Origin: Thermoanaerobaculia bacterium | GTDB taxonomy: Bacteria; Acidobacteriota; Thermoanaerobaculia; Multivoradales; J023 | NCBI GenBank assembly: GCA_036397835.1 | Contig: DASWIG010000188.1 | Location: forward strand, 18,964-82,963 | Reading direction: 5' to 3' | Length of the DNA stretch: 64,000 nucleotides | Program-made: the position numbers and the translations under genes | Shown here: positions 1-64,000 of the stretch, one piece after another | Numbering within the stretch: the first letter of the stretch is position 1 | Layout: every line of letters begins with the position of its first letter | The notes under the pieces: generated by a model | Databases searched by the model: none | What the model was told of the DNA's origin: nothing | Seen by the model: only the letters and a program-made list of their open reading frames with translations

Positions 1-3000
1 CTCCCGCGCCCGGACGATGTCGGAGGCGCGCAGGGGCTCGCCGCTGAGCAGCATCAGCCGCAAGGCGGCGCCCGAGCTCGGCGGCGGCGTCAGCAGCCAC
101 GACCGCAGCAGCGTCGGCACGGCGCTCAGCACCGCGCTCGCCTTGTGGCGCACGAGGTCGGCGAGCTGAGCCGCCGGATCGCCGAGCGCCGCGCGTTCCG
201 GAAACACCACACGCGCTCCCGCCGCGAGCGGCCCCAGCACGTCGCGCACCGAAGCGTCGAACGACGCCGCCGCGACCTGGAGCACGGTGTCGCGTGCGCC
301 GAGGCGGCAGCGCCGGATCAGGTCCACAAGGTAGCTGACCGCCGCGTGGTGGCTTGCCATCACGCCCTTCGGCGCGCCGGTGGATCCCGAGGTGTGGTAC
401 ACGAAGGCCAGGTCGGCGGCGTCGGTTCCGCTGTCGGCGCCGAAGCGGACGGCCGCGGGGACGGGCTCGCCGCGGCCGTGGGGCCTCCCTCGCGGATCGA
501 TCAGGATTCGTCCCGGCGCCTCGGGCACGCGCGGGCAAAGCTGAGCGGAGGTCACGACCAGGCGCGGGCCCGGACCGGCCAGCGCCTCGTACAATACCCG
601 CGAGTGACGCGCGGCCGGGTGAGAAGGATCGAGAGAAACGAACGCACCGCCCGCTTTCAGGATTCCCAATTGCGCGACCGCCAGCTCGGGTGAGCGCTCG
701 CAGCAGCATGCCACGCGGACCTCGCGCCGCACGCCGAGACGCCGTAGCCGACAGGCGAGGCGATCGGCCCGCCGAAGAAGCTCGGCATAGCTCAGGGCGT
801 TTGCGCCGACGACCGCGGCCACGGCGTCGGGAGTGCTCACGGCTTGGCGTTCGACGAGCTCGTGAAGGCCGTGGCGGTGCGGCGGAGCCGGCGCGGGCTG
901 CCCCCACTCGAACAGCGTCTGGTGGCGGTCGCCGCGTCCCAGGAAGGCCAGGCGCGAGAGCGGCCGGCTGCCCTCCAAGGCCTCGCCGAGCAGGTGCCTC
1001 AGATGCCTCGACAGACGGTGGATCGTCGTGGCGTCGAAGAGCTCTCTGCGATACTCGATCGTAGCGTCCGTGGTACCGGCCGCCTCGCCCAGCCGCAAAG
1101 TGAGGTCGAAGCGGCTGGCCACGCCGCCGCCTGGTGGGAGCGCGTTGAATCGCGTTCCGGAGGCTTGCTGTTCCAGCCGTCGCGGGTTGTTCTGCTGGAC
1201 GACCATGACCTGGAAAAGCGGCGTATGAGTCAGGTCACGCTCGGGCTGGAGCTCCTCCACCAGTTTCTCGAAGGGGACCTCTTCATGAGCATAGGCGTCC
1301 AGGGTGACCCGCCGTACGCGATCCACCAGGTCTTCGAAGGTGAAAGCGCCATCGAAGACCGTGCGCAAGACCAGGGTGTTGACGAAGAAGCCGATCAGCG
1401 GCTGCGTTTCAACGGTGCCGCGTCCTGCCACCGCCGTCCCGACGCTGATGTCCGCCGAGCCCGTATAGCGCGAGAGCAACGCCTTGAAGAGCGCGAGCAT
1501 GCCCATGAACAGAGTCGCCCCCCGCCGGCGGCAGAGCCGGCGCAAGGCCTCAACTTGCGGCTCCGGAAAGCGCATGGCCCAGCCGCCGCTCGCCGTTCCC
1601 GCCGCCGTCCCTCGGGGACGGTCGACGGGAAGCTCCAACAACGCGGGCGCGCCGTGGAGCCGCGCTCTCCAGTAGGCCAGCAGGGACCTCAGAGTCTCTC
1701 CCTGGAGCCATCGGCGTTGCCACGCGGCGTAGTCCGCGTACTGGATCGCCGGCTCCGGCAACGGCGACGGGTCGCCTCGCAGCGCGGCCCCGTAGAGCGC
1801 CGTGAGCTCCGCGAAGAGCAGGCCCACCGACCACGCATCGGAGACGATGTGATGGATCGAGAGCAGGACGAGGCTCTGGTCGTCGGCGAGCCGTACCAAC
1901 CGGACCCGGAGCAGCGGGGGCCGGCGCAGGTCGAAGGGAAGCCGCGCGTGGTCGACGGCGAGCCGGGCCGCCTGGCGCTCGCCGAGATCCGTCGGCAAGG
2001 CCCCGAGATCGACGACGGACAAAGGAAACGGAGCGCAGGGCGCCACTCGAGCGAAAGGCTCGCCGCCGGCGGCATGGAATCCGGTTCGCAGCGCTTCGTG
2101 CCGGCGGACGACCTCGGTCAGGGCGGCCGCCAGCACCGCCGGGCGCAGCTCGCCCTCGATCCGCAGCGCGGAGACCACGTTGTAGGCATGGCTTGCCCCC
2201 TGGAGCTGATCCAGGAACCAGAGCCGATGCTGGGCGAAGGACAGCGGCAGCCGGTCCGACCGCGCGACGCGCTTGAGGGGAGGGACCGCGAGCGCTCTGC
2301 CGGCCCGCTTCGAGCGCTCGACGCTGGCTGCCAGGCCGGCCACCGTCGGCGCTTCGAAGAGGTCGCGCAAGACGACGTCGACGCCGAAGATCTCGCGAAT
2401 TCTCGCCAACACCCGGATCGCCGCCAGGGAATCGCCGCCGAGCTCGAAGAAGTCCTGGTGCAGGCCGCAACCGTCGAGGTGGAGCGTCTCGCTCCAGACT
2501 CCTGCGACCAGCTCCTCGACCGGCGTGGGCGCCGTCTCGCCGGCGCTCTGCGTCTCGGCCTCGCCGGGCAGGGGCAAGGCCTGGCGATCCACCTTGCCGT
2601 TGTCGGTGAGCGGCAACTGGCCGAGCAGGACGACCGAGCCGGGCACCATGTACTCCGGCAGGATCGCCTTCAGGTGCCGGCGCAGCTCCTCGCCGTCGAT
2701 CTCGGTTCCCGGCTGTGGCACCACCCATGCCCCCAGGCGCCGGTTGAAGCGCTCGCCGCCGACCGCGGACGCCACCGCGGACTGAACCGCGGGATGGCGA
2801 GCCAGCGCCGCCTCGATCTCTCCGAGCTCGATGCGATGCCCTTGGATCTTGACCTGGAAGTCCTCGCGGCCGAGAAACTCGACGTCGCCGGTCGGAAGAT
2901 AGCGGCCGACATCACCCGTCCGGTAGAGCCGCTCGCCGCTTCGCGGATGCGACAAGAAGCTCTTGCGGGTCGTTTCCTCGTTCCGCCAGTAGCCGTGGGC

Positions 3001-6000
3001 CAGTCCGGCGCCGCCGATGAAGAGGTCTCCCGGCACCCAGGTCGGGCGCGGCTCGAGCCGATGGTCGAGGACGCAGACCGTCTGATTCGTCATCGGCCGG
3101 CCGTAGGGGATGCTCGTCCACCACGGGCTCACGGCGGCGATCGGGTAGAGCACCGACCAGATGGACGCCTCCGTCGCGCCGCCCAGGCTGATCACTTCCA
3201 GACCGGCGACGATCTCTCGGACGGCGTCTGGAAGCTGTACCGGGATCCAGTCTCCGGACAACAGGGCCAGCCGCAGGGAGCTCAGGTCGACGTCGGGCCG
3301 GCCGGCGGCGTGCTCCACCAGCATTTCGAGCAACGCCGGAACCGAATTCCACAGGGTCACGCCGTGGCGCCGGATCAGCGCCGCCCAGGCCGCCGGATCG
3401 CGGGCCGCCCCGGGCTCGGGCACGACGACGGCCCCTCCCGCCGCCAGCAGCCCGAAGACGTCGTACACCGACAGGTCGAAGCTCAGCGAGGAGAGCGCCA
3501 GCACTCGGTCCCCGGCCCCCACGTCGAACCGGCGATTGACGTCGAGGATCGTGTTGACCGCGCCGCGGTGGTCGATCATCACCCCCTTGGGCGTGCCGGT
3601 GGAGCCGGATGTGAAGATCACGTAGGCGAGGTGATCCGGCCTGATCTCCACGGGCTCGGGACGGGTGTCCGCCGAGAGCTCCGGTTCCTCCTCGTCCACC
3701 GTCACGCGGCTGACCGTCTCGGGCCATTCGAGCCCCTCGTCGAGCCAGGGCTGGGTCACCGCCAGCTCGACCTCGCCCAGCTCCAGAAGCGCGCGTCGAC
3801 GGTCGGCGGGCAACGCCGGATCCACCGGCAGATACGCGGCGCCCGCCTTGAGAACCCCGAGCACCGCGACCACCTGCTCCCAACCCTTCTCCATGACCAC
3901 GGCGACGAGGCGGTTCGGCCGTGCGCCGCGCCGGCGCAGGCGTCGGCCCAACTCGTCCGAGCGCCTCGCCAGCGATCCGAAGCTCAGGGTCAGGCGGGGC
4001 GCGATCACCGCGTCGCGGGCCGGATCTTCGTCCGCCCGGCTCTCGAAGAGAGCGTGCAGCAACTCGTTGCCGGGCGGCGCCACGGCCGCGTCGATCGCCC
4101 GGCCTGCCAATTGGGCCTCCGGCACCAGGGAGACGTGCGTCTCTCGCCAGGCTCCGTCGCCCTCGGCCAGGCTCTCGAGCAACCCGCAGAAGGCGCCAAA
4201 CATGTCGTCGACCATCCCGGGAGGGAAGAGCTCGTCCACCACGTCCCAATTGAAGACCAGCGCGCCCTGACGTTCCGCGACCTGGTGATCGAGGTACACC
4301 TGAGGGGTCTGGCTGATCCCGAACTCGACCGTGCCGGCGCCCTGTTGCGGCGTCGCTCCGCGATCCTGCGATGAGACTTCGGAGCCCGCGCGGGTGTCGG
4401 TCATGGTCAGGGTGCTCGTGAAGACGATGGGCATTGCCGCCCGCGCCCCCCGGCCCCGGCCCTGGCGTCCCAGGTCCCGAAGCACTTGGACGCCGCTGAA
4501 GTACCGGTGGTCGAGGTCGTCCCAGAGCTGGTTCTGAATCCTCCGGGCCCGTGCTTCGAAGGGCTCCGGCCAGGCGGTGTCGATTTCGAGGAGGACCAGC
4601 GAGGTGAAGTCGCCAATGAGCTCGTTGACCTGAGGATGAAGCTCGAGGCGATGGAAGAGCGTGAGGTTGAGGGTGAAGCGGGGGCTCCGAGACCAGGTCG
4701 CCAGGACCTCGGCGAAAGCGGCCAGCACGAGGCCCGACGGAGTCAGGCCGAGGCGGCTTCCCCGCCCCTTCAGCCGCTGCCAGGAAGCCGCCGCCACGGT
4801 TCCCCGGCGGCGCACGAAACGCGGCCGCTTCACGGCCGAGAGGCTCTTGGCAAGGGGCAGGTCCGGCGCCGGCGCGAGGTCCGGCACCCGCCGGCGCCAG
4901 TAGTCCCGGGCCGCGAGGTATCGCGACGACTCCTTGAACGACTCCTCAGCCAGGATGTAGTCGCGAAAGGAGATCTCGAGCGGCGGCCGCCGGGCTTCGG
5001 GCTCGCGGTAGAACAGCCTCATCTCCGACAACAGCAGGTCCCAGCTCCAGGCGTCGCCGATGAGCAGGTCGAAGCTCACGTGGACCCGCACCCGCCCGTG
5101 GTCGAGCAACGAGGCACGCACGTCGAACAGCGGCCAGCGGTCCGCCGGCAAGATCTGGTGCGACATGCTCCGGCGCAGGGCGTCGAGCGCCGCCGAGCGG
5201 GCCTCCTCCGAGGCGCGGCGCAGGTCCAGGATCCCGACCCGGAATCGAGGCACCGCGGCCAGGATCCGCTGGCGGCCGTCCGGCTGGACGACGGCTCGCA
5301 ACATGTCGTGGCGTTCGATCAACCGTTGCCAGGCGCGCTCGAGGCGCTCGACGCTCAGGTCGTGGCTGTCCAGCTCCACGTAGATGTGGGTCGCCACGTT
5401 GCCCAGCTCGAAGTCGCCGCCGCGGCCGAGCCAGTAGGCCTGCTGAACGTCGGTCAGCGGGAAGGGAAGGTGCCGCCGGTCCGGGTCGGGAACCAGCTCG
5501 GGCAGCCATGCCGCCGTTCCCGCCGGAATCCCGCGCGAGTCGGGCGTGAGGCTTCCGACAAGAGCCGCCATCGCGCTGACCGTCGGAGCTTCCAACAGCT
5601 CGCGCAGGGCGACCTGAGCCCCGGTCTTCTCGCGCAATCGTTCGCCCAGGCGGGTGGCCAGAAGCGAATGCCCGCCGAGCTCGAAGAAGTCGTCGTGGAC
5701 GCCCACCGGCCGTACCCCGAGGAGCTCCTCCCAGACCTCCGCAACCTCGCGCTCGATCTGGCCGCGTGGCGCGAGATAAGGGGTCGCGACGTCGGACCGG
5801 CGCGACACGGCCTCGGTGGAAGCGTTCACGCCGGCGCGCGGACCCGCGCCCTCTCCCGCTCCGGCGTCGTCCCCCTCGGTGTCACGCACCGCGACGCTTC
5901 GCCTGGCTTCGATCCAGTATCGTTGGCGCTCGAAGGGATAGGTGGGTAGGGGGACCTTGTGACGGCTCTCGTCGGCATGGAACGCCAGCCAATCCACGTT

Positions 6001-8565
6001 CGCGCCCTCTAGCCAGAGGCGGCCCAGAGCCTGGATCAGGAAGGCGACGTCCGAGCCCGGATGTCGACCTGGGCGGACCGAGCTCAGCACGGCAGCTCGT
6101 CCTGAGTGCCCGGGATGCCGGCGCGCCAGGGTGCTCAACGTACGGCCGGGGCCCACCTCGAGCAAGATCCGGTCCGAGTCTGAAAGGAGCACCTCAAGGT
6201 TGTCGCTGAATCGCACCGTCGACCTCAGGTGCCGTACCCAGTAACTCGGATCGGTGGCCTCCGCGGGACGGATCCAGGTGCCGGTGAGATTGGAAAGGAA
6301 CGGGATTTTCGGCGGGCACAGGACGATCTCACCGAGCACGGAAGCGAACGGCTCCGACACGGGATCCATTGCCGCCGAGTGGAAGGCGTGAGAGGTGCGT
6401 AGCCGCCGGGTCTCCACTCCCCGCGCGCGCAGCTCGCTCTCGAGGTCCGCGAGCGGCTCCTCCGGGCCCGAGACCACGCATTGCCCCGGCACGTTGACCG
6501 CGGCGAGCGACAGTCCCTCCGGCATGAAAACCGCCAACGCATCCTCGGCGATCTCGACCGCCATCATCCCTCCTCTGCTCATCCCCTGCATCAGACGCCC
6601 GCGGGCGGCGACCAGCGGGAGCGCGTCCTCAAGGGTGAAGACGCCCGCCAGACACGCGGCCACGTACTCGCCGATCGAATGGCCGGCCATCGCTCGCGGC
6701 GCGATCCCCCAGTCCATCCACAGTCTGGCCAGGGCGTATTCGAAAGCGAAGAGCGAGCTCTGGGCGAGGGCGGTTTCACGCAAACGTTCCTCGGCCGCTT
6801 CCCGCGAAGGTCCCCCGCCCAGGAAGAGCGCCTCGCGCAAGTCCTCCTTCAAGTGGGGCGCGAGCAGCTCCGCGCAGCGATCGATTTCCCGCCGGAAGAC
6901 TCGTTCTTCGGCGTAGAGCTCACGTCCCATGTCCACGTACTGGGAGCCCTGGCCGGGGAAGAGGAAGGCGACCTCCCGATCGAGCTCTTCCCGGCAGCCC
7001 GTCGCCAATCGCGGCGGGTCGCCGCCGCGGAGCACGTCGAGCGCGTCGGGGACGTCCGAGCACACGGCGAAGCGCCGGTGTGGGAGACGCCGGCGGCCGA
7101 CCTGACAGGTGAACGCCACGTCGGCGAGGTCGCTGTCGCCGTTCGCTTCGAGATGGTCTGCGAGATTGCAGGTGACCGTCTCCAAGCCCGAAGCGCTACG
7201 GGCCGACGTCACGATCAGGTGCCAGGGCCTGGAGGTTCCCGAGGCCGGGCGCTCGGGCGCCTCCTCGAGCACCACGTGGGCGTTGGTGCCGCCGATCCCG
7301 AACGAGCTGACCCCGGCGCGCCGGGATCCGCCAGGCGCGGTCCACGGTCGTAGCGCCGTGTTGACGTAGAAGGGGCCCTGGTCGAGCTCGAGCCGGGGAT
7401 TCGGTGATTCGAAGTGGAGGCTCGGCGGGATGAGCCGACGATCGAGGCAGAGCGTGGTCTTGATCAAACCCGCGATGCCCGCTGCCGTGCTCAGGTGCCC
7501 GATGTTGGTCTTTACCGAGCCGAGCGCGCAGGCGTTGCGAGCGCCGTTGGTGCTGGCGAAGGCCTGGTTCAGGGCCTGGACCTCGATGGGATCCCCCAGC
7601 GGAGTCCCGGTGCCGTGGGCCTCGACGTAGGTGATCGTCTCCGGATCGATCCCCGCCAGGGTCTGAGCCGCCTGGATCACCTGCGCCTGTCCGGCGACGC
7701 TGGGCGCGGTATAGCCGACCTTCATCCCTCCGTCGTTGTTGATCGCCGTACCTTTGATGACGGCGTACACGCGGTCCGCATCGGCCAGCGCGTCGCCGAG
7801 CCGTTTGAGCACCACGACGCCCAGACCGTTGCCCCCCAGAGTCCCACGGGCTCTTTCGTCGAAGGCCCGGCAATGGCCATCGGGGGAGTAGATGCCCCCA
7901 TCGGCGTGCAAGTAGCCGCGGACCTGGGGGAGGGTCACCGACACGGCGCCGCTCAACGCGACGTCGCAATCGCCGGCCAGCAAACCCTGACACGCCATGT
8001 GGACGGCCACCAGCGCGGTCGAGCACGCGGTCTGGATGACGACGCTCGGCCCGGTCAGGTTCAGCTTGTAGGAAACCCGCGTCGCCAGGTAGTCCTTGTC
8101 GCTCGCGAGGACCGATTGATAAATCCCCACGGAGCGCAGGATCTCCGGGCGCGAGTAGAGGTTGTAGACGTAGGTATTGCGCTCCACGCCGGCATAGACG
8201 CCGATCATTCCGGGATAGGTCTGGGAGTCGCAGCCGGCGTCCTCCAGCGCTTCCCACGCACATTCCAGGAACAGGCGGTGCTGCGGGTCGGTGATCTCGG
8301 CTTCGCGGGGTGTGAAATCGAAGAAAGCGGCGTCGAAGTCCGCGACACCGTCGAGGACGGCGTTGGCTTTGACGTAGTTGGGATCGCGCAAATCGGACTC
8401 GGGAATTCCGGCCGCCGCCAGCTCCTCGTCGGAGAAAAAGGTGACGGACTCCACGCCGTGGCAGAGGTTGCGCCAGAACTCTTCGACGTTTCGCGCGCCC
8501 GGAAACCGCCCGGCCAGGCCGACGATGGCGACGTCCAGGCCTCCGATCTCTTCGTCGGCGCTCAT
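1..8565 (-). CDS. Hybrid PKS-NRPS megasynthase, partial (C-terminus beyond left edge): KS-AT(malonyl-type)-ACP-Cy-A(Cys-type)-PCP-C-A(truncated by window)
   Basis: Manual translation of the minus strand from the ATG at 8565-8563 (ATGA overlap with the TGA of the upstream NRPS at 8564-8562) gives MSADEEIGGLDVAIVGLAGRFPGARNVEEFWRNLCHGVES.... This frame has no stop down to nt 1, so the ORF track (which requires a stop) omits it; no ORF in this frame appears in the track. KS active-site Cys in TACSTALVAVHMACQ at ~8005-8050. AT GHSIGE with the His codon at 6681-6679 and HAFHS at ~6390, the signature of malonyl-CoA-specific ATs. ACP FFELGGHSLLATRL at ~5660-5700, directly after the post-AT linker (PTYPFERQRYWIE), with no KR or DH. 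Cy domain FPLTDVQQAYWLGRGGDFELGN (5401-5460) and DLLIGDAWS (~5045-5070). A domain LAYVIFTSGSTGTPKGV (~3595-3640) with the Cys-type fingerprint (SFDLSVYDVFG, WNSVPAL, LLSGDWIPV, GGATEASIWS). PCP FFELGGDSLAAIRV (~2430-2460). C domain HHIVSDAWS (~1840-1860). Second A domain LAFVYHTSGSTGAPKGV (~365-420) runs off the edge. Confidence 0.85.
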   Translation of the reverse strand, partial: MSADEEIGGLDVAIVGLAGRFPGARNVEEFWRNLCHGVESVTFFSDEELAAAGIPESDLRDPNYVKANAVLDGVADFDAAFFDFTPREAEITDPQHRLFLECAWEALEDAGCDSQTYPGMIGVYAGVERNTYVYNLYSRPEILRSVGIYQSVLASDKDYLATRVSYKLNLTGPSVVIQTACSTALVAVHMACQGLLAGDCDVALSGAVSVTLPQVRGYLHADGGIYSPDGHCRAFDERARGTLGGNGLGVVVLKRLGDALADADRVYAVIKGTAINNDGGMKVGYTAPSVAGQAQVIQAAQTLAGIDPETITYVEAHGTGTPLGDPIEVQALNQAFASTNGARNACALGSVKTNIGHLSTAAGIAGLIKTTLCLDRRLIPPSLHFESPNPRLELDQGPFYVNTALRPWTAPGGSRRAGVSSFGIGGTNAHVVLEEAPERPASGTSRPWHLIVTSARSASGLETVTCNLADHLEANGDSDLADVAFTCQVGRRRLPHRRFAVCSDVPDALDVLRGGDPPRLATGCREELDREVAFLFPGQGSQYVDMGRELYAEERVFRREIDRCAELLAPHLKEDLREALFLGGGPSREAAEERLRETALAQSSLFAFEYALARLWMDWGIAPRAMAGHSIGEYVAACLAGVFTLEDALPLVAARGRLMQGMSRGGMMAVEIAEDALAVFMPEGLSLAAVNVPGQCVVSGPEEPLADLESELRARGVETRRLRTSHAFHSAAMDPVSEPFASVLGEIVLCPPKIPFLSNLTGTWIRPAEATDPSYWVRHLRSTVRFSDNLEVLLSDSDRILLEVGPGRTLSTLARRHPGHSGRAAVLSSVRPGRHPGSDVAFLIQALGRLWLEGANVDWLAFHADESRHKVPLPTYPFERQRYWIEARRSVAVRDTEGDDAGAGEGAGPRAGVNASTEAVSRRSDVATPYLAPRGQIEREVAEVWEELLGVRPVGVHDDFFELGGHSLLATRLGERLREKTGAQVALRELLEAPTVSAMAALVGSLTPDSRGIPAGTAAWLPELVPDPDRRHLPFPLTDVQQAYWLGRGGDFELGNVATHIYVELDSHDLSVERLERAWQRLIERHDMLRAVVQPDGRQRILAAVPRFRVGILDLRRASEEARSAALDALRRSMSHQILPADRWPLFDVRASLLDHGRVRVHVSFDLLIGDAWSWDLLLSEMRLFYREPEARRPPLEISFRDYILAEESFKESSRYLAARDYWRRRVPDLAPAPDLPLAKSLSAVKRPRFVRRRGTVAAASWQRLKGRGSRLGLTPSGLVLAAFAEVLATWSRSPRFTLNLTLFHRLELHPQVNELIGDFTSLVLLEIDTAWPEPFEARARRIQNQLWDDLDHRYFSGVQVLRDLGRQGRGRGARAAMPIVFTSTLTMTDTRAGSEVSSQDRGATPQQGAGTVEFGISQTPQVYLDHQVAERQGALVFNWDVVDELFPPGMVDDMFGAFCGLLESLAEGDGAWRETHVSLVPEAQLAGRAIDAAVAPPGNELLHALFESRADEDPARDAVIAPRLTLSFGSLARRSDELGRRLRRRGARPNRLVAVVMEKGWEQVVAVLGVLKAGAAYLPVDPALPADRRRALLELGEVELAVTQPWLDEGLEWPETVSRVTVDEEEPELSADTRPEPVEIRPDHLAYVIFTSGSTGTPKGVMIDHRGAVNTILDVNRRFDVGAGDRVLALSSLSFDLSVYDVFGLLAAGGAVVVPEPGAARDPAAWAALIRRHGVTLWNSVPALLEMLVEHAAGRPDVDLSSLRLALLSGDWIPVQLPDAVREIVAGLEVISLGGATEASIWSVLYPIAAVSPWWTSIPYGRPMTNQTVCVLDHRLEPRPTWVPGDLFIGGAGLAHGYWRNEETTRKSFLSHPRSGERLYRTGDVGRYLPTGDVEFLGREDFQVKIQGHRIELGEIEAALARHPAVQSAVASAVGGERFNRRLGAWVVPQPGTEIDGEELRRHLKAILPEYMVPGSVVLLGQLPLTDNGKVDRQALPLPGEAETQSAGETAPTPVEELVAGVWSETLHLDGCGLHQDFFELGGDSLAAIRVLARIREIFGVDVVLRDLFEAPTVAGLAASVERSKRAGRALAVPPLKRVARSDRLPLSFAQHRLWFLDQLQGASHAYNVVSALRIEGELRPAVLAAALTEVVRRHEALRTGFHAAGGEPFARVAPCAPFPLSVVDLGALPTDLGERQAARLAVDHARLPFDLRRPPLLRVRLVRLADDQSLVLLSIHHIVSDAWSVGLLFAELTALYGAALRGDPSPLPEPAIQYADYAAWQRRWLQGETLRSLLAYWRARLHGAPALLELPVDRPRGTAAGTASGGWAMRFPEPQVEALRRLCRRRGATLFMGMLALFKALLSRYTGSADISVGTAVAGRGTVETQPLIGFFVNTLVLRTVFDGAFTFEDLVDRVRRVTLDAYAHEEVPFEKLVEELQPERDLTHTPLFQVMVVQQNNPRRLEQQASGTRFNALPPGGGVASRFDLTLRLGEAAGTTDATIEYRRELFDATTIHRLSRHLRHLLGEALEGSRPLSRLAFLGRGDRHQTLFEWGQPAPAPPHRHGLHELVERQAVSTPDAVAAVVGANALSYAELLRRADRLACRLRRLGVRREVRVACCCERSPELAVAQLGILKAGGAFVSLDPSHPAARHSRVLYEALAGPGPRLVVTSAQLCPRVPEAPGRILIDPRGRPHGRGEPVPAAVRFGADSGTDAADLAFVYHTSGSTGAPKGVMASHHAAVSYLVDLIRRCRLGARDTVLQVAAASFDASVRDVLGPLAAGARVVFPERAALGDPAAQLADLVRHKASAVLSAVPTLLRSWLLTPPPSSGAALRLMLLSGEPLRASDIVRARE
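4150..5470 (-). other. Heterocyclisation (Cy) domain following the PKS ACP
   Basis: Cy signature motifs FPLTDVQQAYWLGR (5401-5460) and DxxxxDxxS (DLLIGDAWS) in place of HHxxxDG; followed by a Cys-type A domain. Confidence 0.8.
6080..8565 (-). other. KS-AT didomain of the leftmost PKS module (KS ~7290-8565; AT ~6080-7050)
   Basis: KS N-terminus IVGLAGRFPGA...FW..L and active-site Cys TACST (~8040); AT GHSIGE (6681) and HAFHS (6390). Approximate domain limits. Confidence 0.8.
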
Positions 8566-11500
8566 CGGCGAGTTCCTGTCGGCTGTCGGGCTCGGCGTCG
8601 GCTGAGCCGCTCTCTGCCGGCTCGCAGCCCGGCGAGGTGCTTGCGGCGCCGCTCCTCAGCCCGCGGATCGGGGGAAGCGCGATCGAGGTGCGCCGCCAGG
8701 CTGGCGATCGTCGGGTATTGAAAGAGCTCGATCAGCGTCACTCGGTCGTCGATCTGGTCGCGCAGCTTGCCATGGACCCGGAGCAACAATAACGAGTGTC
8801 CGCCGAGGTCGAAGAAACTGTCGTGGATGCCGACCTGGTCGAGGCCGAGCTCTTCCCGCCAGATCCGTGCCACGGCGCGCTCGACCCGGTTGCCCGGGGC
8901 GCGGTACGCCGTCGCAAGCTCGGGCCTGGCGCCGTCCGGCTCGGGCAAGGCATTGCGCGCGACCTTTCCGCTGGAGGTGAGAGGCAGCGCGTCGAGGTGG
9001 ACGAAGGTCGCCGGGACCATGTGCTCGGGCAAGCGTTTTCTGAGGTCCGCGAGGAGTGCCGCGTCGGCGGCCGGCCGGCCGTCGTTGGACACCACGTAGG
9101 CGACCAGGCGCTGGTCCCCCGGAGCCGTCTCGCGGACCACCGCCACGGCCTGCCGTACCCCGGGCTGCTCCTCGAGAGCCGCTTCGATCTCGCCGAGCTC
9201 GATCCGGAAACCCCGCAGCTTGACCTGGAAGTCCAGACGGCCGAGGTACTCGATAGCGCCGTTCGTGCCGAAGCGAGCCCGGTCACCGGTCATGTAGAGG
9301 CGGCCCCCGGGCTCGATTGCCGCGGGATCGGGCACGAATTTCCCGGCGCTCAGCGCCGGGCGGGCGAGGTAGCCGCGGGCAAGTCCCATACCGCCGATGC
9401 AGAGCTCGCCGGCGACGTTGATCGGGACCGGTCGCAGCTCAGCGCCGAGGATCAGGATTCGGGTATTGGCGATCGGCCGGCCGATCGACACCCGGCTCAG
9501 CGCCGGCGGGCAGGCCCATGAGGTGACTTCGACGGCGGCCTCGGTCGGACCGTAGAGGTTGTGAAGCTCGGCCGCGAGACGCTGGCGGAAACGGCCCACG
9601 ACGTCGGGCGTGAGGCTCTCGCCGCTGGCGATCACTCTTCGTACGCTGCGGCAACGCTCGAGCTCCGGCTGCTCCAGGAACACCCGAAACATCGACGGCA
9701 CGAAATGCAGGGTCGTGACGTCGTTCCGAGAGATCAGGCCGGCCAGGTAGGAGCCGTCCTTGTGCCCCTCGGGACGCGCGACGACCAGACGTGCTCCGGT
9801 GATGAGCGGCAAGAAAAGCTCCCAGACCGAGACGTCGAAGCTGAATGCCGTCTTGTGCAGAATCTTCTCGTCGGCGCTGATGCGGTGGGCGTCCTGCATC
9901 CACCGTAGCCGGTTGCAGATCGCTCGATGCGTGTTGACCACGGCCTTGGGCTTGCCGGTCGATCCGGAGGTGTAGATGACGTAGGCCGGGCTGTCGGGAT
10001 CGGCGCCGGCCCGCGGAGCGGGCGGTTGGAGCGGCTCGGTCTCCGGACGGAGGGCGTCGAGCCTCAAGGCCGGAATCCGAAGATTCTCCGGTACCGGGAC
10101 GCCGGCCAAGAGCACTTTCACCCCGGCGTCTTCGAGCATGAAGGCCAACCGCTGCTCGGGGTAGCCGGGCTCGAGCGGGAGGTAGGCGGCGCCCGACTTG
10201 AGCGTACCGAGCAGAGCGACGACCATCTCGATCGAACGCTCGGCGCAGACTCCGACCACCTCTTCCGGACCGGCGCCCAGCACGCTCAGATCGCGGGCCA
10301 GTCGGCTCGCCTTCGAGTCGAGCGCGCGGTAGCTCAGCCACCGGCCCTCGAAGGTGAGCGCCACCGCCTCGGGCGAGCGCTCGGCCCGCTCCTCGACGAG
10401 CTCGTGGAGCAGCCCCGAGGCTCGGGGAATCGCCGTGTCGTTCCACTCTCTCAGCAACTGCTGCCGCTGCGCCTCGCCGATCAGCGAAAGGCTTTCGATC
10501 TCGGCGCCAGGCCGTTCGACGATTCCTTCGAGCAGCCGGGCGAGGTGGCCCCACAACCGCCGCGCCGTCGTGGCGTCGAACAGATCGGTCTTGTACTCGA
10601 TGTAACCGTGCAGACCTGCCCTTTCCTCGCCGATCGCCAGGGTGAGGTCGAAGCGGGACGTGCCGTTGCTGACCGCCATCATTCGCAACGTCATACCGGG
10701 CAGCTCGCGGGGCTCCGGCGCGGCGTTCTGGAAGACGAACATCACCTGAAAGAGCGGAGAGTGCCCCAGATCTCGCCGGGGCTGAAGCTCTTCAACCAGT
10801 TTCTCGAACGGCAGGTCCTGATGCTCGTGAGCACCCAGCATGGCCTCCCGCACCTGCGCCAAGAGCTCGACGAAAGTCATACTCCGGGCGAGCACGCCAG
10901 GAACAACCAACGTATTGACGAACATTCCGATCAGGTTCTCCGTTTCCGGCCGGATACGGCCAGATACCGGAATTCCGATGCACAGCCTCTCTTGCCCCGA
11001 GTAACGCGCTAACAGCAGCTCGAAAGCTCCCAGGAAGATCATGAAGAGAGTGGCCCCCTCTCTGCGGCCGAGCCTGCGGAGCGCATCGGTCAGGTCGCCG
11101 GGCACGCCGAAGAACCTGCGCGTTCCGCGCACGGTCGTCACCGGTGGTCGGGGACGGTCGATCGGAAGGTCCAGCACCGGGAAAGAGTTGCCCAGGCGGC
11201 GCCGCCAGAACTCCAGACGCTGCGCGAGCAACTCGCCGCGCATACGCGCGCGTTGCCAGACGGCAAAGTCGGCATACTGGGCAGATAGCTCAGCGAGCTG
11301 CGGCGCCCGACGGTCTCGGTACGCCTGGTAGAGCTCCCGCAGCTCACGGGTCAGGACGTCGAACGACCAGGCATCGCAGACGATGTGATGAATCGTCATC
11401 ATCAGTACGTGCTCGTCGAGGCTCAAGCGCACGAGGCTTCGGCGCCACAACGACCCCTGCGCCAGGTCGAACGGCAATCGTGCCATGCTCGTGAACAGTC

Positions 11501-13685
11501 TCGCCACGACCTGTTCGCGGATGGCGGGCTGAATCGTGCAAAGATCGACGATGGCGAGCGGCGAGGACGCGGCGGCGCGCGCTGCCTGCACCGGTTCCCC
11601 GTTCTCTAGCAGAAACGCCGTTCGCAAGATCGAGTGACGAGCCGTGATCTCGTTCAAGCTCCGCTCCAGCGCCGCCGGGTCGAGCTCGCCTTGGAGGCGC
11701 AAACCCAGAGGCAAGTTGTAGAGCGAGCTACCCGGAGTAAGCCGGTCCAAGAAGAGGAGCCGTTCCTGGGCGAAAGACAGGGGAATCCGCTCCTGCGGAG
11801 AGAGCCGCGGCAACGGCTCGAACCGAGCAACCGCTGGGCCTTCGTTACAGCGCAGTTTCTCGATCGCGTCCGCCATGCCTGCGATGGTCTCGGTCTCGAA
11901 GATCTGGTTCATGGGTATCTGAGTACCGAGAATCTGCGTCACACGGCCCAGCATCCGCAAGGCGGTCAAGGAGTGCCCGCCGAGATCGAAAAAACTGTCA
12001 TGGATGCCAACCATGTCGACTTGCAGGACCTCGGCCCAGATCTGCGCCAACAATTGCTCCACGACGGTGCGCGGCTCGCCGCCGGAAGGCGTAGCGCCGC
12101 TCGACTCGAGAGACGAGGGGTCGGGCAGGGCCAGCCGATCGATCTTGCCGTTCGCCGTTTTCGGCAGCTCGTCGAGTTGGACGTAGACAGAAGGAACCAT
12201 CGGCTCCGGCAGATCCTCCGCCAGGAAGGCGCGCAGCTCGGCGATCGCTACTGCACGCCGCGCAGCAAAGTAAGCGCACAAGTAGAGCGTCCCGGTCCGG
12301 TCCCCACGAGCCACGACCGCCACCTCTCGGATCTGCTCGTGGTCCAACAGACGATTCTCTACCTCCGTCACCTCGACGCGCACGCCACGGATCTTCACCT
12401 GCTGGTCCTTGCGGCCCATGAGCTCGAAATTACCATCGGGCTCTATGCGCCCCAGGTCGCCGGTGCGATAGACCACGTCGTTGGGATCGCGGCTGAAGGG
12501 GTTCCTGGTGAAGACCGCGGCCGTCAGCTCCGGCTTGCCGAAGTAACCCAGGCTGCAATAAGGCGTGCGGATCAGGATCTCTCCCAATTGACCTGGGGAG
12601 CACGGACGGTCCACCTCGTCCACGACCACGGCTCGCGCTCCGTGCATCGGCTTGCCGATGGGCACGGTGCGGCGATTCTTGTCCGCAGGCTTGACGAAGT
12701 AGAAGAACTTCGTCATAGTGGTCTCGGATGGGCCGTAGAGATTGACCAGTTGCACTCGGTCGCCACGGAGGCTCGTCCATTTCTCAACGTCCGAGGGCAG
12801 CAAATGCTCACCAGCCAGCAGCACGAATCGTAGCGCATCGAAGCCACGCGGCTCAAGAGCGGGATCGAGAATCGTGCGGAACAGAGACGGCACGGCGTGT
12901 ACGACTTCGAGCCGCTCGGCATCGATCCAATCGACGAGAGCCTGGGCGGTCAGCGAGGTTCCTCTTCCCGGGGGCACACAAACGGTGCCGCCGACCGCAA
13001 GCGGAACGAAGACGTCGCGCAAGAAGGCGTCGAAAGCGAAGTTCGTCAGTTGACTTACACGTACGCCGGACTCGATCCCCAGCGTGTCGACCTCCCAGCC
13101 GACATAGTGATCGATGGCCTTGAGGCGGCCGGAAATGCCCTTCGGCTCTCCGGTCGAGCCGGAGGTGAAATAGATGTAACAGATCTGGTCGGGATCGGCG
13201 TCTCGGAGCCGGCGCTGCGGTTCCCAGTAGTCGTCGGCACGATGGCTGTACCGGCCCGTCTCCATGACGCGCAGGCTCCGTCCCGACTGGGCCAGAACAC
13301 CCAGCGCGACCTGCGGAAAGCCCTCGGGGAGGCAGCCGTCCAACGCCTCAACGAGGTCAACGGCGGCCAGGAAACCCGAGGGTTGGGCCGTTAGAATCAT
13401 CGATTCGAGCCGCCGCCGAGGCAGGCGAGCATCGAGCGGCACGAAAACGGTCCCGGACTTGAGGCACCCGATGACTGCCGTGATCGCATCGACGGGATCA
13501 GTGCAGCAAACGCCGATCCTGTCGCCGGCCTTGATGCCGCGAGAAAGAAGGAAGTTGGCAACATTGCTCGACCGGTCGTCGAGATCGGCGTAGCTCACTC
13601 GTGCCTGCGCCGTGTCGATGGCGGTCGCCGATCGGTGACGGTCCACCGCTCGGCAGAATATGCGGTCAATGCTTTCGAATGCCAT
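8562..13685 (-). CDS. NRPS, A-PCP-C-A-PCP (~1707 aa); ends with PCP that hands over to the downstream KS
   Basis: The ORF track extends the start to a TTG at 13715, but an ATG at 13685-13683 lies 4 nt after the upstream gene's TGA (13692-13690: ...ctgTGAgataATGgca...) and gives N-terminus MAFESIDRIFCRAVDRH, a normal A-domain start. A cores ICYIYFTSGSTGEPKGI and AYVIYTSGSTGKPKAV; PCPs FFDLGGHSLTALRM and FFDLGGHSLLLLRV; C domain LSFAQERLLFL...HHIVCDAWS. Stop TGA at 8564-8562 overlaps the ATG of the next gene (ATGA). Confidence 0.85.
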   Translation of the reverse strand: MAFESIDRIFCRAVDRHRSATAIDTAQARVSYADLDDRSSNVANFLLSRGIKAGDRIGVCCTDPVDAITAVIGCLKSGTVFVPLDARLPRRRLESMILTAQPSGFLAAVDLVEALDGCLPEGFPQVALGVLAQSGRSLRVMETGRYSHRADDYWEPQRRLRDADPDQICYIYFTSGSTGEPKGISGRLKAIDHYVGWEVDTLGIESGVRVSQLTNFAFDAFLRDVFVPLAVGGTVCVPPGRGTSLTAQALVDWIDAERLEVVHAVPSLFRTILDPALEPRGFDALRFVLLAGEHLLPSDVEKWTSLRGDRVQLVNLYGPSETTMTKFFYFVKPADKNRRTVPIGKPMHGARAVVVDEVDRPCSPGQLGEILIRTPYCSLGYFGKPELTAAVFTRNPFSRDPNDVVYRTGDLGRIEPDGNFELMGRKDQQVKIRGVRVEVTEVENRLLDHEQIREVAVVARGDRTGTLYLCAYFAARRAVAIAELRAFLAEDLPEPMVPSVYVQLDELPKTANGKIDRLALPDPSSLESSGATPSGGEPRTVVEQLLAQIWAEVLQVDMVGIHDSFFDLGGHSLTALRMLGRVTQILGTQIPMNQIFETETIAGMADAIEKLRCNEGPAVARFEPLPRLSPQERIPLSFAQERLLFLDRLTPGSSLYNLPLGLRLQGELDPAALERSLNEITARHSILRTAFLLENGEPVQAARAAASSPLAIVDLCTIQPAIREQVVARLFTSMARLPFDLAQGSLWRRSLVRLSLDEHVLMMTIHHIVCDAWSFDVLTRELRELYQAYRDRRAPQLAELSAQYADFAVWQRARMRGELLAQRLEFWRRRLGNSFPVLDLPIDRPRPPVTTVRGTRRFFGVPGDLTDALRRLGRREGATLFMIFLGAFELLLARYSGQERLCIGIPVSGRIRPETENLIGMFVNTLVVPGVLARSMTFVELLAQVREAMLGAHEHQDLPFEKLVEELQPRRDLGHSPLFQVMFVFQNAAPEPRELPGMTLRMMAVSNGTSRFDLTLAIGEERAGLHGYIEYKTDLFDATTARRLWGHLARLLEGIVERPGAEIESLSLIGEAQRQQLLREWNDTAIPRASGLLHELVEERAERSPEAVALTFEGRWLSYRALDSKASRLARDLSVLGAGPEEVVGVCAERSIEMVVALLGTLKSGAAYLPLEPGYPEQRLAFMLEDAGVKVLLAGVPVPENLRIPALRLDALRPETEPLQPPAPRAGADPDSPAYVIYTSGSTGKPKAVVNTHRAICNRLRWMQDAHRISADEKILHKTAFSFDVSVWELFLPLITGARLVVARPEGHKDGSYLAGLISRNDVTTLHFVPSMFRVFLEQPELERCRSVRRVIASGESLTPDVVGRFRQRLAAELHNLYGPTEAAVEVTSWACPPALSRVSIGRPIANTRILILGAELRPVPINVAGELCIGGMGLARGYLARPALSAGKFVPDPAAIEPGGRLYMTGDRARFGTNGAIEYLGRLDFQVKLRGFRIELGEIEAALEEQPGVRQAVAVVRETAPGDQRLVAYVVSNDGRPAADAALLADLRKRLPEHMVPATFVHLDALPLTSSGKVARNALPEPDGARPELATAYRAPGNRVERAVARIWREELGLDQVGIHDSFFDLGGHSLLLLRVHGKLRDQIDDRVTLIELFQYPTIASLAAHLDRASPDPRAEERRRKHLAGLRAGRERLSRRRARQPTGTRR

Positions 13686-13689
13686 TATC

Positions 13690-16600
13690 TCACAGGGCCT
13701 CGCAGAACCCTGCAAGGACCGTGTCCTCTTCCGCTTCGCTCAGCAGCGACAACTGCGAAAGGCGCAGGGTGGGGTCGTCGACCATTTTCTGCATGAGCTC
13801 CCGGTAGTGGAGGTGGAGGCGTTCAATTGCGGGCCGGTCGTAGATATCGGTGCTGTACTCCGTAGCGACCACCAATCGGCGGCCCGCCGCCGACACGAAG
13901 AGCGTCAGGTCGAAGTTGGCGGAGACCCGCTCGGTCCCGATCGTCCTCAGGACGAGGCCAGGAACCCGTGTCGGAGGCTGCGGGACGTCTTGGAACGAGA
14001 ACTTGGCCTGGAAGAGGCCCTGGCCTTCTGCCCGACGTCTCCCCTGGAGATCCTCCAGGACTCGCTCATAAGGAACGTCCTGGTGGGCGTAGGCCTCGAG
14101 CGCCACCTCCCGGACGCGTTTCAGGACCTCGCGAAAGCTCGGGTCCCCCGTCAGGTCGCTGCGCAAGACGAGGATGTTGGCGAAATAGCCGATCGTCTCC
14201 TCGAGCTCCCGGCGCCGGCGATTGGCGACGTTGGTGCCGACCGCGATGTCGCGCTCCCCCGTGTAGAGAGCCAAGAGCACCTTGAAGGCCGCGACCATGG
14301 TCATGAAGAGGGTGGCGCCCTCCTGCCGGCTGAGCGCTCGGAGGCTCGCGGCGAGCCGCTCTGAAAGCTCGATCTGCGCCACCGCGCCTCGAAACGTCGG
14401 TCTGGTGGGCCGCCCGCGGGCGCCGGGAAGGTGGAGGATCGGGGGAGCGGTTTTCAACCGCCGGCGCCAGTAGGCCAACTGCGCCTCGAGGACGTCGTGG
14501 CTCAGCCAGCGCCGTTGCCACCGCGCGAAGTCGGGATACTGAACGAGGGCGTCCGACGCCGGGGCGGGCCGGCCCTCGATCCGGGAGCTGTAGAGACGGA
14601 CGATCTCGGCCACCAGGACCGCCATCGACCAGGCGTCGGAGACGATGTGGTGCATCGAGAGGACCACCGCGTGCTCCTCCGGTGCCAGGCGCAAGACGCA
14701 GACTCTGAGCAGAGGAGCGCGAGCGAGGTCGAAAGGGAGATCCAGCAGCTCCCGGATCCGGCGCTGGGACTCCCGGCCGCGGAGAGGCTCGGCCAGGGCC
14801 GTGAGGTCCAGAACCGGCAGCAATGACCTCCATTCGGAAGAGACGATCTGTGCGACCTTGTCGCCGTCCTCGACGAAGGTGGTGCGCAGCGCGTGGTGGC
14901 GGCGGCTCGCCTCGTCGAAGGCGGCGTGGAGAGCGGCAAGGTCCAGGCTCCCTTCGAGGCGTACGAGAGCGGGGATCTTGTAGCCGAGACGGTTCGCGTC
15001 GACCCGGTGGAGGAACCACATGCGCTCCTGGGAGTGGGACAGCGGCATTCGCGTTCCCGGGGGGAAACGCTCGATCGGCTCGGACTCGATGGCCGGGATG
15101 TGCGCCGTGCTTCTCGCATCTTCGATCTCCGCAGCGAATTTCGCCAGCGTGGGCGCCTCAAAAAGGCTCCTCAACGGGAGCTCGATTCCGAAGGTCTCGC
15201 GGACCCGCGATATCACCTGGGTAGCGAGGAGCGAATGGCCGCCGAGAGCGAAGAAGTCGTCCTCGCTCCCGAGCCCTTCAAGCCCCAGGACCTCGCCCCA
15301 GATACCGGCGAGCAGCTCCTCGGCCGGAGCACGGAGAGGCTCGCCGGCTCTGCGTCGGCCGGCCGCGGACCTCGTCAGGAGCTCGGCTTGGATGGAGGCG
15401 CGGTCCAGCTTGCCGTTCGCGGTGACCGGCAGGGCGTCCATCGTGACGATGGTGGAAGGGACCATGTAGTCGGGGAGCTTGCGGGTCAGGAAGCGGCGGA
15501 TTTCCGGGACCTCGGGCACCGCTCCGATCGACGGGACGATGCAGGCGGCGAGGCTCTTGTCCTCGGAGGCATCCGTGACGACGACAGCCACCGCCTCGTG
15601 AACGGCCTCGTGCCGGCACAGGACGTTCTCGATCTCTCCCAGCTCGATGCGAAAGCCTCGGATCTTCACCTGTTGATCGAGGCGTCCCAGGAACTCGAGG
15701 GTTCCTCCCGGCCAGAAACGGCTGCGGTCTCCGGTCCTGTAAAGGCGTCCTCCCCGCCGCTGGCCGAATGGATCCGGGATGAACTTCCGGGCGCTCAACA
15801 CCGGCTCGGAGGCGTATCCCGAGGCCAGGCACTGCCCGCCGATGAAGAGGTCGCCGGGCACCCCGGCGGGGCAGGGCTCGAGCGTTGCATCGAGCACGTA
15901 GTAACAGGCGTTGTCGATCGGCCGGCCGTAAGGAATGCTCCGCCACCGCGGGTCCACGGCGGTGACGACGTGGAAATTCGACCACACCGTGGCTTCGGTG
16001 GCGCCCCCGAGCGCGACGAGCCGGGCTGCGGGAAAAACTCTCCCGAGCCTGGCCGGCAGCGTCGTCGGGACCCAGTCGCCGCTCAGGAAGACGAGCCGCA
16101 GGCACGCCGTGGACAGGCCGTCTTCAGGCAAGAAGGGGATGAGCTGCTGCAACGCCGCCGGCGCCGAGTCCCAGAACGTGACCGGCTCCTGGGCCAGCAG
16201 GCGGGCGAGCTCGGCAGGCTCGCGGACCTCTTCGTTCGAGGCCACCCGCACCGAACCGCCGGCGGCGAGCACGCCGAAGACGTCGTAGACCGACAGATCG
16301 AACGACACCGACGTGACGAAGAGAATGCGGTCCGCCGGCCCCACGTCGAAGGTCCGGTTGACCCATCGGATGAGGTTGATTACCGGACCGTGACGGACGA
16401 CGACGCCCTTCGGCGTCCCGGTCGTGCCCGAGGTGAAGATGGTATACGCGAGGTCCGCAGCGCTCGCCGTCACGGCGGGGCTCCAGGTCGGTCGCCGCTC
16501 CAGGTCGCGGGCACTCGAGACCCGCGCCTTCCCTCCGGACCTTCCCCGGGCCCGTAACGTGCCCTCGGTCGCCTCCGCGTCCGCGACGACCAGGTGCTCG

Positions 16601-18390
16601 AGCCCGAAATCCTCTTCCAGGACTCGTTCCCAGGTCTCGAGCAACGCCGCGCTCGTCACGGCGCAAGTCACGCCGATCGAGCGCAGGATCCAGCGAGCCC
16701 GCTCGACCGGGTAGGTCGGGTCGAGAGGGACGTAAGCCGCCCCCGCTTTGAGAATGCCGAGCAGCGCGACGATCATCGCGGGCGATCGGTCGAGCAGGAT
16801 CGCCACCGGCGCCCCACGGCCGACCCCCAGCGACACCAGGTGATGGGCCAGCCGATTGGCCTCGGCGTCGAGGGCGCCGAAGCTCAGCGTCGACTCGGCT
16901 GTCGTCACGGCGGCCGCGTGCGGCCGCCGGCGTGCCTGCGCTTCGAAGATCTGGTGGATCGAGGTGTCCCCCACGCCCTTCCGGCCGGTATCCTGCCACT
17001 GGACCAGGGCTTGCTGACGCTCAGCCTGCGTCAGCATCGAAAGGTCACGCAGCCGCCCGTCTTGCGCCCGCGGCATGCCCTCGAGCAGCGCCGTGAGGTG
17101 TCTCAGCATGCGATCGATCGTCGCGTCGTCGAAGCGGTCACGAGGATAAAGGGCTCGCAGCGCCAGGCCTGGACCCGGCGTAACCATGAGGCTCAGCGCA
17201 TAGCCCGACTTCGGCTCGTAGCGCACGGAGCCCAGAGCGAGACGACCGGATCGCGCGGACTGCGGCAGCCGTTGGCTCGGCCCCTGGAACCAGGGAACGT
17301 TCTCGAACACCAGGATGCTCTCGAACAGGGGAGCGCGGCCGCGCACCTCGCTCCAGCCCTGAACCTCGGCGAGCGGGCTGTGCTCGTAGCGCCGGATGCG
17401 GAGCTGCTGTTCCTGGAGCTCGCCGAGCCAAGGCAGCACAGGCACCGCCGGTCCGAGGCGTACCCGTACCGGCAGAGTGTTGATGAAGAGCCCGACCATG
17501 GACTCGACACCCGGCAGGTCGTCGGGACGCCCGGATACCGTGGCGCCGAATACGACGTCCCGCTCGCCGCCGCTGTAGCGATGCAGGAGCAAGCTCCAGG
17601 CACCGCGCAAAAGACTGCTCAGGGTCAGCCGGTGTCGCCGCGCCATCCCTTCCACCTCCGCGGTCGCGGCGGCGGACACCTGGCGAGTGGCGCCGCGATA
17701 TCCGCTGCCGCGAAGGTGGTCTCGCTGCGGCACTCGGTCGACGTGGAGCGAGGTGGCCGAGCGCACGCCGGCAAGCTCCCGGCGCCAGAAGGCCTCGGCC
17801 GCGTCGAGCTCCTGCCGGCGCAGCCAGGAAACGTAGTCCCGGTACGGACGCGCCTCGCCGAGGGACGGTGGGCGGCCCGCCCGCAAGGACTCGTAGAGCT
17901 CGTGGAAGTCGCGGAGCACGTGCGAGAGGGACCAGGCGTCCATCAGAATGTGGTGATAGCTCAGTAGGCACTGATACTCCTCGGGAGCGTGGCGGATCAG
18001 CGCGACCCGCAGGAGCGGTGCCTTCGAGAAGTCGAATCCGCGCTTGCGATCCTCTTCGAGGTACCTCCGCAGCCGCTCTTCCCTGGCGGCCGGTTCGCTC
18101 GGCGCCCAGTCATGCGCCTCGAAGAGCAGCCTGACGCGCCGCAGCACGAGCTGGATTGGAGCGTCGCGGCGTCTCCAGGAAAACACCGTCCGCAGCGCGC
18201 CATGACGCCGCAGGTTTTCTTCCCAGGCACGGCGGAACACCTCGACGTCGATGCCACCGGGAGCCGTGACGTCGAAGATCACCTGATCGTGATAGAGCCC
18301 GGCCTCCGGATCGTAGAGGGCATGAAAAAGCATGCCCTGCTGCAGGGGCGAAAGCGGATAGATGTCCTCGATGTTATTCGTCTTCTTCAT
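13690..18390 (-). CDS. NRPS, C(DCL-type N-terminal motif)-A(Cys-like fingerprint)-PCP-C (1566 aa)
   Basis: ATG at 18390 (ATGAAGAAGACGAATAAC = MKKTNN), overlapping the TAA of the upstream gene by 17 nt. N-terminus IEDIYPLSPLQQGMLFH and HHILMDAWS; A core AYTIFTSGTTGTPKGV with SFDLSVYDVFG, LSGDWVP, GGATEATVWS, WRSIPYGRP; PCP FFALGGHSLLATQV; second C LSHSQERMWFL...HHIVSDAWS. The protein ends with a C domain, and the next gene begins directly with an A domain. Confidence 0.85.
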   Translation of the reverse strand: MKKTNNIEDIYPLSPLQQGMLFHALYDPEAGLYHDQVIFDVTAPGGIDVEVFRRAWEENLRRHGALRTVFSWRRRDAPIQLVLRRVRLLFEAHDWAPSEPAAREERLRRYLEEDRKRGFDFSKAPLLRVALIRHAPEEYQCLLSYHHILMDAWSLSHVLRDFHELYESLRAGRPPSLGEARPYRDYVSWLRRQELDAAEAFWRRELAGVRSATSLHVDRVPQRDHLRGSGYRGATRQVSAAATAEVEGMARRHRLTLSSLLRGAWSLLLHRYSGGERDVVFGATVSGRPDDLPGVESMVGLFINTLPVRVRLGPAVPVLPWLGELQEQQLRIRRYEHSPLAEVQGWSEVRGRAPLFESILVFENVPWFQGPSQRLPQSARSGRLALGSVRYEPKSGYALSLMVTPGPGLALRALYPRDRFDDATIDRMLRHLTALLEGMPRAQDGRLRDLSMLTQAERQQALVQWQDTGRKGVGDTSIHQIFEAQARRRPHAAAVTTAESTLSFGALDAEANRLAHHLVSLGVGRGAPVAILLDRSPAMIVALLGILKAGAAYVPLDPTYPVERARWILRSIGVTCAVTSAALLETWERVLEEDFGLEHLVVADAEATEGTLRARGRSGGKARVSSARDLERRPTWSPAVTASAADLAYTIFTSGTTGTPKGVVVRHGPVINLIRWVNRTFDVGPADRILFVTSVSFDLSVYDVFGVLAAGGSVRVASNEEVREPAELARLLAQEPVTFWDSAPAALQQLIPFLPEDGLSTACLRLVFLSGDWVPTTLPARLGRVFPAARLVALGGATEATVWSNFHVVTAVDPRWRSIPYGRPIDNACYYVLDATLEPCPAGVPGDLFIGGQCLASGYASEPVLSARKFIPDPFGQRRGGRLYRTGDRSRFWPGGTLEFLGRLDQQVKIRGFRIELGEIENVLCRHEAVHEAVAVVVTDASEDKSLAACIVPSIGAVPEVPEIRRFLTRKLPDYMVPSTIVTMDALPVTANGKLDRASIQAELLTRSAAGRRRAGEPLRAPAEELLAGIWGEVLGLEGLGSEDDFFALGGHSLLATQVISRVRETFGIELPLRSLFEAPTLAKFAAEIEDARSTAHIPAIESEPIERFPPGTRMPLSHSQERMWFLHRVDANRLGYKIPALVRLEGSLDLAALHAAFDEASRRHHALRTTFVEDGDKVAQIVSSEWRSLLPVLDLTALAEPLRGRESQRRIRELLDLPFDLARAPLLRVCVLRLAPEEHAVVLSMHHIVSDAWSMAVLVAEIVRLYSSRIEGRPAPASDALVQYPDFARWQRRWLSHDVLEAQLAYWRRRLKTAPPILHLPGARGRPTRPTFRGAVAQIELSERLAASLRALSRQEGATLFMTMVAAFKVLLALYTGERDIAVGTNVANRRRRELEETIGYFANILVLRSDLTGDPSFREVLKRVREVALEAYAHQDVPYERVLEDLQGRRRAEGQGLFQAKFSFQDVPQPPTRVPGLVLRTIGTERVSANFDLTLFVSAAGRRLVVATEYSTDIYDRPAIERLHLHYRELMQKMVDDPTLRLSQLSLLSEAEEDTVLAGFCEAL

Positions 18391-21300
18391 CGAAGTCCGC
18401 CTCCGCGAATTCCTCGACCAGGCGTTCGAGCTCGTCGTGGCTCAGGTCGGCTTCCGAAAACTCCGCCGGGGCGTAGGCCGACCCCCCGGCCGCGCCTTCT
18501 TCGATCAGCTCGCCGAGCGCCGCGACGCCTTCCCGCGCCAGCGACTCGATCGTGCCGCGACGAAAGAGCAGGCCGTTGTAGGTCCAATCGACGCGCAGGC
18601 GTCCGGCGAGAACGCACCCGGTCACTTCCAAGGGACGGTTGTAGAGGCCGCGTGGGCCCAACACCTGCACGCCGTCGGCAACGGCGGCAAGCCACCCGGC
18701 CGAGTCCCCGCCCGGCACGTCGAGGTTGCCGAGAAAGCCGACGAGCACGTCGGCCGGCGGCTCGGCCCGCAGGCGCGTGGCGGTCTCGGTTTGCGGACGA
18801 AGGTACCGGAGCTGGCCGTAGAGAAGGCCGTCGCCTTCGAGCGACCTGAGTCGTTGCTTGACCCGCCTTAGCGCCTCGGTCGGCGACGTGTCCGCCCCCA
18901 GCTCCATGCGCAGTGGAAAGACGTTGCCGAAAGGCCCGATCGTCGCCGTGGTGTCAGGGAGGTCGAGGAATCTGCGGGATCGGCTGCCTTCGACGTCGAC
19001 ACGCAGGGCCGGAGTGGCCGACCGGCGTGCCAGCACGCGCAAGACCGCGGCGAGGAGCACTTCCTCGATCTCGGCCCGCAACGTCTCCGCGACCCGGCAG
19101 AGAAGCGTGGACGTGAGCTCCGTGCTCAGGTGAGTCGAAATCGTTCGGAGCGTGACGCCTCGCGTCCGGGAGCGCCGCTCCGGATGGTCGACCAGCAGAA
19201 ACGGCGTCGAGGCCTCTCGGTGCGCCGACTCGGGAAGCTCAGCCGACGGCGAATGACGGCTCACCTGTTCGGCCCAGCGCCGAAACGAGATCGGAGCCGC
19301 CCGTGGCGGGCTCGCTGGCGGAGTGTCCGGCGGACGGCAAACCCGATCGAGTTCCGCCAGCAGGACGGGCCACGAGGCGGCGTCGGCTGCCAGACGATGG
19401 ACGACGAGCAGTAACCGAGAGGGGCGATCGGCCGGCGATTTCACTCGGGCCACGCGCAGCAGAGGCCCCCTCGTCACGTCGAATCCGACCCTCGCTTGCG
19501 CCTCGATCGCCGCGAGAAGGCCGCTCCACCTCCCGTCCGGAACCGACGACACGTCGATCTCGGCAAACGGGCACCCGTTCCTCGAGGAGCTCGCGACTTG
19601 CCAGAAACCGGACACCAGCCTCTCGATGCGAAGCCTCAGAGCGTCATGACGGCGGGCAAGCTCCATCACCGCCCGCGAGATCGCCGCCGCTTCATGGGGG
19701 CGTCTCTCCTCGAGCCAAAGGGCGTGGGCGGCGCGCTCAGGCGCCGTCTGCTCCTCGAGCAGCGCCACTTGAGCGGGCGCCAGCGGCACTGGGCCGAGCG
19801 TGGTGCCTTGGTCGGCCTGGCCCTGCTCGCAGAGGCGAGCGGCGAGGGCGGCGATGGTCTGGTGCTCGAAGACGTGCCGGGTGCTGACCGTCAGGCCGGC
19901 CTCGGCGGCACGGGTGATGAAGAGGATACCCTTGATCGAGTCGCCGCCCATCTCGAAGAAGTTGTCGTGGACGCCGATCTCGTCGACGCCGAGGACCTCG
20001 GACCAGATGCGCGCCAGGGTTCGTTCCACCGCCGTCCGCGGCGCCACGGCGGTTTCCCGCCGGTCTTGGCCGAGCTGGTCGGGGGTCGGCAAGGCGCCGC
20101 GGTCCACTTTGCCGTTGGCCGATAGCGGCAGCTTCTCGAGCGGCACGAAGAGGGCGGGCACCATGTGCTCGGGCAGCTTGCGGCGCAGGAACTCCCGCAC
20201 GCCGCCGATCCACGCCGCGCGGTCGACGGAACCGGAGACGAGCGGAGCCTCCGCTTCCTCCGCAGTCTGGCCGGCCCCCGGCGCACGCACCACGAAGGTG
20301 GGCGACGGGTAGCGCACCCGCGGCGACTGCGCGGACGCAGCCACGCGGCCGCCCACGTGACTGTGGAGCAGGACGTGATCGTCGCCGAGGACCAATCGGC
20401 CGCGCAGGTCCTCGAACGCCAGGTCGCCGATCGGGCACAGACCCAGGCCTAGACCCGACGCCTCGCTCATCAGGAGCTGGCTCATGTAGCCCGCCTCCAG
20501 CAGGCAAAAGTCCCGGGCGCTTTCGCCGTAGAGCGGCCGAATGGCGCGAAGATCGCCGATCAGGAACAGCGCGAACGCCGCCTGGTCGAAGATCGGCTGA
20601 TTGTGGACGCCGTACAGGCTCCGGTCGACGCTCTCCCCCGCCTGCAGCAGGACAAGCTGATGGTCTCTGGCGTGGTGATAGTAGAGGCCGGCGGGGGCGT
20701 CTTCCACCGCGGCCGGCTTGACGTAGAGGTAGGTCTGGACCGGGTACAGATTGCCGGCGGAGGGATAGCGGTACTTCGGCAGCGGGAAATCGCCGAGCCT
20801 CACCTGGCCCAGCGCGCCCATCAGGCGGCTCAGAGCCGAGAAGGGGACGGTCTCGCCGAGGAACTCGCGATGGCTGCGGCGCGTGCCGAAACCTCGGGCC
20901 AGGGTCTCGTCGGCGTCGAGTTGGAGGAGCTGAAGGCCCTGGCGATCGTCGAGGTCCCGGCGCAAGCCCGGTTCGCTGAGCTTGAAGTCCAGGCTGCCGA
21001 GCGCGTCCAGGGGGCCCACCGGGCTGGCCGCAGGAGCCGCCGCGGACGATCCGGGCCCCGGCCCCCGCGGTCCCAGACGGGATGCGCAGGAGGCCGCGTC
21101 GGGGGCTGTGGCCGAATCCCGAGATTCGGCGAATTCGGGCACCAGGTAGGCAGCCAGTCGCTGCCGCGAACGCGTCCCGACCGCGGTCACTACGGCCGAT
21201 CGGACCAGCGGGTGAGCCTCGAGAGCCGCCTCGACCTCGCCCAGCTCGATCCGATGTCCCTGGATCTTGACCTGGAGATCCTCGCGGCCCAGGAACTCGA

Positions 21301-24300
21301 TCGTCCCGTCGGGGAGATAGCGGCCCAGGTCCCCGGTCCTGTAGAGGCGCTCGCCACTCCGCGGTTCGGCCACGAACCTGCTCGCCGTCGTCGGCGCGTC
21401 TCTCCAATACCCGAGCGCCAGACCGTCCCCGCCGATGTAGAGCTCCCCGGGGACCCAGACCGGACGCGTCCTGAGGTCTTGGTCGAGCACGTGGAAGCGC
21501 TGATTTCGCATCGGCCGTCCGTAGGGGATGCTCGTCCACGACGGCGGCACCTCTCGGACCGGGTAGAGGATCGACCAGATCGACGCTTCCGTCGCTCCTC
21601 CCAGGCTCACCACTTCGGCGTTCGGACAGAGCCTGCGAATCCGATCCGGCAGATCCACCGGTATCCAATCCCCTGAGAGGAGGACCCGCCGTAGGGAAGT
21701 CAGATCGGCCCCCGGAGACCGCGAAGCCCATTCGACCAGCATCTCCATCAACGCCGGCACCGTGTTCCACACCGTCACGCCGTGGGAGGCGATCAACTCG
21801 GCCCAGCGCTCGGGGTCCCGCGCCGCCGCCGGCTCCGGCAGCACCAGCGCGCCACCGGCGGCCAGGAGGCCGAAGACGTCGTAGACCGACAGGTCGAACG
21901 ACAGCGACGAGAGCCCCAGCACCCGGTCGGCGGGACCGATTCCGAAGCGCTCGTTGACGTCGTGCACGGTGTTGAGCGCGCCCCGGTGATCGATCATCAC
22001 GCCTTTCGGCTTGCCGGTCGAGCCCGAGGTGAAGATGACGTACGCCAGGTCGCGCGGCCCGCAGGCCGGCGGCGCGCCGCTTCCTTGGGCAGTCCCGGCC
22101 GCCGGATCGTCCGCGGTCACCGCGACGAGCTCGACACCCGGCGGCCATGCCAACTCTCGGGTCAGGCCGCCTTGCGTCACCGCCACCGAAATCCGGCCGT
22201 TCTCGAGCAGGAATTGGCGACGCTCGTCGGGCACCCGGGCGTCGATCGGCAGATAGGCCGCCCCGGCCTCGAGGATTCCCAGAACCGCCACCACCTGTTC
22301 CCATCCCTTCTCCATCACCACCGCCACCAAGCGGCTCGGCCCGACGCCCAGGCCCCGCAGGCGCTCCGCCAGGCAGCGCGCGCGCCGCGCCAGCTCGCCG
22401 TAGCTCAGGCGGACGCCGTCGGCCAGGACCGCGAGGTCTTCAGGCGACCGCGCCGCTCGGAGCATAAAGGGTGTCTGCAGGAGGTGCCGCGGAGCCGGCG
22501 CCGCGGTGGCGTTGGCCTGGTCCAGGACGGCCAGTTGCTCCTCGGGCACGCGGGCCGGCCTGCGCAGGCTCCACGTCGATTCCTGGTCCGCCAAGCGCAG
22601 CAGTAGGTCGTGGAAGGCGGCGAACATCGCGTCCAACAATCCGTCCGGGAAGAGGTCCTCGATCGCGTCCCAGTTGAAATGAAGTCCTTCGGGGCCTTCC
22701 GAGACCTGGTGATCGAGCCACACCTGGGGCGTTTGCGAGATGCCGTAGACCGAGCGGCCGTCCTGGCCCGCCGAGACCGTCTCCTCGGAAGCGCCGACCG
22801 CCGCCGGACCGCCGGTCTGCGACGGCTCCTCGCCGTGGAACAACGTGCTGGTGAAGACCACCGGCATGGTGGCGCTGGCGGTGCGGCCCCGGGCCCGTGC
22901 CCACTCCCGGAGGACGCTCACCCCGTTGAAGTAGCGGTGCTCAAGGTCGAGCCAGAGCTGCTCCTGAACCGTCCGGGCAAAGCGCTCGAACGTCTTGCCT
23001 CCTCGGGCGTCGACCTGGAGCAGGGTGAGAGAGGTGAAGTCTCCGACCACCTCGTTGACCTGGGGGTGGAGCGGCAGACGGTTGAAGGTCGTGACGTTGA
23101 TCGTCATCTCGGCCGACTTGCTCCACGTCGCCAGCCCGTCGGCGAACGCCGCCAGGAGAAGACCGGAGGGCGTCAGGCCGGCGTCCGCCGCCCGCTTCTT
23201 GAGGCGCGACCACCTACCGCGTTCGAGGACGGCGCGGCGGCGGCTGAAGCGGGGCCGGGTGAGCGTCCCGGGCCGGCGGGCGAGCGGCAGCTCCGGGGCC
23301 GGCGGCAGGCTCTCGAGGCGATCGAGCCAATATCGCCGCGAGCGCTCGTAGGGCGGCGAATCCCGAAACGCGGCCTCGGCGGCGACGTAGTCGCGAAACG
23401 TCACGTCGAGAGGCGGGAGCTCGGCGTCGGGGTCCTGGTAGAGCCGCATCAACTCGCGGTAGAGGATGAGCGAGCTCCAGGCGTCGATCAGCAAGATGTC
23501 GCTGCTCACGTGCAGCCGAACGCCTTCCTCGAGCCGGGTCGCCCTGAGCTCGAAGAGAGGCCAGCGATCGGCCGGCAGGACTTGGTGCGACATGCGCTCG
23601 CGGATCGCCTCGAGCTCGGAGGCCACGACGGCAGGCGGCTCGCCTCTCAGGTCGGCGACGGCGATCCGGTAGGGAGGGACGTCCCGCAACACCCGCTGGC
23701 GACCGTCCGCCAGGACCACCGCCCGCAGCATGTCGTGGCGCTCGATCAACCGCTGCCAAGCCCCTTCGAGACGTTGGAGGTCGAGGCTTGCCGACTGGAT
23801 CTCCATGTAACCGTGGGAGGCCACGTTGCCGAGCTCGAAAGCGTCGCCGCGGCCGATCCAATAGGCCTGTTGAACTTCGTTCAGACTGAAGGGCTCGAAG
23901 CGCCGCGCCCGATCCGGCTCGATCGTGGGGAGGGCGGCCGGAAGCGACGCGCTGCGTTCTTGCTCTGCGCGCATCTGATCGACGGCGGCGGCCAGGCCGG
24001 CGACCGTCGGAGCCTGGAAGAGCCGACGCAAGGGGACGTCGACTCCGAACGTCTCGGACACCCGGTTGACGAGCTGGATCGCCGCCAGGGAGTTGCCGCC
24101 CAGGTCGAAAAGGCTTTCGTGGGCTCCGACCCGCTCACGCCCCAGGATCTCCTGCCAGATCACGGTCAGCTCTCGCTCGACGGGAGTGGTCGGCCCGGCG
24201 TCGCGCCGGGTCTTCGGCGCGGCTTCCTCGGGCGCCGGCAATGCCCGCCGGTCGATCTTGCCGTTGGGGGTCAGCGGAAGCGTCGCGAGCGCGACGAACG

Positions 24301-27300
24301 TCGCCGGCACCATGTACTCGGGGAGGCGCCGCGCCAGGTAGCTCCGGAGGTCCGAATCCGCCGGCGCGGGCTCGTCACGCGGCACCAGGTAGGCCACCAG
24401 CCGCCGCCGGCTGCGCTCGGGGCCCATCGCGACGACGGCCGCCGAGCGCACGTCCGGGTGGCTCTCAAGAGCCGCTTCGACCTCGCCCAGCTCGATCCGA
24501 TGGCCCTGGATCTTGACCTGGTGGTCCTCGCGGCCAAGAAACTCGATGGTCCCGTCAGGAAGGAACCGGCCCAGATCGCCCGTCCGGTAGAGCCGTCGTC
24601 CGCTCGGCGAAGCCACGAAGCTTCGCGCCGTCTTGGCGGCATCGCGCCAGTAGCCCCGCGCCAGGCCCACCCCTCCGATGAAGAGCTCGCCGATCACCCA
24701 TACCGGGCGCGGAGCCAGGAAGGCGTCCAAGACGTGAAATTCCTGGTGGCGCATCGCTCGCCCATAGGGCACGCTGTTCCAGGACGCCTCCACCTTCCCA
24801 ATCGGGTACAGGATCGACCAGATCGAGGCCTCCGTGGCGCCGCCCAAGCTCACCACCTCGGCCCGCGGGCACACCGCCCGGATCCGATCCGGCAGATCCA
24901 CCGGAATCCAATCCCCCGAGAGCAACACCAATCGCAACGAGCTCAAGTCCACGTCGTGTCGGCCGTCCGCCCACTCGATCAGCATCTCCATCAGCGCCGG
25001 GACCGTGTTCCAGACCGTGACTCGCCGCGCCGCGATCAGCTCGGCCCAATGCCCGGGATCCCGCAGCGCCGCGCCCTCCGGCAAGACCACGGCTCCGCCT
25101 GCCGACAGCAAGCCGAAGACGTCGTAGACCGAGAGGTCGAACGACAGAGACGAGAGATCGAGCACCCGGTCGCCCGGACCGATGCGAAAGCGTTCATTGA
25201 CGTCGAGGACCGTGTTGAGGGCGGCACCGTGCTCGATCATCACGCCCTTCGGCCGGCCCGTCGAGCCGGAAGTGAAGATCACGTACGCCAGCTCGCCGGA
25301 ACCTCCCGGTTCGCGGCGGACAGGTTCCTGGAAGCTTGACGGATCCTGATCGCCCTCTTCCGTCACCACCAACGGCGACACGGCGGTCGGCCATTCCGGC
25401 GACTTGGCGAGCCACGGCTGCGTCACGGCGACGGACACCTCGGCGCTGGCCATCAGCTCGGCGCGGCGGCGTCGCGGCAAGGCCGGATCGATCGGCAGGT
25501 AGGGGGCGCCGGAATCCAGGATGGCCAGCACCGCCACGACCTGCTCCCAACCCTTGTCCATGACGACCGCGACCGGACGCTCGGCCGCCGCGCCCGCGCG
25601 GCGCAAGCGCGCGCTCAAGATTCGAGCGCGGCGCTCCAGCTCTCCGTAGCTCAGCTCCGTGAACGGCTCCATTCCGCCACGCAGTGGAGCGACCACCGCC
25701 GTCCGGTCCCGGTTCACCGCGGCCTGGGCCAGGACCGGCTCATGAAGCCTCCCGCTACCGGCGGCGTGCGGGATGGCCCCGCCATGGACACGCGCCCACG
25801 GCGCGTCGGCGGGCACCATCCGGCCGGCCAGATCCGGACGGCTGGCTCGCCACGCGAGGTCGTCCTCCGCCAGAGATTCGAGCAGGTCCCGGTAAGCGGT
25901 CAGCATGGCGTCGAGAAGGCCCGCTGGGAACAGCTCTTCGACCGCGTCCCAGTTGAACCGCAGCGCCCCCTCCTGCTCCCAGACCTGGTGATCCAGCCAC
26001 ACCTGGGGCGTCTGGGAGACGCTGTAGACCGACTCGCCGGAAGCTCCCCGCCGCTCGTCCCCGGGACGGTCAGGAGTCGCCACCGCGGGCATCGTCAAGG
26101 TGCTGGTGACCACCACGGGCATCAGAGCGCCCGGGGCGCGGCCCTCGAGCCGCGCCAGCTCGCGCAGCACCCGCACCCCGCTGAAGTATCGATGATCGAG
26201 ATCCTCCCAGAGCCGTGCCTGGATCGCCCGGGCCCGCTCCTCAAACCGCGCCCCCTGCCGGAGGTCCACCTCCAGCAGCGTCAGGGACGTGAAGTCCCCC
26301 ACGATCGAGTCGACCTCGGGGTGAATCGGAAGCCGGTTGAAGAGCGTCAGGTTGAGGGTGAAGCGAGGATTGCGCGACCAGGTTGCCAGGACCTCGGAGA
26401 AGGCGGCCAAGATCAGGGCCGAGGACGTCAGGCCGCAGGGCGCGGCCCGTTGCTTCAAGCGCTTCCATGCCGGAGCCGCGAGGCTCGCGGAACGGCGGAG
26501 GAACCGAGGGCGCTCCACGGACTCGGGGGCCCGGGCCAGCGGGAGCTCCGGCGCCGGGGGCAGTCCGGCGAGGCGAGCCATCCAGTAGTCGCGCGAGCGC
26601 CGGTAGAGCGCGGAGCCCTCGAGCTGACGCTCGGCGAGGACGTAATCTCTGAACGACAGATCGGGAGGCTGCAGCCGGAGGGTGGGGTCGGCCGCCAGCC
26701 GGGCGTAATCGCGGGCCAGGATGCGGAAGCTCCAGGCGTCCCAGATCAGCGCGTCGCAGCTCAGGTGGACCCGTGCGCGCCCTTGCGGCAGCAGGGAGGC
26801 CTTGACCTCGAAGAGCGGCCATCGGTCGGTGGCGAGCACTTGGTGCGACAGGGTGCTCCGCATCCGCGCGAGCTCACGCTCCCGCTCCTCGGTCCGCATC
26901 CGGCGGAGGTCGCGAACCTCGATCTCGTAGGCGGGCACGTGCTCGAGGATCCGCTGGGTGCCGTCGGCGAGGACGACCATCCGGAGCATTTCGTGGCCCG
27001 CGACCAGGCGGTTCAGAATGCTCTCCAGGCTCGCCATCTCGACTCCCTGGGCTTCGATCTCCAGGTAGCTGTGGGTCGCGACGTTGCCCAGCTCGAAAGC
27101 GGCCTGGCGGCCTATCCAGTAGGCCTGCTGGACATCGTTCAAGGGGAACGGCTCGAAGCGCCGCGCCGGATCGGGCTCGACCCGGGGCAGCGCCTCCGGC
27201 ACCACGGGCTCGATCTCCAGGGCCTTCTCGCGCAGGATCTCTTCGGCGAGCCCGGCGACCGTCGAGGCCTGGAAGAAGACCCTGAGTGGCAACCTCGCGT

Positions 27301-30300
27301 GGAAGCGCCGCTCAACCCGGTCGAGGAGCTGCGTCGCCAGGAGAGAGTGCCCCCCGAGCATGAAGAAATCGTCGTCGACTCCCAGCTCGTCGAGCTCCAA
27401 GACCTCTCTCCAAAGGGCGGCCATCGCCTCTTCCGTGGGGTTGCGGGGCGCCACGAGGCCGGCGGCGGTCCGCGGACGCCGCTCCTCGGCCAACGGCGTC
27501 GTTGCGATCGGACGGCGTTCGGCGATCATCGAAGCCACCGGCAGCGTGTAGCCCGAAAACCGCTCGACGATCAGGGCGTGACGCTGTGCTGGACTGAGCA
27601 GCGGGAGCTCCATGATCGGCCTGTCCGGCTCCGACAGCGCGGCGACCACCAGAGCCTCGAGGTGCCCCAGCATTCGCTTCGTGGTGGTGGCGGCGAAGAG
27701 GTCGATCCGGTAACCCAGCTCCAGGGCGACGCGACCTTTTCGTTCCGCCGCCGCCAGGGTGAGATCGAATTTCTCCGTCCTCGCGGCGACGTCGAGAGGC
27801 TCGATACGCAGCCCTGGCACCTGCGCCTCGGCCTCCCGCAGCGGGCTGCTGGCGAAGAGGAACATGACCTGGAAAAGAGGAGAGTGGCTGAGGCTTCGTC
27901 GCGGCGAGAGCTCCTCCACCAGCCGTTCGAAGGGCAGGCTCTGGTGCGCGAAACCGTTCAGGGCCTCGCGGCGCACGTGATCGACCAGGGCCTCGAACGA
28001 CGTGACTTCGGCGATGATGCTGCGCAATACCAGGGTGTTGACGAAGAAGCCGATGAGCCCCTCGAGCTCGATGCGGTCGCGGCCGCTGACCGGTGTACCG
28101 ACACAGATGTCCTGCTGGCCCGTGTAACGAAGGAGAAGCGCCTTGAAAGCGCTCATCAGGGTCATGAATAGGGTCGCTCCCCGTATCCGGCTGAACTCCC
28201 GCAGCCTGTCGGACAGCGCCGTGGAGAGCACTCGGGTCGAGCTGGCGCCGCGATACCGCTGCACGGCGCCGCGCGGGAAGTCGGCGGTCAGCTCGAGCGT
28301 CGCCGGCGCACCTTCCAAGCGCTTCTTCCAGTACTCGAGATCGGCCGCGATCCCTTGGCCTGCCAGCCAACGCCGTTGCCAGTGGCCGAAGTCGAGGTAC
28401 TGGATCGGCAGCTCCGGCAACGGAGAGGGACGGCCGGCCGACCGCGCCGCATAGAGGGTCATCGCCTCCCGCGTCAGAACCTCCATCGACCAGCCGTCGC
28501 TGACGATGTGGTGAAGGGTGAGGATCAGCGCGTGATCGTCGGGACTCAGCTCCAGCAGGAAGAGCCGCAGGAGAGGGCCTCGGGCTAGATCGAACGGCCT
28601 CAGCGACTGGATGGCCGCGATCCTCCTTGCTTCCGGCTCACGCGCCGCCGCGATCAGGCCGGACAGGTCCACGCGCGGCAGCGATACCCTGGCAACGGCG
28701 GAGATCTCCTGGATCGGGCGCCCCTCTCGCGAGGAGAAGACCGTGCGCAGAGTCTCGTGACGCCAAACGATCTCGGCCAGGCTGCCCGCGAGCGCCTCGA
28801 CGTCGAGACCGCCGCGCATCCGCAGCGCGACCGGGATGTTGTAGACCGCGTTGCCCGGCTCAAGCTGATCGAGGAACCACAGCCGCTGCTGTGCGAAGGA
28901 AAGAGGCTTTTCACCTTCCCGAGGGACGACCTCCATGGCCGGCAGGTCGGAGCGCCGGCCCGCCCGGTTCCCGCGATCGATCAGGCCCGCGAGCTGCGAG
29001 ACCGTCGGCGAGGTGAAGACCTCCTGGAGCGACACCTCGGCGCGAAAGGCCACGCGAATCCGCGACACCAGACGAGTCACCAACAGCGAGTGGCCTCCGA
29101 GATCGAAGAAGCTGTCGTGAATGCCGACTTTGTCGACTGCGAGCAGCTCGGCCCAGAGACCGGCCAGGATCCTCTCCGTTTCACTGGCCGGAGCCACGTG
29201 TCGGCGCCTCAGGAGCTTGCGCGCCTCCTCAAGGCTCGGCAACCGGCGGGTGTCGACCTTGCCGTTCAGAGTCAACGGCATCCGTCGCAGATGGACGAAG
29301 AGGTTGGGTATCGTGCCCTCGATCAGAAAACGCTTGAGGTGGCGGCGCAAATCCGCCTGGTCGAGCATCTGCCGGGACACGTAGTAACCGAGCATCACTT
29401 GGCGGCCCGCCCCTTCCTCGGTCACCACGACCGCGGCGTCGCGGATCTCCGGATGACGGATCAGGGCGAGACGGATCTCGTTGAGCTCCACCCGGAAGCC
29501 GTGGAACTTGACCTGGTTGTCCATCCTGCCGAGGAAATCCACGCCGCCTTCCGGAAGCAGCCGGGCGTAATCGCCGGTGCGGTACATCCGCATGCCGCCG
29601 CGCCGGTCGAACGGGTCGCAGACGAACTGCTGCGCCGTCGTCCCCGGACGCGACAGGTAACCCTGGGCCAACCCCGGCCCGGCGAGAAACAGCTCGCCGC
29701 TCATGTTCTCCGCCACCGGCTGCAGCGCGCCGTCCAGCAGGTAGATCCGGGCCCCGGCACCAGCCCGGCCGATCGGCACGAAGGCCCGGTCGTCCTCCTC
29801 GGGCTCGAAGCGGTGGATCATGCAGCCGACGGTCGCCTCCGTCGGACCGTATTCGTTGTAGATCTCGATCTGTCCGCCGAAGCCCTCGTGGACGGACCGG
29901 GCCAGGCGGCTCGTCAGAGCCTCGCCGCCCACCACTAGGCGCCGGATTCCACATGCCTCCCGGCGATGCTCCGTGAGCAGCGCCAGGTGGCTCGGCGTCA
30001 GCTTCAGCACGCTGGGGCGCCGCTCGGAGAGAATGCGCGGGAAGGGGGACTGGCCGTCAATCCAGGGATGAACGAGGATCGCTCGGCCGGCCGCGAGCGG
30101 CGTCAGGACGGAGGTCACGGTGAGGTCGAAGGCGAGCGAAGAATGGAGGACGAAGTCGAGGTTCTCGCCGCTCAGGTAGACCTCCATTGCCCATTCGACA
30201 TAGTTCGCCAGCGCGGCGTGCGAAACCGCCACTCCCTTGGGCTGACCGGTAGAGCCGGAGGTATGGATCACATAGGCGAGGTCGGCCCCGCCGAGCTCCG

Positions 30301-31489
30301 GCCATCCTCCGGTGGGCGAGGCGGCCAACTCCTGCTCCCAGCCGGCGTCCAGGCAGAGCGTCTCGACGCCGGCCAGGGTCTCGAATCCGTCGATCCCGGA
30401 CCGCGACACCACCAGGGCGATGCCGGCACCGCGGACGGCCGACGACCTCCTTTCCGGCGGGTGCTCCGGATCCAGAGGCACAAAGGCGGCTCCCGCCTTC
30501 AGGATGGCTAGAATCCCCGCGACGGCTTCGGGCGATGGCTCGAGGCAAAGCCCTACGCAGTCCCCTCTTCCTACGCCACGGTCCCTCAACACGCTCGCAA
30601 GTCCCGTCACGAGGCGACCCAGCTCCCCATAGGTCATCTGGCCATGCTCTGAAAGGACGGCCTTGGCCTCGGGATTGGCCGCGACCCGCTCCTCGAAGTG
30701 CTGGCCCGCGCCGCGCGTTGGGGACCGCGAACGACCCCGCGGACAGACGAGCCACTTCGACGGCCGGGTCCGGGAGAGAAGCCGAAGGGCCGAGATCTCG
30801 AGCTCGGGCGCGCCCGCCATTCGTCCAAGCACGTCCTCGAGCTGCGCCGCGAAGGTCGCCACCGTCGAGTGCTTGAACAGGTCCCGGCGGTACTCCACCT
30901 CGGCCCCGAGCCCGCCCCGGCCGGCCGAGAAGGCGACCACGACCTCGCTGTGCGCTTCACGGTAGTGCTCCTCGTCGTTGACGGCGTCCAGAAGGACGCC
31001 GACGCGCAGAAGGCTCCGGGGGTTCGCCCAACCCCGATCCAAGATCTCGGGAATCTTCGCGAGAGGATACTTCTGGTGGGTAAAGGCTTCGGACAGGCTG
31101 TTCTTGACGGCGTTCAGGACCTGACGGACGGTGTGGGTAGGTGCCACACGGTCACGAATCGCCAGAATCCGGTTGAAGGCGGCAGCCTCCTCGAATCGCC
31201 GGTGGACCGCCGTACCGACGACGACGTCCTCGAGGCCGGTGTACTTGGCGAGGACGACCTTGACCGCCGAGATCAGGAAGGCCAGGGTCATGGAGGCATT
31301 GTCCGAGCACACCCGGCGCACCGCGCTTACGGTCGCGGGAGCTAGGCCCAGATCCAGGCGGCCGAAGGGTCCGGCACGGCGGCCGGTGGCCAGGTAGTCG
31401 CAAGGCAATCCGGCGGCGGACCAGTCTCCGGCAAGCTTCTGCGCCCAGTACTTCCTCTCCGTCTCCAGCTCTTCGTCGAGAAGACTCAC
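18374..31489 (-). CDS. Giant NRPS (~4370 aa from the GTG at 31489; ORF remains open to 31834): truncated-C - A - PCP - C - PCP (A-less) - Cy - A - PCP - Cy - A(Ox-embedded) - PCP - E-like
   Basis: Motifs in order. C-terminal half of a C domain only (ERKYWAQKL...LPCDY...TLAFLISAVKVVLAKYTGLEDVVVGTAVHRR, no HHxxxDG). A core LAYVIHTSGSTGQPKGV (~30190-30285). PCP FFDLGGHSLLVTRL (~29100). C domain LSFAQQRLWFL...HHIVSDGWS (~28500). PCP DDDFFMLGGHSLLATQL (27335-27380), reached only ~390 aa after HHIVSD, so there is no A domain. Cy1 FPLNDVQQAYWIGR (27121-27180) and DALIWDAWS. A core LAYVIFTSGSTGRPKGV (~25280), PCP LFDLGGNSLAAIQL (~24100). Cy2 FSLNEVQQAYWIGR (~23900) and DILLIDAWS. A core LAYVIFTSGSTGKPKGV (~22030) with an inserted Ox domain (KYRYPSAGNLYPVQTYLYV, ~20770). 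PCP FFEMGGDSIKGILF (~19940). C-terminal E-type domain (LGPVPLAPAQ..., VVHRLAADAASW, EGSRSR...TIGPFGNVFPL) and acidic tail EEFAEADFDEEDE. The first ~115 codons of the track ORF (R/G/P-rich; contains the VATQPVATQPVAV tandem-repeat translation) are judged non-coding; GTG at 31489 is the most upstream plausible start, but the real start is uncertain. Confidence 0.85.
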   Translation of the reverse strand: MSLLDEELETERKYWAQKLAGDWSAAGLPCDYLATGRRAGPFGRLDLGLAPATVSAVRRVCSDNASMTLAFLISAVKVVLAKYTGLEDVVVGTAVHRRFEEAAAFNRILAIRDRVAPTHTVRQVLNAVKNSLSEAFTHQKYPLAKIPEILDRGWANPRSLLRVGVLLDAVNDEEHYREAHSEVVVAFSAGRGGLGAEVEYRRDLFKHSTVATFAAQLEDVLGRMAGAPELEISALRLLSRTRPSKWLVCPRGRSRSPTRGAGQHFEERVAANPEAKAVLSEHGQMTYGELGRLVTGLASVLRDRGVGRGDCVGLCLEPSPEAVAGILAILKAGAAFVPLDPEHPPERRSSAVRGAGIALVVSRSGIDGFETLAGVETLCLDAGWEQELAASPTGGWPELGGADLAYVIHTSGSTGQPKGVAVSHAALANYVEWAMEVYLSGENLDFVLHSSLAFDLTVTSVLTPLAAGRAILVHPWIDGQSPFPRILSERRPSVLKLTPSHLALLTEHRREACGIRRLVVGGEALTSRLARSVHEGFGGQIEIYNEYGPTEATVGCMIHRFEPEEDDRAFVPIGRAGAGARIYLLDGALQPVAENMSGELFLAGPGLAQGYLSRPGTTAQQFVCDPFDRRGGMRMYRTGDYARLLPEGGVDFLGRMDNQVKFHGFRVELNEIRLALIRHPEIRDAAVVVTEEGAGRQVMLGYYVSRQMLDQADLRRHLKRFLIEGTIPNLFVHLRRMPLTLNGKVDTRRLPSLEEARKLLRRRHVAPASETERILAGLWAELLAVDKVGIHDSFFDLGGHSLLVTRLVSRIRVAFRAEVSLQEVFTSPTVSQLAGLIDRGNRAGRRSDLPAMEVVPREGEKPLSFAQQRLWFLDQLEPGNAVYNIPVALRMRGGLDVEALAGSLAEIVWRHETLRTVFSSREGRPIQEISAVARVSLPRVDLSGLIAAAREPEARRIAAIQSLRPFDLARGPLLRLFLLELSPDDHALILTLHHIVSDGWSMEVLTREAMTLYAARSAGRPSPLPELPIQYLDFGHWQRRWLAGQGIAADLEYWKKRLEGAPATLELTADFPRGAVQRYRGASSTRVLSTALSDRLREFSRIRGATLFMTLMSAFKALLLRYTGQQDICVGTPVSGRDRIELEGLIGFFVNTLVLRSIIAEVTSFEALVDHVRREALNGFAHQSLPFERLVEELSPRRSLSHSPLFQVMFLFASSPLREAEAQVPGLRIEPLDVAARTEKFDLTLAAAERKGRVALELGYRIDLFAATTTKRMLGHLEALVVAALSEPDRPIMELPLLSPAQRHALIVERFSGYTLPVASMIAERRPIATTPLAEERRPRTAAGLVAPRNPTEEAMAALWREVLELDELGVDDDFFMLGGHSLLATQLLDRVERRFHARLPLRVFFQASTVAGLAEEILREKALEIEPVVPEALPRVEPDPARRFEPFPLNDVQQAYWIGRQAAFELGNVATHSYLEIEAQGVEMASLESILNRLVAGHEMLRMVVLADGTQRILEHVPAYEIEVRDLRRMRTEERERELARMRSTLSHQVLATDRWPLFEVKASLLPQGRARVHLSCDALIWDAWSFRILARDYARLAADPTLRLQPPDLSFRDYVLAERQLEGSALYRRSRDYWMARLAGLPPAPELPLARAPESVERPRFLRRSASLAAPAWKRLKQRAAPCGLTSSALILAAFSEVLATWSRNPRFTLNLTLFNRLPIHPEVDSIVGDFTSLTLLEVDLRQGARFEERARAIQARLWEDLDHRYFSGVRVLRELARLEGRAPGALMPVVVTSTLTMPAVATPDRPGDERRGASGESVYSVSQTPQVWLDHQVWEQEGALRFNWDAVEELFPAGLLDAMLTAYRDLLESLAEDDLAWRASRPDLAGRMVPADAPWARVHGGAIPHAAGSGRLHEPVLAQAAVNRDRTAVVAPLRGGMEPFTELSYGELERRARILSARLRRAGAAAERPVAVVMDKGWEQVVAVLAILDSGAPYLPIDPALPRRRRAELMASAEVSVAVTQPWLAKSPEWPTAVSPLVVTEEGDQDPSSFQEPVRREPGGSGELAYVIFTSGSTGRPKGVMIEHGAALNTVLDVNERFRIGPGDRVLDLSSLSFDLSVYDVFGLLSAGGAVVLPEGAALRDPGHWAELIAARRVTVWNTVPALMEMLIEWADGRHDVDLSSLRLVLLSGDWIPVDLPDRIRAVCPRAEVVSLGGATEASIWSILYPIGKVEASWNSVPYGRAMRHQEFHVLDAFLAPRPVWVIGELFIGGVGLARGYWRDAAKTARSFVASPSGRRLYRTGDLGRFLPDGTIEFLGREDHQVKIQGHRIELGEVEAALESHPDVRSAAVVAMGPERSRRRLVAYLVPRDEPAPADSDLRSYLARRLPEYMVPATFVALATLPLTPNGKIDRRALPAPEEAAPKTRRDAGPTTPVERELTVIWQEILGRERVGAHESLFDLGGNSLAAIQLVNRVSETFGVDVPLRRLFQAPTVAGLAAAVDQMRAEQERSASLPAALPTIEPDRARRFEPFSLNEVQQAYWIGRGDAFELGNVASHGYMEIQSASLDLQRLEGAWQRLIERHDMLRAVVLADGRQRVLRDVPPYRIAVADLRGEPPAVVASELEAIRERMSHQVLPADRWPLFELRATRLEEGVRLHVSSDILLIDAWSSLILYRELMRLYQDPDAELPPLDVTFRDYVAAEAAFRDSPPYERSRRYWLDRLESLPPAPELPLARRPGTLTRPRFSRRRAVLERGRWSRLKKRAADAGLTPSGLLLAAFADGLATWSKSAEMTINVTTFNRLPLHPQVNEVVGDFTSLTLLQVDARGGKTFERFARTVQEQLWLDLEHRYFNGVSVLREWARARGRTASATMPVVFTSTLFHGEEPSQTGGPAAVGASEETVSAGQDGRSVYGISQTPQVWLDHQVSEGPEGLHFNWDAIEDLFPDGLLDAMFAAFHDLLLRLADQESTWSLRRPARVPEEQLAVLDQANATAAPAPRHLLQTPFMLRAARSPEDLAVLADGVRLSYGELARRARCLAERLRGLGVGPSRLVAVVMEKGWEQVVAVLGILEAGAAYLPIDARVPDERRQFLLENGRISVAVTQGGLTRELAWPPGVELVAVTADDPAAGTAQGSGAPPACGPRDLAYVIFTSGSTGKPKGVMIDHRGALNTVHDVNERFGIGPADRVLGLSSLSFDLSVYDVFGLLAAGGALVLPEPAAARDPERWAELIASHGVTVWNTVPALMEMLVEWASRSPGADLTSLRRVLLSGDWIPVDLPDRIRRLCPNAEVVSLGGATEASIWSILYPVREVPPSWTSIPYGRPMRNQRFHVLDQDLRTRPVWVPGELYIGGDGLALGYWRDAPTTASRFVAEPRSGERLYRTGDLGRYLPDGTIEFLGREDLQVKIQGHRIELGEVEAALEAHPLVRSAVVTAVGTRSRQRLAAYLVPEFAESRDSATAPDAASCASRLGPRGPGPGSSAAAPAASPVGPLDALGSLDFKLSEPGLRRDLDDRQGLQLLQLDADETLARGFGTRRSHREFLGETVPFSALSRLMGALGQVRLGDFPLPKYRYPSAGNLYPVQTYLYVKPAAVEDAPAGLYYHHARDHQLVLLQAGESVDRSLYGVHNQPIFDQAAFALFLIGDLRAIRPLYGESARDFCLLEAGYMSQLLMSEASGLGLGLCPIGDLAFEDLRGRLVLGDDHVLLHSHVGGRVAASAQSPRVRYPSPTFVVRAPGAGQTAEEAEAPLVSGSVDRAAWIGGVREFLRRKLPEHMVPALFVPLEKLPLSANGKVDRGALPTPDQLGQDRRETAVAPRTAVERTLARIWSEVLGVDEIGVHDNFFEMGGDSIKGILFITRAAEAGLTVSTRHVFEHQTIAALAARLCEQGQADQGTTLGPVPLAPAQVALLEEQTAPERAAHALWLEERRPHEAAAISRAVMELARRHDALRLRIERLVSGFWQVASSSRNGCPFAEIDVSSVPDGRWSGLLAAIEAQARVGFDVTRGPLLRVARVKSPADRPSRLLLVVHRLAADAASWPVLLAELDRVCRPPDTPPASPPRAAPISFRRWAEQVSRHSPSAELPESAHREASTPFLLVDHPERRSRTRGVTLRTISTHLSTELTSTLLCRVAETLRAEIEEVLLAAVLRVLARRSATPALRVDVEGSRSRRFLDLPDTTATIGPFGNVFPLRMELGADTSPTEALRRVKQRLRSLEGDGLLYGQLRYLRPQTETATRLRAEPPADVLVGFLGNLDVPGGDSAGWLAAVADGVQVLGPRGLYNRPLEVTGCVLAGRLRVDWTYNGLLFRRGTIESLAREGVAALGELIEEGAAGGSAYAPAEFSEADLSHDELERLVEEFAEADFDEEDE
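18420..19800 (-). other. E-like (epimerisation-fold) C-terminal domain with a degenerate active site
   Basis: Preceded by an E-type PCP (GGDSIKGI). Has the E-type N-terminus GPVPLAPAQ, the S-W order in HRLAADAASW (E domains: HHxxxDGxSW; C domains: HHxxxDGWS) with the second His replaced by Arg, and EGSRSR in place of EGHGRE. Confidence 0.55.
20340..20950 (-). other. FMN-dependent oxidase (Ox) domain embedded between A-domain cores A8 and A9
   Basis: Insertion in the third Cys-type A domain: ...LGDFPLPKYRYPSAGNLYPVQTYLYVKP...GLYYHHARDHQLVLL...LEAGYMSQLLMSEASGLGLGLCPIG...RLVLGDDHVLLHSHVGG (20340-20400). This matches the EpoB/BlmIII/MtaD-type Ox domains that aromatise thiazoline to thiazole. 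Confidence 0.75.
22700..23930 (-). other. Cy domain 2 of the giant NRPS
   Basis: FSLNEVQQAYWIGRGDAFELGN and VSSDILLIDAWS. Confidence 0.8.
25900..27180 (-). other. Cy domain 1 of the giant NRPS
   Basis: FPLNDVQQAYWIGRQAAFELGN and LSCDALIWDAWS (DxxxxDxxS). Confidence 0.8.
27300..29000 (-). other. A-less module: C domain (~27650-29000) followed directly by a PCP (~27300-27480)
   Basis: HHIVSDGWS at ~28500 and the PCP Ser motif at 27335-27380, separated by only ~390 aa; there is no AMP-binding core between them. Confidence 0.75.
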
Positions 31490-31824
31490 GGCGACAGGCT
31501 GTGTAGCGACAGGCTGTGTAGCGACAGACCGTGTATCGACCCCCAAGTCGTCTCCTTCATGCCTGGGCCTCCGGATACACCGACAACGTCGCCGGCCGTC
31601 CTCGTGGCCGCCGACGGACCCACGCTGACCATCAGTGGCCCCTATCCTACCCGGCCGTCTTTCCGGGCGCAAGAGCGCCCCCGGCCTCCGCGCTGAATCG
31701 GCGCCGTCGGGCGGACTCGCGCTTCGCCTTCGACGCGATCCCTGGTAGCCTTGGGCCTCCGAAGCGCTCGGCGGGCTGGGGACCCGCAGCCGGCCCTCGG
31801 GGCGCTCTGGGTTGGTAGCGCCGG
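31490..31824. promoter_or_regulatory. Divergent intergenic/promoter region between the giant NRPS operon (-) and the glycosyltransferase-like gene (+)
   Basis: ~335 nt with no credible coding frame (both overlapping track ORFs are R/P/G-rich). Contains the tandem 15-mers and a second direct repeat, TGGGCCTCCG, at 31564-31573 and 31752-31761. No -35/-10 consensus assigned. Confidence 0.5.
31492..31536. repeat. Three tandem 15-bp direct repeats: CGACAGGCTGTGTAG (31492-31506), CGACAGGCTGTGTAG (31507-31521), CGACAGACCGTGTAT (31522-31536), plus a partial fourth copy CGACCCCC
   Basis: Read directly from the sequence. Lies immediately upstream of the putative GTG start of the giant NRPS, inside the divergent intergenic region. 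Confidence 0.9.
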
Positions 31825-32895
31825 ATGCCGCCAACCGGTCCTTCGCAGGTCATGACTCTGGCGATCGTCTCCACCGTCCGCGATGCCGGCAAGGTGCTCG
31901 ATTCCTTCATTCGGTACCATGTTGCCATAGGCTTCGATCGCCTGTTCATCATCTTCGACGACCCGTGCGACCCCATGGCCGAGAGTGCCCGGAGATACCC
32001 GCAGGTCACGGCTCTCACCAACGACGACGGTCTGCGGCGGCGTTGGAAGACCCGGAGGTCCTACGCGAGGGTAGGCCCCTTCATCGACGACCACGTGATG
32101 TCCAGGCAGATCTTGAACGCCGAGGTCGCCATCGAGATGGCGCTCGAGATGGGCCTGGAGTGGATTCTCCATATCGACGTGGACGAGCTCTTCCACTCCC
32201 AAGAAGCCCCCAAGAAGCATTTCGAATCGCTGGCGGAGCGTGGCATCGACTTCGTGACTTATCCCAACCACGAAGCCGTTCCGGAAGCGTTCAAAATCGA
32301 CGATTACTTCAAGACGGTCACGCTCTTCAATAAGAACGCTTACACGCTTGAAGCCGGGCAAGCTCGCGGTCGGCGCCGCTTCCTCTACTACGGCAACGGC
32401 AAATCCGCGGCGCGCCTTTGCCGGAACCTGATGGCAAAGAGCGTTCACGAGTTCATGCTGTCTCGAGAGCGGAGCTGGGCCTACCGGAACTTCCTTCACC
32501 TCTTCTTGCCCTATCGGAAGATTCCGCTGGTCAAACCGCGGGTGTCGTTCGGCGGATCGTGGCGCAAGAGGGGGAGCGGGGGAAGCAGGGCTGCGTCGCA
32601 AGATGTCCACAAGCTGCCGGTGATCCTCCATTACGCCTGTTGCGGATTCCAGCACTTCTGGCAAAAATACAAGACCCTGGGATCGTTTCCCGACCGTTGG
32701 TTCGGCCGCGTCGAGCTTTCGCGACAGGTGCCCTTTCACGTGCAAGCGCGAAACGTCGTGATGACGCAAGGGCGGGAGGCCGCCAGAAAGCTGTACCAGG
32801 AAGTAGTCATGGCTGGCGGCGAGCAGGAAACGCGTGACCGCCTCGAGGCCGGCACCTTCTGCCGCATTGTCGAGCCCTCTCGCCTCTTGGCCTGA
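31825..32895 (+). CDS. GT-A fold glycosyltransferase-like protein (GT2/GT92-DUF23-like; DxD-type motif); low-GC gene
   Basis: 356-aa ORF with ordinary (non-low-complexity) composition; ATG at 31825 (alternative ATG at 31852 giving MTLAIVSTVRD). N-terminal LAIVSTVRDAGKVLDSFIRYHVAIGFDRLFIIFDDPCDP resembles the nucleotide-sugar-binding start of GT-A enzymes, and LEWILHIDVDELFH is a DxD-type motif. GC ~55-58% versus ~72% in the flanking megasynthases, with different codon usage (AAA, AAT, TTT, TTC and AAG codons). Confidence 0.55.
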   Translation: MPPTGPSQVMTLAIVSTVRDAGKVLDSFIRYHVAIGFDRLFIIFDDPCDPMAESARRYPQVTALTNDDGLRRRWKTRRSYARVGPFIDDHVMSRQILNAEVAIEMALEMGLEWILHIDVDELFHSQEAPKKHFESLAERGIDFVTYPNHEAVPEAFKIDDYFKTVTLFNKNAYTLEAGQARGRRRFLYYGNGKSAARLCRNLMAKSVHEFMLSRERSWAYRNFLHLFLPYRKIPLVKPRVSFGGSWRKRGSGGSRAASQDVHKLPVILHYACCGFQHFWQKYKTLGSFPDRWFGRVELSRQVPFHVQARNVVMTQGREAARKLYQEVVMAGGEQETRDRLEAGTFCRIVEPSRLLA

Positions 32896-32919
32896 GGCGG
32901 AGCCTCGTTAGGTCTACTA

Positions 32920-32950
32920 GGACGTGACTTGCGCACGCTCGGTCACGTCC
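32920..32950. terminator. Perfect 9-bp inverted repeat GGACGTGAC-(13 nt)-GTCACGTCC between convergent stop codons (32895 and 32969); candidate bidirectional terminator hairpin
   Basis: Stem 32920-32928 pairs with 32942-32950; loop 32929-32941; no U-tract. Confidence 0.45.
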
Positions 32951-32968
32951 AGCACGGGCGAAGTGCTT

Positions 32969-35900
32969 CTAGAAGGCGAAATCGTCGTCGAGCTCCTCCA
33001 CGTGGATCGGCGTCGCGAGGGCGGCCGTCTCCCGCCGCGAAAGCACGTCGAGCTTGCTCAGCCGCGCCTCGGGGGTCGCGACGATGCTCTCCAGCAGGCG
33101 CCCGAACCGGTCGAGAAGATTGCGAATCGTCATCGGGCTGAAGAGGTCCCGGCTGTACTCGAGCTCGCCACGAAGGCCGTCCGGGCTCGGCCACACGTTC
33201 ATGAGCAGGTCGAATTTGGCGCTCCGTCTCTTGATCCTGAATCCGCTGAGCTGCAGGCCTGGAAGCTGCAAGGGCACGGAAGGCGCGTTGAGCAGTGAGA
33301 ACACCACCTGGAACAGCGGGTTGTAGCTCGGATCGCGCTCTGGTTGGAGCTCTTCCACGAGCTTCTCGAAAGGCGTGTCCTGATGGCCATAGGCATCGAG
33401 CGTCGACTCGCGTATCCGCGCGAGGAACTCAGTGAAAGGCGGATCGTCGATCAGCTCCACCGGCAACAGGAGCATATTGACGAAAAAGCCGACCAGGGGC
33501 TCGACTTCGGTCCGCGTCCGGTGCGCCACGTTGGTCGCCACGACGAATCTCCGCTGTCCCGAGTGCCGCCAGAGCAGCAGGTCGAACGCCGCCAGGAGCG
33601 TCATGAAAAGCGTCGCTTGGTTCTCGCGGCTCAGGCTCTCGAGCCGCAGGGTGAGGTCTCGTGAGAGCTGAACGTTCTCGGCCGCGCCGCGAAACGACGG
33701 CACCGGCGGCCGTGGGTAGTCGGCGAGCCCGGCGAAGAGGCGCGGGATCCCCTCGAGGCGTTCACGCCAGTACTTCAGCTCACGCTCCAACACTTCTCCG
33801 CGCAGCCAGTTCCGCTGCCAGCGGGCGTAGTCGCGGTACTGGAGCGGCAGGTCAGGGAGCAGCCGAGCCGCTTCGGCGAGGCCGGCTCCTCCCTTGAAGG
33901 CAGCGTAGAGCGTCTTCAGCTCTCCCGCGATGATCGCCTGAGACCAGGCGTCCGAGACGATGTGGTGCTGAGTCAGGAGGACGACGTGAAGTCTCGCGGC
34001 GAGGCGCACCAGGGTGATGCGAACCATCGCGCCGCGGGCCAGGTCGAACGGCCTGGCGGCCTCCGACTCCGCCAGGCGGACAAGCTCGGCGTCGCGGTCC
34101 GGCTCACGGAGCGAGCTCAGGTCGGCGACGGGGAGGTAGGAAGGCCTGATGGGACCGACGACCTGCACCGGCTCGCGGCCGTCGGAGGCCTCGATGGTCG
34201 ACCGGAGCACCTCGTGGCGCCGAAGGATCTCTCTCAGGCTCGCCGCGAGAGCCGTGACGTCGAGGTGCCCCTCGAGCCGCAGCGCTCCGTTCACGTTGTA
34301 GGCCGAGCTGGCGCCCCGCAACTGGCTCAGCCACCACAACCGCTGCTGGGCGAAGGAAAGCTCTGCCGAACGGGCTGTGGGATCGGCAAGGATGGCGGGC
34401 GGCGCCGGCGCGTCGCCACGCCTCATTCGGGCGATCTCGGCGCTGAGCTCCTCCACCGTCGGGTGCTCGAAGAGCTGGCGCAAGCCCACCTCCACCCCGA
34501 GGCTCCGACGAAGCCGGGAAACCACCTGCGTGGCGAGCAGGGAATGGCCGCCAAGGTCGAAGAAGTTGTCGTGGGGGCCGAAAGGCTCGATGCCGAGCAC
34601 GTCAGCCCAGATTCCCGTCACCAGCTCCACGATGGGAGTCCGCGGAGTCGCCGGCGACACGGTCTGCGGCGTGACCTCCGGAGGCGGCAACGCCCCCCGG
34701 TCCACTTTGCCGTTGCGATTCAGGGGCATCCTTTCCAGGAAGACCAGCGCCGACGGGACCATCGGATCGGGGAGGCGCTCGCGCAGGAACCGGTTCAGCT
34801 CCTCTCGGCTCGGCGCCGCGGCGGGAGCCACCACGTAACCCGCCAGCCTCGGATTCCCGGCGCCGTCGCGGGTCAGCACGGCCAACGCTTCACGCACCGC
34901 TGGATAGGCGGCAAGAGCCGCTTCCACCTCGCCGAGCTCGACGCGGAATCCGCGGATCTTGACCTGCTGATCGGCTCGGCCCAGATACTCCAATCCGCCG
35001 TCGGCGAGACGACGGGCAAGGTCGCCGGAGCGGTACAGGCGAGCGCCGGCCCGCTTGCTCCAGGGATGGGGAACGAAGCGCGAAGCGGTCAAGCCCGGGC
35101 GGTTCAGATACCCCCGGCTCAAGCCTTCGCCGGCTACGACGATCTCCCCCGTGACCCCAAGGGGAAGCACGGCCAGCGCCGCGGAGACGAGATGGACCTC
35201 GAGGTCCGGAAGCGGCCCGCCGATAAGACTTCCGCCGACTCTCCTGGCGGTGTGAGCCCGCCTGATCGGCAGCACCGTGACGTGCACGGTCGTCTCGGTG
35301 ATGCCGTACATGTTCACCAGCACGGGGCTCGACTCCCCGTGCCGATCGAGCCACGGGCGAAGTGAGCCAAGATCCAGGGCCTCGCCTCCGAAGATCACCC
35401 GCCGCAGAGCCAGCGCTCCGGGCTCGGCGACGTCGCGAAGGCTGCGAAAGGCCGAAGGAGTCTGATTGAGCACGCACACGCGTTCTCGCACCACGAGAGA
35501 ACAAAGCTCCTCGTGGGAGCGACTCGTCCAATACGGCACCACCACCAGGCGGCCGCCGTGAAGGAGAGCCCCCCACAGCTCCCAGACCGAGAAGTCGAAA
35601 GCGTAAGAGTGAAAAAGGGTCCAAGTGTCGCCGGAATGGAAGCCGAACCAGGGCCGCGTGGTCTCGAAGAGCCGCACGACGTTGTGGTGGGTCACCACCA
35701 CGCCCTTCGGTTCACCCGTGGAGCCCGAGGTGTAGATCACGTAGGCGGCCCGATGCGACTTGGGCGAGGTGTCCGGCCGGCACCTGTCAGGCTCTGCCGC
35801 GGGCCATCGGTGATCGAGATGGATCCTGCGCACACCGCTTTCCGACAGCTTCGGCGCGAGGGCGTCGGTCGTCAGCAACGCGGCGATGCCGGAGTCCTCG

Positions 35901-38900
35901 ATCTTGCGGGCCAGACGGTGGCGGGGCTCGTCGGGATCGAGCGGCACGTAGGCGCCACCGGCATTGAGCGTGGCGAGGATCGCCACGACCATTTCCGGCG
36001 TCCGCTCCAGGAAGAGACCGACGCGGACCTCGGGAGCGATACCGAGACGGCGGAGCCGGTCGCCCAACCGCCGCGACGTCCGGGCGAGCCGGGCGTAGCT
36101 CAGGGCGGCGCCTTCGAAGCTCACCGCCACGGCATCCGGGGTGCGCCCTGCCTGGACCGCGAAGAGCCCGTCGAGCGTCTTCTCGGGGCACGGCAAAGAA
36201 TCCGAGCCGCCCGAGCATTCCGTGAACGTCTGGTGGCTCTCGGCAACGCTCAGCAACGGGAGCGCATCGAGTCGCGTCTCGGCGGCGTCTTCGTCGGCCA
36301 TCGCCTCCAGAAGACGCCGATAGTGTCGCGTCATCCTTTGGACGGTCGTGGGATCGAAGAGCTCGGCGCGGTACTCGATCGCTCCGCCCAGCCGCTCGGC
36401 CGTCTCGCCCACCTGGAGGGTCAGATCGAAACGCGCCACGGTGACCGGTTGGCCAAGGGCCACGAGCTCGACGTTGCGCAACCTCGGCGGCACCCGCGGC
36501 AGGTTCTGGAGGACGAAGACCACCTGGAAGATCGGCGAATGAGCAAGGTCCCGCTGGGGCCTCAGCTCTTCCACCAGCTTCTCGAACGGGAGCTCCTGGT
36601 GGGCGAACGCCGCCAAGGTCGCTCGCCGCACCCGGCCGAGCAAGGTCCGCAGCGTCGGGAACGCTCGGCCGGAATCGCCACGAACGTCGGTGCGCAAGAC
36701 CAGCGTGTTGACGAAGAAGCCGATCAACGCCTCCGTTTCCACCTGCGTACGGCCAGCCACCGGGACTCCCACCACCACGTCGCGTTCGCCCGTGTAGCGC
36801 GAGAGCAGGGTCTGGAAGGCGGCGAGCAAAGTCATGAAGAGAGTCGTTCCTTCGCGGCGGCTCAGGAGCCGGACGCGGCGTCCGAGCTCGGGCGGCAGGT
36901 TCAGGGGACGTCGGCCGCCGCGCGAGCCCGGCTGCGCCGGCCGTGGGCGGTCGGCCGGAAGATTCAGAACCGGCGGCGCGCCCGCGAGGCGATCCCGCCA
37001 ATAGGCCAGATCCTTCTCCAGGTTCTCTCCCGCGAGCCAGCGCCGCTGCCACACGGCATAGTCCGCGTAGGAGATCGGGAGCTCCGGAAGCGGCGATTCC
37101 CTCCCGGCCGCCGAGGCCTCATAGAGCGCCACCATCTCCCGTGCGAACAGGTGCATCGACCAGCCGTCCGCGGCGATGTGGTGGAGGGTGACGAAAAGGG
37201 AGTGGTCCTGGTCGTCGACGCGTGCCAGGCTCACCCGGAGCACGGAGCCGCGGGCGAGATCGAAAGGCCGCAGAGCTGACGCCGCGGCGAGCCTCTTGAG
37301 CTCCTCCTCGCGGACTGCGGAGGGCAGCCGGCGCAGGTCGACCGCCGGCACCGGCACCGGAGCCGGCGGCAAGACCTCCTGCCGCGGTCCGTTGTCTTGC
37401 TCGGAGTACACGGTTCGCAAGATACCGTGGCGGCGAACGATCGCGGTCAGGGCATGGACCAGAGCCGCCACGTCGAGTCGGCCCACGAGGCGAAGCGCCA
37501 GGGGGATGTTGTAGGCCGGATTGATGGGCTCCAGCCGATTCAAGAACCAGAGGCGTTCCTGGGCGAAGGAGAGCGGCAGGATCCGGCTCGAGGCCGGGAG
37601 GAGGGGCGCGAGCCGCGGCCTCGGTGGCCTCGGTGATCCGGCTTCGGAGTTCATGGTCCGTTCGACCACGCGCGCCAGAGATCCGAGCGTCGAAGCCTCG
37701 AAGACCTCCTGGAGAGCGACCTCCACGCCGAACAAAGCGCGAATGCGGGAGGAGACCCGAATCGCCATCAACGAGTTTCCGCCGAGCTCGAAAAAGTCGT
37801 CGTGGAGACCGACCTGGTCTCGGTCCAGCAGATCACACCAAATCGTAGCCAGAGTCTCTTCGAGAGGCGTGCGCGGCGAGGCCCGGCTCTCTCGGGCATC
37901 CGAGGCGCCCGGATCAGGCAGGCCACGGCGATCGATCTTACCGCTCGGAAGACGAGGAAAGTCGTCCAGGACGACGAAGACCGACGGGATCATCGAGGCC
38001 GGCAGCTTTTCGGCGAGCAAGGCGCGCCAAGGCTCCGCGTCGCTTCCCGCGGCCGCGGCGCCCGACACGTAGGCCACGAGGCGCCGATCCGGTGTCGCGC
38101 CGGCGCCACGGTCCCCGCCGGGCTGCCACGTCACGACCAGGGCCTCCCGCACCCCGGGGAGCTGCCGCAGCGCCGCCTCGATCTCGGCCGGTTCGATGCG
38201 GTGCCCGCGGACCTTGACCTGGTGATCGATGCGGCCGCGGAACTCCACGTTGCCGTCGGCCAGATGACGCGCCAGATCGCCGGTTCGGTAGAGGCGTTCG
38301 CCCGGCTGCCGTGAAAGGCCGTCGGGAACGAACACCTCCGCGGTGCGGGCGCCCTCGCGGAGGTAGCCGCGCCCGAGGGCGACACCCCCTACGTGAAGCT
38401 CTCCCAGGAGACCGACGGGAACGACGCGCTGCGCGCGGTCGAGCACGAAGGTCCGCAGGCTGCGCAGAGCCCGTCCCACCGGCGTATGGAGGACGCCCTC
38501 CGCCAGCGGCCGCGCGAGGCGGAAGTGGGTGACGTCGTCCGAGCACTCGGTCGGCCCGTAGGCGTTGAGGAGAGGGACCTCGGGGAAGCGGCCGAGCCAG
38601 CGCCGAGCCAGCGCCGGCGCCAGGGCCTCGCCGGTCGGAATCAGCCACCGCAGCCGTCCGAGAGAGGCCTGCGTGCCCTGCTCTTCGATCTCCGCGAGAA
38701 GGTATTCGAGCAGGGAGGGAACCACCTCGAGATGGGTCACTCCGCCGGCAAGCGTCGCCCCGAGAAGCCTGCGCGGGTCCGGGGCCTCTTCTTCGGGAAC
38801 CACGTGGACGCGACCGCCGACCACGAGCGACGCCAGGAGTTGCCAGACCGACACGTCGAAGCACTGCGACGCGTTCTGAGCCACCACGCTCCGGGCTCCG

Positions 38901-41900
38901 AGACCCAGCTCGCCGATCTTGGCGGCGATGTGGTTCATCATGCCGGCGTGCTCGACCATGGCCCCCTTGGGCGTGCCGGTCGAGCCCGAGGTATAGATCA
39001 CGTAGGCGAGATCCTGGGGCCGGGAGCGCCACGGGATCTCCGCTTCCGGCACCTCCGCTCCGGCGTCCTCATCCGCCAAGAGCTCTTCGAGCCAGGCCAC
39101 CGCGAGCCCAGCGGGCGCCGCTTCGCGGCCTCCGCGCAGCCACAGCGACGGTCGCGTCAGCAGCAGCGACGCGCGGCTGCGCTCGAGAATCTGGATCTGG
39201 CGACGGCGGGGATGCGACGGCTCGAGCGGCAGGTAAGCCCCTCCCGCCCCGAGGACGGCGAGGACCGCCGTCAGGAGCTCGACGCCCCGCGCCTCGAGAA
39301 GGGCCACGATCACGCCGGGGCCTACCCCCAAGCGGGCCAGCCGGCGTGCGGCCCGGCGAGAGCTCCGTTCGAGGGCGCGATAGGTCACGTTGCGATGCCT
39401 GCAAACCACGGCGACGGAGTCGGTGTGGCGCTCCGCCGCCCGGCGAAACGCCGGTCCGATGAAGCCGATGTCGTCGGCCTCGGTCTCCGTGTCGTTCCAC
39501 TCCAGGAGGAGCTGCTGACGTTCGGCGCCGGTGAGGAGCGTCAGGCGCTCGAGGGCGACCTCGGGGTCCGCCGCGAAACCCTTGAGGAGCTGCTCGAGAT
39601 GGCGCAACAGGCGTCGGGCCGCCGTCGGCTCGAAGGACCGGCCGGAGCAGACCGCCCGCAGCTCGAACGGATCGCCCGGCCGCGCCATCAGGTAGAGCGG
39701 ATAGCCCGTGTCGATGGACGGCCAGTCGCGGCGTACCCAGGAGCTTGCCCGCGATGGGAAGTTCTCGATCGCCAGGAAGCAGTCGAAGAGAGGCTGACCG
39801 GCGCCCACGGCGCTCCATCTCCGGACGTCGACCAGTGGGACGTGCTCGTGGGCCTGGACGGCGAGCCACCGGTCACGCACTTGACGAAGCCACGGGAGCA
39901 GCCGCGCGCCGGGATCGACGCGAACCCGGAAAGGCAGGTTGTTGACCAGGAGCCCGACCATCGACTCGATGCCCTCCAGGGGAGCCGACCGTCCTCCGAC
40001 GACGTTGCCGAACACGACGTCGACGCGGCCGCAATAGCGGCTCAACAGGATCGCCCATGCCGCCTGGACCAGGATCCCCGGGGTCGCGGCGCATTGCCGT
40101 GCTACCTCCCGAAGAGAACCGGCCGTCTCCCCCGAGAGCCGGTGCGCGAGCTCGATCCAGGCGGCCTTCGCGGGCGGACCGAATGGCTCCACCACCAGCC
40201 GCGCCGGCCGCTCGAAACCCGCCATATGGTGTCGCCAGAATACCTCCGACGCCGCCTTGTCCAGGCTCTCCAGCCACTCGGCGTAGTCACGAAACGGCCG
40301 GGCCGGACCGAGAGCCGGAAGGCGGCCCGCCCTGAGGTCGCGATAGGCCGACTCGACTTCCGCCAGCACCACGGCGCTGGACCACCCGTCGGCAATCAGG
40401 TGGTGGTAAGTCCAGACCAGGCGATAGCCGTCGTCGGCGACTCGAAAGAGGGACAGGCGCAGCAGCGGCGGCGTGCGGAGCTCGAAACGGCGCGCGCCTG
40501 CTCCGGTGCGGACGTGCTCCTCGATGGCGAGCTCCTGTCGGCGCGGCGTCAGCTCACGCAGGTCGTGATCCTCGATGCTCAGCGGGACCTGCCGGTGGAC
40601 GACTTGCCGCGGGCCGGCCGCACCCTCGAGGACGAAGCCGCTCCGCAAAGCGGGATGGCGTTCGACGACCAGCCGCCAGGCCTTACCGAGGGCGTCGACG
40701 TCCAGAGGCTCGCCGATCGCAAGGTCGACGTGCTCGAGATAGCTGGAGCCTTCCCGCGTCGAAAGAGTGTGCACGTAGAGCCCCTGCTGCATCGGAGTCA
40801 GGGCATGAGCGCTCTCGTCGGGTTGGCGCTCGATCGGTCGCTCCGGCAAAACGGCCGTGCGCTCGCAGACCTTGGCCAGTCGGGCGACGGTGGGATGCTC
40901 CAGCAGATCGCGGACCTCGAAGGCCAGACCGTACCGGCGCGCTTCCACCACGATCTGCAAGCAGAGCACCGAGTCGCCGCCGAGGTCGAAGAAGGAATCG
41001 CCGACGCCCACTCGATCGATGCCCAAGGCCCGGCTCCAGCACTGGGCCAGTCGCTCTTCCGTGGGGTCGCGCGGTGCCAGGTAAGGTTGTTCCAGATCGG
41101 GCCGGCTGCGCCCGGGCTCCGGCAGGGCACGGAGGTCGATCTTGCCGTTGGGTGTCAGCGGGAAGGCGGTCACGGGCACGAACACCGCCGGCACCATCGG
41201 CTCGGGCAGCTTCTGGCGCAGGAATCGGAAGAGCTCGCTGGGACCGGGCGCCGGCTCGCCATCGGCCACCAGGTAGGCCACCAGCCGGCGCCGGCCACCC
41301 TGGTCCTCGCGCACCGTGACGACGGTCTCGAGCACGCGCGGATGTTCCTCCAGGGCGGCCTCGATCTCGGTGAGCTCGACACGGACGCCGTGGATCTTGA
41401 CCTGGTGGTCGATGCGGCCGAGGTATTCGATCTCGCCGCCGGCGAGATACCGGGCCAGGTCACCTGGACGGTAGAGACGCGCGCCCGGCCGGCCGCCGAG
41501 GGCATCCGGCACGAAACGCTCGGCGGTGAGGCCGGGTCGATCCAAGTAGCCGCGCGCCAGGACCGGGCCACCGACATAGAGCTCGCCGACGACACCGGCA
41601 GCGACCTCCCGCCATCGGGCGTCGAGGAGGTGGATGCGCGCGTGGTGGACGACTCTTCCCACGGGAGGATGGGACGGCCAGCTCCGCGTTTTCCCGGCGG
41701 GAAGGGTATACGCGGTCACCACGTGGGTCTCGGCGGGGCCGTAATGGTTGTGGAGGCGCGCTCGGGGCAACCGCTCCATGAATTCGCGCACCGGACGCGT
41801 GACCTGGAGCTGCTCGCCGGTGGTGACGAGCTCGACCAGGGCGAGCGGCAACGGGCCCCGTCCGCGGAGGTGCTCGCTGATCTGTTGGAGGACGACGACC

Positions 41901-44137
41901 GGCAGGATGGCCTTGTCGATACCGCGCTCCAAGAGAAAGTCGGCCAGCGCGGGAACGTCTCGGCGCAAAGGCTCCGGGACCATCTCGAGAGCGCCTCCCG
42001 AGCCCCAGGCCGCGAACATCTCGTGGATGCTGACGTCGAAATTCAAGCTTGAGAACTGCAGCGTGCGTCGGCCACGGTACAGAGCTTCGAGGTGCCAGTG
42101 GATCAGGTTGACCATCACGGCGTGAGGCAGCAGGATGCCCTTGGGCCGGCCTGTCGATCCCGAGGTGTACATGACGTAGAACGGATGCTCGGGATCGACG
42201 GCGACGGCGAGCCGTTCTGCGGCGCTCGCGACCGCGGCTTCCGCACCGATCAGGATCGTCGGACAGGGCGGCGTGGGAAACGCCTCGAGGAGCGGCCGGC
42301 GCGTGATCAGGGCCGTGAGCCGCGCGCCGTCGAGAATCGCCGCCAGCCTTTCCCGCGGATAGCCGGCGTCGAGCGGCACGTAGGCGCCGCCGGACTTGAG
42401 GGTCGCCAGGACCGCGATCATCATCTCGGGCGAGCGCTCGAGGCAGATTCCTACTCGGGCTTCCGGGCCGGCCCCGAGCTCGGCCAGGCGTCGGGCCAGG
42501 GCGTTGGCCCGACCATCGAGCTCGAGGTAGCTCAATGCCCGCTCGGCGAAGACCAGAGCAACGGTTTCTGGGATGCGATCGGCTTGGCGCTCGAGGAACC
42601 GGTGCAGAGGGCCCGAGCTTCGGGAAGCGGGGCTCGTCGTGCTCCACTCGCGGAGTTGCTGCTGCTCGGCCGGGGTCAGCAGACCGTGCCGCGAGAGAGG
42701 GGCCTCGGGCCGTGAGGCGAGAGAGGCGAGCAGGGTCTGCAAGTGCCCCGCAATGCGCCGCGCCGTCGTCGCTTCGAAGATCTCGGCGTTGTATTCGACG
42801 CTGCCGCCAATCCCCGATCCACGTTCGTAGAAATAAAAGTTCAGGTCCTCCAGGGTCTGGAGCTCGCCGCCTGGCTCGAAAGTGGTCAACGAAGGCCCGT
42901 CGGCCGATCGCGGACCGTCCACCTCGAGGCTCTCGCCATGCTCCGGCAGGTCCAGCAGCACGAGCATGGTGCGGTAGGGCCGCGGCGCGGCGGCGGAGCG
43001 CTGCGGGCTCAACGCCCGCAGGATCTCCTCGAACGGCACTTCCTGATGAGCGAAAGCTTCCGAAACGCTCTGCCGAGCGCGGGCGAGAAGCTCGGTGAAA
43101 TCGGGATCGCCGCCGAGGTCGCCGCGCAGGACGACCGTGTCGGCGAAGAGACCGATCAAACCGTGGAGCTCACGCCGCCGCCGGTTGCTGACGAGCGAGC
43201 CGACCCACACGTCCGTGCGCCCCGAATAGCGGCCGAGCAGTGCCTGATAGGCCGCGAGCAACGTCATGAAGAGCGTCGCTCCCGAGTGCCGCGAGATGGC
43301 CCGTACGGTCCGCGCGATGTCGGCGGCCCAGAAGAATGCTCGCCGGCCGCTCCTGAACACTCGCCGCTCGGGCCGCGGCCGGTCCGCCGGCAGGCGCAGC
43401 GCCGGGGGCTGACCCGCCAAAGTCCGACGCCAGAAGGCCAGGTGTTGCTCGATGCTCCCTTCTCCCAGCCGGCGGCGTTGCCAGAGCGCGTAGTCGCCGT
43501 ACTGCACCGTGAGCTCGCGCCAGGCCGGCGCGTGCCCGCGGCGTAGCGTCTCGTAAGCTCCCGCCAGCTCCCGCAACAGCAACCGGTTCGACCACTCGTC
43601 CGAGACGGCATGGTGGATCGAAAGCGCCAGCAGGTGGTCGCGCTCGTCCAGGTGAACCACGAACAGGCGCCATAGCGGCGCCTTCGCGAGGTCGAACGGG
43701 TAGTTGCCAAGGCGGCGGACGAGGCGGCGTCCGGCGCCGAAACGCAGCGGCTCCGGCAAGGCGGTCAGGTCGACGATGGGAAGGGCGACGCGACAGGCCG
43801 CCGGCTCGACGATCTGGACCGGTCCCTCGTCAGTCGTGCGCAAACACGTCCGCAGCGTCTCGTGGCGTTCGACGAGACGCCGCAAGGCGTCCGTCAGAAG
43901 CCCTGCCGAAAGCTCACCGGCGAATCGCAGCGTCTGGTTGAGGAGGAATGCGACGCTCGCCGGGGCCAGTTGTTGGTCCAGGAAAATGGATTCCTGGGCC
44001 ATGGACAGTGGGAACCGGTCTCGACGCTCCTGTCGGGGGATGATAGGTGGTGCGGCCTCACGCCGCTTCCTGCCGCGAAGCTTTCGCAACAGCAGGGCAC
44101 GCCGGTCGCCGCTCAGACCATCGAATAGACGTTCCAT
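32969..44137 (-). CDS. NRPS, (C-A-PCP)x3-C, 3722 aa; ends with an intact C domain and an acidic tail
   Basis: ATG at 44137, 18 nt after the upstream stop. C1 HHAVSDEWS; A PFYVMYTSGSTGRPKGI; PCP FFDLGGDSVLCLQI; C2 LTPMQQGLYVH...YHHLIADGWS; A LAYVIYTSGSTGTPKGA; PCP FFELGGNSLMAIRV; C3 LSFAQERLWFL...HHIAADGWS; A AAYVIYTSGSTGEPKGV; PCP FFDLGGHSLLATQV; C4 LSFAQQRLWWL...QHHIVSDAWS; tail VEELDDDFAF; TAG at 32971-32969. Confidence 0.9.
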   Translation of the reverse strand: MERLFDGLSGDRRALLLRKLRGRKRREAAPPIIPRQERRDRFPLSMAQESIFLDQQLAPASVAFLLNQTLRFAGELSAGLLTDALRRLVERHETLRTCLRTTDEGPVQIVEPAACRVALPIVDLTALPEPLRFGAGRRLVRRLGNYPFDLAKAPLWRLFVVHLDERDHLLALSIHHAVSDEWSNRLLLRELAGAYETLRRGHAPAWRELTVQYGDYALWQRRRLGEGSIEQHLAFWRRTLAGQPPALRLPADRPRPERRVFRSGRRAFFWAADIARTVRAISRHSGATLFMTLLAAYQALLGRYSGRTDVWVGSLVSNRRRRELHGLIGLFADTVVLRGDLGGDPDFTELLARARQSVSEAFAHQEVPFEEILRALSPQRSAAAPRPYRTMLVLLDLPEHGESLEVDGPRSADGPSLTTFEPGGELQTLEDLNFYFYERGSGIGGSVEYNAEIFEATTARRIAGHLQTLLASLASRPEAPLSRHGLLTPAEQQQLREWSTTSPASRSSGPLHRFLERQADRIPETVALVFAERALSYLELDGRANALARRLAELGAGPEARVGICLERSPEMMIAVLATLKSGGAYVPLDAGYPRERLAAILDGARLTALITRRPLLEAFPTPPCPTILIGAEAAVASAAERLAVAVDPEHPFYVMYTSGSTGRPKGILLPHAVMVNLIHWHLEALYRGRRTLQFSSLNFDVSIHEMFAAWGSGGALEMVPEPLRRDVPALADFLLERGIDKAILPVVVLQQISEHLRGRGPLPLALVELVTTGEQLQVTRPVREFMERLPRARLHNHYGPAETHVVTAYTLPAGKTRSWPSHPPVGRVVHHARIHLLDARWREVAAGVVGELYVGGPVLARGYLDRPGLTAERFVPDALGGRPGARLYRPGDLARYLAGGEIEYLGRIDHQVKIHGVRVELTEIEAALEEHPRVLETVVTVREDQGGRRRLVAYLVADGEPAPGPSELFRFLRQKLPEPMVPAVFVPVTAFPLTPNGKIDLRALPEPGRSRPDLEQPYLAPRDPTEERLAQCWSRALGIDRVGVGDSFFDLGGDSVLCLQIVVEARRYGLAFEVRDLLEHPTVARLAKVCERTAVLPERPIERQPDESAHALTPMQQGLYVHTLSTREGSSYLEHVDLAIGEPLDVDALGKAWRLVVERHPALRSGFVLEGAAGPRQVVHRQVPLSIEDHDLRELTPRRQELAIEEHVRTGAGARRFELRTPPLLRLSLFRVADDGYRLVWTYHHLIADGWSSAVVLAEVESAYRDLRAGRLPALGPARPFRDYAEWLESLDKAASEVFWRHHMAGFERPARLVVEPFGPPAKAAWIELAHRLSGETAGSLREVARQCAATPGILVQAAWAILLSRYCGRVDVVFGNVVGGRSAPLEGIESMVGLLVNNLPFRVRVDPGARLLPWLRQVRDRWLAVQAHEHVPLVDVRRWSAVGAGQPLFDCFLAIENFPSRASSWVRRDWPSIDTGYPLYLMARPGDPFELRAVCSGRSFEPTAARRLLRHLEQLLKGFAADPEVALERLTLLTGAERQQLLLEWNDTETEADDIGFIGPAFRRAAERHTDSVAVVCRHRNVTYRALERSSRRAARRLARLGVGPGVIVALLEARGVELLTAVLAVLGAGGAYLPLEPSHPRRRQIQILERSRASLLLTRPSLWLRGGREAAPAGLAVAWLEELLADEDAGAEVPEAEIPWRSRPQDLAYVIYTSGSTGTPKGAMVEHAGMMNHIAAKIGELGLGARSVVAQNASQCFDVSVWQLLASLVVGGRVHVVPEEEAPDPRRLLGATLAGGVTHLEVVPSLLEYLLAEIEEQGTQASLGRLRWLIPTGEALAPALARRWLGRFPEVPLLNAYGPTECSDDVTHFRLARPLAEGVLHTPVGRALRSLRTFVLDRAQRVVPVGLLGELHVGGVALGRGYLREGARTAEVFVPDGLSRQPGERLYRTGDLARHLADGNVEFRGRIDHQVKVRGHRIEPAEIEAALRQLPGVREALVVTWQPGGDRGAGATPDRRLVAYVSGAAAAGSDAEPWRALLAEKLPASMIPSVFVVLDDFPRLPSGKIDRRGLPDPGASDARESRASPRTPLEETLATIWCDLLDRDQVGLHDDFFELGGNSLMAIRVSSRIRALFGVEVALQEVFEASTLGSLARVVERTMNSEAGSPRPPRPRLAPLLPASSRILPLSFAQERLWFLNRLEPINPAYNIPLALRLVGRLDVAALVHALTAIVRRHGILRTVYSEQDNGPRQEVLPPAPVPVPAVDLRRLPSAVREEELKRLAAASALRPFDLARGSVLRVSLARVDDQDHSLFVTLHHIAADGWSMHLFAREMVALYEASAAGRESPLPELPISYADYAVWQRRWLAGENLEKDLAYWRDRLAGAPPVLNLPADRPRPAQPGSRGGRRPLNLPPELGRRVRLLSRREGTTLFMTLLAAFQTLLSRYTGERDVVVGVPVAGRTQVETEALIGFFVNTLVLRTDVRGDSGRAFPTLRTLLGRVRRATLAAFAHQELPFEKLVEELRPQRDLAHSPIFQVVFVLQNLPRVPPRLRNVELVALGQPVTVARFDLTLQVGETAERLGGAIEYRAELFDPTTVQRMTRHYRRLLEAMADEDAAETRLDALPLLSVAESHQTFTECSGGSDSLPCPEKTLDGLFAVQAGRTPDAVAVSFEGAALSYARLARTSRRLGDRLRRLGIAPEVRVGLFLERTPEMVVAILATLNAGGAYVPLDPDEPRHRLARKIEDSGIAALLTTDALAPKLSESGVRRIHLDHRWPAAEPDRCRPDTSPKSHRAAYVIYTSGSTGEPKGVVVTHHNVVRLFETTRPWFGFHSGDTWTLFHSYAFDFSVWELWGALLHGGRLVVVPYWTSRSHEELCSLVVRERVCVLNQTPSAFRSLRDVAEPGALALRRVIFGGEALDLGSLRPWLDRHGESSPVLVNMYGITETTVHVTVLPIRRAHTARRVGGSLIGGPLPDLEVHLVSAALAVLPLGVTGEIVVAGEGLSRGYLNRPGLTASRFVPHPWSKRAGARLYRSGDLARRLADGGLEYLGRADQQVKIRGFRVELGEVEAALAAYPAVREALAVLTRDGAGNPRLAGYVVAPAAAPSREELNRFLRERLPDPMVPSALVFLERMPLNRNGKVDRGALPPPEVTPQTVSPATPRTPIVELVTGIWADVLGIEPFGPHDNFFDLGGHSLLATQVVSRLRRSLGVEVGLRQLFEHPTVEELSAEIARMRRGDAPAPPAILADPTARSAELSFAQQRLWWLSQLRGASSAYNVNGALRLEGHLDVTALAASLREILRRHEVLRSTIEASDGREPVQVVGPIRPSYLPVADLSSLREPDRDAELVRLAESEAARPFDLARGAMVRITLVRLAARLHVVLLTQHHIVSDAWSQAIIAGELKTLYAAFKGGAGLAEAARLLPDLPLQYRDYARWQRNWLRGEVLERELKYWRERLEGIPRLFAGLADYPRPPVPSFRGAAENVQLSRDLTLRLESLSRENQATLFMTLLAAFDLLLWRHSGQRRFVVATNVAHRTRTEVEPLVGFFVNMLLLPVELIDDPPFTEFLARIRESTLDAYGHQDTPFEKLVEELQPERDPSYNPLFQVVFSLLNAPSVPLQLPGLQLSGFRIKRRSAKFDLLMNVWPSPDGLRGELEYSRDLFSPMTIRNLLDRFGRLLESIVATPEARLSKLDVLSRRETAALATPIHVEELDDDFAF

Positions 44138-44155
44138 CCCAGCCCTTCCCGACCT

Positions 44156-47100
44156 TCAGGCCTCGTCTGCGAGCTGATCGCGGACTTCCTCGTCGGAGAG
44201 CTCTGCGAGCTCTTGCAGGGCCTCGGCCAGGTCTTCATCACTGGCGTCGGCCAATTGGAGCTCCTCGACGAGGAGCGCGAGCTGGGCCACCGTCCGGACC
44301 TCGAAGAGCCTGAAGGCCGGTAAGTCGACGCCGTAGCGCTCCTGGAGGCGCGACATGATCAGGATCGCGCGCATCGAATGTCCACCCAGGTCGAAGAAAT
44401 CGTCGTGGAGACCCACGCGCTCGACCGCCAGCACCGCCGCCCATATCTCGGCGAGCTGTCGCTCCAGCTCCGTCGACGGGGCCACGTAGGGCCGGGCGGC
44501 CGCTTCCTCGAGCTCGGGCAATGCGAGGCGGTCCACCTTGCCGTTCGGCGTCATGGGCAGCTCGTCGAGGACGAGGAAGCGGCTCGGCACCATGTAGGGC
44601 GCCAGCCGCTCCTCCAGAAAGGCGCGCAGGCTCCGAGGCTCGGGATCACGCCCGACTCCTCGAGCCACGTAGGCGGCAAGCTCGATCTCGCCAGAGCCGG
44701 AGTCGCGGGCGCGGACCGCGCAGAGCTCGACGTCGGGATGAGCCCCGAGCGCCGCCTCGATCTCTCCGGGCTCCACCCGGTGCCCCCGGACCTGGACCTG
44801 GTGATCGAGCCGGCCCACGAATCGGAGACAGCCGCCGCCGTCGAAAAAGCCGAGATCGCCGGTGCGCAACAGGCGCGAACCGTGACGGCCGCTGTGAGGA
44901 TCCGGCACGAACCGCTCGGCGGTGAGCGCCGGCCGGCGCAGATAGCCGCGGCCGGGGGCGCCTCCGGCCACGTGGATCTCGCCGGTGCAGCCGATCGGCG
45001 AAAGCCGCGAGCGCCGATCGAGCACGAAGACCGCCACGCCCCGGATCGGCCTGCCGAGGGGCATCCCGTCCGGATCTTCGAACCGCCTCGGCACCGGGTG
45101 GAGCGCTACCATTCCGGCCGTTTCGGTCTGGCCGTACATGTTGACGAACCGCGGCGGGTCCTCGAAACGGCGTTCCCATTCGCGCGGGACCTCCGCCGCC
45201 AGGACCTCACCAGTCGACAGGGCGAGGCGTGGACGGTACCCGGCCGCGGCGGGAGAGCCGAGGACTTTGAGGCACCCGCGCCACAACGAGGGCACGGTAT
45301 CCATGACCGTGGCCGCGGTGTTCCTCGCAAGACCCAGGAGCCGCTTGGGATCGGACCGCTCCTCGTCGGTGGCTAGCACCAGCGCGGCGCCGCGGCTCAG
45401 CGGAACCAAGAGGTGACGCACCGAGGACGAGAAGGCGAACGAAGCGGTGTGAAGGAAGACGTCGTCTCCTCCGACTCCAAGGGCTTCAGGCAGGGAATCC
45501 AGGTAGTGAGCGAGGTTGGCGTGGCTCACCATGACCCCTTTGGGCTCGCCGGTGGAGCCCGAGGTGAACATCACGTAGGCCAGGCTTTGAGGATCGGCCT
45601 CCGGCGACGGCGCTCGCTCTTCGCGGTCCTCGTCGCGACAGTCTTCATCGAGGCGGAGCACCTGCGCGGGCGCCGGCAGCGCGTCGCGAAGGCGGCCGCG
45701 GGTCAGGATCAGGGCGGGCCGCGCCAGCTCGGCGACCCGCAGGTTCCGCTCGCGCGGATACGCGGGATCCAGAGGCACGTAGGCCCCGCCTGCCATCAGG
45801 ACGCCGAAGACACCCGCCACCATGTCCGGCGAGCGGTCGAGGCAGATCCCCACGAGCGTCTCCGGCCCGACGCCGCGCCGGCGCAGCCGGCACGCGACGT
45901 CGCCGGCGACGGCGGCGAGACGGCGGTAGCTCACGTGCTGCCCGGCGCAAATCACCGCGATCCGATCGGGCCCGTGCTCGACCCGCTCGAGAAAGAGCCG
46001 CACGGCGTCCGCGGGCCGGCGGCCGGGGACTTCCGGCGAGGAGACGCTCCAGACCTCGATCACCTCTCTCTCCGCCGGCGAGACGACGTCGAGGTCCTCC
46101 GGAAAACGGTCCGGGTCAAGGACCGCCGCGGCGAGCAGGGTCGAGAGCCGCTCCGCCATGCGGCGGGCGGAGTCGGGAGTCAGGCGGCCGGCGTCGTACG
46201 CGAGCTCGGCGTCGAGCGCCCCGGAGCACGCCGGGCCTGCGGCGCGGCGGAAGACCGCGAGCCGCACCACGAAACGCTCCGTCAGCGCGCTGTGGTGGGT
46301 CAGGGAGAAGCTCGCCTCGCCTCCCCTCCAAGAGGTCTCTCCTTCCTCGAAGAGAAAGGCCCAGGGCAGGAAGACGTCGTCCTGGGGTTGGTAGAATTCC
46401 TGCCAGTCGTAGAGCTCTTCCGTCAGCTCGAAGGCCTGGCCGGCGACTTCGCGAAAGCGCCGCCGGGGCCCGCAATCGAGGCGCAGGGGGAGATAGCGCT
46501 CCAGAGGACCGATGACCCGCTCCAGGCCTTCGTACGAACGGCCGTCGTAGCAGGTCGCGACGGGCACTTCTCGGCGGCCGGTGAGGCGGCCGAGAAGCGT
46601 GGCCCAGGCGGCCAGGATGACGGCGGCCGGGCTCACCCCCGAACGCTCGGCCAGGCGGTCGGTGGCCGCCGCGACCCCTTCGCCGAGCGTCACGGAGGTG
46701 AACCGAAGCTCAGGGGGCTCGGAGCCGCCGGTGCCCTCTAGGGGCAACCTGAGCCATCTCGTGTCGCCGGGGCGCCGATTCGCCCAGAACCGCCGTCCCT
46801 GCTCGGCGTCATCACCGTGGGCGAGCTCGTTCTGCCATTCGGCGAGGTCCACATACCGCATCGGCTCCTCGCCCTGCCGGACGCCGCCGCCGTAGGCCGC
46901 GGCGACTTCCGCCGCAAGCTGGCGAAGGCCGCGGCTGTCGGCTTGGAGCGCGGTGAGCTCGAGCTCGAGGGTCCAACGCTCCGGCGCCAACCGGATGAGC
47001 CTCGCCCTGATGGCGGAGCCGACGGCGGGCTCGGGAGACTTCCTGGTCTCGGCGGCGTCAGCGACGGTAAGCTCGACGACGGCTTCGGTCACGATCTGAA

Positions 47101-47362
47101 CCGGCAGGCGCAGCCCGGGCGGGCAGTGGAAACGGCTCCGCAGGACCTCGTGCCGCGTCACGACGTCTTGCAGGACGCTGCGCAGCCGGGACACCTCGAG
47201 TGGCCCGCGGACGTCGATCTCGAGCCGGGCAGGACAACAGGCCGGGAGAGCACCCGACTCCGGCTCGGCCCCGGCCGCCAGCGCCCACGCCCGCCTCTGT
47301 TGCGGCGACAGGCGGTATCCTCGTACAGGCTCCGGACGATCCACCGATTCCACCGGTTGCAT
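44156..47362 (-). CDS. NRPS, C-like (degenerate, lacks the HH motif)-A-PCP, 1068 aa
   Basis: ATG at 47362, 15 nt after the TauD-like stop. N-terminal ~450 aa has C-domain C1/C2-like motifs (RLSPQQRRAW, VTRHEVLRSRF) but LELTALQADSRGLRQL where HHxxxDG should be. A core LAYVMFTSGSTGEPKGV, PCP FFDLGGHSMRAILI, acidic tail DEEVRDQLADEA. Confidence 0.85.
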   Translation of the reverse strand: MQPVESVDRPEPVRGYRLSPQQRRAWALAAGAEPESGALPACCPARLEIDVRGPLEVSRLRSVLQDVVTRHEVLRSRFHCPPGLRLPVQIVTEAVVELTVADAAETRKSPEPAVGSAIRARLIRLAPERWTLELELTALQADSRGLRQLAAEVAAAYGGGVRQGEEPMRYVDLAEWQNELAHGDDAEQGRRFWANRRPGDTRWLRLPLEGTGGSEPPELRFTSVTLGEGVAAATDRLAERSGVSPAAVILAAWATLLGRLTGRREVPVATCYDGRSYEGLERVIGPLERYLPLRLDCGPRRRFREVAGQAFELTEELYDWQEFYQPQDDVFLPWAFLFEEGETSWRGGEASFSLTHHSALTERFVVRLAVFRRAAGPACSGALDAELAYDAGRLTPDSARRMAERLSTLLAAAVLDPDRFPEDLDVVSPAEREVIEVWSVSSPEVPGRRPADAVRLFLERVEHGPDRIAVICAGQHVSYRRLAAVAGDVACRLRRRGVGPETLVGICLDRSPDMVAGVFGVLMAGGAYVPLDPAYPRERNLRVAELARPALILTRGRLRDALPAPAQVLRLDEDCRDEDREERAPSPEADPQSLAYVMFTSGSTGEPKGVMVSHANLAHYLDSLPEALGVGGDDVFLHTASFAFSSSVRHLLVPLSRGAALVLATDEERSDPKRLLGLARNTAATVMDTVPSLWRGCLKVLGSPAAAGYRPRLALSTGEVLAAEVPREWERRFEDPPRFVNMYGQTETAGMVALHPVPRRFEDPDGMPLGRPIRGVAVFVLDRRSRLSPIGCTGEIHVAGGAPGRGYLRRPALTAERFVPDPHSGRHGSRLLRTGDLGFFDGGGCLRFVGRLDHQVQVRGHRVEPGEIEAALGAHPDVELCAVRARDSGSGEIELAAYVARGVGRDPEPRSLRAFLEERLAPYMVPSRFLVLDELPMTPNGKVDRLALPELEEAAARPYVAPSTELERQLAEIWAAVLAVERVGLHDDFFDLGGHSMRAILIMSRLQERYGVDLPAFRLFEVRTVAQLALLVEELQLADASDEDLAEALQELAELSDEEVRDQLADEA

Positions 47363-47377
47363 GGGCTCTCTCCGCGA

Positions 47378-48448
47378 TCAGGCGTTGCCGGACCACATCT
47401 CGTTCATCGCCGTCAGCAGACGCCTCTCTCCCCGGTACGGGTTGCGTCCGTGGGCGGTCAACATGTTGTCGAGGAGCAGCAGGTCGCCCTGCTGCCAGGG
47501 GAAAACGGCCGCCTCGGCCCACGACGCGCTGCGAAGGTGCCCGACGACCTCGGGCTCGATCGGCGCGCCGTCGCCGTAGAAAGTGCCGTGGGGGAGGCCC
47601 TCCTCTCCCAGTCGGGACTCGAGCGCGCCGCGCACCTCCGGATCGAGGTTCGAGGCGTGAAAGAGCACCACGTGATTGAACCAGACCTCCTCGCCCGTCT
47701 CCGGATGACGGGCCAGAGCGTCACGCACCGCGCGGGTGCGCAGGCGGTTTTCGCCACGCCATTCAAAGGTGATGCCCGAGGCCGAGCAGAAGGCTTCGAC
47801 CTCGGCGCGCCGGTCGGTCTTGAACACGGTGCGCCAGTCAATCCCCAGGCCTTCGCCATAATTGCGCATGTAGAGCACCTTGCGCCGCCGGAAGCGCTCG
47901 CGGACCTGGGGGTCGATGCGCTGAAGGATTTTGCGCGTATCGGCGATGGGCGTCTCTCCGCCTTCCTCCGCCGGAATCTCGCAGAAGAAGAATAGGTTCA
48001 TCGGCCAGGTCTTGGAGTAGGCGAGCTCGCTGTGGAGGAAAATGTCCTGATCGGCCGGATAGTCCGTGGAGGTGTAGACGTTGCCGCGGATAACGCTGCG
48101 CGGCGTCGTGGCATCTCGGTAGACCGCCAGGTCCTCTCGCGAGAAGGCCCGGACCACGGCTTCGAGCTCATCGACCCCCGACAGGTCGAAACCGCGAAAC
48201 AGCACACCGCCGACGGCTCGCTGCCAAGAGCGAGCCACGGCTCGGTTGTCGCTAAGCCAAGCGGCGAGGTCCACGCCGTCGGCGGCCGGGCGCGCCACCA
48301 CGGGCAATCGGCCGTCGGCGGAGGGTTCGAATCGCACCAGGTGCTCCGCCGCGCTCCTCGGAGCCGCGCGAGCGATCCCTGATGGGAGCTTCTTGGGAAG
48401 ACGCTTCGACGTTGTTGCCGTGCTCAATTGCGCACCTCCATGTCGCAT
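47378..48448 (-). CDS. TauD/TfdA-family Fe(II)/2-oxoglutarate-dependent dioxygenase (SyrP-like tailoring enzyme)
   Basis: 356 aa from the ATG at 48448 (overlaps the last 8 codons of the PKS-NRPS; the track ORF is over-extended to 48610 through an R/G-rich stretch). FLHSELAYSKTWPMNLFFFCEIPAEEGGETPIADTRKI and C-terminal LLLLDNMLTAHGRNPYRGERRL are typical of the TauD fold as found in NRPS clusters. Confidence 0.7.
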   Translation of the reverse strand: MRHGGAQLSTATTSKRLPKKLPSGIARAAPRSAAEHLVRFEPSADGRLPVVARPAADGVDLAAWLSDNRAVARSWQRAVGGVLFRGFDLSGVDELEAVVRAFSREDLAVYRDATTPRSVIRGNVYTSTDYPADQDIFLHSELAYSKTWPMNLFFFCEIPAEEGGETPIADTRKILQRIDPQVRERFRRRKVLYMRNYGEGLGIDWRTVFKTDRRAEVEAFCSASGITFEWRGENRLRTRAVRDALARHPETGEEVWFNHVVLFHASNLDPEVRGALESRLGEEGLPHGTFYGDGAPIEPEVVGHLRSASWAEAAVFPWQQGDLLLLDNMLTAHGRNPYRGERRLLTAMNEMWSGNA

Positions 48449-51400
48449 GTCTCGGGTGCCGGCTCTCGGCGAGAGCCGGCCGCCACCGCCGTGGGCACCG
48501 GTTTGCGCCGTCGCTCCCGGGAGGCGAGCTCGCGCCGGCTTTCCTGGCGCAAACGGTCGACCGCCGAGCTCGATCGGAGCTCGGGCTCCCCGGCGATCAG
48601 CTCGAGGCACCGTTCGAAGTCCCGGGCCAGAGCGGCGATCCGTGTTTCCGTGAAGAGGTCCGGGCGGTACTCGAACGCCGCGCCCCGCACTCCGTCGGCC
48701 TGCTCGAAGACGAAGACGGTGAGATCGTACTTCGAGGTACCGCGCGCCGATTCCCAGGGCTTGAGCACCAGACCCGGCAGCTCCATGGGCTCGTCGGGGT
48801 CACGCTGCACGATGAACATCACTTGAAACAGGGGCGCCCGGGTGGGATCGCGGGGCAAATCGAGCTCCGCCACCAGCCTCTCGAGAGGCAGGTCCTGGTG
48901 GGCGTAGCCGCCGAGGGCCACCTCGCGGACCCGTCTGAGCAGTTGGCCGAGCGTCGGATCGCCGTCGAGCCGCGTCCTGAGGACCATGACCGCGGCGAAC
49001 AGGCCGATCAACTCCTGCGTGCCGAGGGCGTTGCGTCCGGTGATCGGAGAGCCCACGAGGAGGTCCTCCTGGCCCGTGTGGCGGTAGAGCAACAAGTAGA
49101 ACCCGGCCAGAAGGGCCATGAAGAGGGTCGCCTCCTCGGCATCGGCCCGGCTCTTCAACCTATTTCCGAGGCCGTCGGCGAAAGCAACCGTATGGCGTGC
49201 GCCGCGAAAGCTCCGGAGCGCGGACCGGGGATAGTCGGCGGGGAGCTCCAAGGCCGCCGGAGCGCCGGTCAACTGGTCCTTCCAATAAGCCAGTTGTCGA
49301 TCGACCCGCTCCGCCGTCATCCAGCGGTCCTGCCACACGGCATATTCCACGTAGCGAAATGTGAGCTCCGGCAGGAGCGCCGGGCGGCCCTCCAGGCGAG
49401 CTCGGTAAAGGGCGACGAGCTCGCGTACGAAGAGGATCTGGGAAAACCGATCGCAGACCAGGTGGTGGAGGGTGATGGCGAGGACGTGCTCGTCGCCTTC
49501 GAGCCGTAGGAGCAAGACCCGTACGAGCGGGCCGCGCTCCAGGTCGAACGGCCGGGCGAGCTCGGCTCGCACCTGCCGGTGCGCCTCGCGTTCGCGGCCG
49601 TCCCTCGCCAGAGCGCTCAGGTCGACCTCCCTCACCAGGCACCGGAGATCGTCCGAAATGGTCTGAGCCGGCGCGTCACCGGCCAAGTGGAAGGTCGCCC
49701 GGAGCTCGTCCTGGCGCCGCGTCAACGCGTCGAGCGCGCTCTGCAGGTCATCGATCCGAAGCCTGCCGGAAAGGCGCAGGACGGTGGGCACGTTATAGGT
49801 CGGCGTGCCGGGGCGCAGGCGTTCGAAGAGCCAGATCTGGCGCTGGTTGAAGGAGAGGGGGAAGGGCCCCGGGCCGTCCCGCCGCTCGATCTCTCCGGCG
49901 GTGTCGCCGCCGTCCTCGCTTCCGAGCTCGGTCACCGCGGCGGCAAGCTCGGCGATGGTCGGGGCTTCGAAGATCGTCCGCAGAGACGGACGGACCGCGA
50001 AGTGCTGCTCGGTGAACGCTACCAGGCGCGTGGCGAGCAGCGAATCGCCACCGAGATCGAAGAAGTTGTCATGGACTCCGACCTCGGACAACCCCAGCAG
50101 GTCGCGCCAGATCGATGCCATTCGATCCTCGAGGTCGGTGCGCGGCGCGACCATGGCGGTGGCCAGGTCGGGCCGCGGGTGATTGGCTCCGGCCTGGGAT
50201 CGGAGCTGGTCGATCCGGTCGAAGTGGCGGCTCGGAGTCTGCTCGGCGAGCGCCCGCAGGCGGGTCGGAAGGTGGCGGGTCGAGATCAGCATTTGCGGCG
50301 GCAGGCGGTACAACCCGAGCAGACGGCGCAGGACCTCGGCACCTTCCCGCGGCCGGATCGCGGCCAGAAGCTCCTCTTCGCGCTCGCCTGCCCGCTCGTG
50401 AGTGTGGGCGAGAGCCGCGCCGATGTCCTGGGTGGCGCCGGCGGCGCCGATGGCGGCGGGATCGACGCGGCGCAGCGTGTACCCCTCGATCTCGACGAGC
50501 ACTTCTCCTTCCAGGTCGAGGAGCGTGAGATCGGTGGTCAGGATCTCGTCGGTCAGGGCTCGCAGGCGGGCATGGCTATAGAACGACCGCGGCAACGGAC
50601 GCAGCGGTCGCAGTCTCTCGTAGCCGTAGGGCAGGTAGAGCCCTTCCGCTCGGCGCTGGACGAAGCCGGTCGCGCCGTCGAGGAGCGCCGGATGGAGGCC
50701 GTAGACCCCGATCTCGGCGGCGAGCTCTTCGGCCAGGGTAATGGTGAGAAGGCCTTGGGAGTCGCCCCAGCGTAGCTGCTTGCTCGTTGTCGTCCAGTGG
50801 GGGCCGAAGAGGAAGGAACCGGACCGCCGATCGGCGCTCGCCGCGGCAGCCTCGTCGAGCTCGCTGCACTCGCGCCGGATCGCTTCCACGTCGACGGCGG
50901 GAATGGGCGAGGCGGTCCGCCGCACGGCCCGGCCCTCGACGTGGCGCACCGGCTCGCTCCCGAGCTCGGCCGAGCGGCTGTCGACGTGGAAGGCGAATCC
51001 GTCGTCGCGACGTTCCAGAGTGAGGTGCGCCCAGCGCTGCCCGGCGTCGGGCACGACCATGGGCTGGAGGAAGTAGACCTGGCGCAGCTCCCACTCGGCG
51101 TCGCCGAGCCTCTCCGCGCAGGCGGCACGGACCATCTCCAGGTATCCCGTGCCCGGCATCACCCCGCCATCGGTGAAGCGGTGCTCGTCGAGGACCCAGA
51201 AGTCCGCGGTGGTCAGCTTCGTGCGGTAGACGATCCTCTCCCCCGAGTCGTAGACGCACTCGCCCAGAAGCGGGTGATCCGGAGCGTAGAGGATCTCTTC
51301 AGGCTCGCCGATCAGCCCGAAGCTGGCCGCCGCTGCCACGGCTTGTCCGACCTCCTGCCAGGCGTCCCAGTTGACGCTCATCACGCGGGTGCCGCCGACG

Positions 51401-54400
51401 AGCGCCGCGGACTGGGCGAAGGCGTCGAGGAAGGAATTGGCGGCCGTGTGGTCGGTGAGACTGAAAGAGCCCGTGATCGCCGTGAGCGACGAGCACAGAA
51501 GAAGAAAGTCCGGCCGCTCGGCAGCGAAGACCCGCTCCAAGACCCGCGTGCCCTGCACCTTGGGAGCCAGGACCTCCGCCATGCGCGCGCGCGTCGTGAT
51601 CTCGAGGAATCCCCCCGGGAAGACGCCGGCGGCATGGAGAATGCCGTCGACGGCGCCGAACCTCCGCCTCACCTCGGCGCGGAGCTGCTCCATCGCCTCG
51701 ACGTCGGTGACGTCGGCCGCGGCAACCAGGACCTCGGCTCCGAGCTCCTGGCAGGCTCGAATCCGCCGGATTCGTCGGCTCACGGGATCGGAGGGCGGGT
51801 TTCCGGCGACGTGGCCGTCCCACGCTGAAGCTGGCGGAAACGCCGACCGGGTCACCAGCACGAGCCGCGCCTGGACGCTGCGGGCGAGCTCCTCGGCCAT
51901 CACCAGGCCCAAGCCGCCGAGGCCGCCCGTGATCAGGTAGACCCCTTGCGACTTGAGCAGAGATCTCGCTTCCCCAGCCGCCCCCGGCACCGGAACGTCG
52001 ACCCTTTCGAAGTCACGCCGCCAGCGCCGCGAGCCGCGATAGGCCACCGGCGAAATCCCGCCCATGTCGTCGAGCTCGCGGCGCACGGCGTCGAGCAGGT
52101 GCTCCTCAAGCCGGCTCTCCGGCGGTGGAAGAGCGAGCTCCAGGCACCGGCATTCGATGCCGGGGAACTCCTGAGGAATGACGGCGCAGGGACCGAGGAT
52201 GGTCGCTTTTTCGGGATGGACTTCATCGTGTCCTGTCACCTGAAAGAGATGGCTCGATAACACCCACAGGCCCAGAGCTTGCGGCGGCCGGCCTGCTGCG
52301 AGCGCCTGCGCCAGGAAGATCAGGCTGTAGAGCCCCAGGTCCAGATCCCGCTCAGGTTCCGGCGCGGCCGGTCCCAGGGTCCAAAGGTGCACGATGCGAT
52401 CGATCTCGTGGCCCTCGGCGCGCAGGTCCGTGAGGAGGTCGCTGTAGCCTCCGGGCTCACCGGGCTCGAGCGTGAAGGCGCCCGGCTCGACCTTGGCGAA
52501 GCGCTCTCCGGCCGCCACCAGCACCACCGTGTGCCCTTCGTCCTCGAGCCTCTCGGCCAGCCGCAGGCCGAAGCCCGCCTCTTCGATGAAGAGCACCCAG
52601 GTGCGCCTCGGCCCGGGCGTCGCCGGCGCCGTCAGCGCCGGAGGCTCCGGCTTCCAGGCCGGTAGGTAGAACCAGTCGTCGAGAGCGGTCTTGGCGAGCG
52701 TCGCCAGGGCCTCGTTGGGCACCGCCGTGTCCAAGCGAGACCGGGCCTCGATCCAGAACCGCTTCCGCTCGAAGGGATAGGTGGGCAGCGGCACGCGACG
52801 TCGGCGCTCCCCGGCCGCGAAGCTCGGCCAGTCGACGACCACGCCGGCGATCCACAGGCGTGCCAGCGCGTCGAGCAGGTACGCCTGGTCGGAATGCCGG
52901 TCGAAGGCGTGGCGCAAGGTGGGTACCGCCAGCCGTTCGACTCCGTCGCTCGCGGGCGCCTGCAGAGCCCAGGAGCTCAGGACCTGGCCGGGTCCGACCT
53001 CGACCAGCGCGCGAGCGGCATCCGCGCCCAACTGCGCGACCCCGGCCGCGAACCGTACGGGTCGGCACAGGTGATCGGCCCAGTAGCCCGGATCGGTCGC
53101 CTGCCCGGCCGTGATCCAGGTCCCGGTCACGTTGGAAACGAAAGGGATGCGCGGCGCCCGGAGGTTCGCTCGCGCGACGCGTTGGCGGAAGGCGGCGACG
53201 ACGGGGCTCATCATGGGGGAATGGAACGCGTGCGTGGTCTCGAGGCGGCGAGCGACGTCCCCTCGCTCTTCCAGCCGCCGGGCCAGGTCGGCGACGGCGT
53301 CCGGGGCCCCGCCCACCACGGTGACTCGCGGGGCGTTGACCGCAGTGATCGACAGGTCGGGCGTCAAGAGAGCTTCGACCTCGGCTTCGGAGATCGACAC
53401 GGCGAGCATCGCGCCGGCCGGCAGGCGGTCGATCATCTCGGCGCGGTCGGCGACCAGAGCGAGGCCGTCCTCGAGGTCGACCACCCCCGCCAGGCAGGCG
53501 GCTACGTACTCGCCGATGCTGAAGCCGAGCATCGCCGCCGGCCGCAGCCCCCACTCCACGAGCAGACGCGCGAGCGCGTACTCCACGGCGAAGAGCACCG
53601 GCTGCGCCAGCCGGGTCCTCAGCAGCTCGCCCGCCGCGCCGCCGTCGCCCTCGGCCGAGCGGCCGATCAAACGGGCGAAGTCGCTCTTGGGGGTGCTCCG
53701 CGCGATCTCGGGGGGATAGAGGACGGTCCGGAAATCGAGCCCCAACCGGGGCTCGAGCAGCTCGGCGCAGCGGTCGATCTGATCGCGGAAAACCGCCTCC
53801 TCGTCATAGAGCTCGCGGGCCATACCCACGTAGTGGTTGCCGAGGCCGGGGAAGAGGAACGCCACGGTGGCCCCCTCCGGCCGCGGCCGGCCGGTGAGCA
53901 GACGGCTCGGATGCTCGCCGCGCAGCAGCGCCGGCACGTCGTCGCCGCAGCGGCAGACCAGGGCGCGGCGGTGCTCGAAGGGCCGCCGGCCGAGCCGCAG
54001 AGTGTGGGCGACGTCCGCCAGCGCCTCCGGCGAGCTCGCCGGGCCGGCGGCGCCCGAAAGGTGCTCGGCCAGCCGGGCGGTCATCGTCGCGAGCGCGGAA
54101 GGCGTGCGGGCCGACCACACCAGGAGCTGGTGAGGCCGGCTGGCGCCGGAAGGCTCCGGAGGGGGCGCTTCCTCGAGCACCAGATGAGCATTGACGCCGC
54201 CCATGGCGAACGAGCTCACGCCCGCGCGGCGCGGCGCGGCCCCGGCGCCCTGCCACTCCCGCCCTTCCGACTGGACGTAGAAAGGGGTCGCGGCGAAGTC
54301 GACGTGGGGATTGGGCGTCGAGAAGTGGAGGCTTGGCGGCAAGAACCGGTGCTCGAGCGCGAGGACCACCTTGAGCAGGCCGGCGACGCCGGCGGCGATG

Positions 54401-55467
54401 TCGAGGTGGCCGATGTTCGTCTTGACCGAGCCGAGAGCGCAGAAGCCCGAGCGCTGCGTGGTCTCGCGGAAGACCTCGCTCAAGGCGGCGACCTCGATCT
54501 GGTCGCCCAACGGGGTGCCGGTGCCGTGGGCTTCGACGTAGGAGATGGTCTCGGCGTCGACTCCGGCCATGGCCTGCGCCATCGCCACCACCTCCGCCTG
54601 GCCGTCGACGCTGGGCGCCGTGTAGCCGGCCTTGAGAGCGCCGTCGTTGTTCATCGCCCAGCCACGGATCACCGCGTGGACGTGGTCGCCGTCTTCGAGG
54701 GCCTCGGCAAGACGCTTCAAGACGACGACGCCGACGCCGCGGCCCGAGACCGTGCCGTTGGCCTCGGCGTCGAAGGCGCGACAACGGCCGTCGGGGCTGA
54801 AGATCCCTTCGTGGGCGACGTAGCCGGATCGGCCGGGCAGGCTCAGCGCTACGCCACCGGCGAGCGCCATGTCGCACTGGTGGTTGAGCAGGCTTTGGCA
54901 GGCGAGAGCGGCGGCGACGAGCGAGGTGGAGCACGCCGTCTGAACGCTGGCGCACGGTCCCTGGAGATTCAGCTTGTAGGCGGTCAGCGAGGCGAGAAAG
55001 TCCTTGTCGTTCAGGATCCGAAGCTGGAAGGTGCTGACGGTTCGGGCCACCTCGGGATTGGCGGCGAGGTGATTGGCAAGGTAGAGGGGCGCACCCATGC
55101 CGCCGAAGACGCCGATCGAGCCGCCATAGGAGAACGGATCGTAGCCGGCGTTCTCCAGCGCCTGCCAGGCGTGCTCGAGGAAGAGGCGGTGGTGCGGATC
55201 GACGATCCGCGCCTCGGCCGGGTTGAAATCGAAGAACGCCGCGTCGAAGCTCTCGAAGCCTTCGATGACGCCGCTGGCGCGGACGTACCGGGGCTCGTTG
55301 AGCAAGAGCGGCGAGACCCCCGCCTCCTCGAGCTCCTCCCGGCGGAAGGAGGTGATCGATTCGACTCCTCCGCACAGGTTCCGCCAGTACTCGTCGAGGT
55401 CGGCGGCCCCGGGAAAGCGGGCCGACATGCCGACGATGGCGATACCTTCGATCCGCGATCCGCTCAT
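48424..55467 (-). CDS. Hybrid PKS-NRPS, 2347 aa: KS-AT(HAFH; GFSIG elbow)-psiKR-KR(Tyr position is His)-DH-like-ACP-C
   Basis: True start ATG at 55467-55465 (MSGSRIEGIAIVGMSARFPGA), overlapping the TGA of the methyltransferase gene (ATGA); the ~700 aa R/G/P-rich N-terminal extension in the track ORF 48424..57582 is a wrong-frame read-through. KS: TACSTSLVAAALACQ, EAHGTGTPLGD, KTNIGHLDIAAG. AT: FLFPGLGNHY, AMLGFSIGEY (53515-53535), HAFHSPMM. KR: GVYLITGGLGGLGL...HAAG and LTDHTAANSFLDAF (His codon CAC at 51450-51448 where the catalytic Tyr is expected). DH-like, after the KR: HPLLGECVY, LDEHRFTDGGVMPGTGYLEM, LHPALLDGATG (50665-50710). ACP NFFDLGGDSLLATRL. C: LSFNQRQIWLF...HHLVCDRFS. Stop TGA 48426-48424. 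Confidence 0.85.
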   Translation of the reverse strand: MSGSRIEGIAIVGMSARFPGAADLDEYWRNLCGGVESITSFRREELEEAGVSPLLLNEPRYVRASGVIEGFESFDAAFFDFNPAEARIVDPHHRLFLEHAWQALENAGYDPFSYGGSIGVFGGMGAPLYLANHLAANPEVARTVSTFQLRILNDKDFLASLTAYKLNLQGPCASVQTACSTSLVAAALACQSLLNHQCDMALAGGVALSLPGRSGYVAHEGIFSPDGRCRAFDAEANGTVSGRGVGVVVLKRLAEALEDGDHVHAVIRGWAMNNDGALKAGYTAPSVDGQAEVVAMAQAMAGVDAETISYVEAHGTGTPLGDQIEVAALSEVFRETTQRSGFCALGSVKTNIGHLDIAAGVAGLLKVVLALEHRFLPPSLHFSTPNPHVDFAATPFYVQSEGREWQGAGAAPRRAGVSSFAMGGVNAHLVLEEAPPPEPSGASRPHQLLVWSARTPSALATMTARLAEHLSGAAGPASSPEALADVAHTLRLGRRPFEHRRALVCRCGDDVPALLRGEHPSRLLTGRPRPEGATVAFLFPGLGNHYVGMARELYDEEAVFRDQIDRCAELLEPRLGLDFRTVLYPPEIARSTPKSDFARLIGRSAEGDGGAAGELLRTRLAQPVLFAVEYALARLLVEWGLRPAAMLGFSIGEYVAACLAGVVDLEDGLALVADRAEMIDRLPAGAMLAVSISEAEVEALLTPDLSITAVNAPRVTVVGGAPDAVADLARRLEERGDVARRLETTHAFHSPMMSPVVAAFRQRVARANLRAPRIPFVSNVTGTWITAGQATDPGYWADHLCRPVRFAAGVAQLGADAARALVEVGPGQVLSSWALQAPASDGVERLAVPTLRHAFDRHSDQAYLLDALARLWIAGVVVDWPSFAAGERRRRVPLPTYPFERKRFWIEARSRLDTAVPNEALATLAKTALDDWFYLPAWKPEPPALTAPATPGPRRTWVLFIEEAGFGLRLAERLEDEGHTVVLVAAGERFAKVEPGAFTLEPGEPGGYSDLLTDLRAEGHEIDRIVHLWTLGPAAPEPERDLDLGLYSLIFLAQALAAGRPPQALGLWVLSSHLFQVTGHDEVHPEKATILGPCAVIPQEFPGIECRCLELALPPPESRLEEHLLDAVRRELDDMGGISPVAYRGSRRWRRDFERVDVPVPGAAGEARSLLKSQGVYLITGGLGGLGLVMAEELARSVQARLVLVTRSAFPPASAWDGHVAGNPPSDPVSRRIRRIRACQELGAEVLVAAADVTDVEAMEQLRAEVRRRFGAVDGILHAAGVFPGGFLEITTRARMAEVLAPKVQGTRVLERVFAAERPDFLLLCSSLTAITGSFSLTDHTAANSFLDAFAQSAALVGGTRVMSVNWDAWQEVGQAVAAAASFGLIGEPEEILYAPDHPLLGECVYDSGERIVYRTKLTTADFWVLDEHRFTDGGVMPGTGYLEMVRAACAERLGDAEWELRQVYFLQPMVVPDAGQRWAHLTLERRDDGFAFHVDSRSAELGSEPVRHVEGRAVRRTASPIPAVDVEAIRRECSELDEAAAASADRRSGSFLFGPHWTTTSKQLRWGDSQGLLTITLAEELAAEIGVYGLHPALLDGATGFVQRRAEGLYLPYGYERLRPLRPLPRSFYSHARLRALTDEILTTDLTLLDLEGEVLVEIEGYTLRRVDPAAIGAAGATQDIGAALAHTHERAGEREEELLAAIRPREGAEVLRRLLGLYRLPPQMLISTRHLPTRLRALAEQTPSRHFDRIDQLRSQAGANHPRPDLATAMVAPRTDLEDRMASIWRDLLGLSEVGVHDNFFDLGGDSLLATRLVAFTEQHFAVRPSLRTIFEAPTIAELAAAVTELGSEDGGDTAGEIERRDGPGPFPLSFNQRQIWLFERLRPGTPTYNVPTVLRLSGRLRIDDLQSALDALTRRQDELRATFHLAGDAPAQTISDDLRCLVREVDLSALARDGREREAHRQVRAELARPFDLERGPLVRVLLLRLEGDEHVLAITLHHLVCDRFSQILFVRELVALYRARLEGRPALLPELTFRYVEYAVWQDRWMTAERVDRQLAYWKDQLTGAPAALELPADYPRSALRSFRGARHTVAFADGLGNRLKSRADAEEATLFMALLAGFYLLLYRHTGQEDLLVGSPITGRNALGTQELIGLFAAVMVLRTRLDGDPTLGQLLRRVREVALGGYAHQDLPLERLVAELDLPRDPTRAPLFQVMFIVQRDPDEPMELPGLVLKPWESARGTSKYDLTVFVFEQADGVRGAAFEYRPDLFTETRIAALARDFERCLELIAGEPELRSSSAVDRLRQESRRELASRERRRKPVPTAVAAGSRREPAPETCDMEVRN
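50300..51180 (-). other. DH-like domain located C-terminal to the KR
   Basis: HPLLG N-terminal motif, HxxxDGxxxP (HRFTDGGVMP) and HPALLDGA motifs; position confirmed at nucleotide level (50665-50710 encodes GVYGLHPALLDGAT). Confidence 0.6.
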
Positions 55468-56387
55468 CTCGCGATCCCCCGGCGCTGGGATCTCGCCGCG
55501 GCGAACAGCCGGCCGGCGCGGACACGGGTCCTGGACAAGGCCGGGCGGCCCACCGTTTCCGCCGGCCTGGACCGCGCGGCGTAGAGGTTCCAGATCGGCG
55601 AGCTCTCGTAGTGGACGTCCTGATCGGCGACGACCGTGAACCCACGCTCTTCGAGGACCTCGCGCAGACGCTCCACGCGCCCCGCGACGTCGTGGACCTC
55701 GACGACCACCTGGCGGATCTTGGGCCAGTCGGCCGGCTCGATGCCGGCCAGCACGTCCTCCTCGCTCTTTTGCACGTCGATCTTGAGCAGGTCGATCCGC
55801 TCCACTCCCTCGTCGCGAATGACCTGGGAGAGCGGCAGCAGCTCGACGTCGAAAGTCTTGTTGCGCAACCGCTCGGCGAGCAGGTCGTCGGCATGCTCGA
55901 GGACCTCCTCGACGCCCTCGACGCCTTGACGCCGCTGATTCTCGAAGATCGATCGCAGGGCCTCGCGCTCCTCGTCTGGATCGCCGTAGAACGACGACAT
56001 GCCGGAGCTCGAGAGGTAGAAGGTGAGCGTGCCCCGGCCGCTGCGGCGCGAGACGCCGCAGTGGAACAGCCGCACGGCTTCGCCATGGCCGGCGGTGTTG
56101 TGGCGCAGGATCTCGAACAGTGCCGGCGCCGGCTCGAACGCGTAGACCCGGGCACGCGGGCTGAACCGGAGGGCGAAGAGCGTGAAGAGCCCGATGTTGG
56201 CCCCCACGTCGAAGACGCACTCCGCGTCCGAGAGATCGATACCGTGGCGCACGTAGATCCTCTTGACGAAGATGTCCTCGTAGAAGTACCTCGCCTCGCT
56301 GGTGGTCTGACAGGCGATCTCCAGACCGTTGGGCAGGCTGAGCCGACGCGGGACCGAAGCGCTGATCGGGGGTAGGGGTTCCGGCAC
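55464..56387 (-). CDS. FkbM-family SAM-dependent methyltransferase, 307 aa
   Basis: GTG start at 56387 (12 nt after the upstream NRPS TAG at 56402-56400). ECVFDVGANIGLFTLFALRFSP is the FkbM-family SAM-binding signature; the TGA stop overlaps the PKS ATG. Confidence 0.75.
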   Translation of the reverse strand: MPEPLPPISASVPRRLSLPNGLEIACQTTSEARYFYEDIFVKRIYVRHGIDLSDAECVFDVGANIGLFTLFALRFSPRARVYAFEPAPALFEILRHNTAGHGEAVRLFHCGVSRRSGRGTLTFYLSSSGMSSFYGDPDEEREALRSIFENQRRQGVEGVEEVLEHADDLLAERLRNKTFDVELLPLSQVIRDEGVERIDLLKIDVQKSEEDVLAGIEPADWPKIRQVVVEVHDVAGRVERLREVLEERGFTVVADQDVHYESSPIWNLYAARSRPAETVGRPALSRTRVRAGRLFAAARSQRRGIAR

Positions 56388-56399
56388 CTGTGAGATCCT

Positions 56400-59300
56400 C
56401 TAGCCAAGTGAGCGGGGAGCACGCCTGCCCTCGCGGCGGCGCTGCATGAATTGCTTTTGCCGGTCGAGAGCGCCCGACGCCGCGATCGCTTCGCTCTGGC
56501 GCCGCGCCCTCTCGCGGCTCTGCTCGACGTTGTCCGCGTCCGTGTGCTTGCCTTCCAGAAGCTGCGCCAGAGAAGCGATCGTGGGGCGGCGAAAGAGGTC
56601 GACGAGAGAAACCGGGCCGGTGAAGCTGCGCTGGATCTCCTGATGGACGCGGACGAGGAGCAGCGAGGTCCCACCTGCCTCGAAGAAGTTCTCGTTGCGG
56701 CCGACGCGGTCGATCTTCAGCACCTCTTTCCACACGGCGGCGAGGCGCCGCTCGGTCTCGCCGGCGGGAGGAGCGAGCTGCGCTGCGTCGCCGCGGTGCC
56801 GGAACGTTTCCTGCCGCGGCAGGGCTCGGCGGTCGACCTTGCCGCTCACGGTCAGCGGCAGGGCCTCGAGGAAGGAGAAAAAGCTCGGCACCATGTGCTC
56901 GGGAAGGTGGCGGCGCGCCAGGGCGGCGAGCGCGGCCGGATCGGGCGGGGCGGCCGCGCCGCGCGGGACGACGAAGGCCACGAGCCGGCTCTCCGGCGCG
57001 TCGCCGTCCGGGGCCACGACCACCTGGCCCACCGCGGGGTGGCGGCGCAGAACCGACTCGATCTCTCCGGGCTCGATGCGGTAGCCGTTGAGCTTGAGCT
57101 GGTGGTCCACGCGGCCGAGGAACTCGAGGCTGCCGTCTCCGCGGCGCCGCGCCAGGTCCCCGGTGGCGTAGAGCCGGCCGCCGGGCACGACGGCGAAGGC
57201 GTCGGGCAGGAAACTGGCCGCGGTCAGCGCAGGCCGCCCGCAATAACCGCGCGCCAGGCCGGCACCGGCGATCAGGAGCTGTCCCGGCACCCGGGCCGGG
57301 GTGGGCCGAAGGTGGCGATCGAGCACGTAGATCCGCGTGTTGAGGATCTCGCGGCCGATGGCGACGGGGCCGGGGCCCGACTCGACGCGGCACGTGGCCG
57401 ACCAGATCGTGGTCTCGGTCGGGCCGTACACGTTGAGGATCCGGGCCCGCGTTTTCTCCCGCAGCTCGCTCAGGAGCGCCGGCGTCAACGTCTCGCCGCC
57501 GATCAAGAGCGTTTCGAGATTCGCCAGACCGGGAGCCGCGGCGCTGTCCGCCGCCAGGATCCTGGCCATCGACGGCGTACACTGCAGGTGGGTGACCTGA
57601 TGGCGCACGAGCTGCTCGGGCAGGGAGTAGCCCGTCTCCCGGACGGCCCGCGGCACGCCGTCACGGCGCAGGTCGGCGAGCGGCTCGAGGCTTTGCAGAA
57701 CGAGGTCGGCGTCGACTCCGAAATCGATCAGGCAGGCCACCTCGTCGACGCCGATCGAGCCGAGCGTGTGGATCGTCCGCGCGCAGGTTTCCGGGGTCCC
57801 CATGAGGCCGCTCTGATCGAAGTAGCGCTCGAAGCCGTGCGCCAGGACCGCTTCCTGCTCTTCGGGAGAGTAGTCCTCTGCCCGGCCCTGGCGGCCCAGG
57901 CTGCGCATCAGGTTGCTGACCAGCCCGGCCGAGCTGCGCAAGTAATCGTAGAACGGCTCGCGCACCAGCTCGCGCACCTCGTCGAGCCGCTCGCCCACGA
58001 AGGTGTGGAGCATCAACGTCACGTGCCCCTTGCCCGGGCCCCGGCCGGCCTCGCGCCAGGCCTGGCGGTAGACGGCGATCTTGTCGGCCACGTCGGCCAC
58101 GCTCTGGCCCAGCAGGTGGGTGAGAATCCCGGCCCCCATTTCGCCGGCGAGGCGAAACGTTTCGGGGTTGCCGCTGGCGGTGATCCACACGGGCAGCTCG
58201 GCCTGGACCGGCTGCGGACGGATCGTCACCGCGACCTCGTTGCCGCCGCCGCCCGCGAGCACTACCGCTTCGCCGTGCCAGAGGCGGCGCACCGTCTCGA
58301 TCTCGCGCAGCATGAGCTGCTTGCGGTCGGCGTAGTTGGCCGGGGCGAGGACGAAGTCGTCGGCATGCCAGCCGGAAGCGAAGGAGATTCCCACTCTTCC
58401 GCCCGAGATGTTGTCGACGACCGCCCACTCTTCGGCCACCCGCACCGGGTGGTGGAGAGGCAGGACCACGCTGCCGGCCCGGATCCCGACCTTCTCGGTG
58501 ACCGCGGCCACCGCCGATCCGGTGGTCGCGGGATTGGGATAGAGACCGCCGAAGTCGTGGAAGTGGCGCTCGGGTGTCCACACCGCGGCGAAACCGAGCC
58601 GATCCGCGGCTCGCGCCCCATCGAGGAGCAACCTATAAGCGCCGCCGCGGCGGCCGCCGGCGCCGGTTTGCGGCCGGGCGCTGGCGAAGTAGAAGAGACT
58701 GAGCTCCATGGCGCGCCGCGCCGCGGGCCGGGCGGCCCGGGCCGGCGTCTCCTGAGGGATCCCGCGGTGGCCTCCGAGCGAGTGTTGGAGGACGACGGTG
58801 GCGCCTCGGGTCAGCGTCCAGAAGAGCTCCAGCACCGAGATGTCGAAGGAAACGCTGGTGGCCGCGAGCCAGGTCCCCGGCTCGTCGCGCCCAAGGCGTT
58901 CATCCATGCCGGCGAAGAAGCTCACCACCTGGCGATGGGAGATCATGACCCCCTTGGGACGGCCGGTCGAGCCCGAGGTGTAGATGACGTAGGCCAGGTT
59001 GTCGGGCCCGGCCGGAAAAGGCCCGGCCGGGGCACGCCCGCGGGCGGCGGGGGTCAGGGATTCGACCCGGATTCCTTCGACGGACGCGCCCCCGTCCGGC
59101 GTGGCCGCCGAGCCCCGCACGAGGAGCAGGGCGGCGCCGGCGTCGGCCAGCATGAGCTCCCGGCGTCGTCGCGGGTAGGCCGGGTCGAGGGGCAGGTAGG
59201 CGCCGCCCGCCTTGAGCACGCCGAGCAAACCGACGACCAGCTCGGGACCACGGTCCATCTCGATCCCGACCACGATCTCCGGACCGACGCCCAGCGACTC

Positions 59301-62300
59301 GAGGCGGCGGGCGAGACGGCCGGCGCGGCGGTCGAGCTCCTCGTAGGTCAGCCGCTGGCCCTCGAAGTGAAGCGCCGGCGCCCCCGGCGACGCCGCGGCG
59401 CGCGTCTCGAAGAGCCCGTGAACCGTCGCCGGGGCGACGCCGCGCTCCGTGTCGGTCCACTCGCCCACGAGCTGCCACCGTTCGACTCGGCTGAGCACGT
59501 CGATCGCCGACAAGCGTAAGGCCGGATCCGAGGCCACGGCCTCGACGAGGCGCGCATAGTGGCAAGCCAGATGGCGGATCGTGGTGGCGTCGAAGAGCTC
59601 CGTCTTGTACTCGACGACGCCTGCAACGCCTTGCGCGGTTCGCCGCAGCGACAGCGTGAGGTCGAAGCGGGCGATCTCGGAGTCGAGGCTCATGGCCTGC
59701 GCCGCGACGCCTGGGAGCTCGAGGTCCTCGCCGACGGCGTGCCGGAAGTTGAACATCACCTGGAAGACCGGCGTGTAGGCGGGGCTACGCCGCGGCGCTA
59801 GATGCTCGACCACCCGCTCGAGGGGCACACCGAGGCGCGTGAAGGCCGTCAATACGGTTTCGCGGACCCGCTGCAGCAGGTTGGCGAAGCTCGGGTCGCC
59901 GGAGAGCCTGGTCCGCAAAGGCACCAGGTTGAGGAACAGCCCGATCAAGCCTTCGGTCCGCTGCTGGGGACGGTGGGAGACGGGAGAGCCCACCACGACG
60001 TCGGCTTCTCCCGTGTAGCGAAGGAGAAGGACCTTGAAGGCCGCCAGCAAGGTCATGAACAGGGTTGCGCCGTGGCGCCGGCTCATCCCGGTCAGGGCGT
60101 GCTCCGCGTCCGACGCCAGCCGCACCGCGCAACTGGCGCCCGCGAAGCCCATGACCGCCGGCCGAGGCCGGTCGGTGGGCAGCCCGAGCAGGGGCGGCGC
60201 CCCGGCCAGCGACTCCCGCCACTCGGCGAGCTCGCTCTCGGCGGCCCCGCTCTCGAGCCAGCGACGCTGCCAGGCCGCGTAGTCGGCATACTGCAAGGCC
60301 GGCTCCGGCAGGGTCGTGCCCGCGGCTCGCTCGCGACCGCTCCGGTAGAGCGCGCTCAGCTCGCCGACGAAGATCCGCAACGACTCCCCGTCGCTGACCA
60401 GGTGATGGGCGGCCACCAGCAGCACGTGGTCGCTTTCCCCTAGCCTGAGCACGGTGCAGCGCAGGGCGCCGCCGCGCTCCAGGTCGAACGGCCGCCCGAT
60501 CTCCCCGCGCATCCGGCGGCGGAGCTCGTCCGGGCGCACGCCGGCGGGAAGAGCGGAGAGGTCGGCGGTCGAAAGCGGCACCGGGGCGGGAGGAGCGAAG
60601 ACCTGCACCGGCCGCCCGTCTCGAATCTCTACTCGTAGCCGGAGGACTTGGTGGCGGCGAACGATCTCGTCGACGGCCTGCCCGAGCGCCGTCACCGAGA
60701 GCTCGCCGCGAAGCCGAAAGGCGCTCGCCAGGTTGTAGAGGGGACGGCCCGCGTGGAGATTCTCGAAGAACCACAGCCGCTCCTGGGCGAATGCCAGGGG
60801 CACGCCGTCCCGGTCCGCGAGAGGCTCGAGAGCCGGGACCGAGGGGCCGGCGCTCCGGCGCGCGCCGTCGATACCGGCGGCGAGCTCGGCGATCGACGGC
60901 CGCTCGAAGACCGTTCTCAACGCCATTTCGATCCCCAGGAGATCGCGAACCCGGGTCAGCATCCTCACGGCCAGGAGCGAGTGCCCTCCGAGCTCGAAAA
61001 AGCTCTGTTCTCGCCCCACGGTGCCCCGGTCCAGGAGCTCGCACCAGATCCCGGCCAGGAGCTCCTCCGTGGCGGTGCGCGGCTCGTCGCCAGGCTCCGG
61101 TTCGAGGGCCCGCGGCAGCGGCCGCTCTTCCAGAGCTCGTCGGTCCACCTTGCCGTTGGGGGTCAGAGGCAGAGAGTCGATAGCCGCGAAGTCGTGGGGC
61201 ACCATGTAGGGGGGCAGCTCGCCGCGCGCGTGCCGCGCCAGCTCGGCGAGCAATCGCGGCGCATCCCGCCGGCCGGGACTTGTCTGGACGTGGGCCCGAA
61301 GCCGGACCTCGCCATCCTCGGCCCGGTGCGCGGTCACCACCGCTCGGCGCACCGCCGGATGGCGCTCGAGCGCCGCTTCGATCTCCGCCGGCTCGATCCG
61401 GTACCCCAGGACCTTCAACTGGTGGTCGACCCGGCCGAGGAACTCCACGGCTCCGTCGGCCAGGCGGCGACACCGGTCACCGGTGCAGTAGAGGCGCTCC
61501 CCGGGCTCGCCGACGCGCGGATCGGGCACGAATCGCTGCGCCGTCGCCGCCGGTCGCCCCAAGTAGCCGCGGCCGACCGTGGCGCCGCCGACCAGGAGCT
61601 CTCCCGCCACCCCCGCCGGAGCCGCCCGCAGCGCCGAATCGGCCACCAACGCCCGCGTCTGCGGCAGGGGGCGGCCCAACGGCACCCGGTCGGTTTCCAG
61701 CGGACCGGGCTTGTGGTCGAGCGCCCAGGTCAGGCAGCCGACCGTGGCCTCGGTGGGCCCATAGTGGTTGAAGATGCGGCATTCAGGCGCGACCGCGCGG
61801 ACGCGGTCCACACTCTCGCGACTCGCCGCCTCGCCTCCCAGCACCAGGCGCAGCCGCGGCAGCACCTCGCCGAACCGGGAGGAGCCTGCCAACGCCGCCA
61901 GGTGCGAGGGCACGATCTTTGCGCAGTCGAGACGGTGCCTCAGGTTGTACTCGGCCAGCGCCTCGGCGTCGGCCGCAATCCTCGACGGCACCACGTGCAG
62001 ACGGCCGCCGCGGCAGAGCGCGGGAAAGACCATCGTGTGACCCAGGTCGGCGGCGAACGTCGTGAGCAGGGCGTAGGCGGCGCCTTCCGGCAGGCGGAGT
62101 CGCTCGCCGACGCCCCGGACGTAGGCGGCCAACTGGCGGCGCTCGATCGCCACGCCCTTGGGTGCTCCCGAGGAGCCCGACGTGAAGATCACGTAGGCCA
62201 GGTTCTCCGGACGGACCCGAACGGACGCATCCCGCCGCTCGTCGGCCCTGGACGGCCCCGGAGATGAACCGCCGTCCAGGAACAGGACCGGCGCGGCCGC

Positions 62301-64000
62301 GGGCAGGTCCGCGGCGAGCGCCGGGGTGGTGACGACCCCTCGCGGCCCGGCGTCGGCGAGCAACCGCGCCAGCCGGTGCCGAGGCTGGCCGGGCTCCAGG
62401 GGCAGGTAGGCGGCGCCGGCCTCGAGGACGCCCAGGATCACCACCACCATCGCGGCCGAGCGCTCCAGGTACGTGGCGACGACGTCGTCCGCGCCGACGC
62501 CCATCTGGCGCAAGCGCGCCGCCAACAGACCGGAGCGGCGGCGCAGCTCTCCGTAGGTCAGGCGCTCGTCGCCTCGGACCACGGCCACGGCGTCCGGGGT
62601 ACCGGCGGCGCGCTCGTCGATCTTGGCGTCGACGCTGGTGACCGCGTCGCCGCCGACGTCCGAGGGATCCCACTGCCAGAGCGCCTGTGATTGCTCCGCG
62701 CGGCTCAGCAGGGCCAGGTCAACCAGCCGCCGCTCCGGCGCCGCGGCGCCGCTCTCGAGGATCCTCCGGAAATGGCCGGCGAGCCGCCGGAGCGTGGTGG
62801 CGAAGAAGAGGTCCGTGCTGTATTCGAACGCTCCCCGCAATCCGGCCTGAGTCTCTTCGATCGCCAGCGTGAGGTCGTACTTTGCCGTCCCGGTGCCGAC
62901 CTCGAGGGGTCGCAGCGCGAGCCCCGCCGGCCGCCACTGCTCGCTCGGAGCGTTCTGGAGCACGAGCATCGCCTGGAAGATCGGCGTGCGCCCCGGCTCT
63001 CGCTTGGGAGCGAGCTCCGCCACCAAGCGCTCGAAGGGCAGGCCCTGGTGGTCGTAGGCCTCCAGACAAGCGCCGCGGGTGGAGCTGAGAAGCTCCGCGA
63101 ACCGCAGGCGGCCCGCCGGGAACCCGCGCAGCGCCAGCACGTTGACGAAGAAGCCCACGAGGCCTTCGAGCTCGCCCGCGCCCCGGTGCGCCGCCGGCGC
63201 GCCGACGGTCACGTCGTCCTGACCGGTGTGACGGTGGAGCAGGGTCTGTAAGGCCGCCAGCAGGGTCATGAAGAGCGTCACGCCGTGGCGCCGGCCGAGC
63301 GCCGCCACCTCCGTCGTGGTCTCCCGGCCCAGGGTGAAGGCCACCGCCGCCCCCCTCCCGGAACGCCGCGCGGGCCGCGGCCGGTCGGTGGGAAGCTCGA
63401 GCGGCGGCGCGCCCTCCAGCCGGCGGCGCCAGTAGCCGATCTCGTCGTCGAGCAGCGGTCCGCGGAGCCGAAGCCGTTCGCCGTGGGCGAAGTCGGCGTA
63501 CTGGAGAGGCAGCTCGGGCAGCGCCGGCGGCGCGCCCCGGCGGGCGCCGTCGTAGAAAGCACCGAGCTCTCGGGTGAGGAGGGCACGCGACCAGGCGTCG
63601 GAAACGACGTGGTGGAGGGTCCAGAGCAGCCAATGGCGTCCGCGGCCGAGAGCGAGGATCAGCACACGCCACGCCGGCGTCCGGCCCAGGTCGAAAGGCT
63701 GGCGCGCGGCATCGCGGGCGAGGTGCGCCGCCTCGAGCTCGCGGGCGGAGCAGGGCAGCGCCCCAAGGTCGACCCTGGGAAGCTCCACCGCGAACGGCGG
63801 GGCGATGCGCTGCACCGGCACGCCGCCGACCTCGGGAAATGACGTCCTGAGCACCTCGTGACGCCCCACGACGTTTTCGAGGGCCCAGGCGAGCGCGCCG
63901 TGATCGAGCTCGCCTTCGAGCTCGACGAAGTAGGGAAGATTGTAGGACGGGTCGCGAGGATCGAGGCGCTGGAGGAACCAGAGCTGCTCTTGAGCGGACG
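56400..64000 (-). CDS. NRPS, partial (N-terminus beyond right edge): C-A-PCP-C-A(MOx-embedded)-PCP, then a ~55-aa tail
   Basis: The frame is open to the window edge: ...SAQEQLWFLQRLDPRDPSYNLPYFVELEGELDHGALAWALENVV precedes the track's GTG-encoded M at 63869. HHVVSDAWS; A LAYVIFTSGSSGAPKGV; PCP FFELGGHSLLAVRM; C LAFAQERLWFF...AAHHLVSDGESL; A LAYVIYTSGSTGRPKGV...A4 SFDIS...[insert]...A5 LNVYGPTETT; PCP NFFEAGGTSLLLVRV (~56660-56700); TAG 56402-56400. No TE domain. Confidence 0.85.
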   Translation of the reverse strand, partial: SAQEQLWFLQRLDPRDPSYNLPYFVELEGELDHGALAWALENVVGRHEVLRTSFPEVGGVPVQRIAPPFAVELPRVDLGALPCSARELEAAHLARDAARQPFDLGRTPAWRVLILALGRGRHWLLWTLHHVVSDAWSRALLTRELGAFYDGARRGAPPALPELPLQYADFAHGERLRLRGPLLDDEIGYWRRRLEGAPPLELPTDRPRPARRSGRGAAVAFTLGRETTTEVAALGRRHGVTLFMTLLAALQTLLHRHTGQDDVTVGAPAAHRGAGELEGLVGFFVNVLALRGFPAGRLRFAELLSSTRGACLEAYDHQGLPFERLVAELAPKREPGRTPIFQAMLVLQNAPSEQWRPAGLALRPLEVGTGTAKYDLTLAIEETQAGLRGAFEYSTDLFFATTLRRLAGHFRRILESGAAAPERRLVDLALLSRAEQSQALWQWDPSDVGGDAVTSVDAKIDERAAGTPDAVAVVRGDERLTYGELRRRSGLLAARLRQMGVGADDVVATYLERSAAMVVVILGVLEAGAAYLPLEPGQPRHRLARLLADAGPRGVVTTPALAADLPAAAPVLFLDGGSSPGPSRADERRDASVRVRPENLAYVIFTSGSSGAPKGVAIERRQLAAYVRGVGERLRLPEGAAYALLTTFAADLGHTMVFPALCRGGRLHVVPSRIAADAEALAEYNLRHRLDCAKIVPSHLAALAGSSRFGEVLPRLRLVLGGEAASRESVDRVRAVAPECRIFNHYGPTEATVGCLTWALDHKPGPLETDRVPLGRPLPQTRALVADSALRAAPAGVAGELLVGGATVGRGYLGRPAATAQRFVPDPRVGEPGERLYCTGDRCRRLADGAVEFLGRVDHQLKVLGYRIEPAEIEAALERHPAVRRAVVTAHRAEDGEVRLRAHVQTSPGRRDAPRLLAELARHARGELPPYMVPHDFAAIDSLPLTPNGKVDRRALEERPLPRALEPEPGDEPRTATEELLAGIWCELLDRGTVGREQSFFELGGHSLLAVRMLTRVRDLLGIEMALRTVFERPSIAELAAGIDGARRSAGPSVPALEPLADRDGVPLAFAQERLWFFENLHAGRPLYNLASAFRLRGELSVTALGQAVDEIVRRHQVLRLRVEIRDGRPVQVFAPPAPVPLSTADLSALPAGVRPDELRRRMRGEIGRPFDLERGGALRCTVLRLGESDHVLLVAAHHLVSDGESLRIFVGELSALYRSGRERAAGTTLPEPALQYADYAAWQRRWLESGAAESELAEWRESLAGAPPLLGLPTDRPRPAVMGFAGASCAVRLASDAEHALTGMSRRHGATLFMTLLAAFKVLLLRYTGEADVVVGSPVSHRPQQRTEGLIGLFLNLVPLRTRLSGDPSFANLLQRVRETVLTAFTRLGVPLERVVEHLAPRRSPAYTPVFQVMFNFRHAVGEDLELPGVAAQAMSLDSEIARFDLTLSLRRTAQGVAGVVEYKTELFDATTIRHLACHYARLVEAVASDPALRLSAIDVLSRVERWQLVGEWTDTERGVAPATVHGLFETRAAASPGAPALHFEGQRLTYEELDRRAGRLARRLESLGVGPEIVVGIEMDRGPELVVGLLGVLKAGGAYLPLDPAYPRRRRELMLADAGAALLLVRGSAATPDGGASVEGIRVESLTPAARGRAPAGPFPAGPDNLAYVIYTSGSTGRPKGVMISHRQVVSFFAGMDERLGRDEPGTWLAATSVSFDISVLELFWTLTRGATVVLQHSLGGHRGIPQETPARAARPAARRAMELSLFYFASARPQTGAGGRRGGAYRLLLDGARAADRLGFAAVWTPERHFHDFGGLYPNPATTGSAVAAVTEKVGIRAGSVVLPLHHPVRVAEEWAVVDNISGGRVGISFASGWHADDFVLAPANYADRKQLMLREIETVRRLWHGEAVVLAGGGGNEVAVTIRPQPVQAELPVWITASGNPETFRLAGEMGAGILTHLLGQSVADVADKIAVYRQAWREAGRGPGKGHVTLMLHTFVGERLDEVRELVREPFYDYLRSSAGLVSNLMRSLGRQGRAEDYSPEEQEAVLAHGFERYFDQSGLMGTPETCARTIHTLGSIGVDEVACLIDFGVDADLVLQSLEPLADLRRDGVPRAVRETGYSLPEQLVRHQVTHLQCTPSMARILAADSAAAPGLANLETLLIGGETLTPALLSELREKTRARILNVYGPTETTIWSATCRVESGPGPVAIGREILNTRIYVLDRHLRPTPARVPGQLLIAGAGLARGYCGRPALTAASFLPDAFAVVPGGRLYATGDLARRRGDGSLEFLGRVDHQLKLNGYRIEPGEIESVLRRHPAVGQVVVAPDGDAPESRLVAFVVPRGAAAPPDPAALAALARRHLPEHMVPSFFSFLEALPLTVSGKVDRRALPRQETFRHRGDAAQLAPPAGETERRLAAVWKEVLKIDRVGRNENFFEAGGTSLLLVRVHQEIQRSFTGPVSLVDLFRRPTIASLAQLLEGKHTDADNVEQSRERARRQSEAIAASGALDRQKQFMQRRREGRRAPRSLG
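57650..58709 (-). other. Luciferase-like monooxygenase (LLM/MOx) domain inserted between A-domain cores A4 and A5
   Basis: ~350-aa insertion beginning MELSLFYFASARPQTG (ATG at 58709) and ending ...VDADLVLQSLEPLADLRRDG; the internal motifs GISFASGWHADDFV and AVWTPERHF are typical of the bacterial-luciferase/LLM fold. Confidence 0.7.

Follow-up and report, generated by a model that had tools for sequence, protein, structure and literature searches.

A terminal hybrid PKS-NRPS gene with a reduction-free PKS module and a Cys-type Cy module in a Thermoanaerobaculia assembly line

The last gene of the assembly line

The window, a stretch of 64,000 nucleotides from a Thermoanaerobaculia bacterium, is filled to 98.5% by a co-directional operon with about 18 carrier domains. 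At its left edge lies G1, the terminal hybrid PKS-NRPS gene (1..8565, minus strand), of which 2855 of 3453 codons fall within the window and the 3' end runs off base 1. An earlier note on this DNA had claimed that the minus-strand frame from 8565 stays open through base 1, that its start is ATGA-coupled to the stop of the upstream NRPS gene and that the gene is absent from the ORF list. Each of these points was borne out. Translation of the minus strand over 1-8565 from the ATG at 8565 gave 2855 codons with zero stops, and at 8565-8562 an ATGA combines this ATG with the TGA that ends the upstream ORF 8562..13715. G1 is missing from the list because the ORF tool omits ORFs running off the window ends.

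Long spurious ORFs arise in high-GC DNA and opposite-strand ORFs reach 1176 aa here, which could be taken to mean that G1, too, is an artefact of GC richness and no gene. This reading is rejected. At 69% GC, stops make up ~2% of random codons, and a 2855-codon open run has by simple arithmetic a probability of ~1e-25. GC3 reaches 86% in the G1 frame, as compared with 73% and 50% in the two alternative frames. Moreover, a Pfam scan of G1 returned AMP-binding (2.7e-139), Condensation (7e-128), ketoacyl-synt (6.2e-70), Acyl_transf_1 (2.4e-50) and PP-binding (1e-32), and the identical gene is called on several independent metagenome contigs. Hence, G1 is a real gene that is truncated by the window edge.

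The missing end can be read from contigs of the same strain. On two contigs that are 100% identical to the window over 23,685 bp (L068 and L069), the G1 frame remains open for 479 aa further. This continuation carries the NQYGPTE motif and the A10 Lys of the interrupted A domain, the GGHSL motif of a third carrier domain (CP3) and the GWSMG motif of a TE (aa 3251). The gene on the 100%-identical contigs is called at 3453 aa and ends A-CP-TE. In a 97% identical homolog (P0001), Pfam Thioesterase is matched at 3182-3421 (7.8e-33). The next gene after G1, seen in a 98.7%-identical contig, encodes a MacB-type transporter (MacB/FtsX permease). Because of the A-CP-TE end and the transporter gene that follows, G1 is the last gene of the assembly line. 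Extending the gene to the left, as the earlier note had advised, thus yielded both its end and the TE, and only ~600 aa (the rest of the A domain, CP and TE) are missing from the window. The same note had considered G1 to be the downstream half of the cluster; this is overstated for a last gene with 3 of about 18 modules.

Domain organisation of G1

Domain order was mapped with phmmer, in amino acids of the ORF. Within the window, G1 reads KS-AT-CP-Cy-A(Cys)-CP-C-A(cut) with all catalytic motifs intact, and at its full length of 3453 aa it is organised as KS-AT-CP / Cy-A(Cys)-CP / C-A-CP-TE. All features given below lie on the minus strand. The KS and the KS-AT linker (aa 1-512; 7030..8565) are matched by Pfam ketoacyl-synt, Ketoacyl-synt_C (2.7e-43) and KAsynt_C_assoc, and the KS triad consists of Cys179 (TACST) and the histidines of EAHGTGT and NIGH. 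The AT (aa 534-880; 5926..6966), covered by the Acyl_transf_1 match, is encoded in cis and has both the GHSxG nucleophile (GHSIGE at aa 628) and the malonyl-type HAFH (aa 726). KR, DH, ER, MT and Ox domains (including nitroreductase) were not found in G1 by the Pfam scan, and the same scan did find KR and DH in G8. Furthermore, the gap between AT and carrier is 51 aa, and a gap of only ~50 aa leaves no room for a reductive domain. Pfam and motifs therefore agree with the KS and malonyl-type AT (GHSIGE/HAFH) without reductive domains that had been described before.

Carrier domain 1 (aa 931-1010; 5536..5775; PP-binding best stretch 940-1003) has its serine in FFELGGHSLL. The earlier description as an ACP holds in that a carrier with its serine follows the AT, but not in its type, as the LGGHSL sequence is NRPS-PCP-like and unlike a typical ACP. 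The Cy domain (aa 1036-1485; 4111..5460; phmmer map) contains FPLT, DLLIGDAWS (1166), GDFT and QTPQVYLD, with DLLIGD instead of HHxxxDG, that is, the DxxxxDxxS signature. Its best solved relatives are all Cy domains, namely EpoB (5t7z, E 6e-107), HMWP2/Irp2, BmdB and PchE; E-values range from 6e-107 to 1e-65 against known Cy domains and are 1e-11 or worse against ordinary C domains. The cyclodehydration residues of BmdB, which we take to be a Thr and an Asp 30 residues apart, were mapped onto TPSG/GDFT; the spacing in G1 is 44 and no residue assignment was made.

A domain 1 (aa 1501-1995; 2581..4065; AMP-binding 1507-1860, AMP-binding_C 1916-1991) has no embedded Ox and carries the code DLYNLSLIWK. 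This code is identical to that of both Cys modules of G4 and is canonical for Cys, according to the established Stachelhaus code. Carrier domain 2 (aa 2011-2086; 2308..2535; phmmer map) has the motif FFELGGDSL. It is followed by a full-length C domain (aa 2101-2535; 961..2265) with an intact HHIVSD, in which the best Condensation stretch (2104-2532) covers positions 3-436 of the 456 profile positions. An A domain then follows, of which the window holds the N-terminal part (A domain 2, aa 2565-2855; 1..873; phmmer map) up to the edge that cuts it; its code, read from the exact-strain continuation, is DARSLSQMTK. The phmmer order, the relatives of the Cy domain, the Cys code and HHIVSD thus support the claim of a Cy domain directly after the PKS module, a Cys-type A domain and then C-A. 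Domain calling, which the earlier note had suggested, gave KS/AT/CP/Cy/A/CP/C in that order with Pfam and phmmer together. The ORF 18374..31834 already contains a Cy-Cy pair, which makes the Cy module of G1 the third, and the proposal of a third heterocycle module is consistent with this.

Relatives of the KS-AT-CP-Cy module

The transition from KS-AT-CP to Cy without reduction occurs in 26 of the best 120 homologs. In 24 of these 26, the gap between AT and CP is 46-80 aa, HAFH is present in nearly all, and in 7 of them the A domain that comes next has an Ox domain embedded in it. The gene order G3-G2-G1-MacB is retained in orthologs with 56% identity. Additional tailoring genes lie between their G3 and G2 and differ by orthologous cluster (Cupin_8 vs Bac_luciferase and Asn synthase). 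Assembly lines are known to skip modules, and the PKS module might be inactive or bypassed, with the peptidyl chain passing from G2 to the Cy module directly. We regard this as extremely improbable: KS, AT and carrier not only have all their catalytic residues in G1 but also keep them in orthologs that are only ~50-56% identical, which argues for selection on function.

Among characterised systems, HMWP1 (Irp1, yersiniabactin) resembles G1 in that KS-AT...ACP and then Cy lie on one polypeptide that ends in TE, and its Cy domain is 40% identical to that of G1. HMWP1 differs from G1 in lacking its own Cys A domain and in the ~1030 aa between the match of the AT and that of the Cy domain in irp1. 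This stretch holds MT-KR-ACP, and the beta-carbon is thus reduced and methylated. Of the solved Cy domains, the one of EpoB (epothilone) is closest to that of G1, and here, too, the acyl donor comes from a PKS carrier (the EpoA ACP). However, this donor is a simple acetyl starter and no beta-ketoacyl peptide, and EpoB, which includes an Ox domain, forms a thiazole.

ClbK (colibactin, E. coli CFT073, WP_000222467.1) is similar to G1 in leading from a reduction-free PKS module, with no KR found by Pfam, into Cy-A(Cys)-CP. The two proteins are 41% identical in the KS, 46% in the Cy and 51% in the A domain, the carrier after the KS of ClbK also reads FFELGGHSLL, and both receive the chain from an upstream NRPS carrier. 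In contrast to G1 with its intact cis AT and HAFH, ClbK has no Pfam-detectable AT (no Acyl_transf_1 match) and instead receives aminomalonyl from the trans-acting ClbG (PMC5923317). Genes for aminomalonyl supply resembling clbD-G were not found in the window. Furthermore, ClbK has an Ox in its A domain (Nitroreductase 1.7e-21) and its product is a thiazole, whereas G1 has no Ox; unlike G1, ClbK is not followed by C-A-CP-TE.

CaeA2, ColA2 and KnmA2 (caerulomycin, collismycin and karnamicin) share with G1 the order KS-AT-ACP-Cy-A(Cys)-PCP, are NRPS-fed and are followed by C-A-PCP (PMC8149447, PMC9838390). They start from picolinate or a small acyl group, whereas G1 would receive a long peptide. 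Taken together, the KS-AT-CP to Cy layout is genuine but ordinary, as numerous related genes and also characterised enzymes share it.

Predicted chemistry of the terminal modules

Based on collinearity, we infer the following course. The KS of G1 would accept the peptidyl chain bound to the PCP at the C-terminus of G2 (8664..8903, minus strand; phmmer map), and the last residue of this chain is predicted to be Ser, because the last A domain of G2 (~8952-10415) has the Ser-like code DVWHISLVE. The cis AT would load malonate on CP1, and decarboxylative condensation would give a gamma-amino-beta-ketoacyl thioester. As G1 has no KR, DH, ER or MT, the beta-keto group would be kept. The Cy domain would then catalyse condensation of the acyl group with CP2-bound Cys and cyclodehydrate the product to a 2-(2-oxoalkyl)thiazoline, probably present as the enaminone tautomer. 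Since the G1 Cy module is without an Ox, the ring would remain at the thiazoline stage, unless it is oxidised in trans by the Ox of G4, and for the same reason a thiazole is less likely. Finally, the C-A-CP module would add one further residue and the TE would release the chain by hydrolysis or cyclisation. We consider this reading as a whole, from unreduced malonate extension of a Ser-derived chain through Cys cyclisation and one more residue to TE release, to be likely.

Clusters of this kind commonly use tailoring enzymes that act in trans, and the beta-keto group might be lost to a KR or another such enzyme, on the carrier or after release, which would lead to a thiazoline with a beta-hydroxy group (statine-like) or some other modification. 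Such an enzyme could be encoded in the ~14 kb upstream of G9 or elsewhere in the genome, and the variation of tailoring genes between G3 and G2 among orthologous clusters is in line with this idea. As the operon fills the window almost completely, there is no space for a discrete KR gene or flavoprotein gene within it. A KR-type gene was found neither in the window nor in the 10 kb downstream nor in the flanks of two orthologous clusters, and the reduction-free module is conserved in 24 homologs. Loss of the keto group is therefore unlikely, although it deserves some weight. The region upstream of G9 was approached from the right edge of the window: an exact 42-mer from this edge matched no JGI metagenome contig, and the JGI contigs end inside G8. 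With 1532 aa of G9 as protein query only generic NRPSs with at most 48% identity were returned, and the best match of the G9 N-terminus in species-representative genomes was 49% (Thermoanaerobaculia, Blastocatellia and other MAGs).

A different fate of the retained beta-keto group is known from CaeA2, which builds a pyridine from this group and Cys (PMC8149447). Transferred to G1, the beta-ketoacyl chain would be joined to a flavoprotein-oxidised dehydrocysteinyl unit by a Cy-mediated C-C bond, yielding a (sulfhydryl)pyridine and no thiazoline. The first six domains of G1 are identical in order to those of these enzymes, its C-A-CP-TE extension mirrors CaeA3 (PMC8149447), and an unreduced beta-keto group is exactly what this route requires. 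Moreover, sequence alone cannot fix the ring outcome, since the Cy domain of CaeA2 retains DxxxxD and resembles ordinary, thiazoline-forming Cy domains (PMC8149447). However, CaeA2-type enzymes end in a Ct domain, which is C-like but about one third shorter and without the catalytic His (PMC8149447). This domain recruits an FAD-dependent, acyl-CoA-dehydrogenase-like partner (CaeB1, ColB1 or KnmD) that is clustered in cae, col and knm (PMC8149447, PMC9838390). G1 has no Ct domain and instead continues with a complete, catalytic 435-aa C domain and an A domain. A gene for an acyl-CoA-dehydrogenase-like flavoprotein was found neither in the window nor within 10 kb downstream nor beside the orthologs, although such a gene might lie in the ~14 kb upstream of G9 or elsewhere in the genome. 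In addition, related KS-AT-CP-Cy modules contain thiazoline oxidase domains, and an Ox after Cy, in these homologs as in ClbK, makes sense only if the Cy product is a thiazoline. With neither a Ct domain nor a flavoprotein partner, the pyridine route is disfavoured and in our view very unlikely for G1. There is a slim chance that the retained beta-keto group enters non-canonical Cy chemistry without Ct and flavoprotein. This might give a pyridine, a thiophene or another C-C-linked heterocycle, or a stable enaminone-thiazolidine at the C-terminal end of a ~16-residue lipopeptide, where it could serve as a metal-binding or electrophilic warhead.

The junction of a beta-keto unit with Cy is already known from ClbK and CaeA2 and hence raises no new mechanistic question by itself. 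An annotation limited to complete ORFs loses the terminal three modules of the assembly line in this window and also mis-starts its first gene, so that the predicted product would be wrong at both ends. With G1 included, the last steps of the line are predicted to be incorporation of malonate without reduction, formation of a third thiazoline, addition of one residue and release by the TE. To our knowledge, essentially no natural products have been characterised from the phylum of the source, and a literature search for characterised Thermoanaerobaculia BGCs found survey papers only. As a member of a conserved but wholly uncharacterised family of BGCs from uncultured Acidobacteriota, the cluster is of some interest for genome mining.

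Reading frame, domains and end of G1

G1, the hybrid PKS-NRPS gene on the minus strand that runs off base 1 of the window (1-8565), is absent from the ORF list for a technical reason only, because the tool reports no ORF that continues past the end of its source sequence. The earlier note had read an open frame here, and translation indeed gives 2855 codons with 0 stops, the start ATG at 8565 overlapping the TGA of the upstream NRPS gene G2 (ORF 8562..13715) as ATGA. A GC artefact (window GC is 69.3%) is ruled out by GC at codon position 3 (86% in the G1 frame vs 73% and 50% in the alternative frames), by the probability of a stop-free random run of this length (~1e-25 by our own arithmetic) and by very strong Pfam matches.

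Pfam and an exemplar-based phmmer map place, in aa of the ORF, KS (1-512), AT (534-880), a first carrier CP1 (931-1010), Cy (1036-1485), A (1501-1995), a second carrier CP2 (2011-2086), C (2101-2535) and a second A truncated at the edge of the window (2565-2855). All catalytic motifs are intact: TACST, EAHGTGT and NIGH in KS; GHSIGE and malonyl-type HAFH in AT; the carrier serines within FFELGGHSLL and FFELGGDSL; DLLIGDAWS with FPLT, GDFT and QTPQVYLD in Cy; and HHIVSD in C. The nearest solved relatives of the Cy domain are all Cy domains, namely EpoB (6e-107), Irp2/HMWP2, BmdB and PchE, compared with 1e-11 or worse for ordinary C domains. In the A domain that follows Cy, the code is DLYNLSLIWK, the same as in both Cys modules of the NRPS gene G4, while the last A reads DARSLSQMTK and G2-A2, in the module feeding the G1 KS, has the Ser-like code DVWHISLVE; code positions in these genes were read against a GrsA fragment. 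Thus, the order KS-AT-ACP, Cy, Cys-type A, C-A proposed earlier is correct. The PKS module also lacks reductive domains, as had been claimed: only 51 aa lie between AT and the carrier, and Pfam finds no KR, DH, ER, MT or Ox family in G1, in a scan that did pick up both KR and DH in G8 as well as an Ox of the nitroreductase type in G4.

The off-window end was recovered from other contigs. The homolog P0001 (3453 aa, KS-AT-CP-Cy-A-CP-C-A-CP-TE) is 97% identical to G1, and its contig L001 matches the window at 98.7% DNA identity. Searching for exact copies of the G3 and G2 proteins located two JGI contigs (L068 and L069) that match the window at 100% identity across 23,685 bp and run 1,439 bp beyond base 1 with the G1 frame still open, the gene being called at 3453 aa. 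This exact-strain tail holds NQYGPTE and the A10 Lys, then a third carrier with GGHSL and a TE whose nucleophile motif is GWSMG; leftward extension, suggested by the earlier note, therefore yields both the gene end and a release domain and identifies G1 as the terminal gene, with only ~600 aa off-window. To call it the downstream half of the cluster was an overstatement, as it supplies 3 of ~18 carrier-defined modules.

Predicted product and characterised counterparts

The mechanism is deduced by collinearity from sequence features. The G1 KS would take the peptidyl chain, with a predicted C-terminal Ser, from the G2 PCP and extend it with malonate to a β-ketoacyl thioester that would be left unreduced. 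The Cy domain would then condense Cys on this chain and cyclodehydrate it, the last module would add one residue and TE would release the chain. A 2-(2-oxoalkyl)thiazoline is thus a reasonable prediction, likely present, on chemical grounds, as the enaminone tautomer; since the module has no Ox domain, thiazoline is more likely than thiazole.

HMWP1, in which ~1030 aa comprising MT-KR-ACP separate AT and Cy, is the reduced counterpart of the direct KS-AT-CP-Cy arrangement in G1. One characterised enzyme in which a PKS product reaches Cy unreduced is ClbK (sequence from E. coli CFT073), which is KS-CP-Cy-A(Ox)-CP without KR. It shares 41% (KS), 46% (Cy) and 51% (A) identity with G1, and the carrier after its KS shares the FFELGGHSLL motif with CP1. 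Unlike G1, ClbK has an Ox domain and uses trans-loaded aminomalonyl (PMC5923317). G1 is a PKS-NRPS hybrid of an already known kind, in which the PKS module hands over to Cy with no reductive step.

CaeA2, ColA2 and KnmA2 share the KS-AT-ACP-Cy-A-PCP order of G1, yet their product is a pyridine, by a route that depends on a clustered FAD dehydrogenase and on a Ct domain that is truncated and has no catalytic His (PMC8149447, PMC9838390). G1 instead has a C domain with HHIVSD, and no clustered FAD dehydrogenase lies in the window or 10 kb downstream. Because the CaeA2 Cy domain resembles ordinary Cy domains, the pyridine route keeps a small probability for G1 beside the favored thiazoline.

The surrounding operon

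One minus-strand operon fills 98.5% of the window, its single gap holding a plus-strand GT2 gene. From right to left, it begins with G9 (56400-64000, minus; Cstarter-A-CP-C-A-CP-C-A-CP), cut by the right edge. The start given for it in the ORF list (63869) is spurious, since the frame is open to 63998 and already encodes the C-domain N-terminal motif AQEQLWFLQRLDP; full G9 on ENA contigs has 3615-3617 aa, and the C domain at its start may be of the lipo-initiation (starter) type. The module 3 A domain (Gly code DILQLGVIWK) carries an inserted luciferase-like monooxygenase (PF00296, 1.7e-54; ~57663-58727, minus), resembling the MOx-in-A arrangement of MtaG/MelG. In contrast to these, the insert sits in the middle of the assembly line, with a stand-alone FkbM-family methyltransferase (307 aa; 55464-56387, minus; PF05050, 2.4e-20) after it, and could make an α-hydroxy- or α-methoxy-glycine unit. 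The FkbM gene was masked because ORF 48424..57582 is listed with a long stretch of spurious N-terminal sequence; G8 really starts at ATG 55467 (2347 aa), in agreement with gene calls on other contigs.

G8 (48424-55467, minus; KS-AT-KR-DH-CP-C) has its DH (PF21089/PF14765) after rather than before KR, as does one homolog, P0076. A TauD-family gene (47378-48610) separates it from G6 (44156-47362), a stand-alone C*-A-CP with the odd code SSRDLTMLCK, without Asp235. G5 [(C-A-CP)x3-C] and G4 (18374-31834, minus; A-CP-C-CP-Cy-A-CP-Cy-A(Ox)-CP) follow, the latter with an A-less C-CP module (aa 971-1535) just ahead of its Cy-Cy pair, which G6 and the TauD-family gene might supply in trans. G3 (C-A-CP-C) and G2 (A-CP-C-A-CP) lead to G1.

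Downstream neighbors and recurrence

On L001, a MacB/FtsX permease gene immediately follows P0001, then a multihaem-cytochrome/TPR gene and an FG-GAP/UnbV_ASPIC gene, the three together spanning 20359-27023. This trio recurs at L002 20350-27197 and L003 20107-26318 and is common to three lineages, with G1 proteins there only 56% identical to that of the window; the trio may belong to the cluster, with a role in export or resistance, or be mere conserved synteny. Two LanB-like (Lant_dehydr_N) genes at L001 27023-30362, ~7 kb downstream of G1 and one with a weak PqqD match, are a separate, neighboring RiPP locus.

Carriers between AT and C/Cy have His before the Ser (NRPS-type GGHSL) in 42 of 61 cases in the homolog set, as do ClbK and CP1 of G1 (5536-5775, minus); carriers handing over to KS have GxNS (11 of 12).

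KS-AT-CP followed directly by Cy occurs in 26 of the 120 best G1 homologs, with an AT-to-CP gap of 46-80 aa in 24, HAFH in nearly all, an NRPS-like carrier, and, in seven, an Ox domain embedded in the A domain that follows. Two orthologs at 56% identity (P0028 and P0019) share the ten-domain string, and their loci keep the synteny G3-G2-G1-MacB-cytochrome/TPR-FG-GAP, carry other small tailoring genes in the G3-G2 interval, and hold no KR or acyl-CoA-dehydrogenase gene. The KS-AT-CP-Cy junction is therefore a conserved module type under selection rather than a degenerate one-off. The observation and architectural interpretation of the earlier note are correct. Best-match names are overwhelmingly Thermoanaerobaculia and Acidobacteriota MAGs, the best match among GTDB species representatives being 49% (G9 N-terminus as query), and the G1 cluster belongs to an uncharacterised acidobacterial BGC family.

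Follow-up and report, generated by a model that had tools for sequence, protein, structure and literature searches.

The window, that is, the whole 64,000-nucleotide stretch of DNA analysed here, carries on its minus strand two adjacent NRPS genes: orfF (13690..18390; 1566 aa), with the domain order C-A-T-C according to the ORF list, Pfam and a phmmer domain map, and orfG (8562..13685; 1707 aa), with the order A-T-C-A-T according to Pfam, the domain map and gene calls. The TGA stop of orfF (13690..13692) and the ATG start of orfG (13683..13685) are separated by the 4-nt spacer gata (13686..13689), and the minus strand across the junction reads GGG TTC TGC GAG GCC CTG TGA gata ATG GCA TTC GAA AGC. 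The two genes lie in different frames, with 7 nt from the T of the TGA to the A of the ATG. The initial annotation had described a complete C domain closing the gene at 13690..18390 and, 4 nt later, an ATG that opens an A-domain protein; its coordinates and sequences proved correct. In the mechanical ORF list, orfG starts instead at a TTG at 13715, which produces a 26-nt overlap with orfF. The gene callers picked the ATG on five metagenome contigs, giving the 1707-aa orfG 4 nt past orfF, and among the best 120 homologues of the first A domain of orfG (A1) all start within 16 residues of the orfG start and 117 within two, so the TTG is an over-extension, as had been suspected. Within the end of orfF, 12 nt 5’ of the ATG, a GAGG (13698..13701, minus strand) is a candidate weak Shine-Dalgarno element, proposed from sequence only. 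Similar purine-rich elements also lie 5’ of the orthologous orfG starts.

The Pfam matches in orfF are, in order, Condensation, AMP-binding, AMP-binding_C, PP-binding and a second Condensation, with no TE or R domain in the protein, and the exact orfF protein was found on five metagenome contigs. The terminal C domain (aa 1111-1566; 13693..15060, minus strand), delimited by Pfam, motif and alignment, matches PF00668 from aa 1115 to 1556, corresponding to profile positions 5-453 of 456, and aligns over its full length with the other C domains of the window. Its active site, HHIVSDAWS at aa 1247, conforms to HHxxxDG with the G replaced by A, a substitution shared with several other C domains of the window. 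The domain is complete, catalytically intact and of an ordinary LCL-like type. The notion that it represents a special subtype was considered and rejected, as its comparison with ordinary internal C domains yields 404-340 bits and only its two orthologues reach 428 and 412 bits, internal and other terminal C domains scoring alike. Since it is not a distinct subtype, its own sequence bears no sign of acting on the carrier of another protein. A comparison with 1.84 billion representative proteins, aimed at the frequency of the C-terminal position among relatives of this domain, was uninformative because summed multi-domain scores swamp the list: the best 150 matches are without exception giant proteins (3,662-7,929 aa), each with 4-8 C-type domains that match. 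The 120 best matches to the whole of orfF, a query-biased sample in which E domains and contig-truncated proteins are mixed, were used for leads only (P0018, P0041 and P0046).

The C-side half of the C-A linker, LSLLSEAEEDTVLAGFCEAL (13693..13752, minus strand), was compared with the internal linkers of the window, and in this alignment the GFCEAL of the orfF tail is the counterpart of the canonical EWNDTA. orfF stops within the linker, 0 residues past the aligned C domain, and orfG starts about four residues ahead of the conserved I-x-x-[IL]-F opening of the A domain. The tail is of the type [SAGD]-F-[NSCM]-x-[DEA]-L-[ED], which is matched in the orthologues and in the partners of A-T proteins of the same clade (see below). 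Neither protein carries at this junction the terminal extension of about 15-60 aa expected of a docking domain. Pfam and sequence inspection of the orfF and orfG termini revealed no helix-hand, TubC_N-like or PAX element, and sequence comparison revealed no coiled-coil or extension at these ends.

On the other side of the junction, A1 (aa 1-525; 12111..13685, minus strand) is followed by the carrier domain T1 (aa 542-612; 11850..12062, minus strand), placed by the domain map and with its GGHS core at aa 565. A 522-aa A-domain query in phmmer aligns with A1 residues 13-519 from query position 7, and A1 scores 353.6 against TIGR01733, whose cut-off is 317.4. The specificity code, extracted against the GrsA reference, is DARHLALMTK; it includes D235 and K517, which are invariant in A domains that activate amino acids, and A1 is complete (Acore plus Asub). 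Among solved structures, LgrA and generic NRPS A domains lead the matches to A1, no informative close relative appears, and McyB (8hlk) ranks low. The DxRH-type code, together with the Asp-type racemase and Asn-synthase genes beside relatives of A1, suggests, speculatively, an acidic substrate of the Asp/Glu/Aad type, perhaps in the D configuration or linked through its side chain. This assignment leans on what we take to be the codes of McyB2, McyE and bacterial ACVS and on a presumed MeAsp code; in the searched literature, no paper carried the code DARHVGIFVK. The C-terminal domain of orfG is a T domain, and a KS-starting subunit lies downstream.

The best 120 homologues of A1, at 46-52% identity, are A-T, A-T-TE or short A-T-C proteins. 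The specificity code is conserved in this clade, with examples such as DARHLALMTK, DARCLALMTK, DARHFALMVK, DARHLSLMVK and DARHFALMTK; the code of A1 fits the clade pattern D-[AGP]-R-H-x-A-L-[ML]-x-K and is the same in three relatives (L012, L013 and L020). We surveyed the gene context of 22 relatives scoring at least 370 bits, comprising 17 of 79 genome loci and five earlier metagenome or genome contigs. The A domain is N-terminal in 21 of them, and in 14 a same-strand upstream gene ends in a C domain. Most of these upstream proteins (11 of the 14) end 2-14 aa past the C domain, most of the tails resembling xFNxDLE, and genes for AsnB, an Asp-type racemase, TauD, LLM or Cupin_8 intervene in most of these relatives. 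At 370 bits or more, the relatives come from phyla such as Acidobacteriota, Cyanobacteria (Mastigocoleus), Actinomycetota (Streptomyces CB02058) and Bacillota; below that score, Bacteroidota also have more distant members. Judged by these alignments, A1 belongs to a widespread clade that almost always opens its protein.

Several relatives display the arrangement with particular clarity. The order is C, AsnB, A-T, C-A-T-C in L009 and C, 129 nt, A-T-C in L010; in L011 and L012, as in L009, an A-T didomain lies between a C-ending protein and either a C-starting protein or a stand-alone C. In L012 the neighbours identified by NCBIfam are an asparagine synthase, a racemase of the asp_race family and an LLM of the MupA/Atu3671 type. 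The association between the A-T clade and a C-ending gene is strong but not obligatory, given three exceptions: L008 has a tail of the same kind and no A-T or other NRPS gene downstream, the second clade copy of L019 is fused to a C domain, and the upstream protein of L031 does not end in a C domain. At the junction of orfF and orfG (F/G junction) in the window there is no AsnB, racemase, TauD, LLM or cupin gene, only 4 nt.

The initial annotation had proposed a search for similar splits in related clusters; two orthologous clusters are cut alike, and 14 of the 22 relatives have an upstream C-ending gene. Its view that breaks between C and A are unusual is borne out, as outside the clade (below 370 bits) the A domain is fused to a preceding C domain at 43 of 62 loci and a review of docking domains lists only COM, PAX and beta-hairpin classes for NRPS subunits, with none for a C/A break (PMC9113145); the literature that we searched contained nothing specific on the rarity of C/A boundaries or on this cassette. 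The further suggestion that the split is a property of this assembly line stands in part: orfD and orfB also end in a C domain, but the split is tied less to this line than to the A-T clade, which is N-terminal in many phyla.

These observations very probably mean that orfF and orfG together form one NRPS elongation module that has been naturally and anciently divided inside its C-A linker, with the C domain at the end of orfF and its A and T domains at the head of orfG. The 4-nt spacer would couple translation of orfG to that of orfF. A1 would load its own T1, and the terminal C domain of orfF would then join, in trans, the peptidyl group on the T domain of orfF to the aminoacyl group on T1. 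We infer the role of T1 as acceptor from an assumed collinearity, and orfF and orfG are predicted to associate. They would do so with no docking element of the COM, PAX or beta-hairpin class; recognition would rely on the normal C:A/T surfaces and on the retained linker halves (tail ...GFCEAL, head MAFESIDRIF). As to why such a split might persist, we speculate that the A-T unit may have evolved as a free-standing platform on which AsnB, TauD, LLM or cupin enzymes could act in trans before condensation; in the window no such gene lies at the junction, and the split alone remains.

An alternative that we consider improbable is that the two proteins do not share a module: the terminal C domain of orfF would terminate or off-load its chain, passing it to an amine, a hydroxyl or some other soluble group, and orfG would initiate a second, separate chain. 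A-T is indeed the normal architecture of a starter module, chain-releasing C-terminal C domains are known (for instance those that add putrescine; PMC10587159), L008 combines the same tail type with the lack of a downstream NRPS gene, and the divergent operon break at 31489-31825 shows that transcription of the line is not continuous throughout. Against this, the 4-nt spacing of orfF and orfG implies co-expression, at least 14 relatives likewise have a C-ending gene ahead of an A-T gene, and the placement of the A-T unit in L009, L011 and L012 is collinear only with that unit as the acceptor for the upstream C domain. Moreover, orfF lacks a TE or R domain, and the T domain at the end of orfG leads straight into the KS-starting subunit.

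Far less credible is that the boundary is an artefact or a fresh lesion, in which an indel or frameshift has cut a single C-A-T-C-A-T-C-A-T protein. The reading frames are 4 nt apart and one frame off, and the joined tail and head would make a near-normal C-A linker of 6 residues, compared with 8 in the fused linkers of the window, which is the expected outcome of a single-base indel. Nevertheless, contigs from five metagenome assemblies (JGI 3300037515, 3300037704, 3300037705 and 3300037751, and ENA ERZ27256989) agree at every position of a 201-nt stretch spanning the junction and differ by a few SNPs outside it; all five may stem from a single study site, and JGI reads may have been reused in the ENA assembly, which limits their independence. 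In two orthologous clusters of 53-54% identity the cut falls at this linker residue (±3 aa), with 1.3-3 kb of other genes parting the two halves. In one of them (L006), F (1537 aa) is followed by a Cupin_8 gene on the opposite strand and then G (1701 aa); in the other, an Acidobacteriota MAG (L007), the order is F (1532 aa), LLM, AsnB and G (1681 aa). The aligned F proteins end in ..LAGFCEAL, ..LAASFSEDLE and ..LEGFSDDLEDF, and the G proteins begin with M(A/S)FES(I/V). In addition, the A1 clade as a whole opens its protein (the best 120 homologues and 21 of the 22 relatives described above). Conservation in the orthologues and across the whole A-domain clade makes the F/G boundary more than chance, and the artefact is already effectively refuted. 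By comparison of these sequences, the cut is inherited rather than a sequencing error, in agreement with the initial annotation, which had held the C/A boundary to be genuine.

A programmed +1 frameshift or stop bypass at GAGG CC CTG TGA, yielding a fused F-G protein in the manner of RF2 (prfB), where a Shine-Dalgarno-like element lies just 5’ of CUU UGA, was rejected as extremely improbable: the GAGG 2 nt 5’ of CUG UGA and the +1 downstream frame give a superficial resemblance, but the CUG is unable to re-pair after a +1 shift (UGU), the site has no slippery sequence, the 1.3-3 kb of genes between the orthologous reading frames precludes fusion there, and orfG has a proper ATG, placed where the N-terminus is conserved in the clade.

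An arrangement split between C and A, such as the division of one module between orfF and orfG, is uncommon but of an already known kind. Bleomycin (BlmIV/BlmIII) and viomycin/capreomycin (VioA-VioI-VioF-VioG and CmnA-I-F-G) are, as we take it, made by non-linear lines in which a subunit ending in C or Cy is followed by one starting with A. CmnI has been described as a T domain plus a C-terminal C domain (PMC12400406), and in our PDB search the A-domain match to CmnG began close to the N-terminus of that protein. The F/G junction shares with these systems the C end followed by the A start, and the sequence relation is only that of generic NRPS domains; unlike them, its cut is tied to a DxRH A clade, an xFNxDLE tail and flanking AsnB, racemase, TauD or LLM genes in many phyla. 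Compared with canonical T/C or E/C junctions, the task is the same, an ordered hand-over, and the break falls within a module, not between modules.

The break also falls at the position used in the synthetic XU and type S designs of Bozhueyuek, Abbood and Bode, which are spliced at W]-[NATE within the C-A linker (PMC8362031) to give A-T-C units (PMC8362031; PMC10443035). When the internal linker LLREWNDTA is aligned with VLAGFCEAL of orfF, the stop lies four residues past the F equivalent to the W. In the optimisation of type S systems, keeping native linker residues restores activity (PMC10443035), and likewise both linker halves are retained at the F/G junction. Type S halves, however, need SYNZIP leucine zippers, whereas orfF and orfG would pair with no added interaction domain, so the likeness is one of position only. 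In the natural pairs, 0-14 residues of tail follow the C domain, and the head begins with the A domain itself.

A review describes A-T modules whose C domain is encoded separately (PMC8949500). The closest homologues of A1-T1, being free-standing A-T proteins flanked by tailoring genes, resemble SyrB1/SyrB2, Alb04, CysH and Ramo17, free-standing didomain systems that serve for tailoring on the carrier or for trans-complementation. In these systems, unlike at the F/G junction, the amino acid is shuttled, and the assembly line retains either a T domain (SyrE C-T-TE) or an inactive A domain. By contrast, orfF ends in a C domain with no T of its own, and the A-T of the window is fused to a further C-A-T. 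Because no T domain follows the terminal C domain of orfF, the carrier of the A-T unit would itself have to be the acceptor.

Possible, and put forward only tentatively, is the broader proposal that the F/G junction is one example of a widespread natural counterpart, as yet undescribed, to the type S/XU split of synthetic systems. Such a portable cassette would consist of an ordinary C domain with a short xFNxDLE tail that acts in trans, with no docking domain, on a dedicated clade of N-terminal A-T proteins (head M-x-x-x-S-[IV]-[QHD]-x-[LIW]-F, code DxRH); the amino acid loaded by these would be acidic, perhaps D- or side-chain-linked, and AsnB, racemase, TauD or LLM enzymes would tailor it on the carrier.

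For annotation, the division of one module between orfF and orfG implies that gene callers and BGC tools should neither “repair” the F/G junction nor call orfG a starter module, and the predicted peptide order of this Acidobacteriota-type hybrid cluster hinges on reading the terminal C domain of orfF and A1-T1 as one module. A C domain and its A-T could then stay apart over the long term, across clusters of about 54% identity and across phyla, with no added docking domains. As the natural separation sits at the linker position that engineers chose for XU/type S designs, the junction is relevant to the question of how far the C:A “platform” (PMC10510592) has to be covalent. If the tail and head pair does constitute a specific recognition code, it would offer a minimal natural connector for splits in the C-A linker. 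For genome mining, the recurrent cassette to look for is a C-ending gene, then AsnB, racemase, TauD or LLM, then an A-T gene with a DxRH code.

Two other junctions of the window had been grouped with this one as sharing a C-terminal C domain. At 44137/44156 the grouping does not apply: the last domain of orfC (44156-47362, minus strand) is a T domain, followed by an acidic tail, and orfD begins with a basic N-terminus and a C domain, which is a canonical T/C junction. At 31489/32969 one side holds, as the domain map, motif and alignment place an active C domain (HHIVSDAWS; 32972..34363, minus strand; tail ...EELDDDFAF) at the end of orfD at 32969; the partner side does not offer a clean C/A break, since the N-terminus of orfE (30767..31474, minus strand; domain map and alignment) is the C-terminal half of a C domain, lacking the HH motif region. 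This half domain runs directly into an A domain with an Asn-like code, gene calls start orfE at 31489, and a divergently transcribed GT2-like gene separates orfD from it.

A further C-ending protein, overlooked in the initial annotation, is the PKS-NRPS orfB, which ends at 48424 with an active C domain (HHLVCDRFS; 48565..49863, minus strand; domain map and alignment) and a basic tail. It is followed by a TauD gene (47378-48337), immediately upstream of orfC, and then by orfC, whose N-terminal C-like domain (46397..47317, minus strand; Pfam and alignment) has LTALQADSRG in place of HHxxxDG and lies ahead of A-T; the A domain has the odd code SSRDLTMMVK, without Asp235. Reitz et al. in 2019, as cited by antiSMASH 8, reportedly described modules that combine a stand-alone TauD-type beta-hydroxylase with an “interface” (inactive C-like) domain. 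The orfB-TauD-orfC arrangement, unlike the F/G junction, resembles such a module, with TauD adjoining an NRPS whose N-terminal C-like domain lacks HHxxxDG; the published interface-domain profile is absent from Pfam and NCBIfam, and the likeness is one of motif and gene order. The junction at 18374/18390 is of the ordinary kind, with a C domain following an E-like domain and its acidic tail.

On the minus strand, which is the coding strand of all the large genes of the window (G+C content of 69%), orfF ends with a TGA at 13692-13690, followed by the 4-nt spacer gata at 13689-13686 and the ATG of orfG at 13685-13683, and the junction reads ...GGG TTC TGC GAG GCC CTG TGA gata ATG GCA TTC GAA AGC.... 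According to the Pfam matches and the domain map, orfF (13690-18390, minus strand, 1566 aa) has the order C-A-T-C, and orfG (8562-13685, minus strand, 1707 aa) the order A-T-C-A-T. The last domain of orfF covers positions 5-453 of the 456 of the Pfam Condensation profile, carries HHIVSDAWS and, when its scores are compared with those of other C domains, is an ordinary LCL-type domain with no separate subtype, while the alignment of the first A domain of orfG (A1) begins at residue 13. A mechanical ORF list pushed the orfG start out to a TTG at 13715; the ATG is the start selected by the gene callers on five contigs, and the N-termini of 117 of the best 120 homologues lie two residues or less from it. 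Coordinates, domains, gene calls and homologue starts thus agree with the initial annotation, which described two complete ORFs, a C domain closing the first and an A domain opening the second, and considered the TTG an over-extension.

The same annotation held this boundary to be genuine and not a frameshift, a reading confirmed by identical contigs and, more strongly, by orthologues. Contigs encoding the exact orfF protein come from four JGI samples and from an ENA assembly, and the pair of 1566- and 1707-aa genes has an identical arrangement on all five; the 201 nt spanning the junction are identical in 5/5, with 0-3 SNPs between contigs elsewhere. In two orthologous clusters (53-54% identity), F and G are also encoded as separate genes: in L006, F (1537 aa) is followed by a Cupin_8 gene on the opposite strand and then by G (1701 aa), and in L007, from the Acidobacteriota MAG GCA_040349255.1, a luciferase-like monooxygenase and an asparagine synthase lie between F (1532 aa) and G (1681 aa). 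The ends of the orthologous F proteins (..LAASFSEDLE and ..LEGFSDDLEDF, each followed by the stop) and the beginnings of the G proteins (VSFESIDKL.. and MSFESVQEL..) match those of the window residue for residue, and the split is therefore older than the divergence of these clusters.

To locate the cut, the junction was aligned with the fused linkers internal to the window, ...LVQWQDTGRKGVGDTSIHQIFEAQ... and ...LLREWNDTAIPRASGLLHELVEE.... orfF (VLAGFCEAL and stop) continues for four residues past the aromatic position of the W-N-x-T motif, and orfG (MAFESIDRIF) starts about four residues ahead of the I-x-x-[IL]-F motif that opens its A domain; the C-A linker is therefore retained almost complete and severed mid-way, with an extension on neither side. 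Neither the Pfam matches nor the junction sequence contain a COM, PAX or beta-hairpin docking element at this point. The cut falls at the W]-[NATE position of the linker, where XU units are fused and synthetic type S NRPSs are split (PMC8362031; PMC10443035).

Our survey of related A domains was based on residues 1-530 of orfG, which were compared with a collection of 5.8 billion proteins. The best 120 matches, with 46-52% identity to A1, are A-T (~610-660 aa), A-T-TE (~890 aa) or short A-T-C proteins, and the A domain is at the start of the protein in all 120. Specificity codes were obtained by alignment to GrsA-PheA, whose reference sequence returned DAWTIAAICK as a check. The code is conserved among A1 of the window (DARHLALMTK), L006 (DARCLALMTK), L007 (DARHFALMVK), the A-T protein of L009 (DARHLSLMVK) and L010 (DARHFALMTK), which belong to a clade of A-T units with a D-x-R-H (DxRH) code.

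A scan with the clade alignment, covering one genome per GTDB species, yielded 79 loci, whose domains were mapped on stop-to-stop segments. We counted as relatives the hits with a score of at least 370 bits (n=22), of which the genome scan supplied 17 and earlier look-ups of contigs 5. Of these 22, 21 carry the A domain at the N-terminus, and 14 have, upstream on the same strand, a gene whose last domain is a C domain. The products of 11 of these 14 genes stop 2-14 residues past that domain, mostly with a tail resembling [SAGD]-F-[NSCM]-x-[DEA]-L-[ED], and those of the other three, two in Halanaerobiales loci and one in a Bacillota locus, end in longer acidic tails. The C-ending and A-T genes are separated by 0-3 genes for Asn synthase, Asp-type racemase, TauD, MupA-type LLM or Cupin_8 proteins (those of L012 were identified by their NCBIfam names). 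The hosts include Acidobacteriota (Pyrinomonadaceae, Blastocatellia, Ca. Angelobacter and Holophagales), the cyanobacterium Mastigocoleus testarum (L011), Streptomyces sp. CB02058 (L024) and Bacillota, and more distant members, below 370 bits, are present in Bacteroidota. Outside the clade, the A domain is fused to a preceding C domain in 43 of the 62 loci below 370 bits, as expected.

The most constant neighbor of the clade, ahead of the C-ending gene, is an AsnB (Asn-synthase) gene directly upstream of the A-T gene, as in L016, L017, L026, L031, L020 and L024, among others; it might supply the precursor, amidate an acid bound to the carrier or form a lactam. Not all loci follow the general pattern. 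A Blastocatellia MAG (L019; CAWDRU.. / CAVSKO010000003.1, 1-13200) has two DxRH-clade A domains, the first N-terminal, downstream of a C-ending gene, an AsnB and a racemase, and with an apparent frame-change interruption near 7980, and the second joined to a C domain through a linker that lacks W-N-x-T; the clade therefore also occurs in fused form. In L031 the upstream protein has no C domain at its end, and in L008 the tail is present and the downstream NRPS gene absent.

C-ending subunits followed by A-starting ones are known from the non-linear NRPSs of bleomycin and viomycin/capreomycin, architectures that the sources examined support in part. A-T units encoded separately from their C domain have also been reviewed (PMC8949500), and a C/A-split NRPS of this kind is therefore already known. 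Beyond this, our analysis places the present example in a conserved cassette of broad phylogenetic range, severed at the engineers' XU point, of which no description was found in the literature searched.

The two intact halves, the conserved cut and the conserved synteny form the observed basis of the following model. Translation of orfG would be coupled to that of orfF through the 4-nt spacing; A1 would load the first T domain of orfG (T1), and the terminal C domain of orfF would join, in trans, the chain carried by the T domain of orfF to aminoacyl-T1. The chain would then be handed on to the KS-starting subunit, which begins 4 nt before the orfG stop. Since the junction has no docking element, recognition would have to rely on the native C:A/T surfaces, perhaps aided by the conserved tail and head; a C:A "core platform" has been described (PMC10510592). 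That tail and head constitute a genuine minimal docking code is possible but, in our view, less likely than not, and if true the finding would be worth more.

The D-x-R-H code is presumably similar to the codes of two microcystin modules, for MeAsp and D-Glu, and of the Aad module of bacterial ACVS, whose substrates are acidic amino acids linked via the side-chain carboxyl. Combined with the neighboring racemase and Asn-synthase genes, this likeness suggests, more speculatively, an Asp/Glu-type residue, possibly tailored, as the substrate of A1. Equally speculative is that the split may be the legacy of a free-standing A-T tailoring platform; in the window the junction lacks any tailoring gene.

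A catalytic C domain ends three subunits of the assembly line, and the clean C/A cut is found only between orfF and orfG. The initial annotation saw the same arrangement at two other junctions. That at 44137/44156 is instead an ordinary T/C junction, in which orfC ends with a T domain and an acidic tail and orfD starts with a basic N-terminus and then a C domain. At ~31489/32969, an active C domain indeed closes orfD (at 32969), but the cut is not a clean C/A one, as orfE, which starts at 31489, has no more than a C-terminal half-domain of the C type ahead of its Asn-coded A domain (window 30767-32969). A GT2-like gene (Pfam Glyco_tranf_2_4; 31825-32895, plus strand) lies next to the orfD end, ~335 nt from orfE (31490-31824) and divergent from it, and the assembly line is therefore organized in at least two operons. 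The orfE/orfF junction is of the E-like/C type.

The C-ending subunit that had been overlooked is orfB, with an active C domain at its end (48424) and a basic tail (..RRELASRERRRKPV..; window 44156-49863, minus strand). A TauD gene (47378-48337, minus strand) separates it from orfC, in which HHxxxDG is missing from the N-terminal C-like domain and Asp235 from the A-domain code (SSRDLTMMVK). This looks like an arrangement of C domain, beta-hydroxylase and interface domain-A-T, reminiscent of beta-hydroxylase/interface-domain modules. LKxIKRK-type basic tails like that of orfB end many C-A-T-C-A-T-C proteins in databases, and L022 shows a C domain with tail, a TauD and a C-A protein in succession.

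In orfB (48424-55467, minus strand), the Pfam order is KS, AT, KR, DH (PKS_DH_N/PS-DH), ACP and C, with the dehydratase after the ketoreductase, whereas the usual order is KS-AT-DH-KR-ACP. Between this PKS and orfA lies a separate Methyltransf_21 gene (55464-56387, minus strand). The second A domain of orfA (56400-63869, minus strand) has a Gly-like code, DILQLGVI-K, and a luciferase-like monooxygenase (Pfam Bac_luciferase, aa 1721-2042) embedded in it, as in myxothiazol-type MOX modules, although in this window it does not close the line. In orfE (18374-31489, minus strand), an A-less C-T module, which must be loaded in trans by a separate A domain, precedes Cy-A(Cys)-T-Cy-A(Cys)-T, with a nitroreductase-type Ox embedded in the second Cys A domain; this Cy/Ox block is of the bithiazole/thiazoline-forming type and reminiscent of bleomycin. 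The E-like domain ending orfE has an Arg for the second catalytic His (HRLAADAASW) and an acidic tail after it, and the PLSPLQQGMLFH-type start of the N-terminal C domain of orfF, usual after E domains, fits with it. DLYDFSLVWK, the code of the orfF A domain, is near, and not equal to, DLYNLSLIWK, the Cys code that orfE has twice.

Follow-up and report, generated by a model that had tools for sequence, protein, structure and literature searches.

Why should an NRPS carry an epimerisation (E) domain with a dead-looking active site directly behind a module that is expected to leave no stereocentre to epimerise? The question is raised by the window, a stretch of 64,000 nucleotides from a Thermoanaerobaculia bacterium (contig DASWIG010000188.1). 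Its minus strand encodes an NRPS of 4486 aa whose C-terminal part is arranged as Cy-A(Cys)-Ox-PCP followed by an E-fold domain, which is designated Ed here (Table 1). All motifs quoted in the initial annotation of this domain are present in the ORF of this NRPS, and the interval given there, 18420-19800, corresponds to aa 4012-4472 and covers nearly the entire Ed domain.

Table 1. Features of the Ed junction and related elements, in window coordinates
Feature	Position	Strand	Basis
Host NRPS ORF, 4486 aa	18374-31834	-	
Cy domain, last module, aa 2640-3085	22580-23917	-	Pfam Condensation, motif scan, alignment of the window's C-family domains
Cy motif DILLIDAWS	23474-23500	-	
A domain core, aa 3101-3560, code DLYNLSLIW	21155-22534	-	Pfam, specificity code
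Ox, FMN-dependent thiazoline oxidase, inserted in A	20336-20929	-	Pfam Nitroreductase 4e-18
PCP, E-type signature, Ser aa 3966	19841-20047	-	Pfam, motif scan
GGDSIKGI, aa 3963-3970	19925-19948	-	
Ed, E-fold domain with dead active site	18470-19825	-	phmmer, MAFFT, TIGR01720, AF2, Foldseek
Ed with tail	18377-19825	-	
GPVPLAPAQ	19769-19795	-	
HRLAADAASW	19370-19399	-	
Arg codon (aa 4147)	19394-19396	-	
EGSRSR	18974-18991	-	
TIGPFGNVFPL	18911-18943	-	
COM-donor-like segment YAPAEFSEADLSHDELERLVEEF	18407-18475	-	phmmer alignments, relatives
Poly-acidic C-terminal extension AEADFDEEDE, tail ending in EEFAEADFDEEDE and the stop	18377-18406	-	alignment of relatives
Next ORF	13690-18390	-	
COM-acceptor N-terminus of next subunit, MKKTNNIEDIYPLSPLQQGMLFH	18322-18390	-	
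N-terminal DCL-type C domain of next subunit, aa 1-460	17011-18390	-	phmmer, alignment
HHILMDAWS of next subunit	17929-17955	-	
Stand-alone TauD-family dioxygenase	47378-48610		

The module upstream of Ed has the typical elements of a thiazole-forming unit, as had been proposed for it. The Cy domain contains the DxxxxD motif, and the code of the A domain is that for cyclising Cys. The Ox domain shows the motifs RRSHREF and YPSAGNLYP, and its alignment with BmdC, the bacillamide thiazoline oxidase, runs over the full length (1.2e-32). GGDSIKGI marks the PCP in front of Ed as E-type; the remaining PCPs of the protein have GGHSL or GGNSL. Because the Ox domain looks intact, the predicted donor to Ed is a thiazole, which has no C-alpha stereocentre, with the activity and timing of Ox being assumed.

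By sequence and predicted fold Ed is an E domain, neither an ordinary C domain nor a glycopeptide X-domain. This bears out the type originally assigned to it. In phmmer comparisons with the PDB it matched the E domains of PvdL (2.6e-41), BacC (4.8e-33), TycB3 (6e-23), GrsA (6e-21) and TycA (3e-19), and an X-domain only at 5e-4. Local phmmer scores were bimodal and placed Ed with the E domains. Pfam returned only the generic Condensation family, and TIGR01720, the NCBIfam marker for the C-terminal part of E domains, matched Ed with 67 bits, which is below its cutoff of 74.2. The S-W order in the His motif, the GGDSI-type PCP and the COM tail are also present. An AF2 model of Ed (pLDDT 74.8, pTM 0.77) had E domains as its top 13 Foldseek matches in the PDB, with TM scores of 0.68-0.77, and an X-domain at rank 46. 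For residues 285-290 and 334-342, precisely the loops that are replaced, the confidence of the model is low, which leaves it silent on the geometry of the active site. The phmmer, TIGR01720 and Foldseek results alike refute the view that an ordinary C domain, or a terminal domain for release, has been misread as an E domain.

The catalytic residues are lost. HHxxxDG had been reported as changed to HRxxxDA and EGHGRE to EGSRSR, and both substitutions were recovered with HMMER as well as with MAFFT. HMMER aligned HHLVVDGVSW with HRLAADAASW and EGHGRE with EGSRSR without gaps; the MAFFT alignment of EGSRSR contained one gap, yet His was again replaced by Ser and Glu by Arg. Other motifs of the pocket have gone too (W300, FNY and G284), and compared with the E consensus RTVGWFT has become ATIGPFG and FNYLG has become VGFLGN. 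How severe these changes are can be seen against a background set of megasynthetases taken from the representative search, ranked by summed multi-domain score. The second His is kept in 326 of its 335 E domains; Ed has Arg there. Among the 89 positions whose conservation in E domains reaches 80% or more, Ed keeps 55 (62%) and has lost 34. This conserved-position score is the lowest of all, the 326 background domains scored having a median of 93% and a minimum of 66%. Degenerate E domains of the background set are enriched at protein C-termini (6/9 versus 62/308; Fisher p=0.004). In TycA the mutation H743A reduces product by 99% and E882A by 99.5%, and GrsA H753A is dead (PMC8905534). Because two catalytic residues are substituted and the expected donor is a thiazole, Ed is predicted to be without epimerase activity.

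What lies on the other side of the junction? The next ORF starts with MKKTNNIEDIYPLSPLQQGMLFH and overlaps the upstream stop by 17 nt. Its N-terminal C domain has an intact HHILMDAWS motif, and every one of the ten top matches of this domain in the PDB is a C domain that takes its donor from an E domain. Among them are McyB (1e-108), PvdL C3 (4e-88), BacC C5 (4e-83), SrfA-C (3e-74) and TycB1 (4e-69), whereas LCL domains match at about 1e-19. The DCL type claimed for this domain is thereby upheld. The pair formed by Ed and the following C domain is colinear with the neighbouring halves of solved cis E-COM-C units. In the E-COM-C chain of BacC, residues 9-471 correspond to Ed up to its residue 474 and residues 475-916 to the next C domain from its residue 5. 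The PvdL-type model PRK05691 behaves in the same manner (2780-3247 with Ed, 3252-3703 with the C domain). The segment YAPAEFSEADLSHDELERLVEEF aligns with the cis-COM of PvdL and BacC and with the C-termini of GrsA and TycA, and it matches TPSDF..AGL...LD.L of relatives. In the family described below this segment is kept as [T/A]P.[D/E]F...L....L..L. The AEADFDEEDE extension behind it is lineage-specific and relatives are without it.

At E|C interfaces no docking type other than COM is known; COM co-occurs strictly with E domains and contacts the bodies of both the E and the C domain, and work on why it depends on an E domain is continuing (PMC12402864). Initially a docking role had been suggested for Ed, with the acidic tail as the contact. 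Docking is indeed the best-supported function. The acidic tail is not the conserved docking element, because the family keeps the COM-donor segment ahead of it.

A genome scan with the Ed protein revealed no close homologous clusters. In a protein search with Ed an identical metagenome fragment was found (P0001/L003), and the rest were at most 36% identical. The most informative relative is P0161 (locus L004), which is 38% identical to the window protein and colinear with it over 875 aa. It shows the arrangement Ox-Ox-PCP-Ed, has the motif VHPLIADRESLP and has lost EGHGRE. P0161 ends with a COM tail, and 16 nt further on the next gene begins with MMKQANVEDIYPLSPLQEGMLFH, contains HHALMDAWS and encodes C-A-PCP-TE. 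P0010 and P0011 have an identical Ed|DCL junction architecture. Among 78 Ox-containing relatives 74 end right after the PCP, and an E-fold domain follows the PCP only in the window protein and P0161. The term vestigial, used at first for Ed, is not borne out, since an independent cluster, that of P0161, has preserved the dead-E junction at 38% identity and the derived motifs of Ed occur in a widespread family. Because the junction persists in P0161 and these derived motifs are common to a dead-E family, the comparison suggests that Ed is maintained by selection and is not a decaying relic.

The family was searched for with a degenerate DNA pattern for the DAASWP signature, a pattern that itself selects for this signature. 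The scan led to 12 confirmed E-type domains, 11 of them without the second His; their sources are Gemmatimonadota, Acidobacteriota and actinomycetes. The window matches the pattern once, with 0 matches expected by chance, and Ed carries H-[not H]-L-x-x-D-A-A-S-W-P together with the losses in EGHGRE, in the Trp of RTVGW and in FNYLG. In the motif table the losses of the His in EGHGRE, of the Trp in RTVGW and of FNYLG are common to all members of the family. The proposed members include the Gemmatimonadota PKS-Ed proteins, P0161, P0010, L008, L012 and L023. The architecture is recurrent: in the window and at L004, L001, L002, L005, L006, L008, L009, L011, L012, L018 and L023 the Ed domain is C-terminal and a gene starting with a DCL domain follows. 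Six Gemmatimonadota loci show KS-AT-KR-DH-ACP-Ed and then a DCL gene; these six are mutually related, so the counts from the pattern scan do not represent independent events. At L010, L015 and L021 the signature is present in eroded E-like remnants without a Pfam call, which were left out of the counts. The matches at L007, L014, L019 and L022 were due to chance or to other, unrelated proteins.

Upstream of Ed the family has PKS modules, a Cy module without cis Ox or a Ser-type A domain. The last of these is found at L013; at L017 the A domain has an unassigned code. A dead E domain of the background set, P0027, follows a Gly-type A domain, which is not true of the other background dead E domains. 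A strict rule that dead E domains always follow an achiral donor had to be rejected because of L013 and the background domains; an achiral donor is a tendency and not a rule. It had been argued that Ed died because Ox removes the stereocentre, a causal order that the varied donors of relatives sharing the signature do not bear out. These donors indicate that the dead state probably predates the Ox context or is independent of it.

How closely Ed belongs to this family was estimated with profiles and trees. The difference between a family HMM and an intact-E HMM was +7.9 bits for Ed, which is about equal, and -9.4 bits with the signature masked; for 80 held-out intact E domains it was -77 or lower in every case. 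Raw identity does not discriminate, as Ed is 24-35% identical to family members and 28-34% to intact E domains. In a neighbour-joining tree (p-distance) Ed grouped with P0161 and then with P0010/P0011, on long branches that make the tree only indicative. Ed may share descent with the dead-E family, though none of these comparisons is decisive.

A possible explanation for the persistence of such a domain lies in the architecture of the junction. We put a probability of about 70% on the reading that Ed does not epimerise, has been retained for a structural purpose as the donor half of a split E-COM-C unit, and apparently derives from an older dead-E lineage. The Cy-A(Cys)-Ox-PCP module would deliver a thiazole-4-carbonyl thioester. 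As this has no C-alpha hydrogen, epimerase chemistry would be neither possible nor needed. The body of Ed and the COM-donor segment would bind the COM-acceptor N-terminus and the body of the DCL C domain of the next subunit, and this binding would place the PCP for passing on the thiazolyl chain. On the best reading an E-domain body is what COM docking to the following subunit requires, and Ed persists for that reason; docking or scaffolding would thus be its function, as far as sequence comparison can tell. Ed was probably not inactivated in situ and may come from an older and widespread lineage of dead E-fold adaptors, which would be located at subunit ends, those behind complete PKS modules among them, and pass the chain to DCL C domains. 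That Ed is a member of an ancient, phylum-spanning class of such adaptors, marked by H-x-L-x-x-DAASWP and a COM-donor tail and plugging donors for which epimerisation is impossible or undesirable into COM-dependent DCL C domains, is a more tentative proposal, to which we give slightly less than even odds.

Other explanations have to be weighed against the docking role. Ed might be a decaying relic, left behind when Cy-A-Ox took the place of C-A in an ancestral C-A-PCP-E module, with the E domain drifting neutrally and docking left to a short terminal peptide only. It is the most degenerate of the 327 E domains compared, its TIGR01720 score is under the cutoff and a thiazole donor makes epimerase chemistry pointless, all of which a relic would explain. 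Nevertheless we regard this as unlikely. Ed is a full-length open frame with a confident predicted fold (pTM 0.77), and the junction has survived in P0161 at 38% identity, where neutral sequence would be erased. Dead E domains recur at subunit ends ahead of DCL domains in many lineages, and in published structures COM touches the body of the E domain (PMC12402864). Within the family the His motif varies only at the catalytic position, its structural residues (first His, Asp and Arg139) being the same throughout, which is hard to reconcile with drift. The same position bears on the idea that Ed is still catalytic in a non-canonical way, epimerising the thiazoline before its oxidation or carrying out another reaction, for example via Arg4147. 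New chemistry has evolved repeatedly among C-superfamily domains. Moreover, the background E domain P0015 has HR with EGHGR intact, so that the change of His to Arg alone is no proof of inactivity. In Ed, however, the acid/base pair is lost in full together with W300, FNY, G284 and other pocket motifs, the substituted positions are variable across the family (R, P, P, R, E, D, S, A, L), and oxidation to the thiazole would wipe out any stereochemical outcome. Residual catalysis is therefore very improbable in our judgement.

It could also be argued that Ed is an X-domain-like platform to which a tailoring enzyme acting in trans, for instance an oxygenase, is drawn so as to reach the intermediate on the PCP. 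The HR..D of Ed superficially resembles the HRxxxDD of X-domains. A stand-alone TauD-family dioxygenase is encoded in the cluster, and partner-recruiting domains of the C fold are documented (PMC10510592). The similarity to X-domains is marginal, though (5e-4 against 1e-41 for E domains, and Foldseek rank 46), and Ed does not stand in a terminal module beside a TE; its subunit ends in mid-line and the assembly line runs on through three more genes. Among those large ORFs of the window that went through Pfam scans there was no P450, and the TauD gene lies 27 kb away, adjoining a different dead C-like domain. The clusters of the family are very different from each other, with the DCL C domain as the sole constant neighbour. 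The X-domain reading was rejected on sequence, fold, position and neighbourhood, and a recruiting platform is accordingly given hardly any weight.

If Ed is a non-catalytic docking half, junctions of this kind have a wider meaning. Where epimerase chemistry is impossible or lost and the E body, COM and the DCL domain are kept nonetheless, a scaffolding role of E domains is supported; the thiazole donor of the window and the PKS acyl-ACP donors of Gemmatimonadota offer concrete constructs for this idea. Were the adaptor class real, with donors such as thiazolyl-PCP or the acyl-ACP that a complete PKS module provides, it would represent a general device for docking PKS or heterocycle modules to NRPS subunits, functionally parallel to the X-domain. 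It would also amount to a natural experiment indicating that COM junctions require the body of the E domain and not its chemistry. For annotation, a DAASWP-type signature can prevent false predictions of D-residues in genome-mined peptides, which arise because pipelines label these dead domains as E. A possible use in engineering is a portable, chemistry-free Ed-COM cassette linking non-amino-acid donors to DCL-type modules.

In the open-access literature we found neither an E domain in a thiazole/Ox module nor a bacterial ACP-E junction. Inactive E domains after Gly modules have already been published, and it is the thiazole and PKS contexts that appear to be undescribed. EpoB, ArzO and BmdB/BmdC have modules like that of the window, with Cy, a Cys A domain, an FMN oxidase inserted in it or partnering it, and a PCP; the window protein and P0161 differ by the added E-fold domain, most Ox-containing relatives (74/78, see above) ending at the PCP. 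The canonical E-COM-C units (TycA/TycB1, GrsA, BacC modules 4-5 and PvdL E2-C3) agree with the Ed junction in fold, GGDSI PCP, COM segments and DCL partner, but in Ed the catalytic His and Glu and most of the pocket motifs are replaced. The glycopeptide X-domain (Tcp12; PDB 4TX2, 6M7L) has the C/E fold with a degenerate His motif, and its role is to recruit proteins and not to catalyse. In the last module it stands between the PCP and the TE, and its partners are P450 enzymes acting in trans, whereas the partner of Ed would be the next NRPS subunit. Linear gramicidin synthetase LgrA (F-A-PCP-C-A(Gly)-PCP-E) has a C-terminal E domain that is regarded as inactive; here, too, such an E fold follows an achiral module at the end of a subunit, and the chain is handed to a C domain in the following subunit (PMC10510592). 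The likeness is one of description, and the achiral donor of LgrA is Gly, not a Cy-A-Ox thiazole. DpnS3 and ArtG of the diperamycin and aurantimycin NRPSs likewise have an inactive E domain after a Gly module. It is without HHxxxDG, follows an achiral residue, precedes a DCL C domain and is kept in two related clusters (PMC10888640). They are again likened to Ed by description. In DpnS3 and ArtG E and C are joined in cis and the donor is Gly, whereas the window has a thiazole donor and a COM-type split in trans.

A single hybrid NRPS/PKS assembly line on the minus strand takes up the window (G+C content of 69%), with at least eight megasynthase genes and a TauD-family gene. According to Pfam, motif scans and local phmmer, the megasynthase N5 has the order A(Asn-type)-PCP-C-PCP-Cy-A(Cys)-PCP-Cy-A(Cys)[Ox]-PCP-E*, where E* designates a terminal domain with an E fold and replaced catalytic residues. 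In the last module the Cy domain carries the motif DILLIDAWS and the A domain the cyclising-Cys code DLYNLSLIW. Inserted in this A domain is an FMN oxidase (Ox) which retains RRSxRxF and YPSAGxLYP and aligns over its full length to the bacillamide thiazoline oxidase BmdC (1.2e-32). The PCP upstream of E* shows GGDSI, the signature of PCPs serving E domains, and the three other PCPs of N5 show GGHSL or GGNSL. In its make-up, the module preceding E* is a textbook thiazole module.

Coordinates of features in the cluster (window positions) and of the metagenomic relative P0161
Feature	Position (strand)	Residues
N8	1-8565 (-)	
N6	13690-18390 (-)	
N5	18374-31834 (-)	4486 aa
N5, E* with tail	18377-19825 (-)	
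N5, C domain of the A-less module		973-1421
N5, A-less module		973-1555 (PCP Ser motif 1494)
N5, COM-donor segment		4454-4476
N5, poly-acidic extension		4477-4486
Region of the unmatched N5 start	30800-32969 (-)	
ORF between N4 and N5	31642-32769	375 aa
N4	32969-44137 (-)	
N4, second C domain		1098-1545
N3	44156-47362 (-)	
N3, C-like domain (Pfam extent)		16-307
TauD-family gene	47378-48610 (-)	
N1	56400-63869 (-)	
N1, second A domain		1472-2296
N1, luciferase-like domain		1721-2042
P0161	L004:17-3517	
P0161, Ox domains		78-303; 346-562

Several other features of the cluster deserve mention. N8 spans the entire left end of the window in a single unbroken frame that extends beyond the window; the start codon of N8 (ATG, 8565) overlaps the N7 stop. 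Its order KS-AT-ACP-Cy-A(Cys-type)-PCP-C-A... implies that the assembly line goes on and contains a third heterocyclisation module. One module of N5 consists of a C domain and a PCP with no A domain between them and would need loading in trans. In the longest N5 ORF, no domain was matched by the ~345 residues ahead of the first A domain. Between the stop of N4 (32969) and the most upstream start that N5 could have (31834) lie about 1.1 kb, and the ORF in this interval gave no match with Pfam. In N4, the second C domain resembles the DCL type (LTPMQQGLYVH; 246 bits to N6-C1, the N-terminal C domain of N6) with no E domain ahead of it; it could be a domain of dual E/C type, or it may belong to the DCL clade and act with no epimerisation involved. 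N3 begins with a C-like domain that lacks any His motif (..ELTALQADSRG..) and is, so far as its sequence tells, a second dead C-fold domain besides E*. It lies directly downstream of the stand-alone TauD-family dioxygenase gene, which resembles the pairing of interface domain and beta-hydroxylase in siderophore NRPSs. N1 has a luciferase-like monooxygenase domain lodged within its second A domain (Gly-like code DIL/QLGVIW), as in MtaG and MelG. In the Gemmatimonadota locus L006 the gene following a dead E domain carries C and Bac_luciferase domains, which hints at building blocks shared by the two clusters.

All motifs quoted for E* in the initial annotation were recovered in place on the minus strand. 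The closest solved relatives by sequence were all E domains (PvdL E2, 2.6e-41; BacC, 4.8e-33; TycB3, 6e-23; GrsA, 6e-21; TycA, 3e-19), and the match to the glycopeptide X-domain was marginal (5e-4). E* was the sole E-type domain among 15 condensation-superfamily domains in the seven NRPS/PKS proteins compared; neither the Cy nor the C domain of N8 gave an E-type match. The E-specific model TIGR01720 (NCBIfam) scored 67 bits, slightly under its cutoff of 74.2. The 13 best PDB matches of an AlphaFold2 model (pLDDT 74.8, pTM 0.77) were all E domains, ordinary C domains following from rank 14 and the X-domain at rank 46. Because sequence, TIGR01720 and fold matches all point to E domains, the proposed E-type identity holds and E* is not an ordinary C domain.

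In the HMMER alignment HRLAADAASW of E* stands against HHLVVDGVSW and EGSRSR against EGHGRE, which bears out the catalytic substitutions noticed earlier. The second His and the Glu of EGHGRE form the acid/base pair of E domains: TycA H743A and E882A lost 99% and 99.5% of the D-Phe-Pro product, the double mutant was dead and GrsA H753A was inactive (PMC8905534). Searches of the open-access literature yielded no description of an active E domain carrying HR in the His motif. Against a background of 344 E domains, taken from an exhaustive HMMER search (150 best proteins) and from earlier matches, HH was present in 326 of the 335 domains with complete motifs and absent from nine (2.7%). E* is the most degenerate E domain of the comparison, since it retains only 55 (62%) of the 89 alignment columns conserved at 80% or more across 326 full-length E domains; no background domain falls so low (median 93%, minimum 66%). 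The losses cluster in E-specific pocket motifs (H146R, H283S, G284R, E287R, W300P, T302G, N365G, Y366F, P332E and G337L), and core hydrophobic and Gly/Asp positions are retained.

The junction with N6 suggests what such a domain may be for. N6 and N5 share 17 nt at the N5 stop, and an identical metagenome fragment shows the same overlap in its JGI gene calls. The ten best PDB matches of N6-C1 were all C domains accepting from E domains (including McyB, 1e-108; PvdL C3, 4e-88; BacC C5, 4e-83; SrfA-C, 3e-74; TycB1, 4e-69), with LCL domains at about 1e-19, and N6-C1 is accordingly classed as a DCL-type C domain. In the BacC cis E-COM-C crystal chain residues 9-471 align to E* up to residue 474, and residues 475-916 align to N6 from residue 5 onward; on a PvdL-type NCBIfam model E* (2780-3247) and N6-C1 (3252-3703) are likewise adjacent. 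Because of these adjacent alignments, E* and N6-C1 appear to be halves of one E-COM-C unit split within the COM region. At E|C interfaces no docking type other than COM is known; COM occurs strictly together with E domains and forms a scaffold with extensive contacts to both domain bodies (Diecker et al. 2025; PMC12402864).

We propose that the Cy-A-Ox-PCP module would make a thiazole-4-carbonyl-S-PCP devoid of a C-alpha hydrogen and that E* would be chemically inactive. Docking of E* (body and COM-donor segment) to N6-C1 (body and COM-acceptor N-terminus) would keep the latter beside the PCP for chain transfer. All these functional statements are read from sequence, and the product is a predicted one. 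Docking, already suggested in the initial annotation, is the function to which the data best point. The acidic tail named there as docking element fared less well: the poly-acidic extension is not kept in relatives, though it may add electrostatic affinity to the Lys-rich N-terminus of N6 (MKK...).

It might be thought that E* is merely decaying, and the initial annotation held it to be vestigial because Ox leaves nothing to epimerise. The relatives argue against decay. A search with the Ox-to-E* segment revealed P0161 on a 237-kb metagenome contig (L004), colinear with N5 over 875 residues at 38% identity and ordered Ox-Ox-A(C-terminal part)-PCP(GGDSVKGV)-E*. Its His motif is VHPLIADRESLP, EGHGRE and FNYLG are lost and its C-terminal end reads YMPTDFPIAGLNQQELDELMESF; 16 nt further on begins a gene encoding C-A-PCP-TE (MMKQANVEDIYPLSPLQEGMLFH...HHALMDAWS), so that the Ox...PCP-E* order and the DCL-type junction are both retained. 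Of 78 Ox-containing relatives, P0161 alone continues past the PCP with an E-fold domain; 74 of them stop at the PCP. NRPS thiazole modules do not usually have tandem Ox domains such as those of P0161 (each ~196 bits to the N5 Ox). P0010 (HP) and P0011 (HR), the degenerate relatives that came closest in the first search, likewise end in a COM-like tail (TPSDF.EAGL...LDDLLA.L), followed in both cases by a DCL-type C domain. In the background set degenerate E domains were commoner at protein C-termini (6/9 vs 62/308; Fisher p=0.004).

Genome and metagenome collections were also scanned with the signature L-x-[AV]-D-A-A-S-W-P-x-L-[LV] back-translated to a DNA pattern (0 chance matches expected in the window). 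The 19 loci comprised 12 confirmed E-type domains, three eroded E-like remnants and four unrelated sequences; Longimicrobiaceae, Gemmatimonadales, Thermoanaerobaculia, Actinokineospora, Pseudonocardiaceae and Streptomyces were the sources. The second His was absent from 11 of the 12 E-type domains (R, D, L, P, E, P, P, A, S, P, P), many of them before a DCL C domain; these counts are phylogenetically non-independent and selected on the signature itself. At six Gemmatimonadota loci a complete PKS module (KS-AT-KR-DH-ACP) carries a dead E domain at its end, and the gene behind it has an initial DCL C domain. L005 has HR and matches PvdL E at 1e-71, L008 reads KS-AT-ACP-Cy-A(Cys-type)-PCP-E*|DCL, and L012 and L023 read PCP-E*|DCL. 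Together these relatives indicate that E* is maintained, not decaying, and "vestigial because of Ox" is too strong. Since signature relatives are found behind PKS modules, behind a Cy module lacking Ox in cis and behind an A domain of Ser type, catalysis was probably lost before the Ox context arose or independently of it. The His of EGHGRE, the Trp of RTVGW and FNYLG are absent from all members of the dead-E family. In a five-sequence alignment the first His, Asp and Arg139 are invariant and the catalytic position varies (R, P, P, R, E), a pattern that would be expected from selection on fold, not catalysis. The remnants (L010, L015 and L021; Streptomyces genomes and a metagenome contig) show H[D/A/E]LAVDAASWP, were not called by Pfam and are each followed by a Condensation domain in cis; L010 matches the PvdL E domain in its N-terminal half only (5e-11). 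They may represent a further stage in the reduction of dead E domains.

The evidence that E* itself belongs to this family is suggestive but not decisive. E* has the family's DAASWP signature and, in common with L006 and P0009, a derived E1 variant (...APAQ...AAHAxxL). A dead-E HMM built without the window sequence outscored an equal-sized intact-E HMM on E* by 7.9 bits, but the difference was -9.4 bits once the signature was masked; for each of 80 held-out intact E domains the intact-E HMM led by 77 bits or more (mean 204). In an NJ tree E* joined P0161 and then P0010/P0011, these being the longest branches. Raw identities did not discriminate the family from intact E domains.

The use of dead E domains as adaptors at PKS-to-NRPS junctions, as indicated by the relatives of E*, is apparently undescribed in the open-access literature. 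Inactive E domains after achiral Gly are known from LgrA (PMC10510592) and from DpnS3/ArtG, there followed by a DCL C domain (PMC10888640). E* is the same kind of case, and what is new is its chemical context: the donor is Gly in those systems, whereas that of E* is predicted to be a thiazole.
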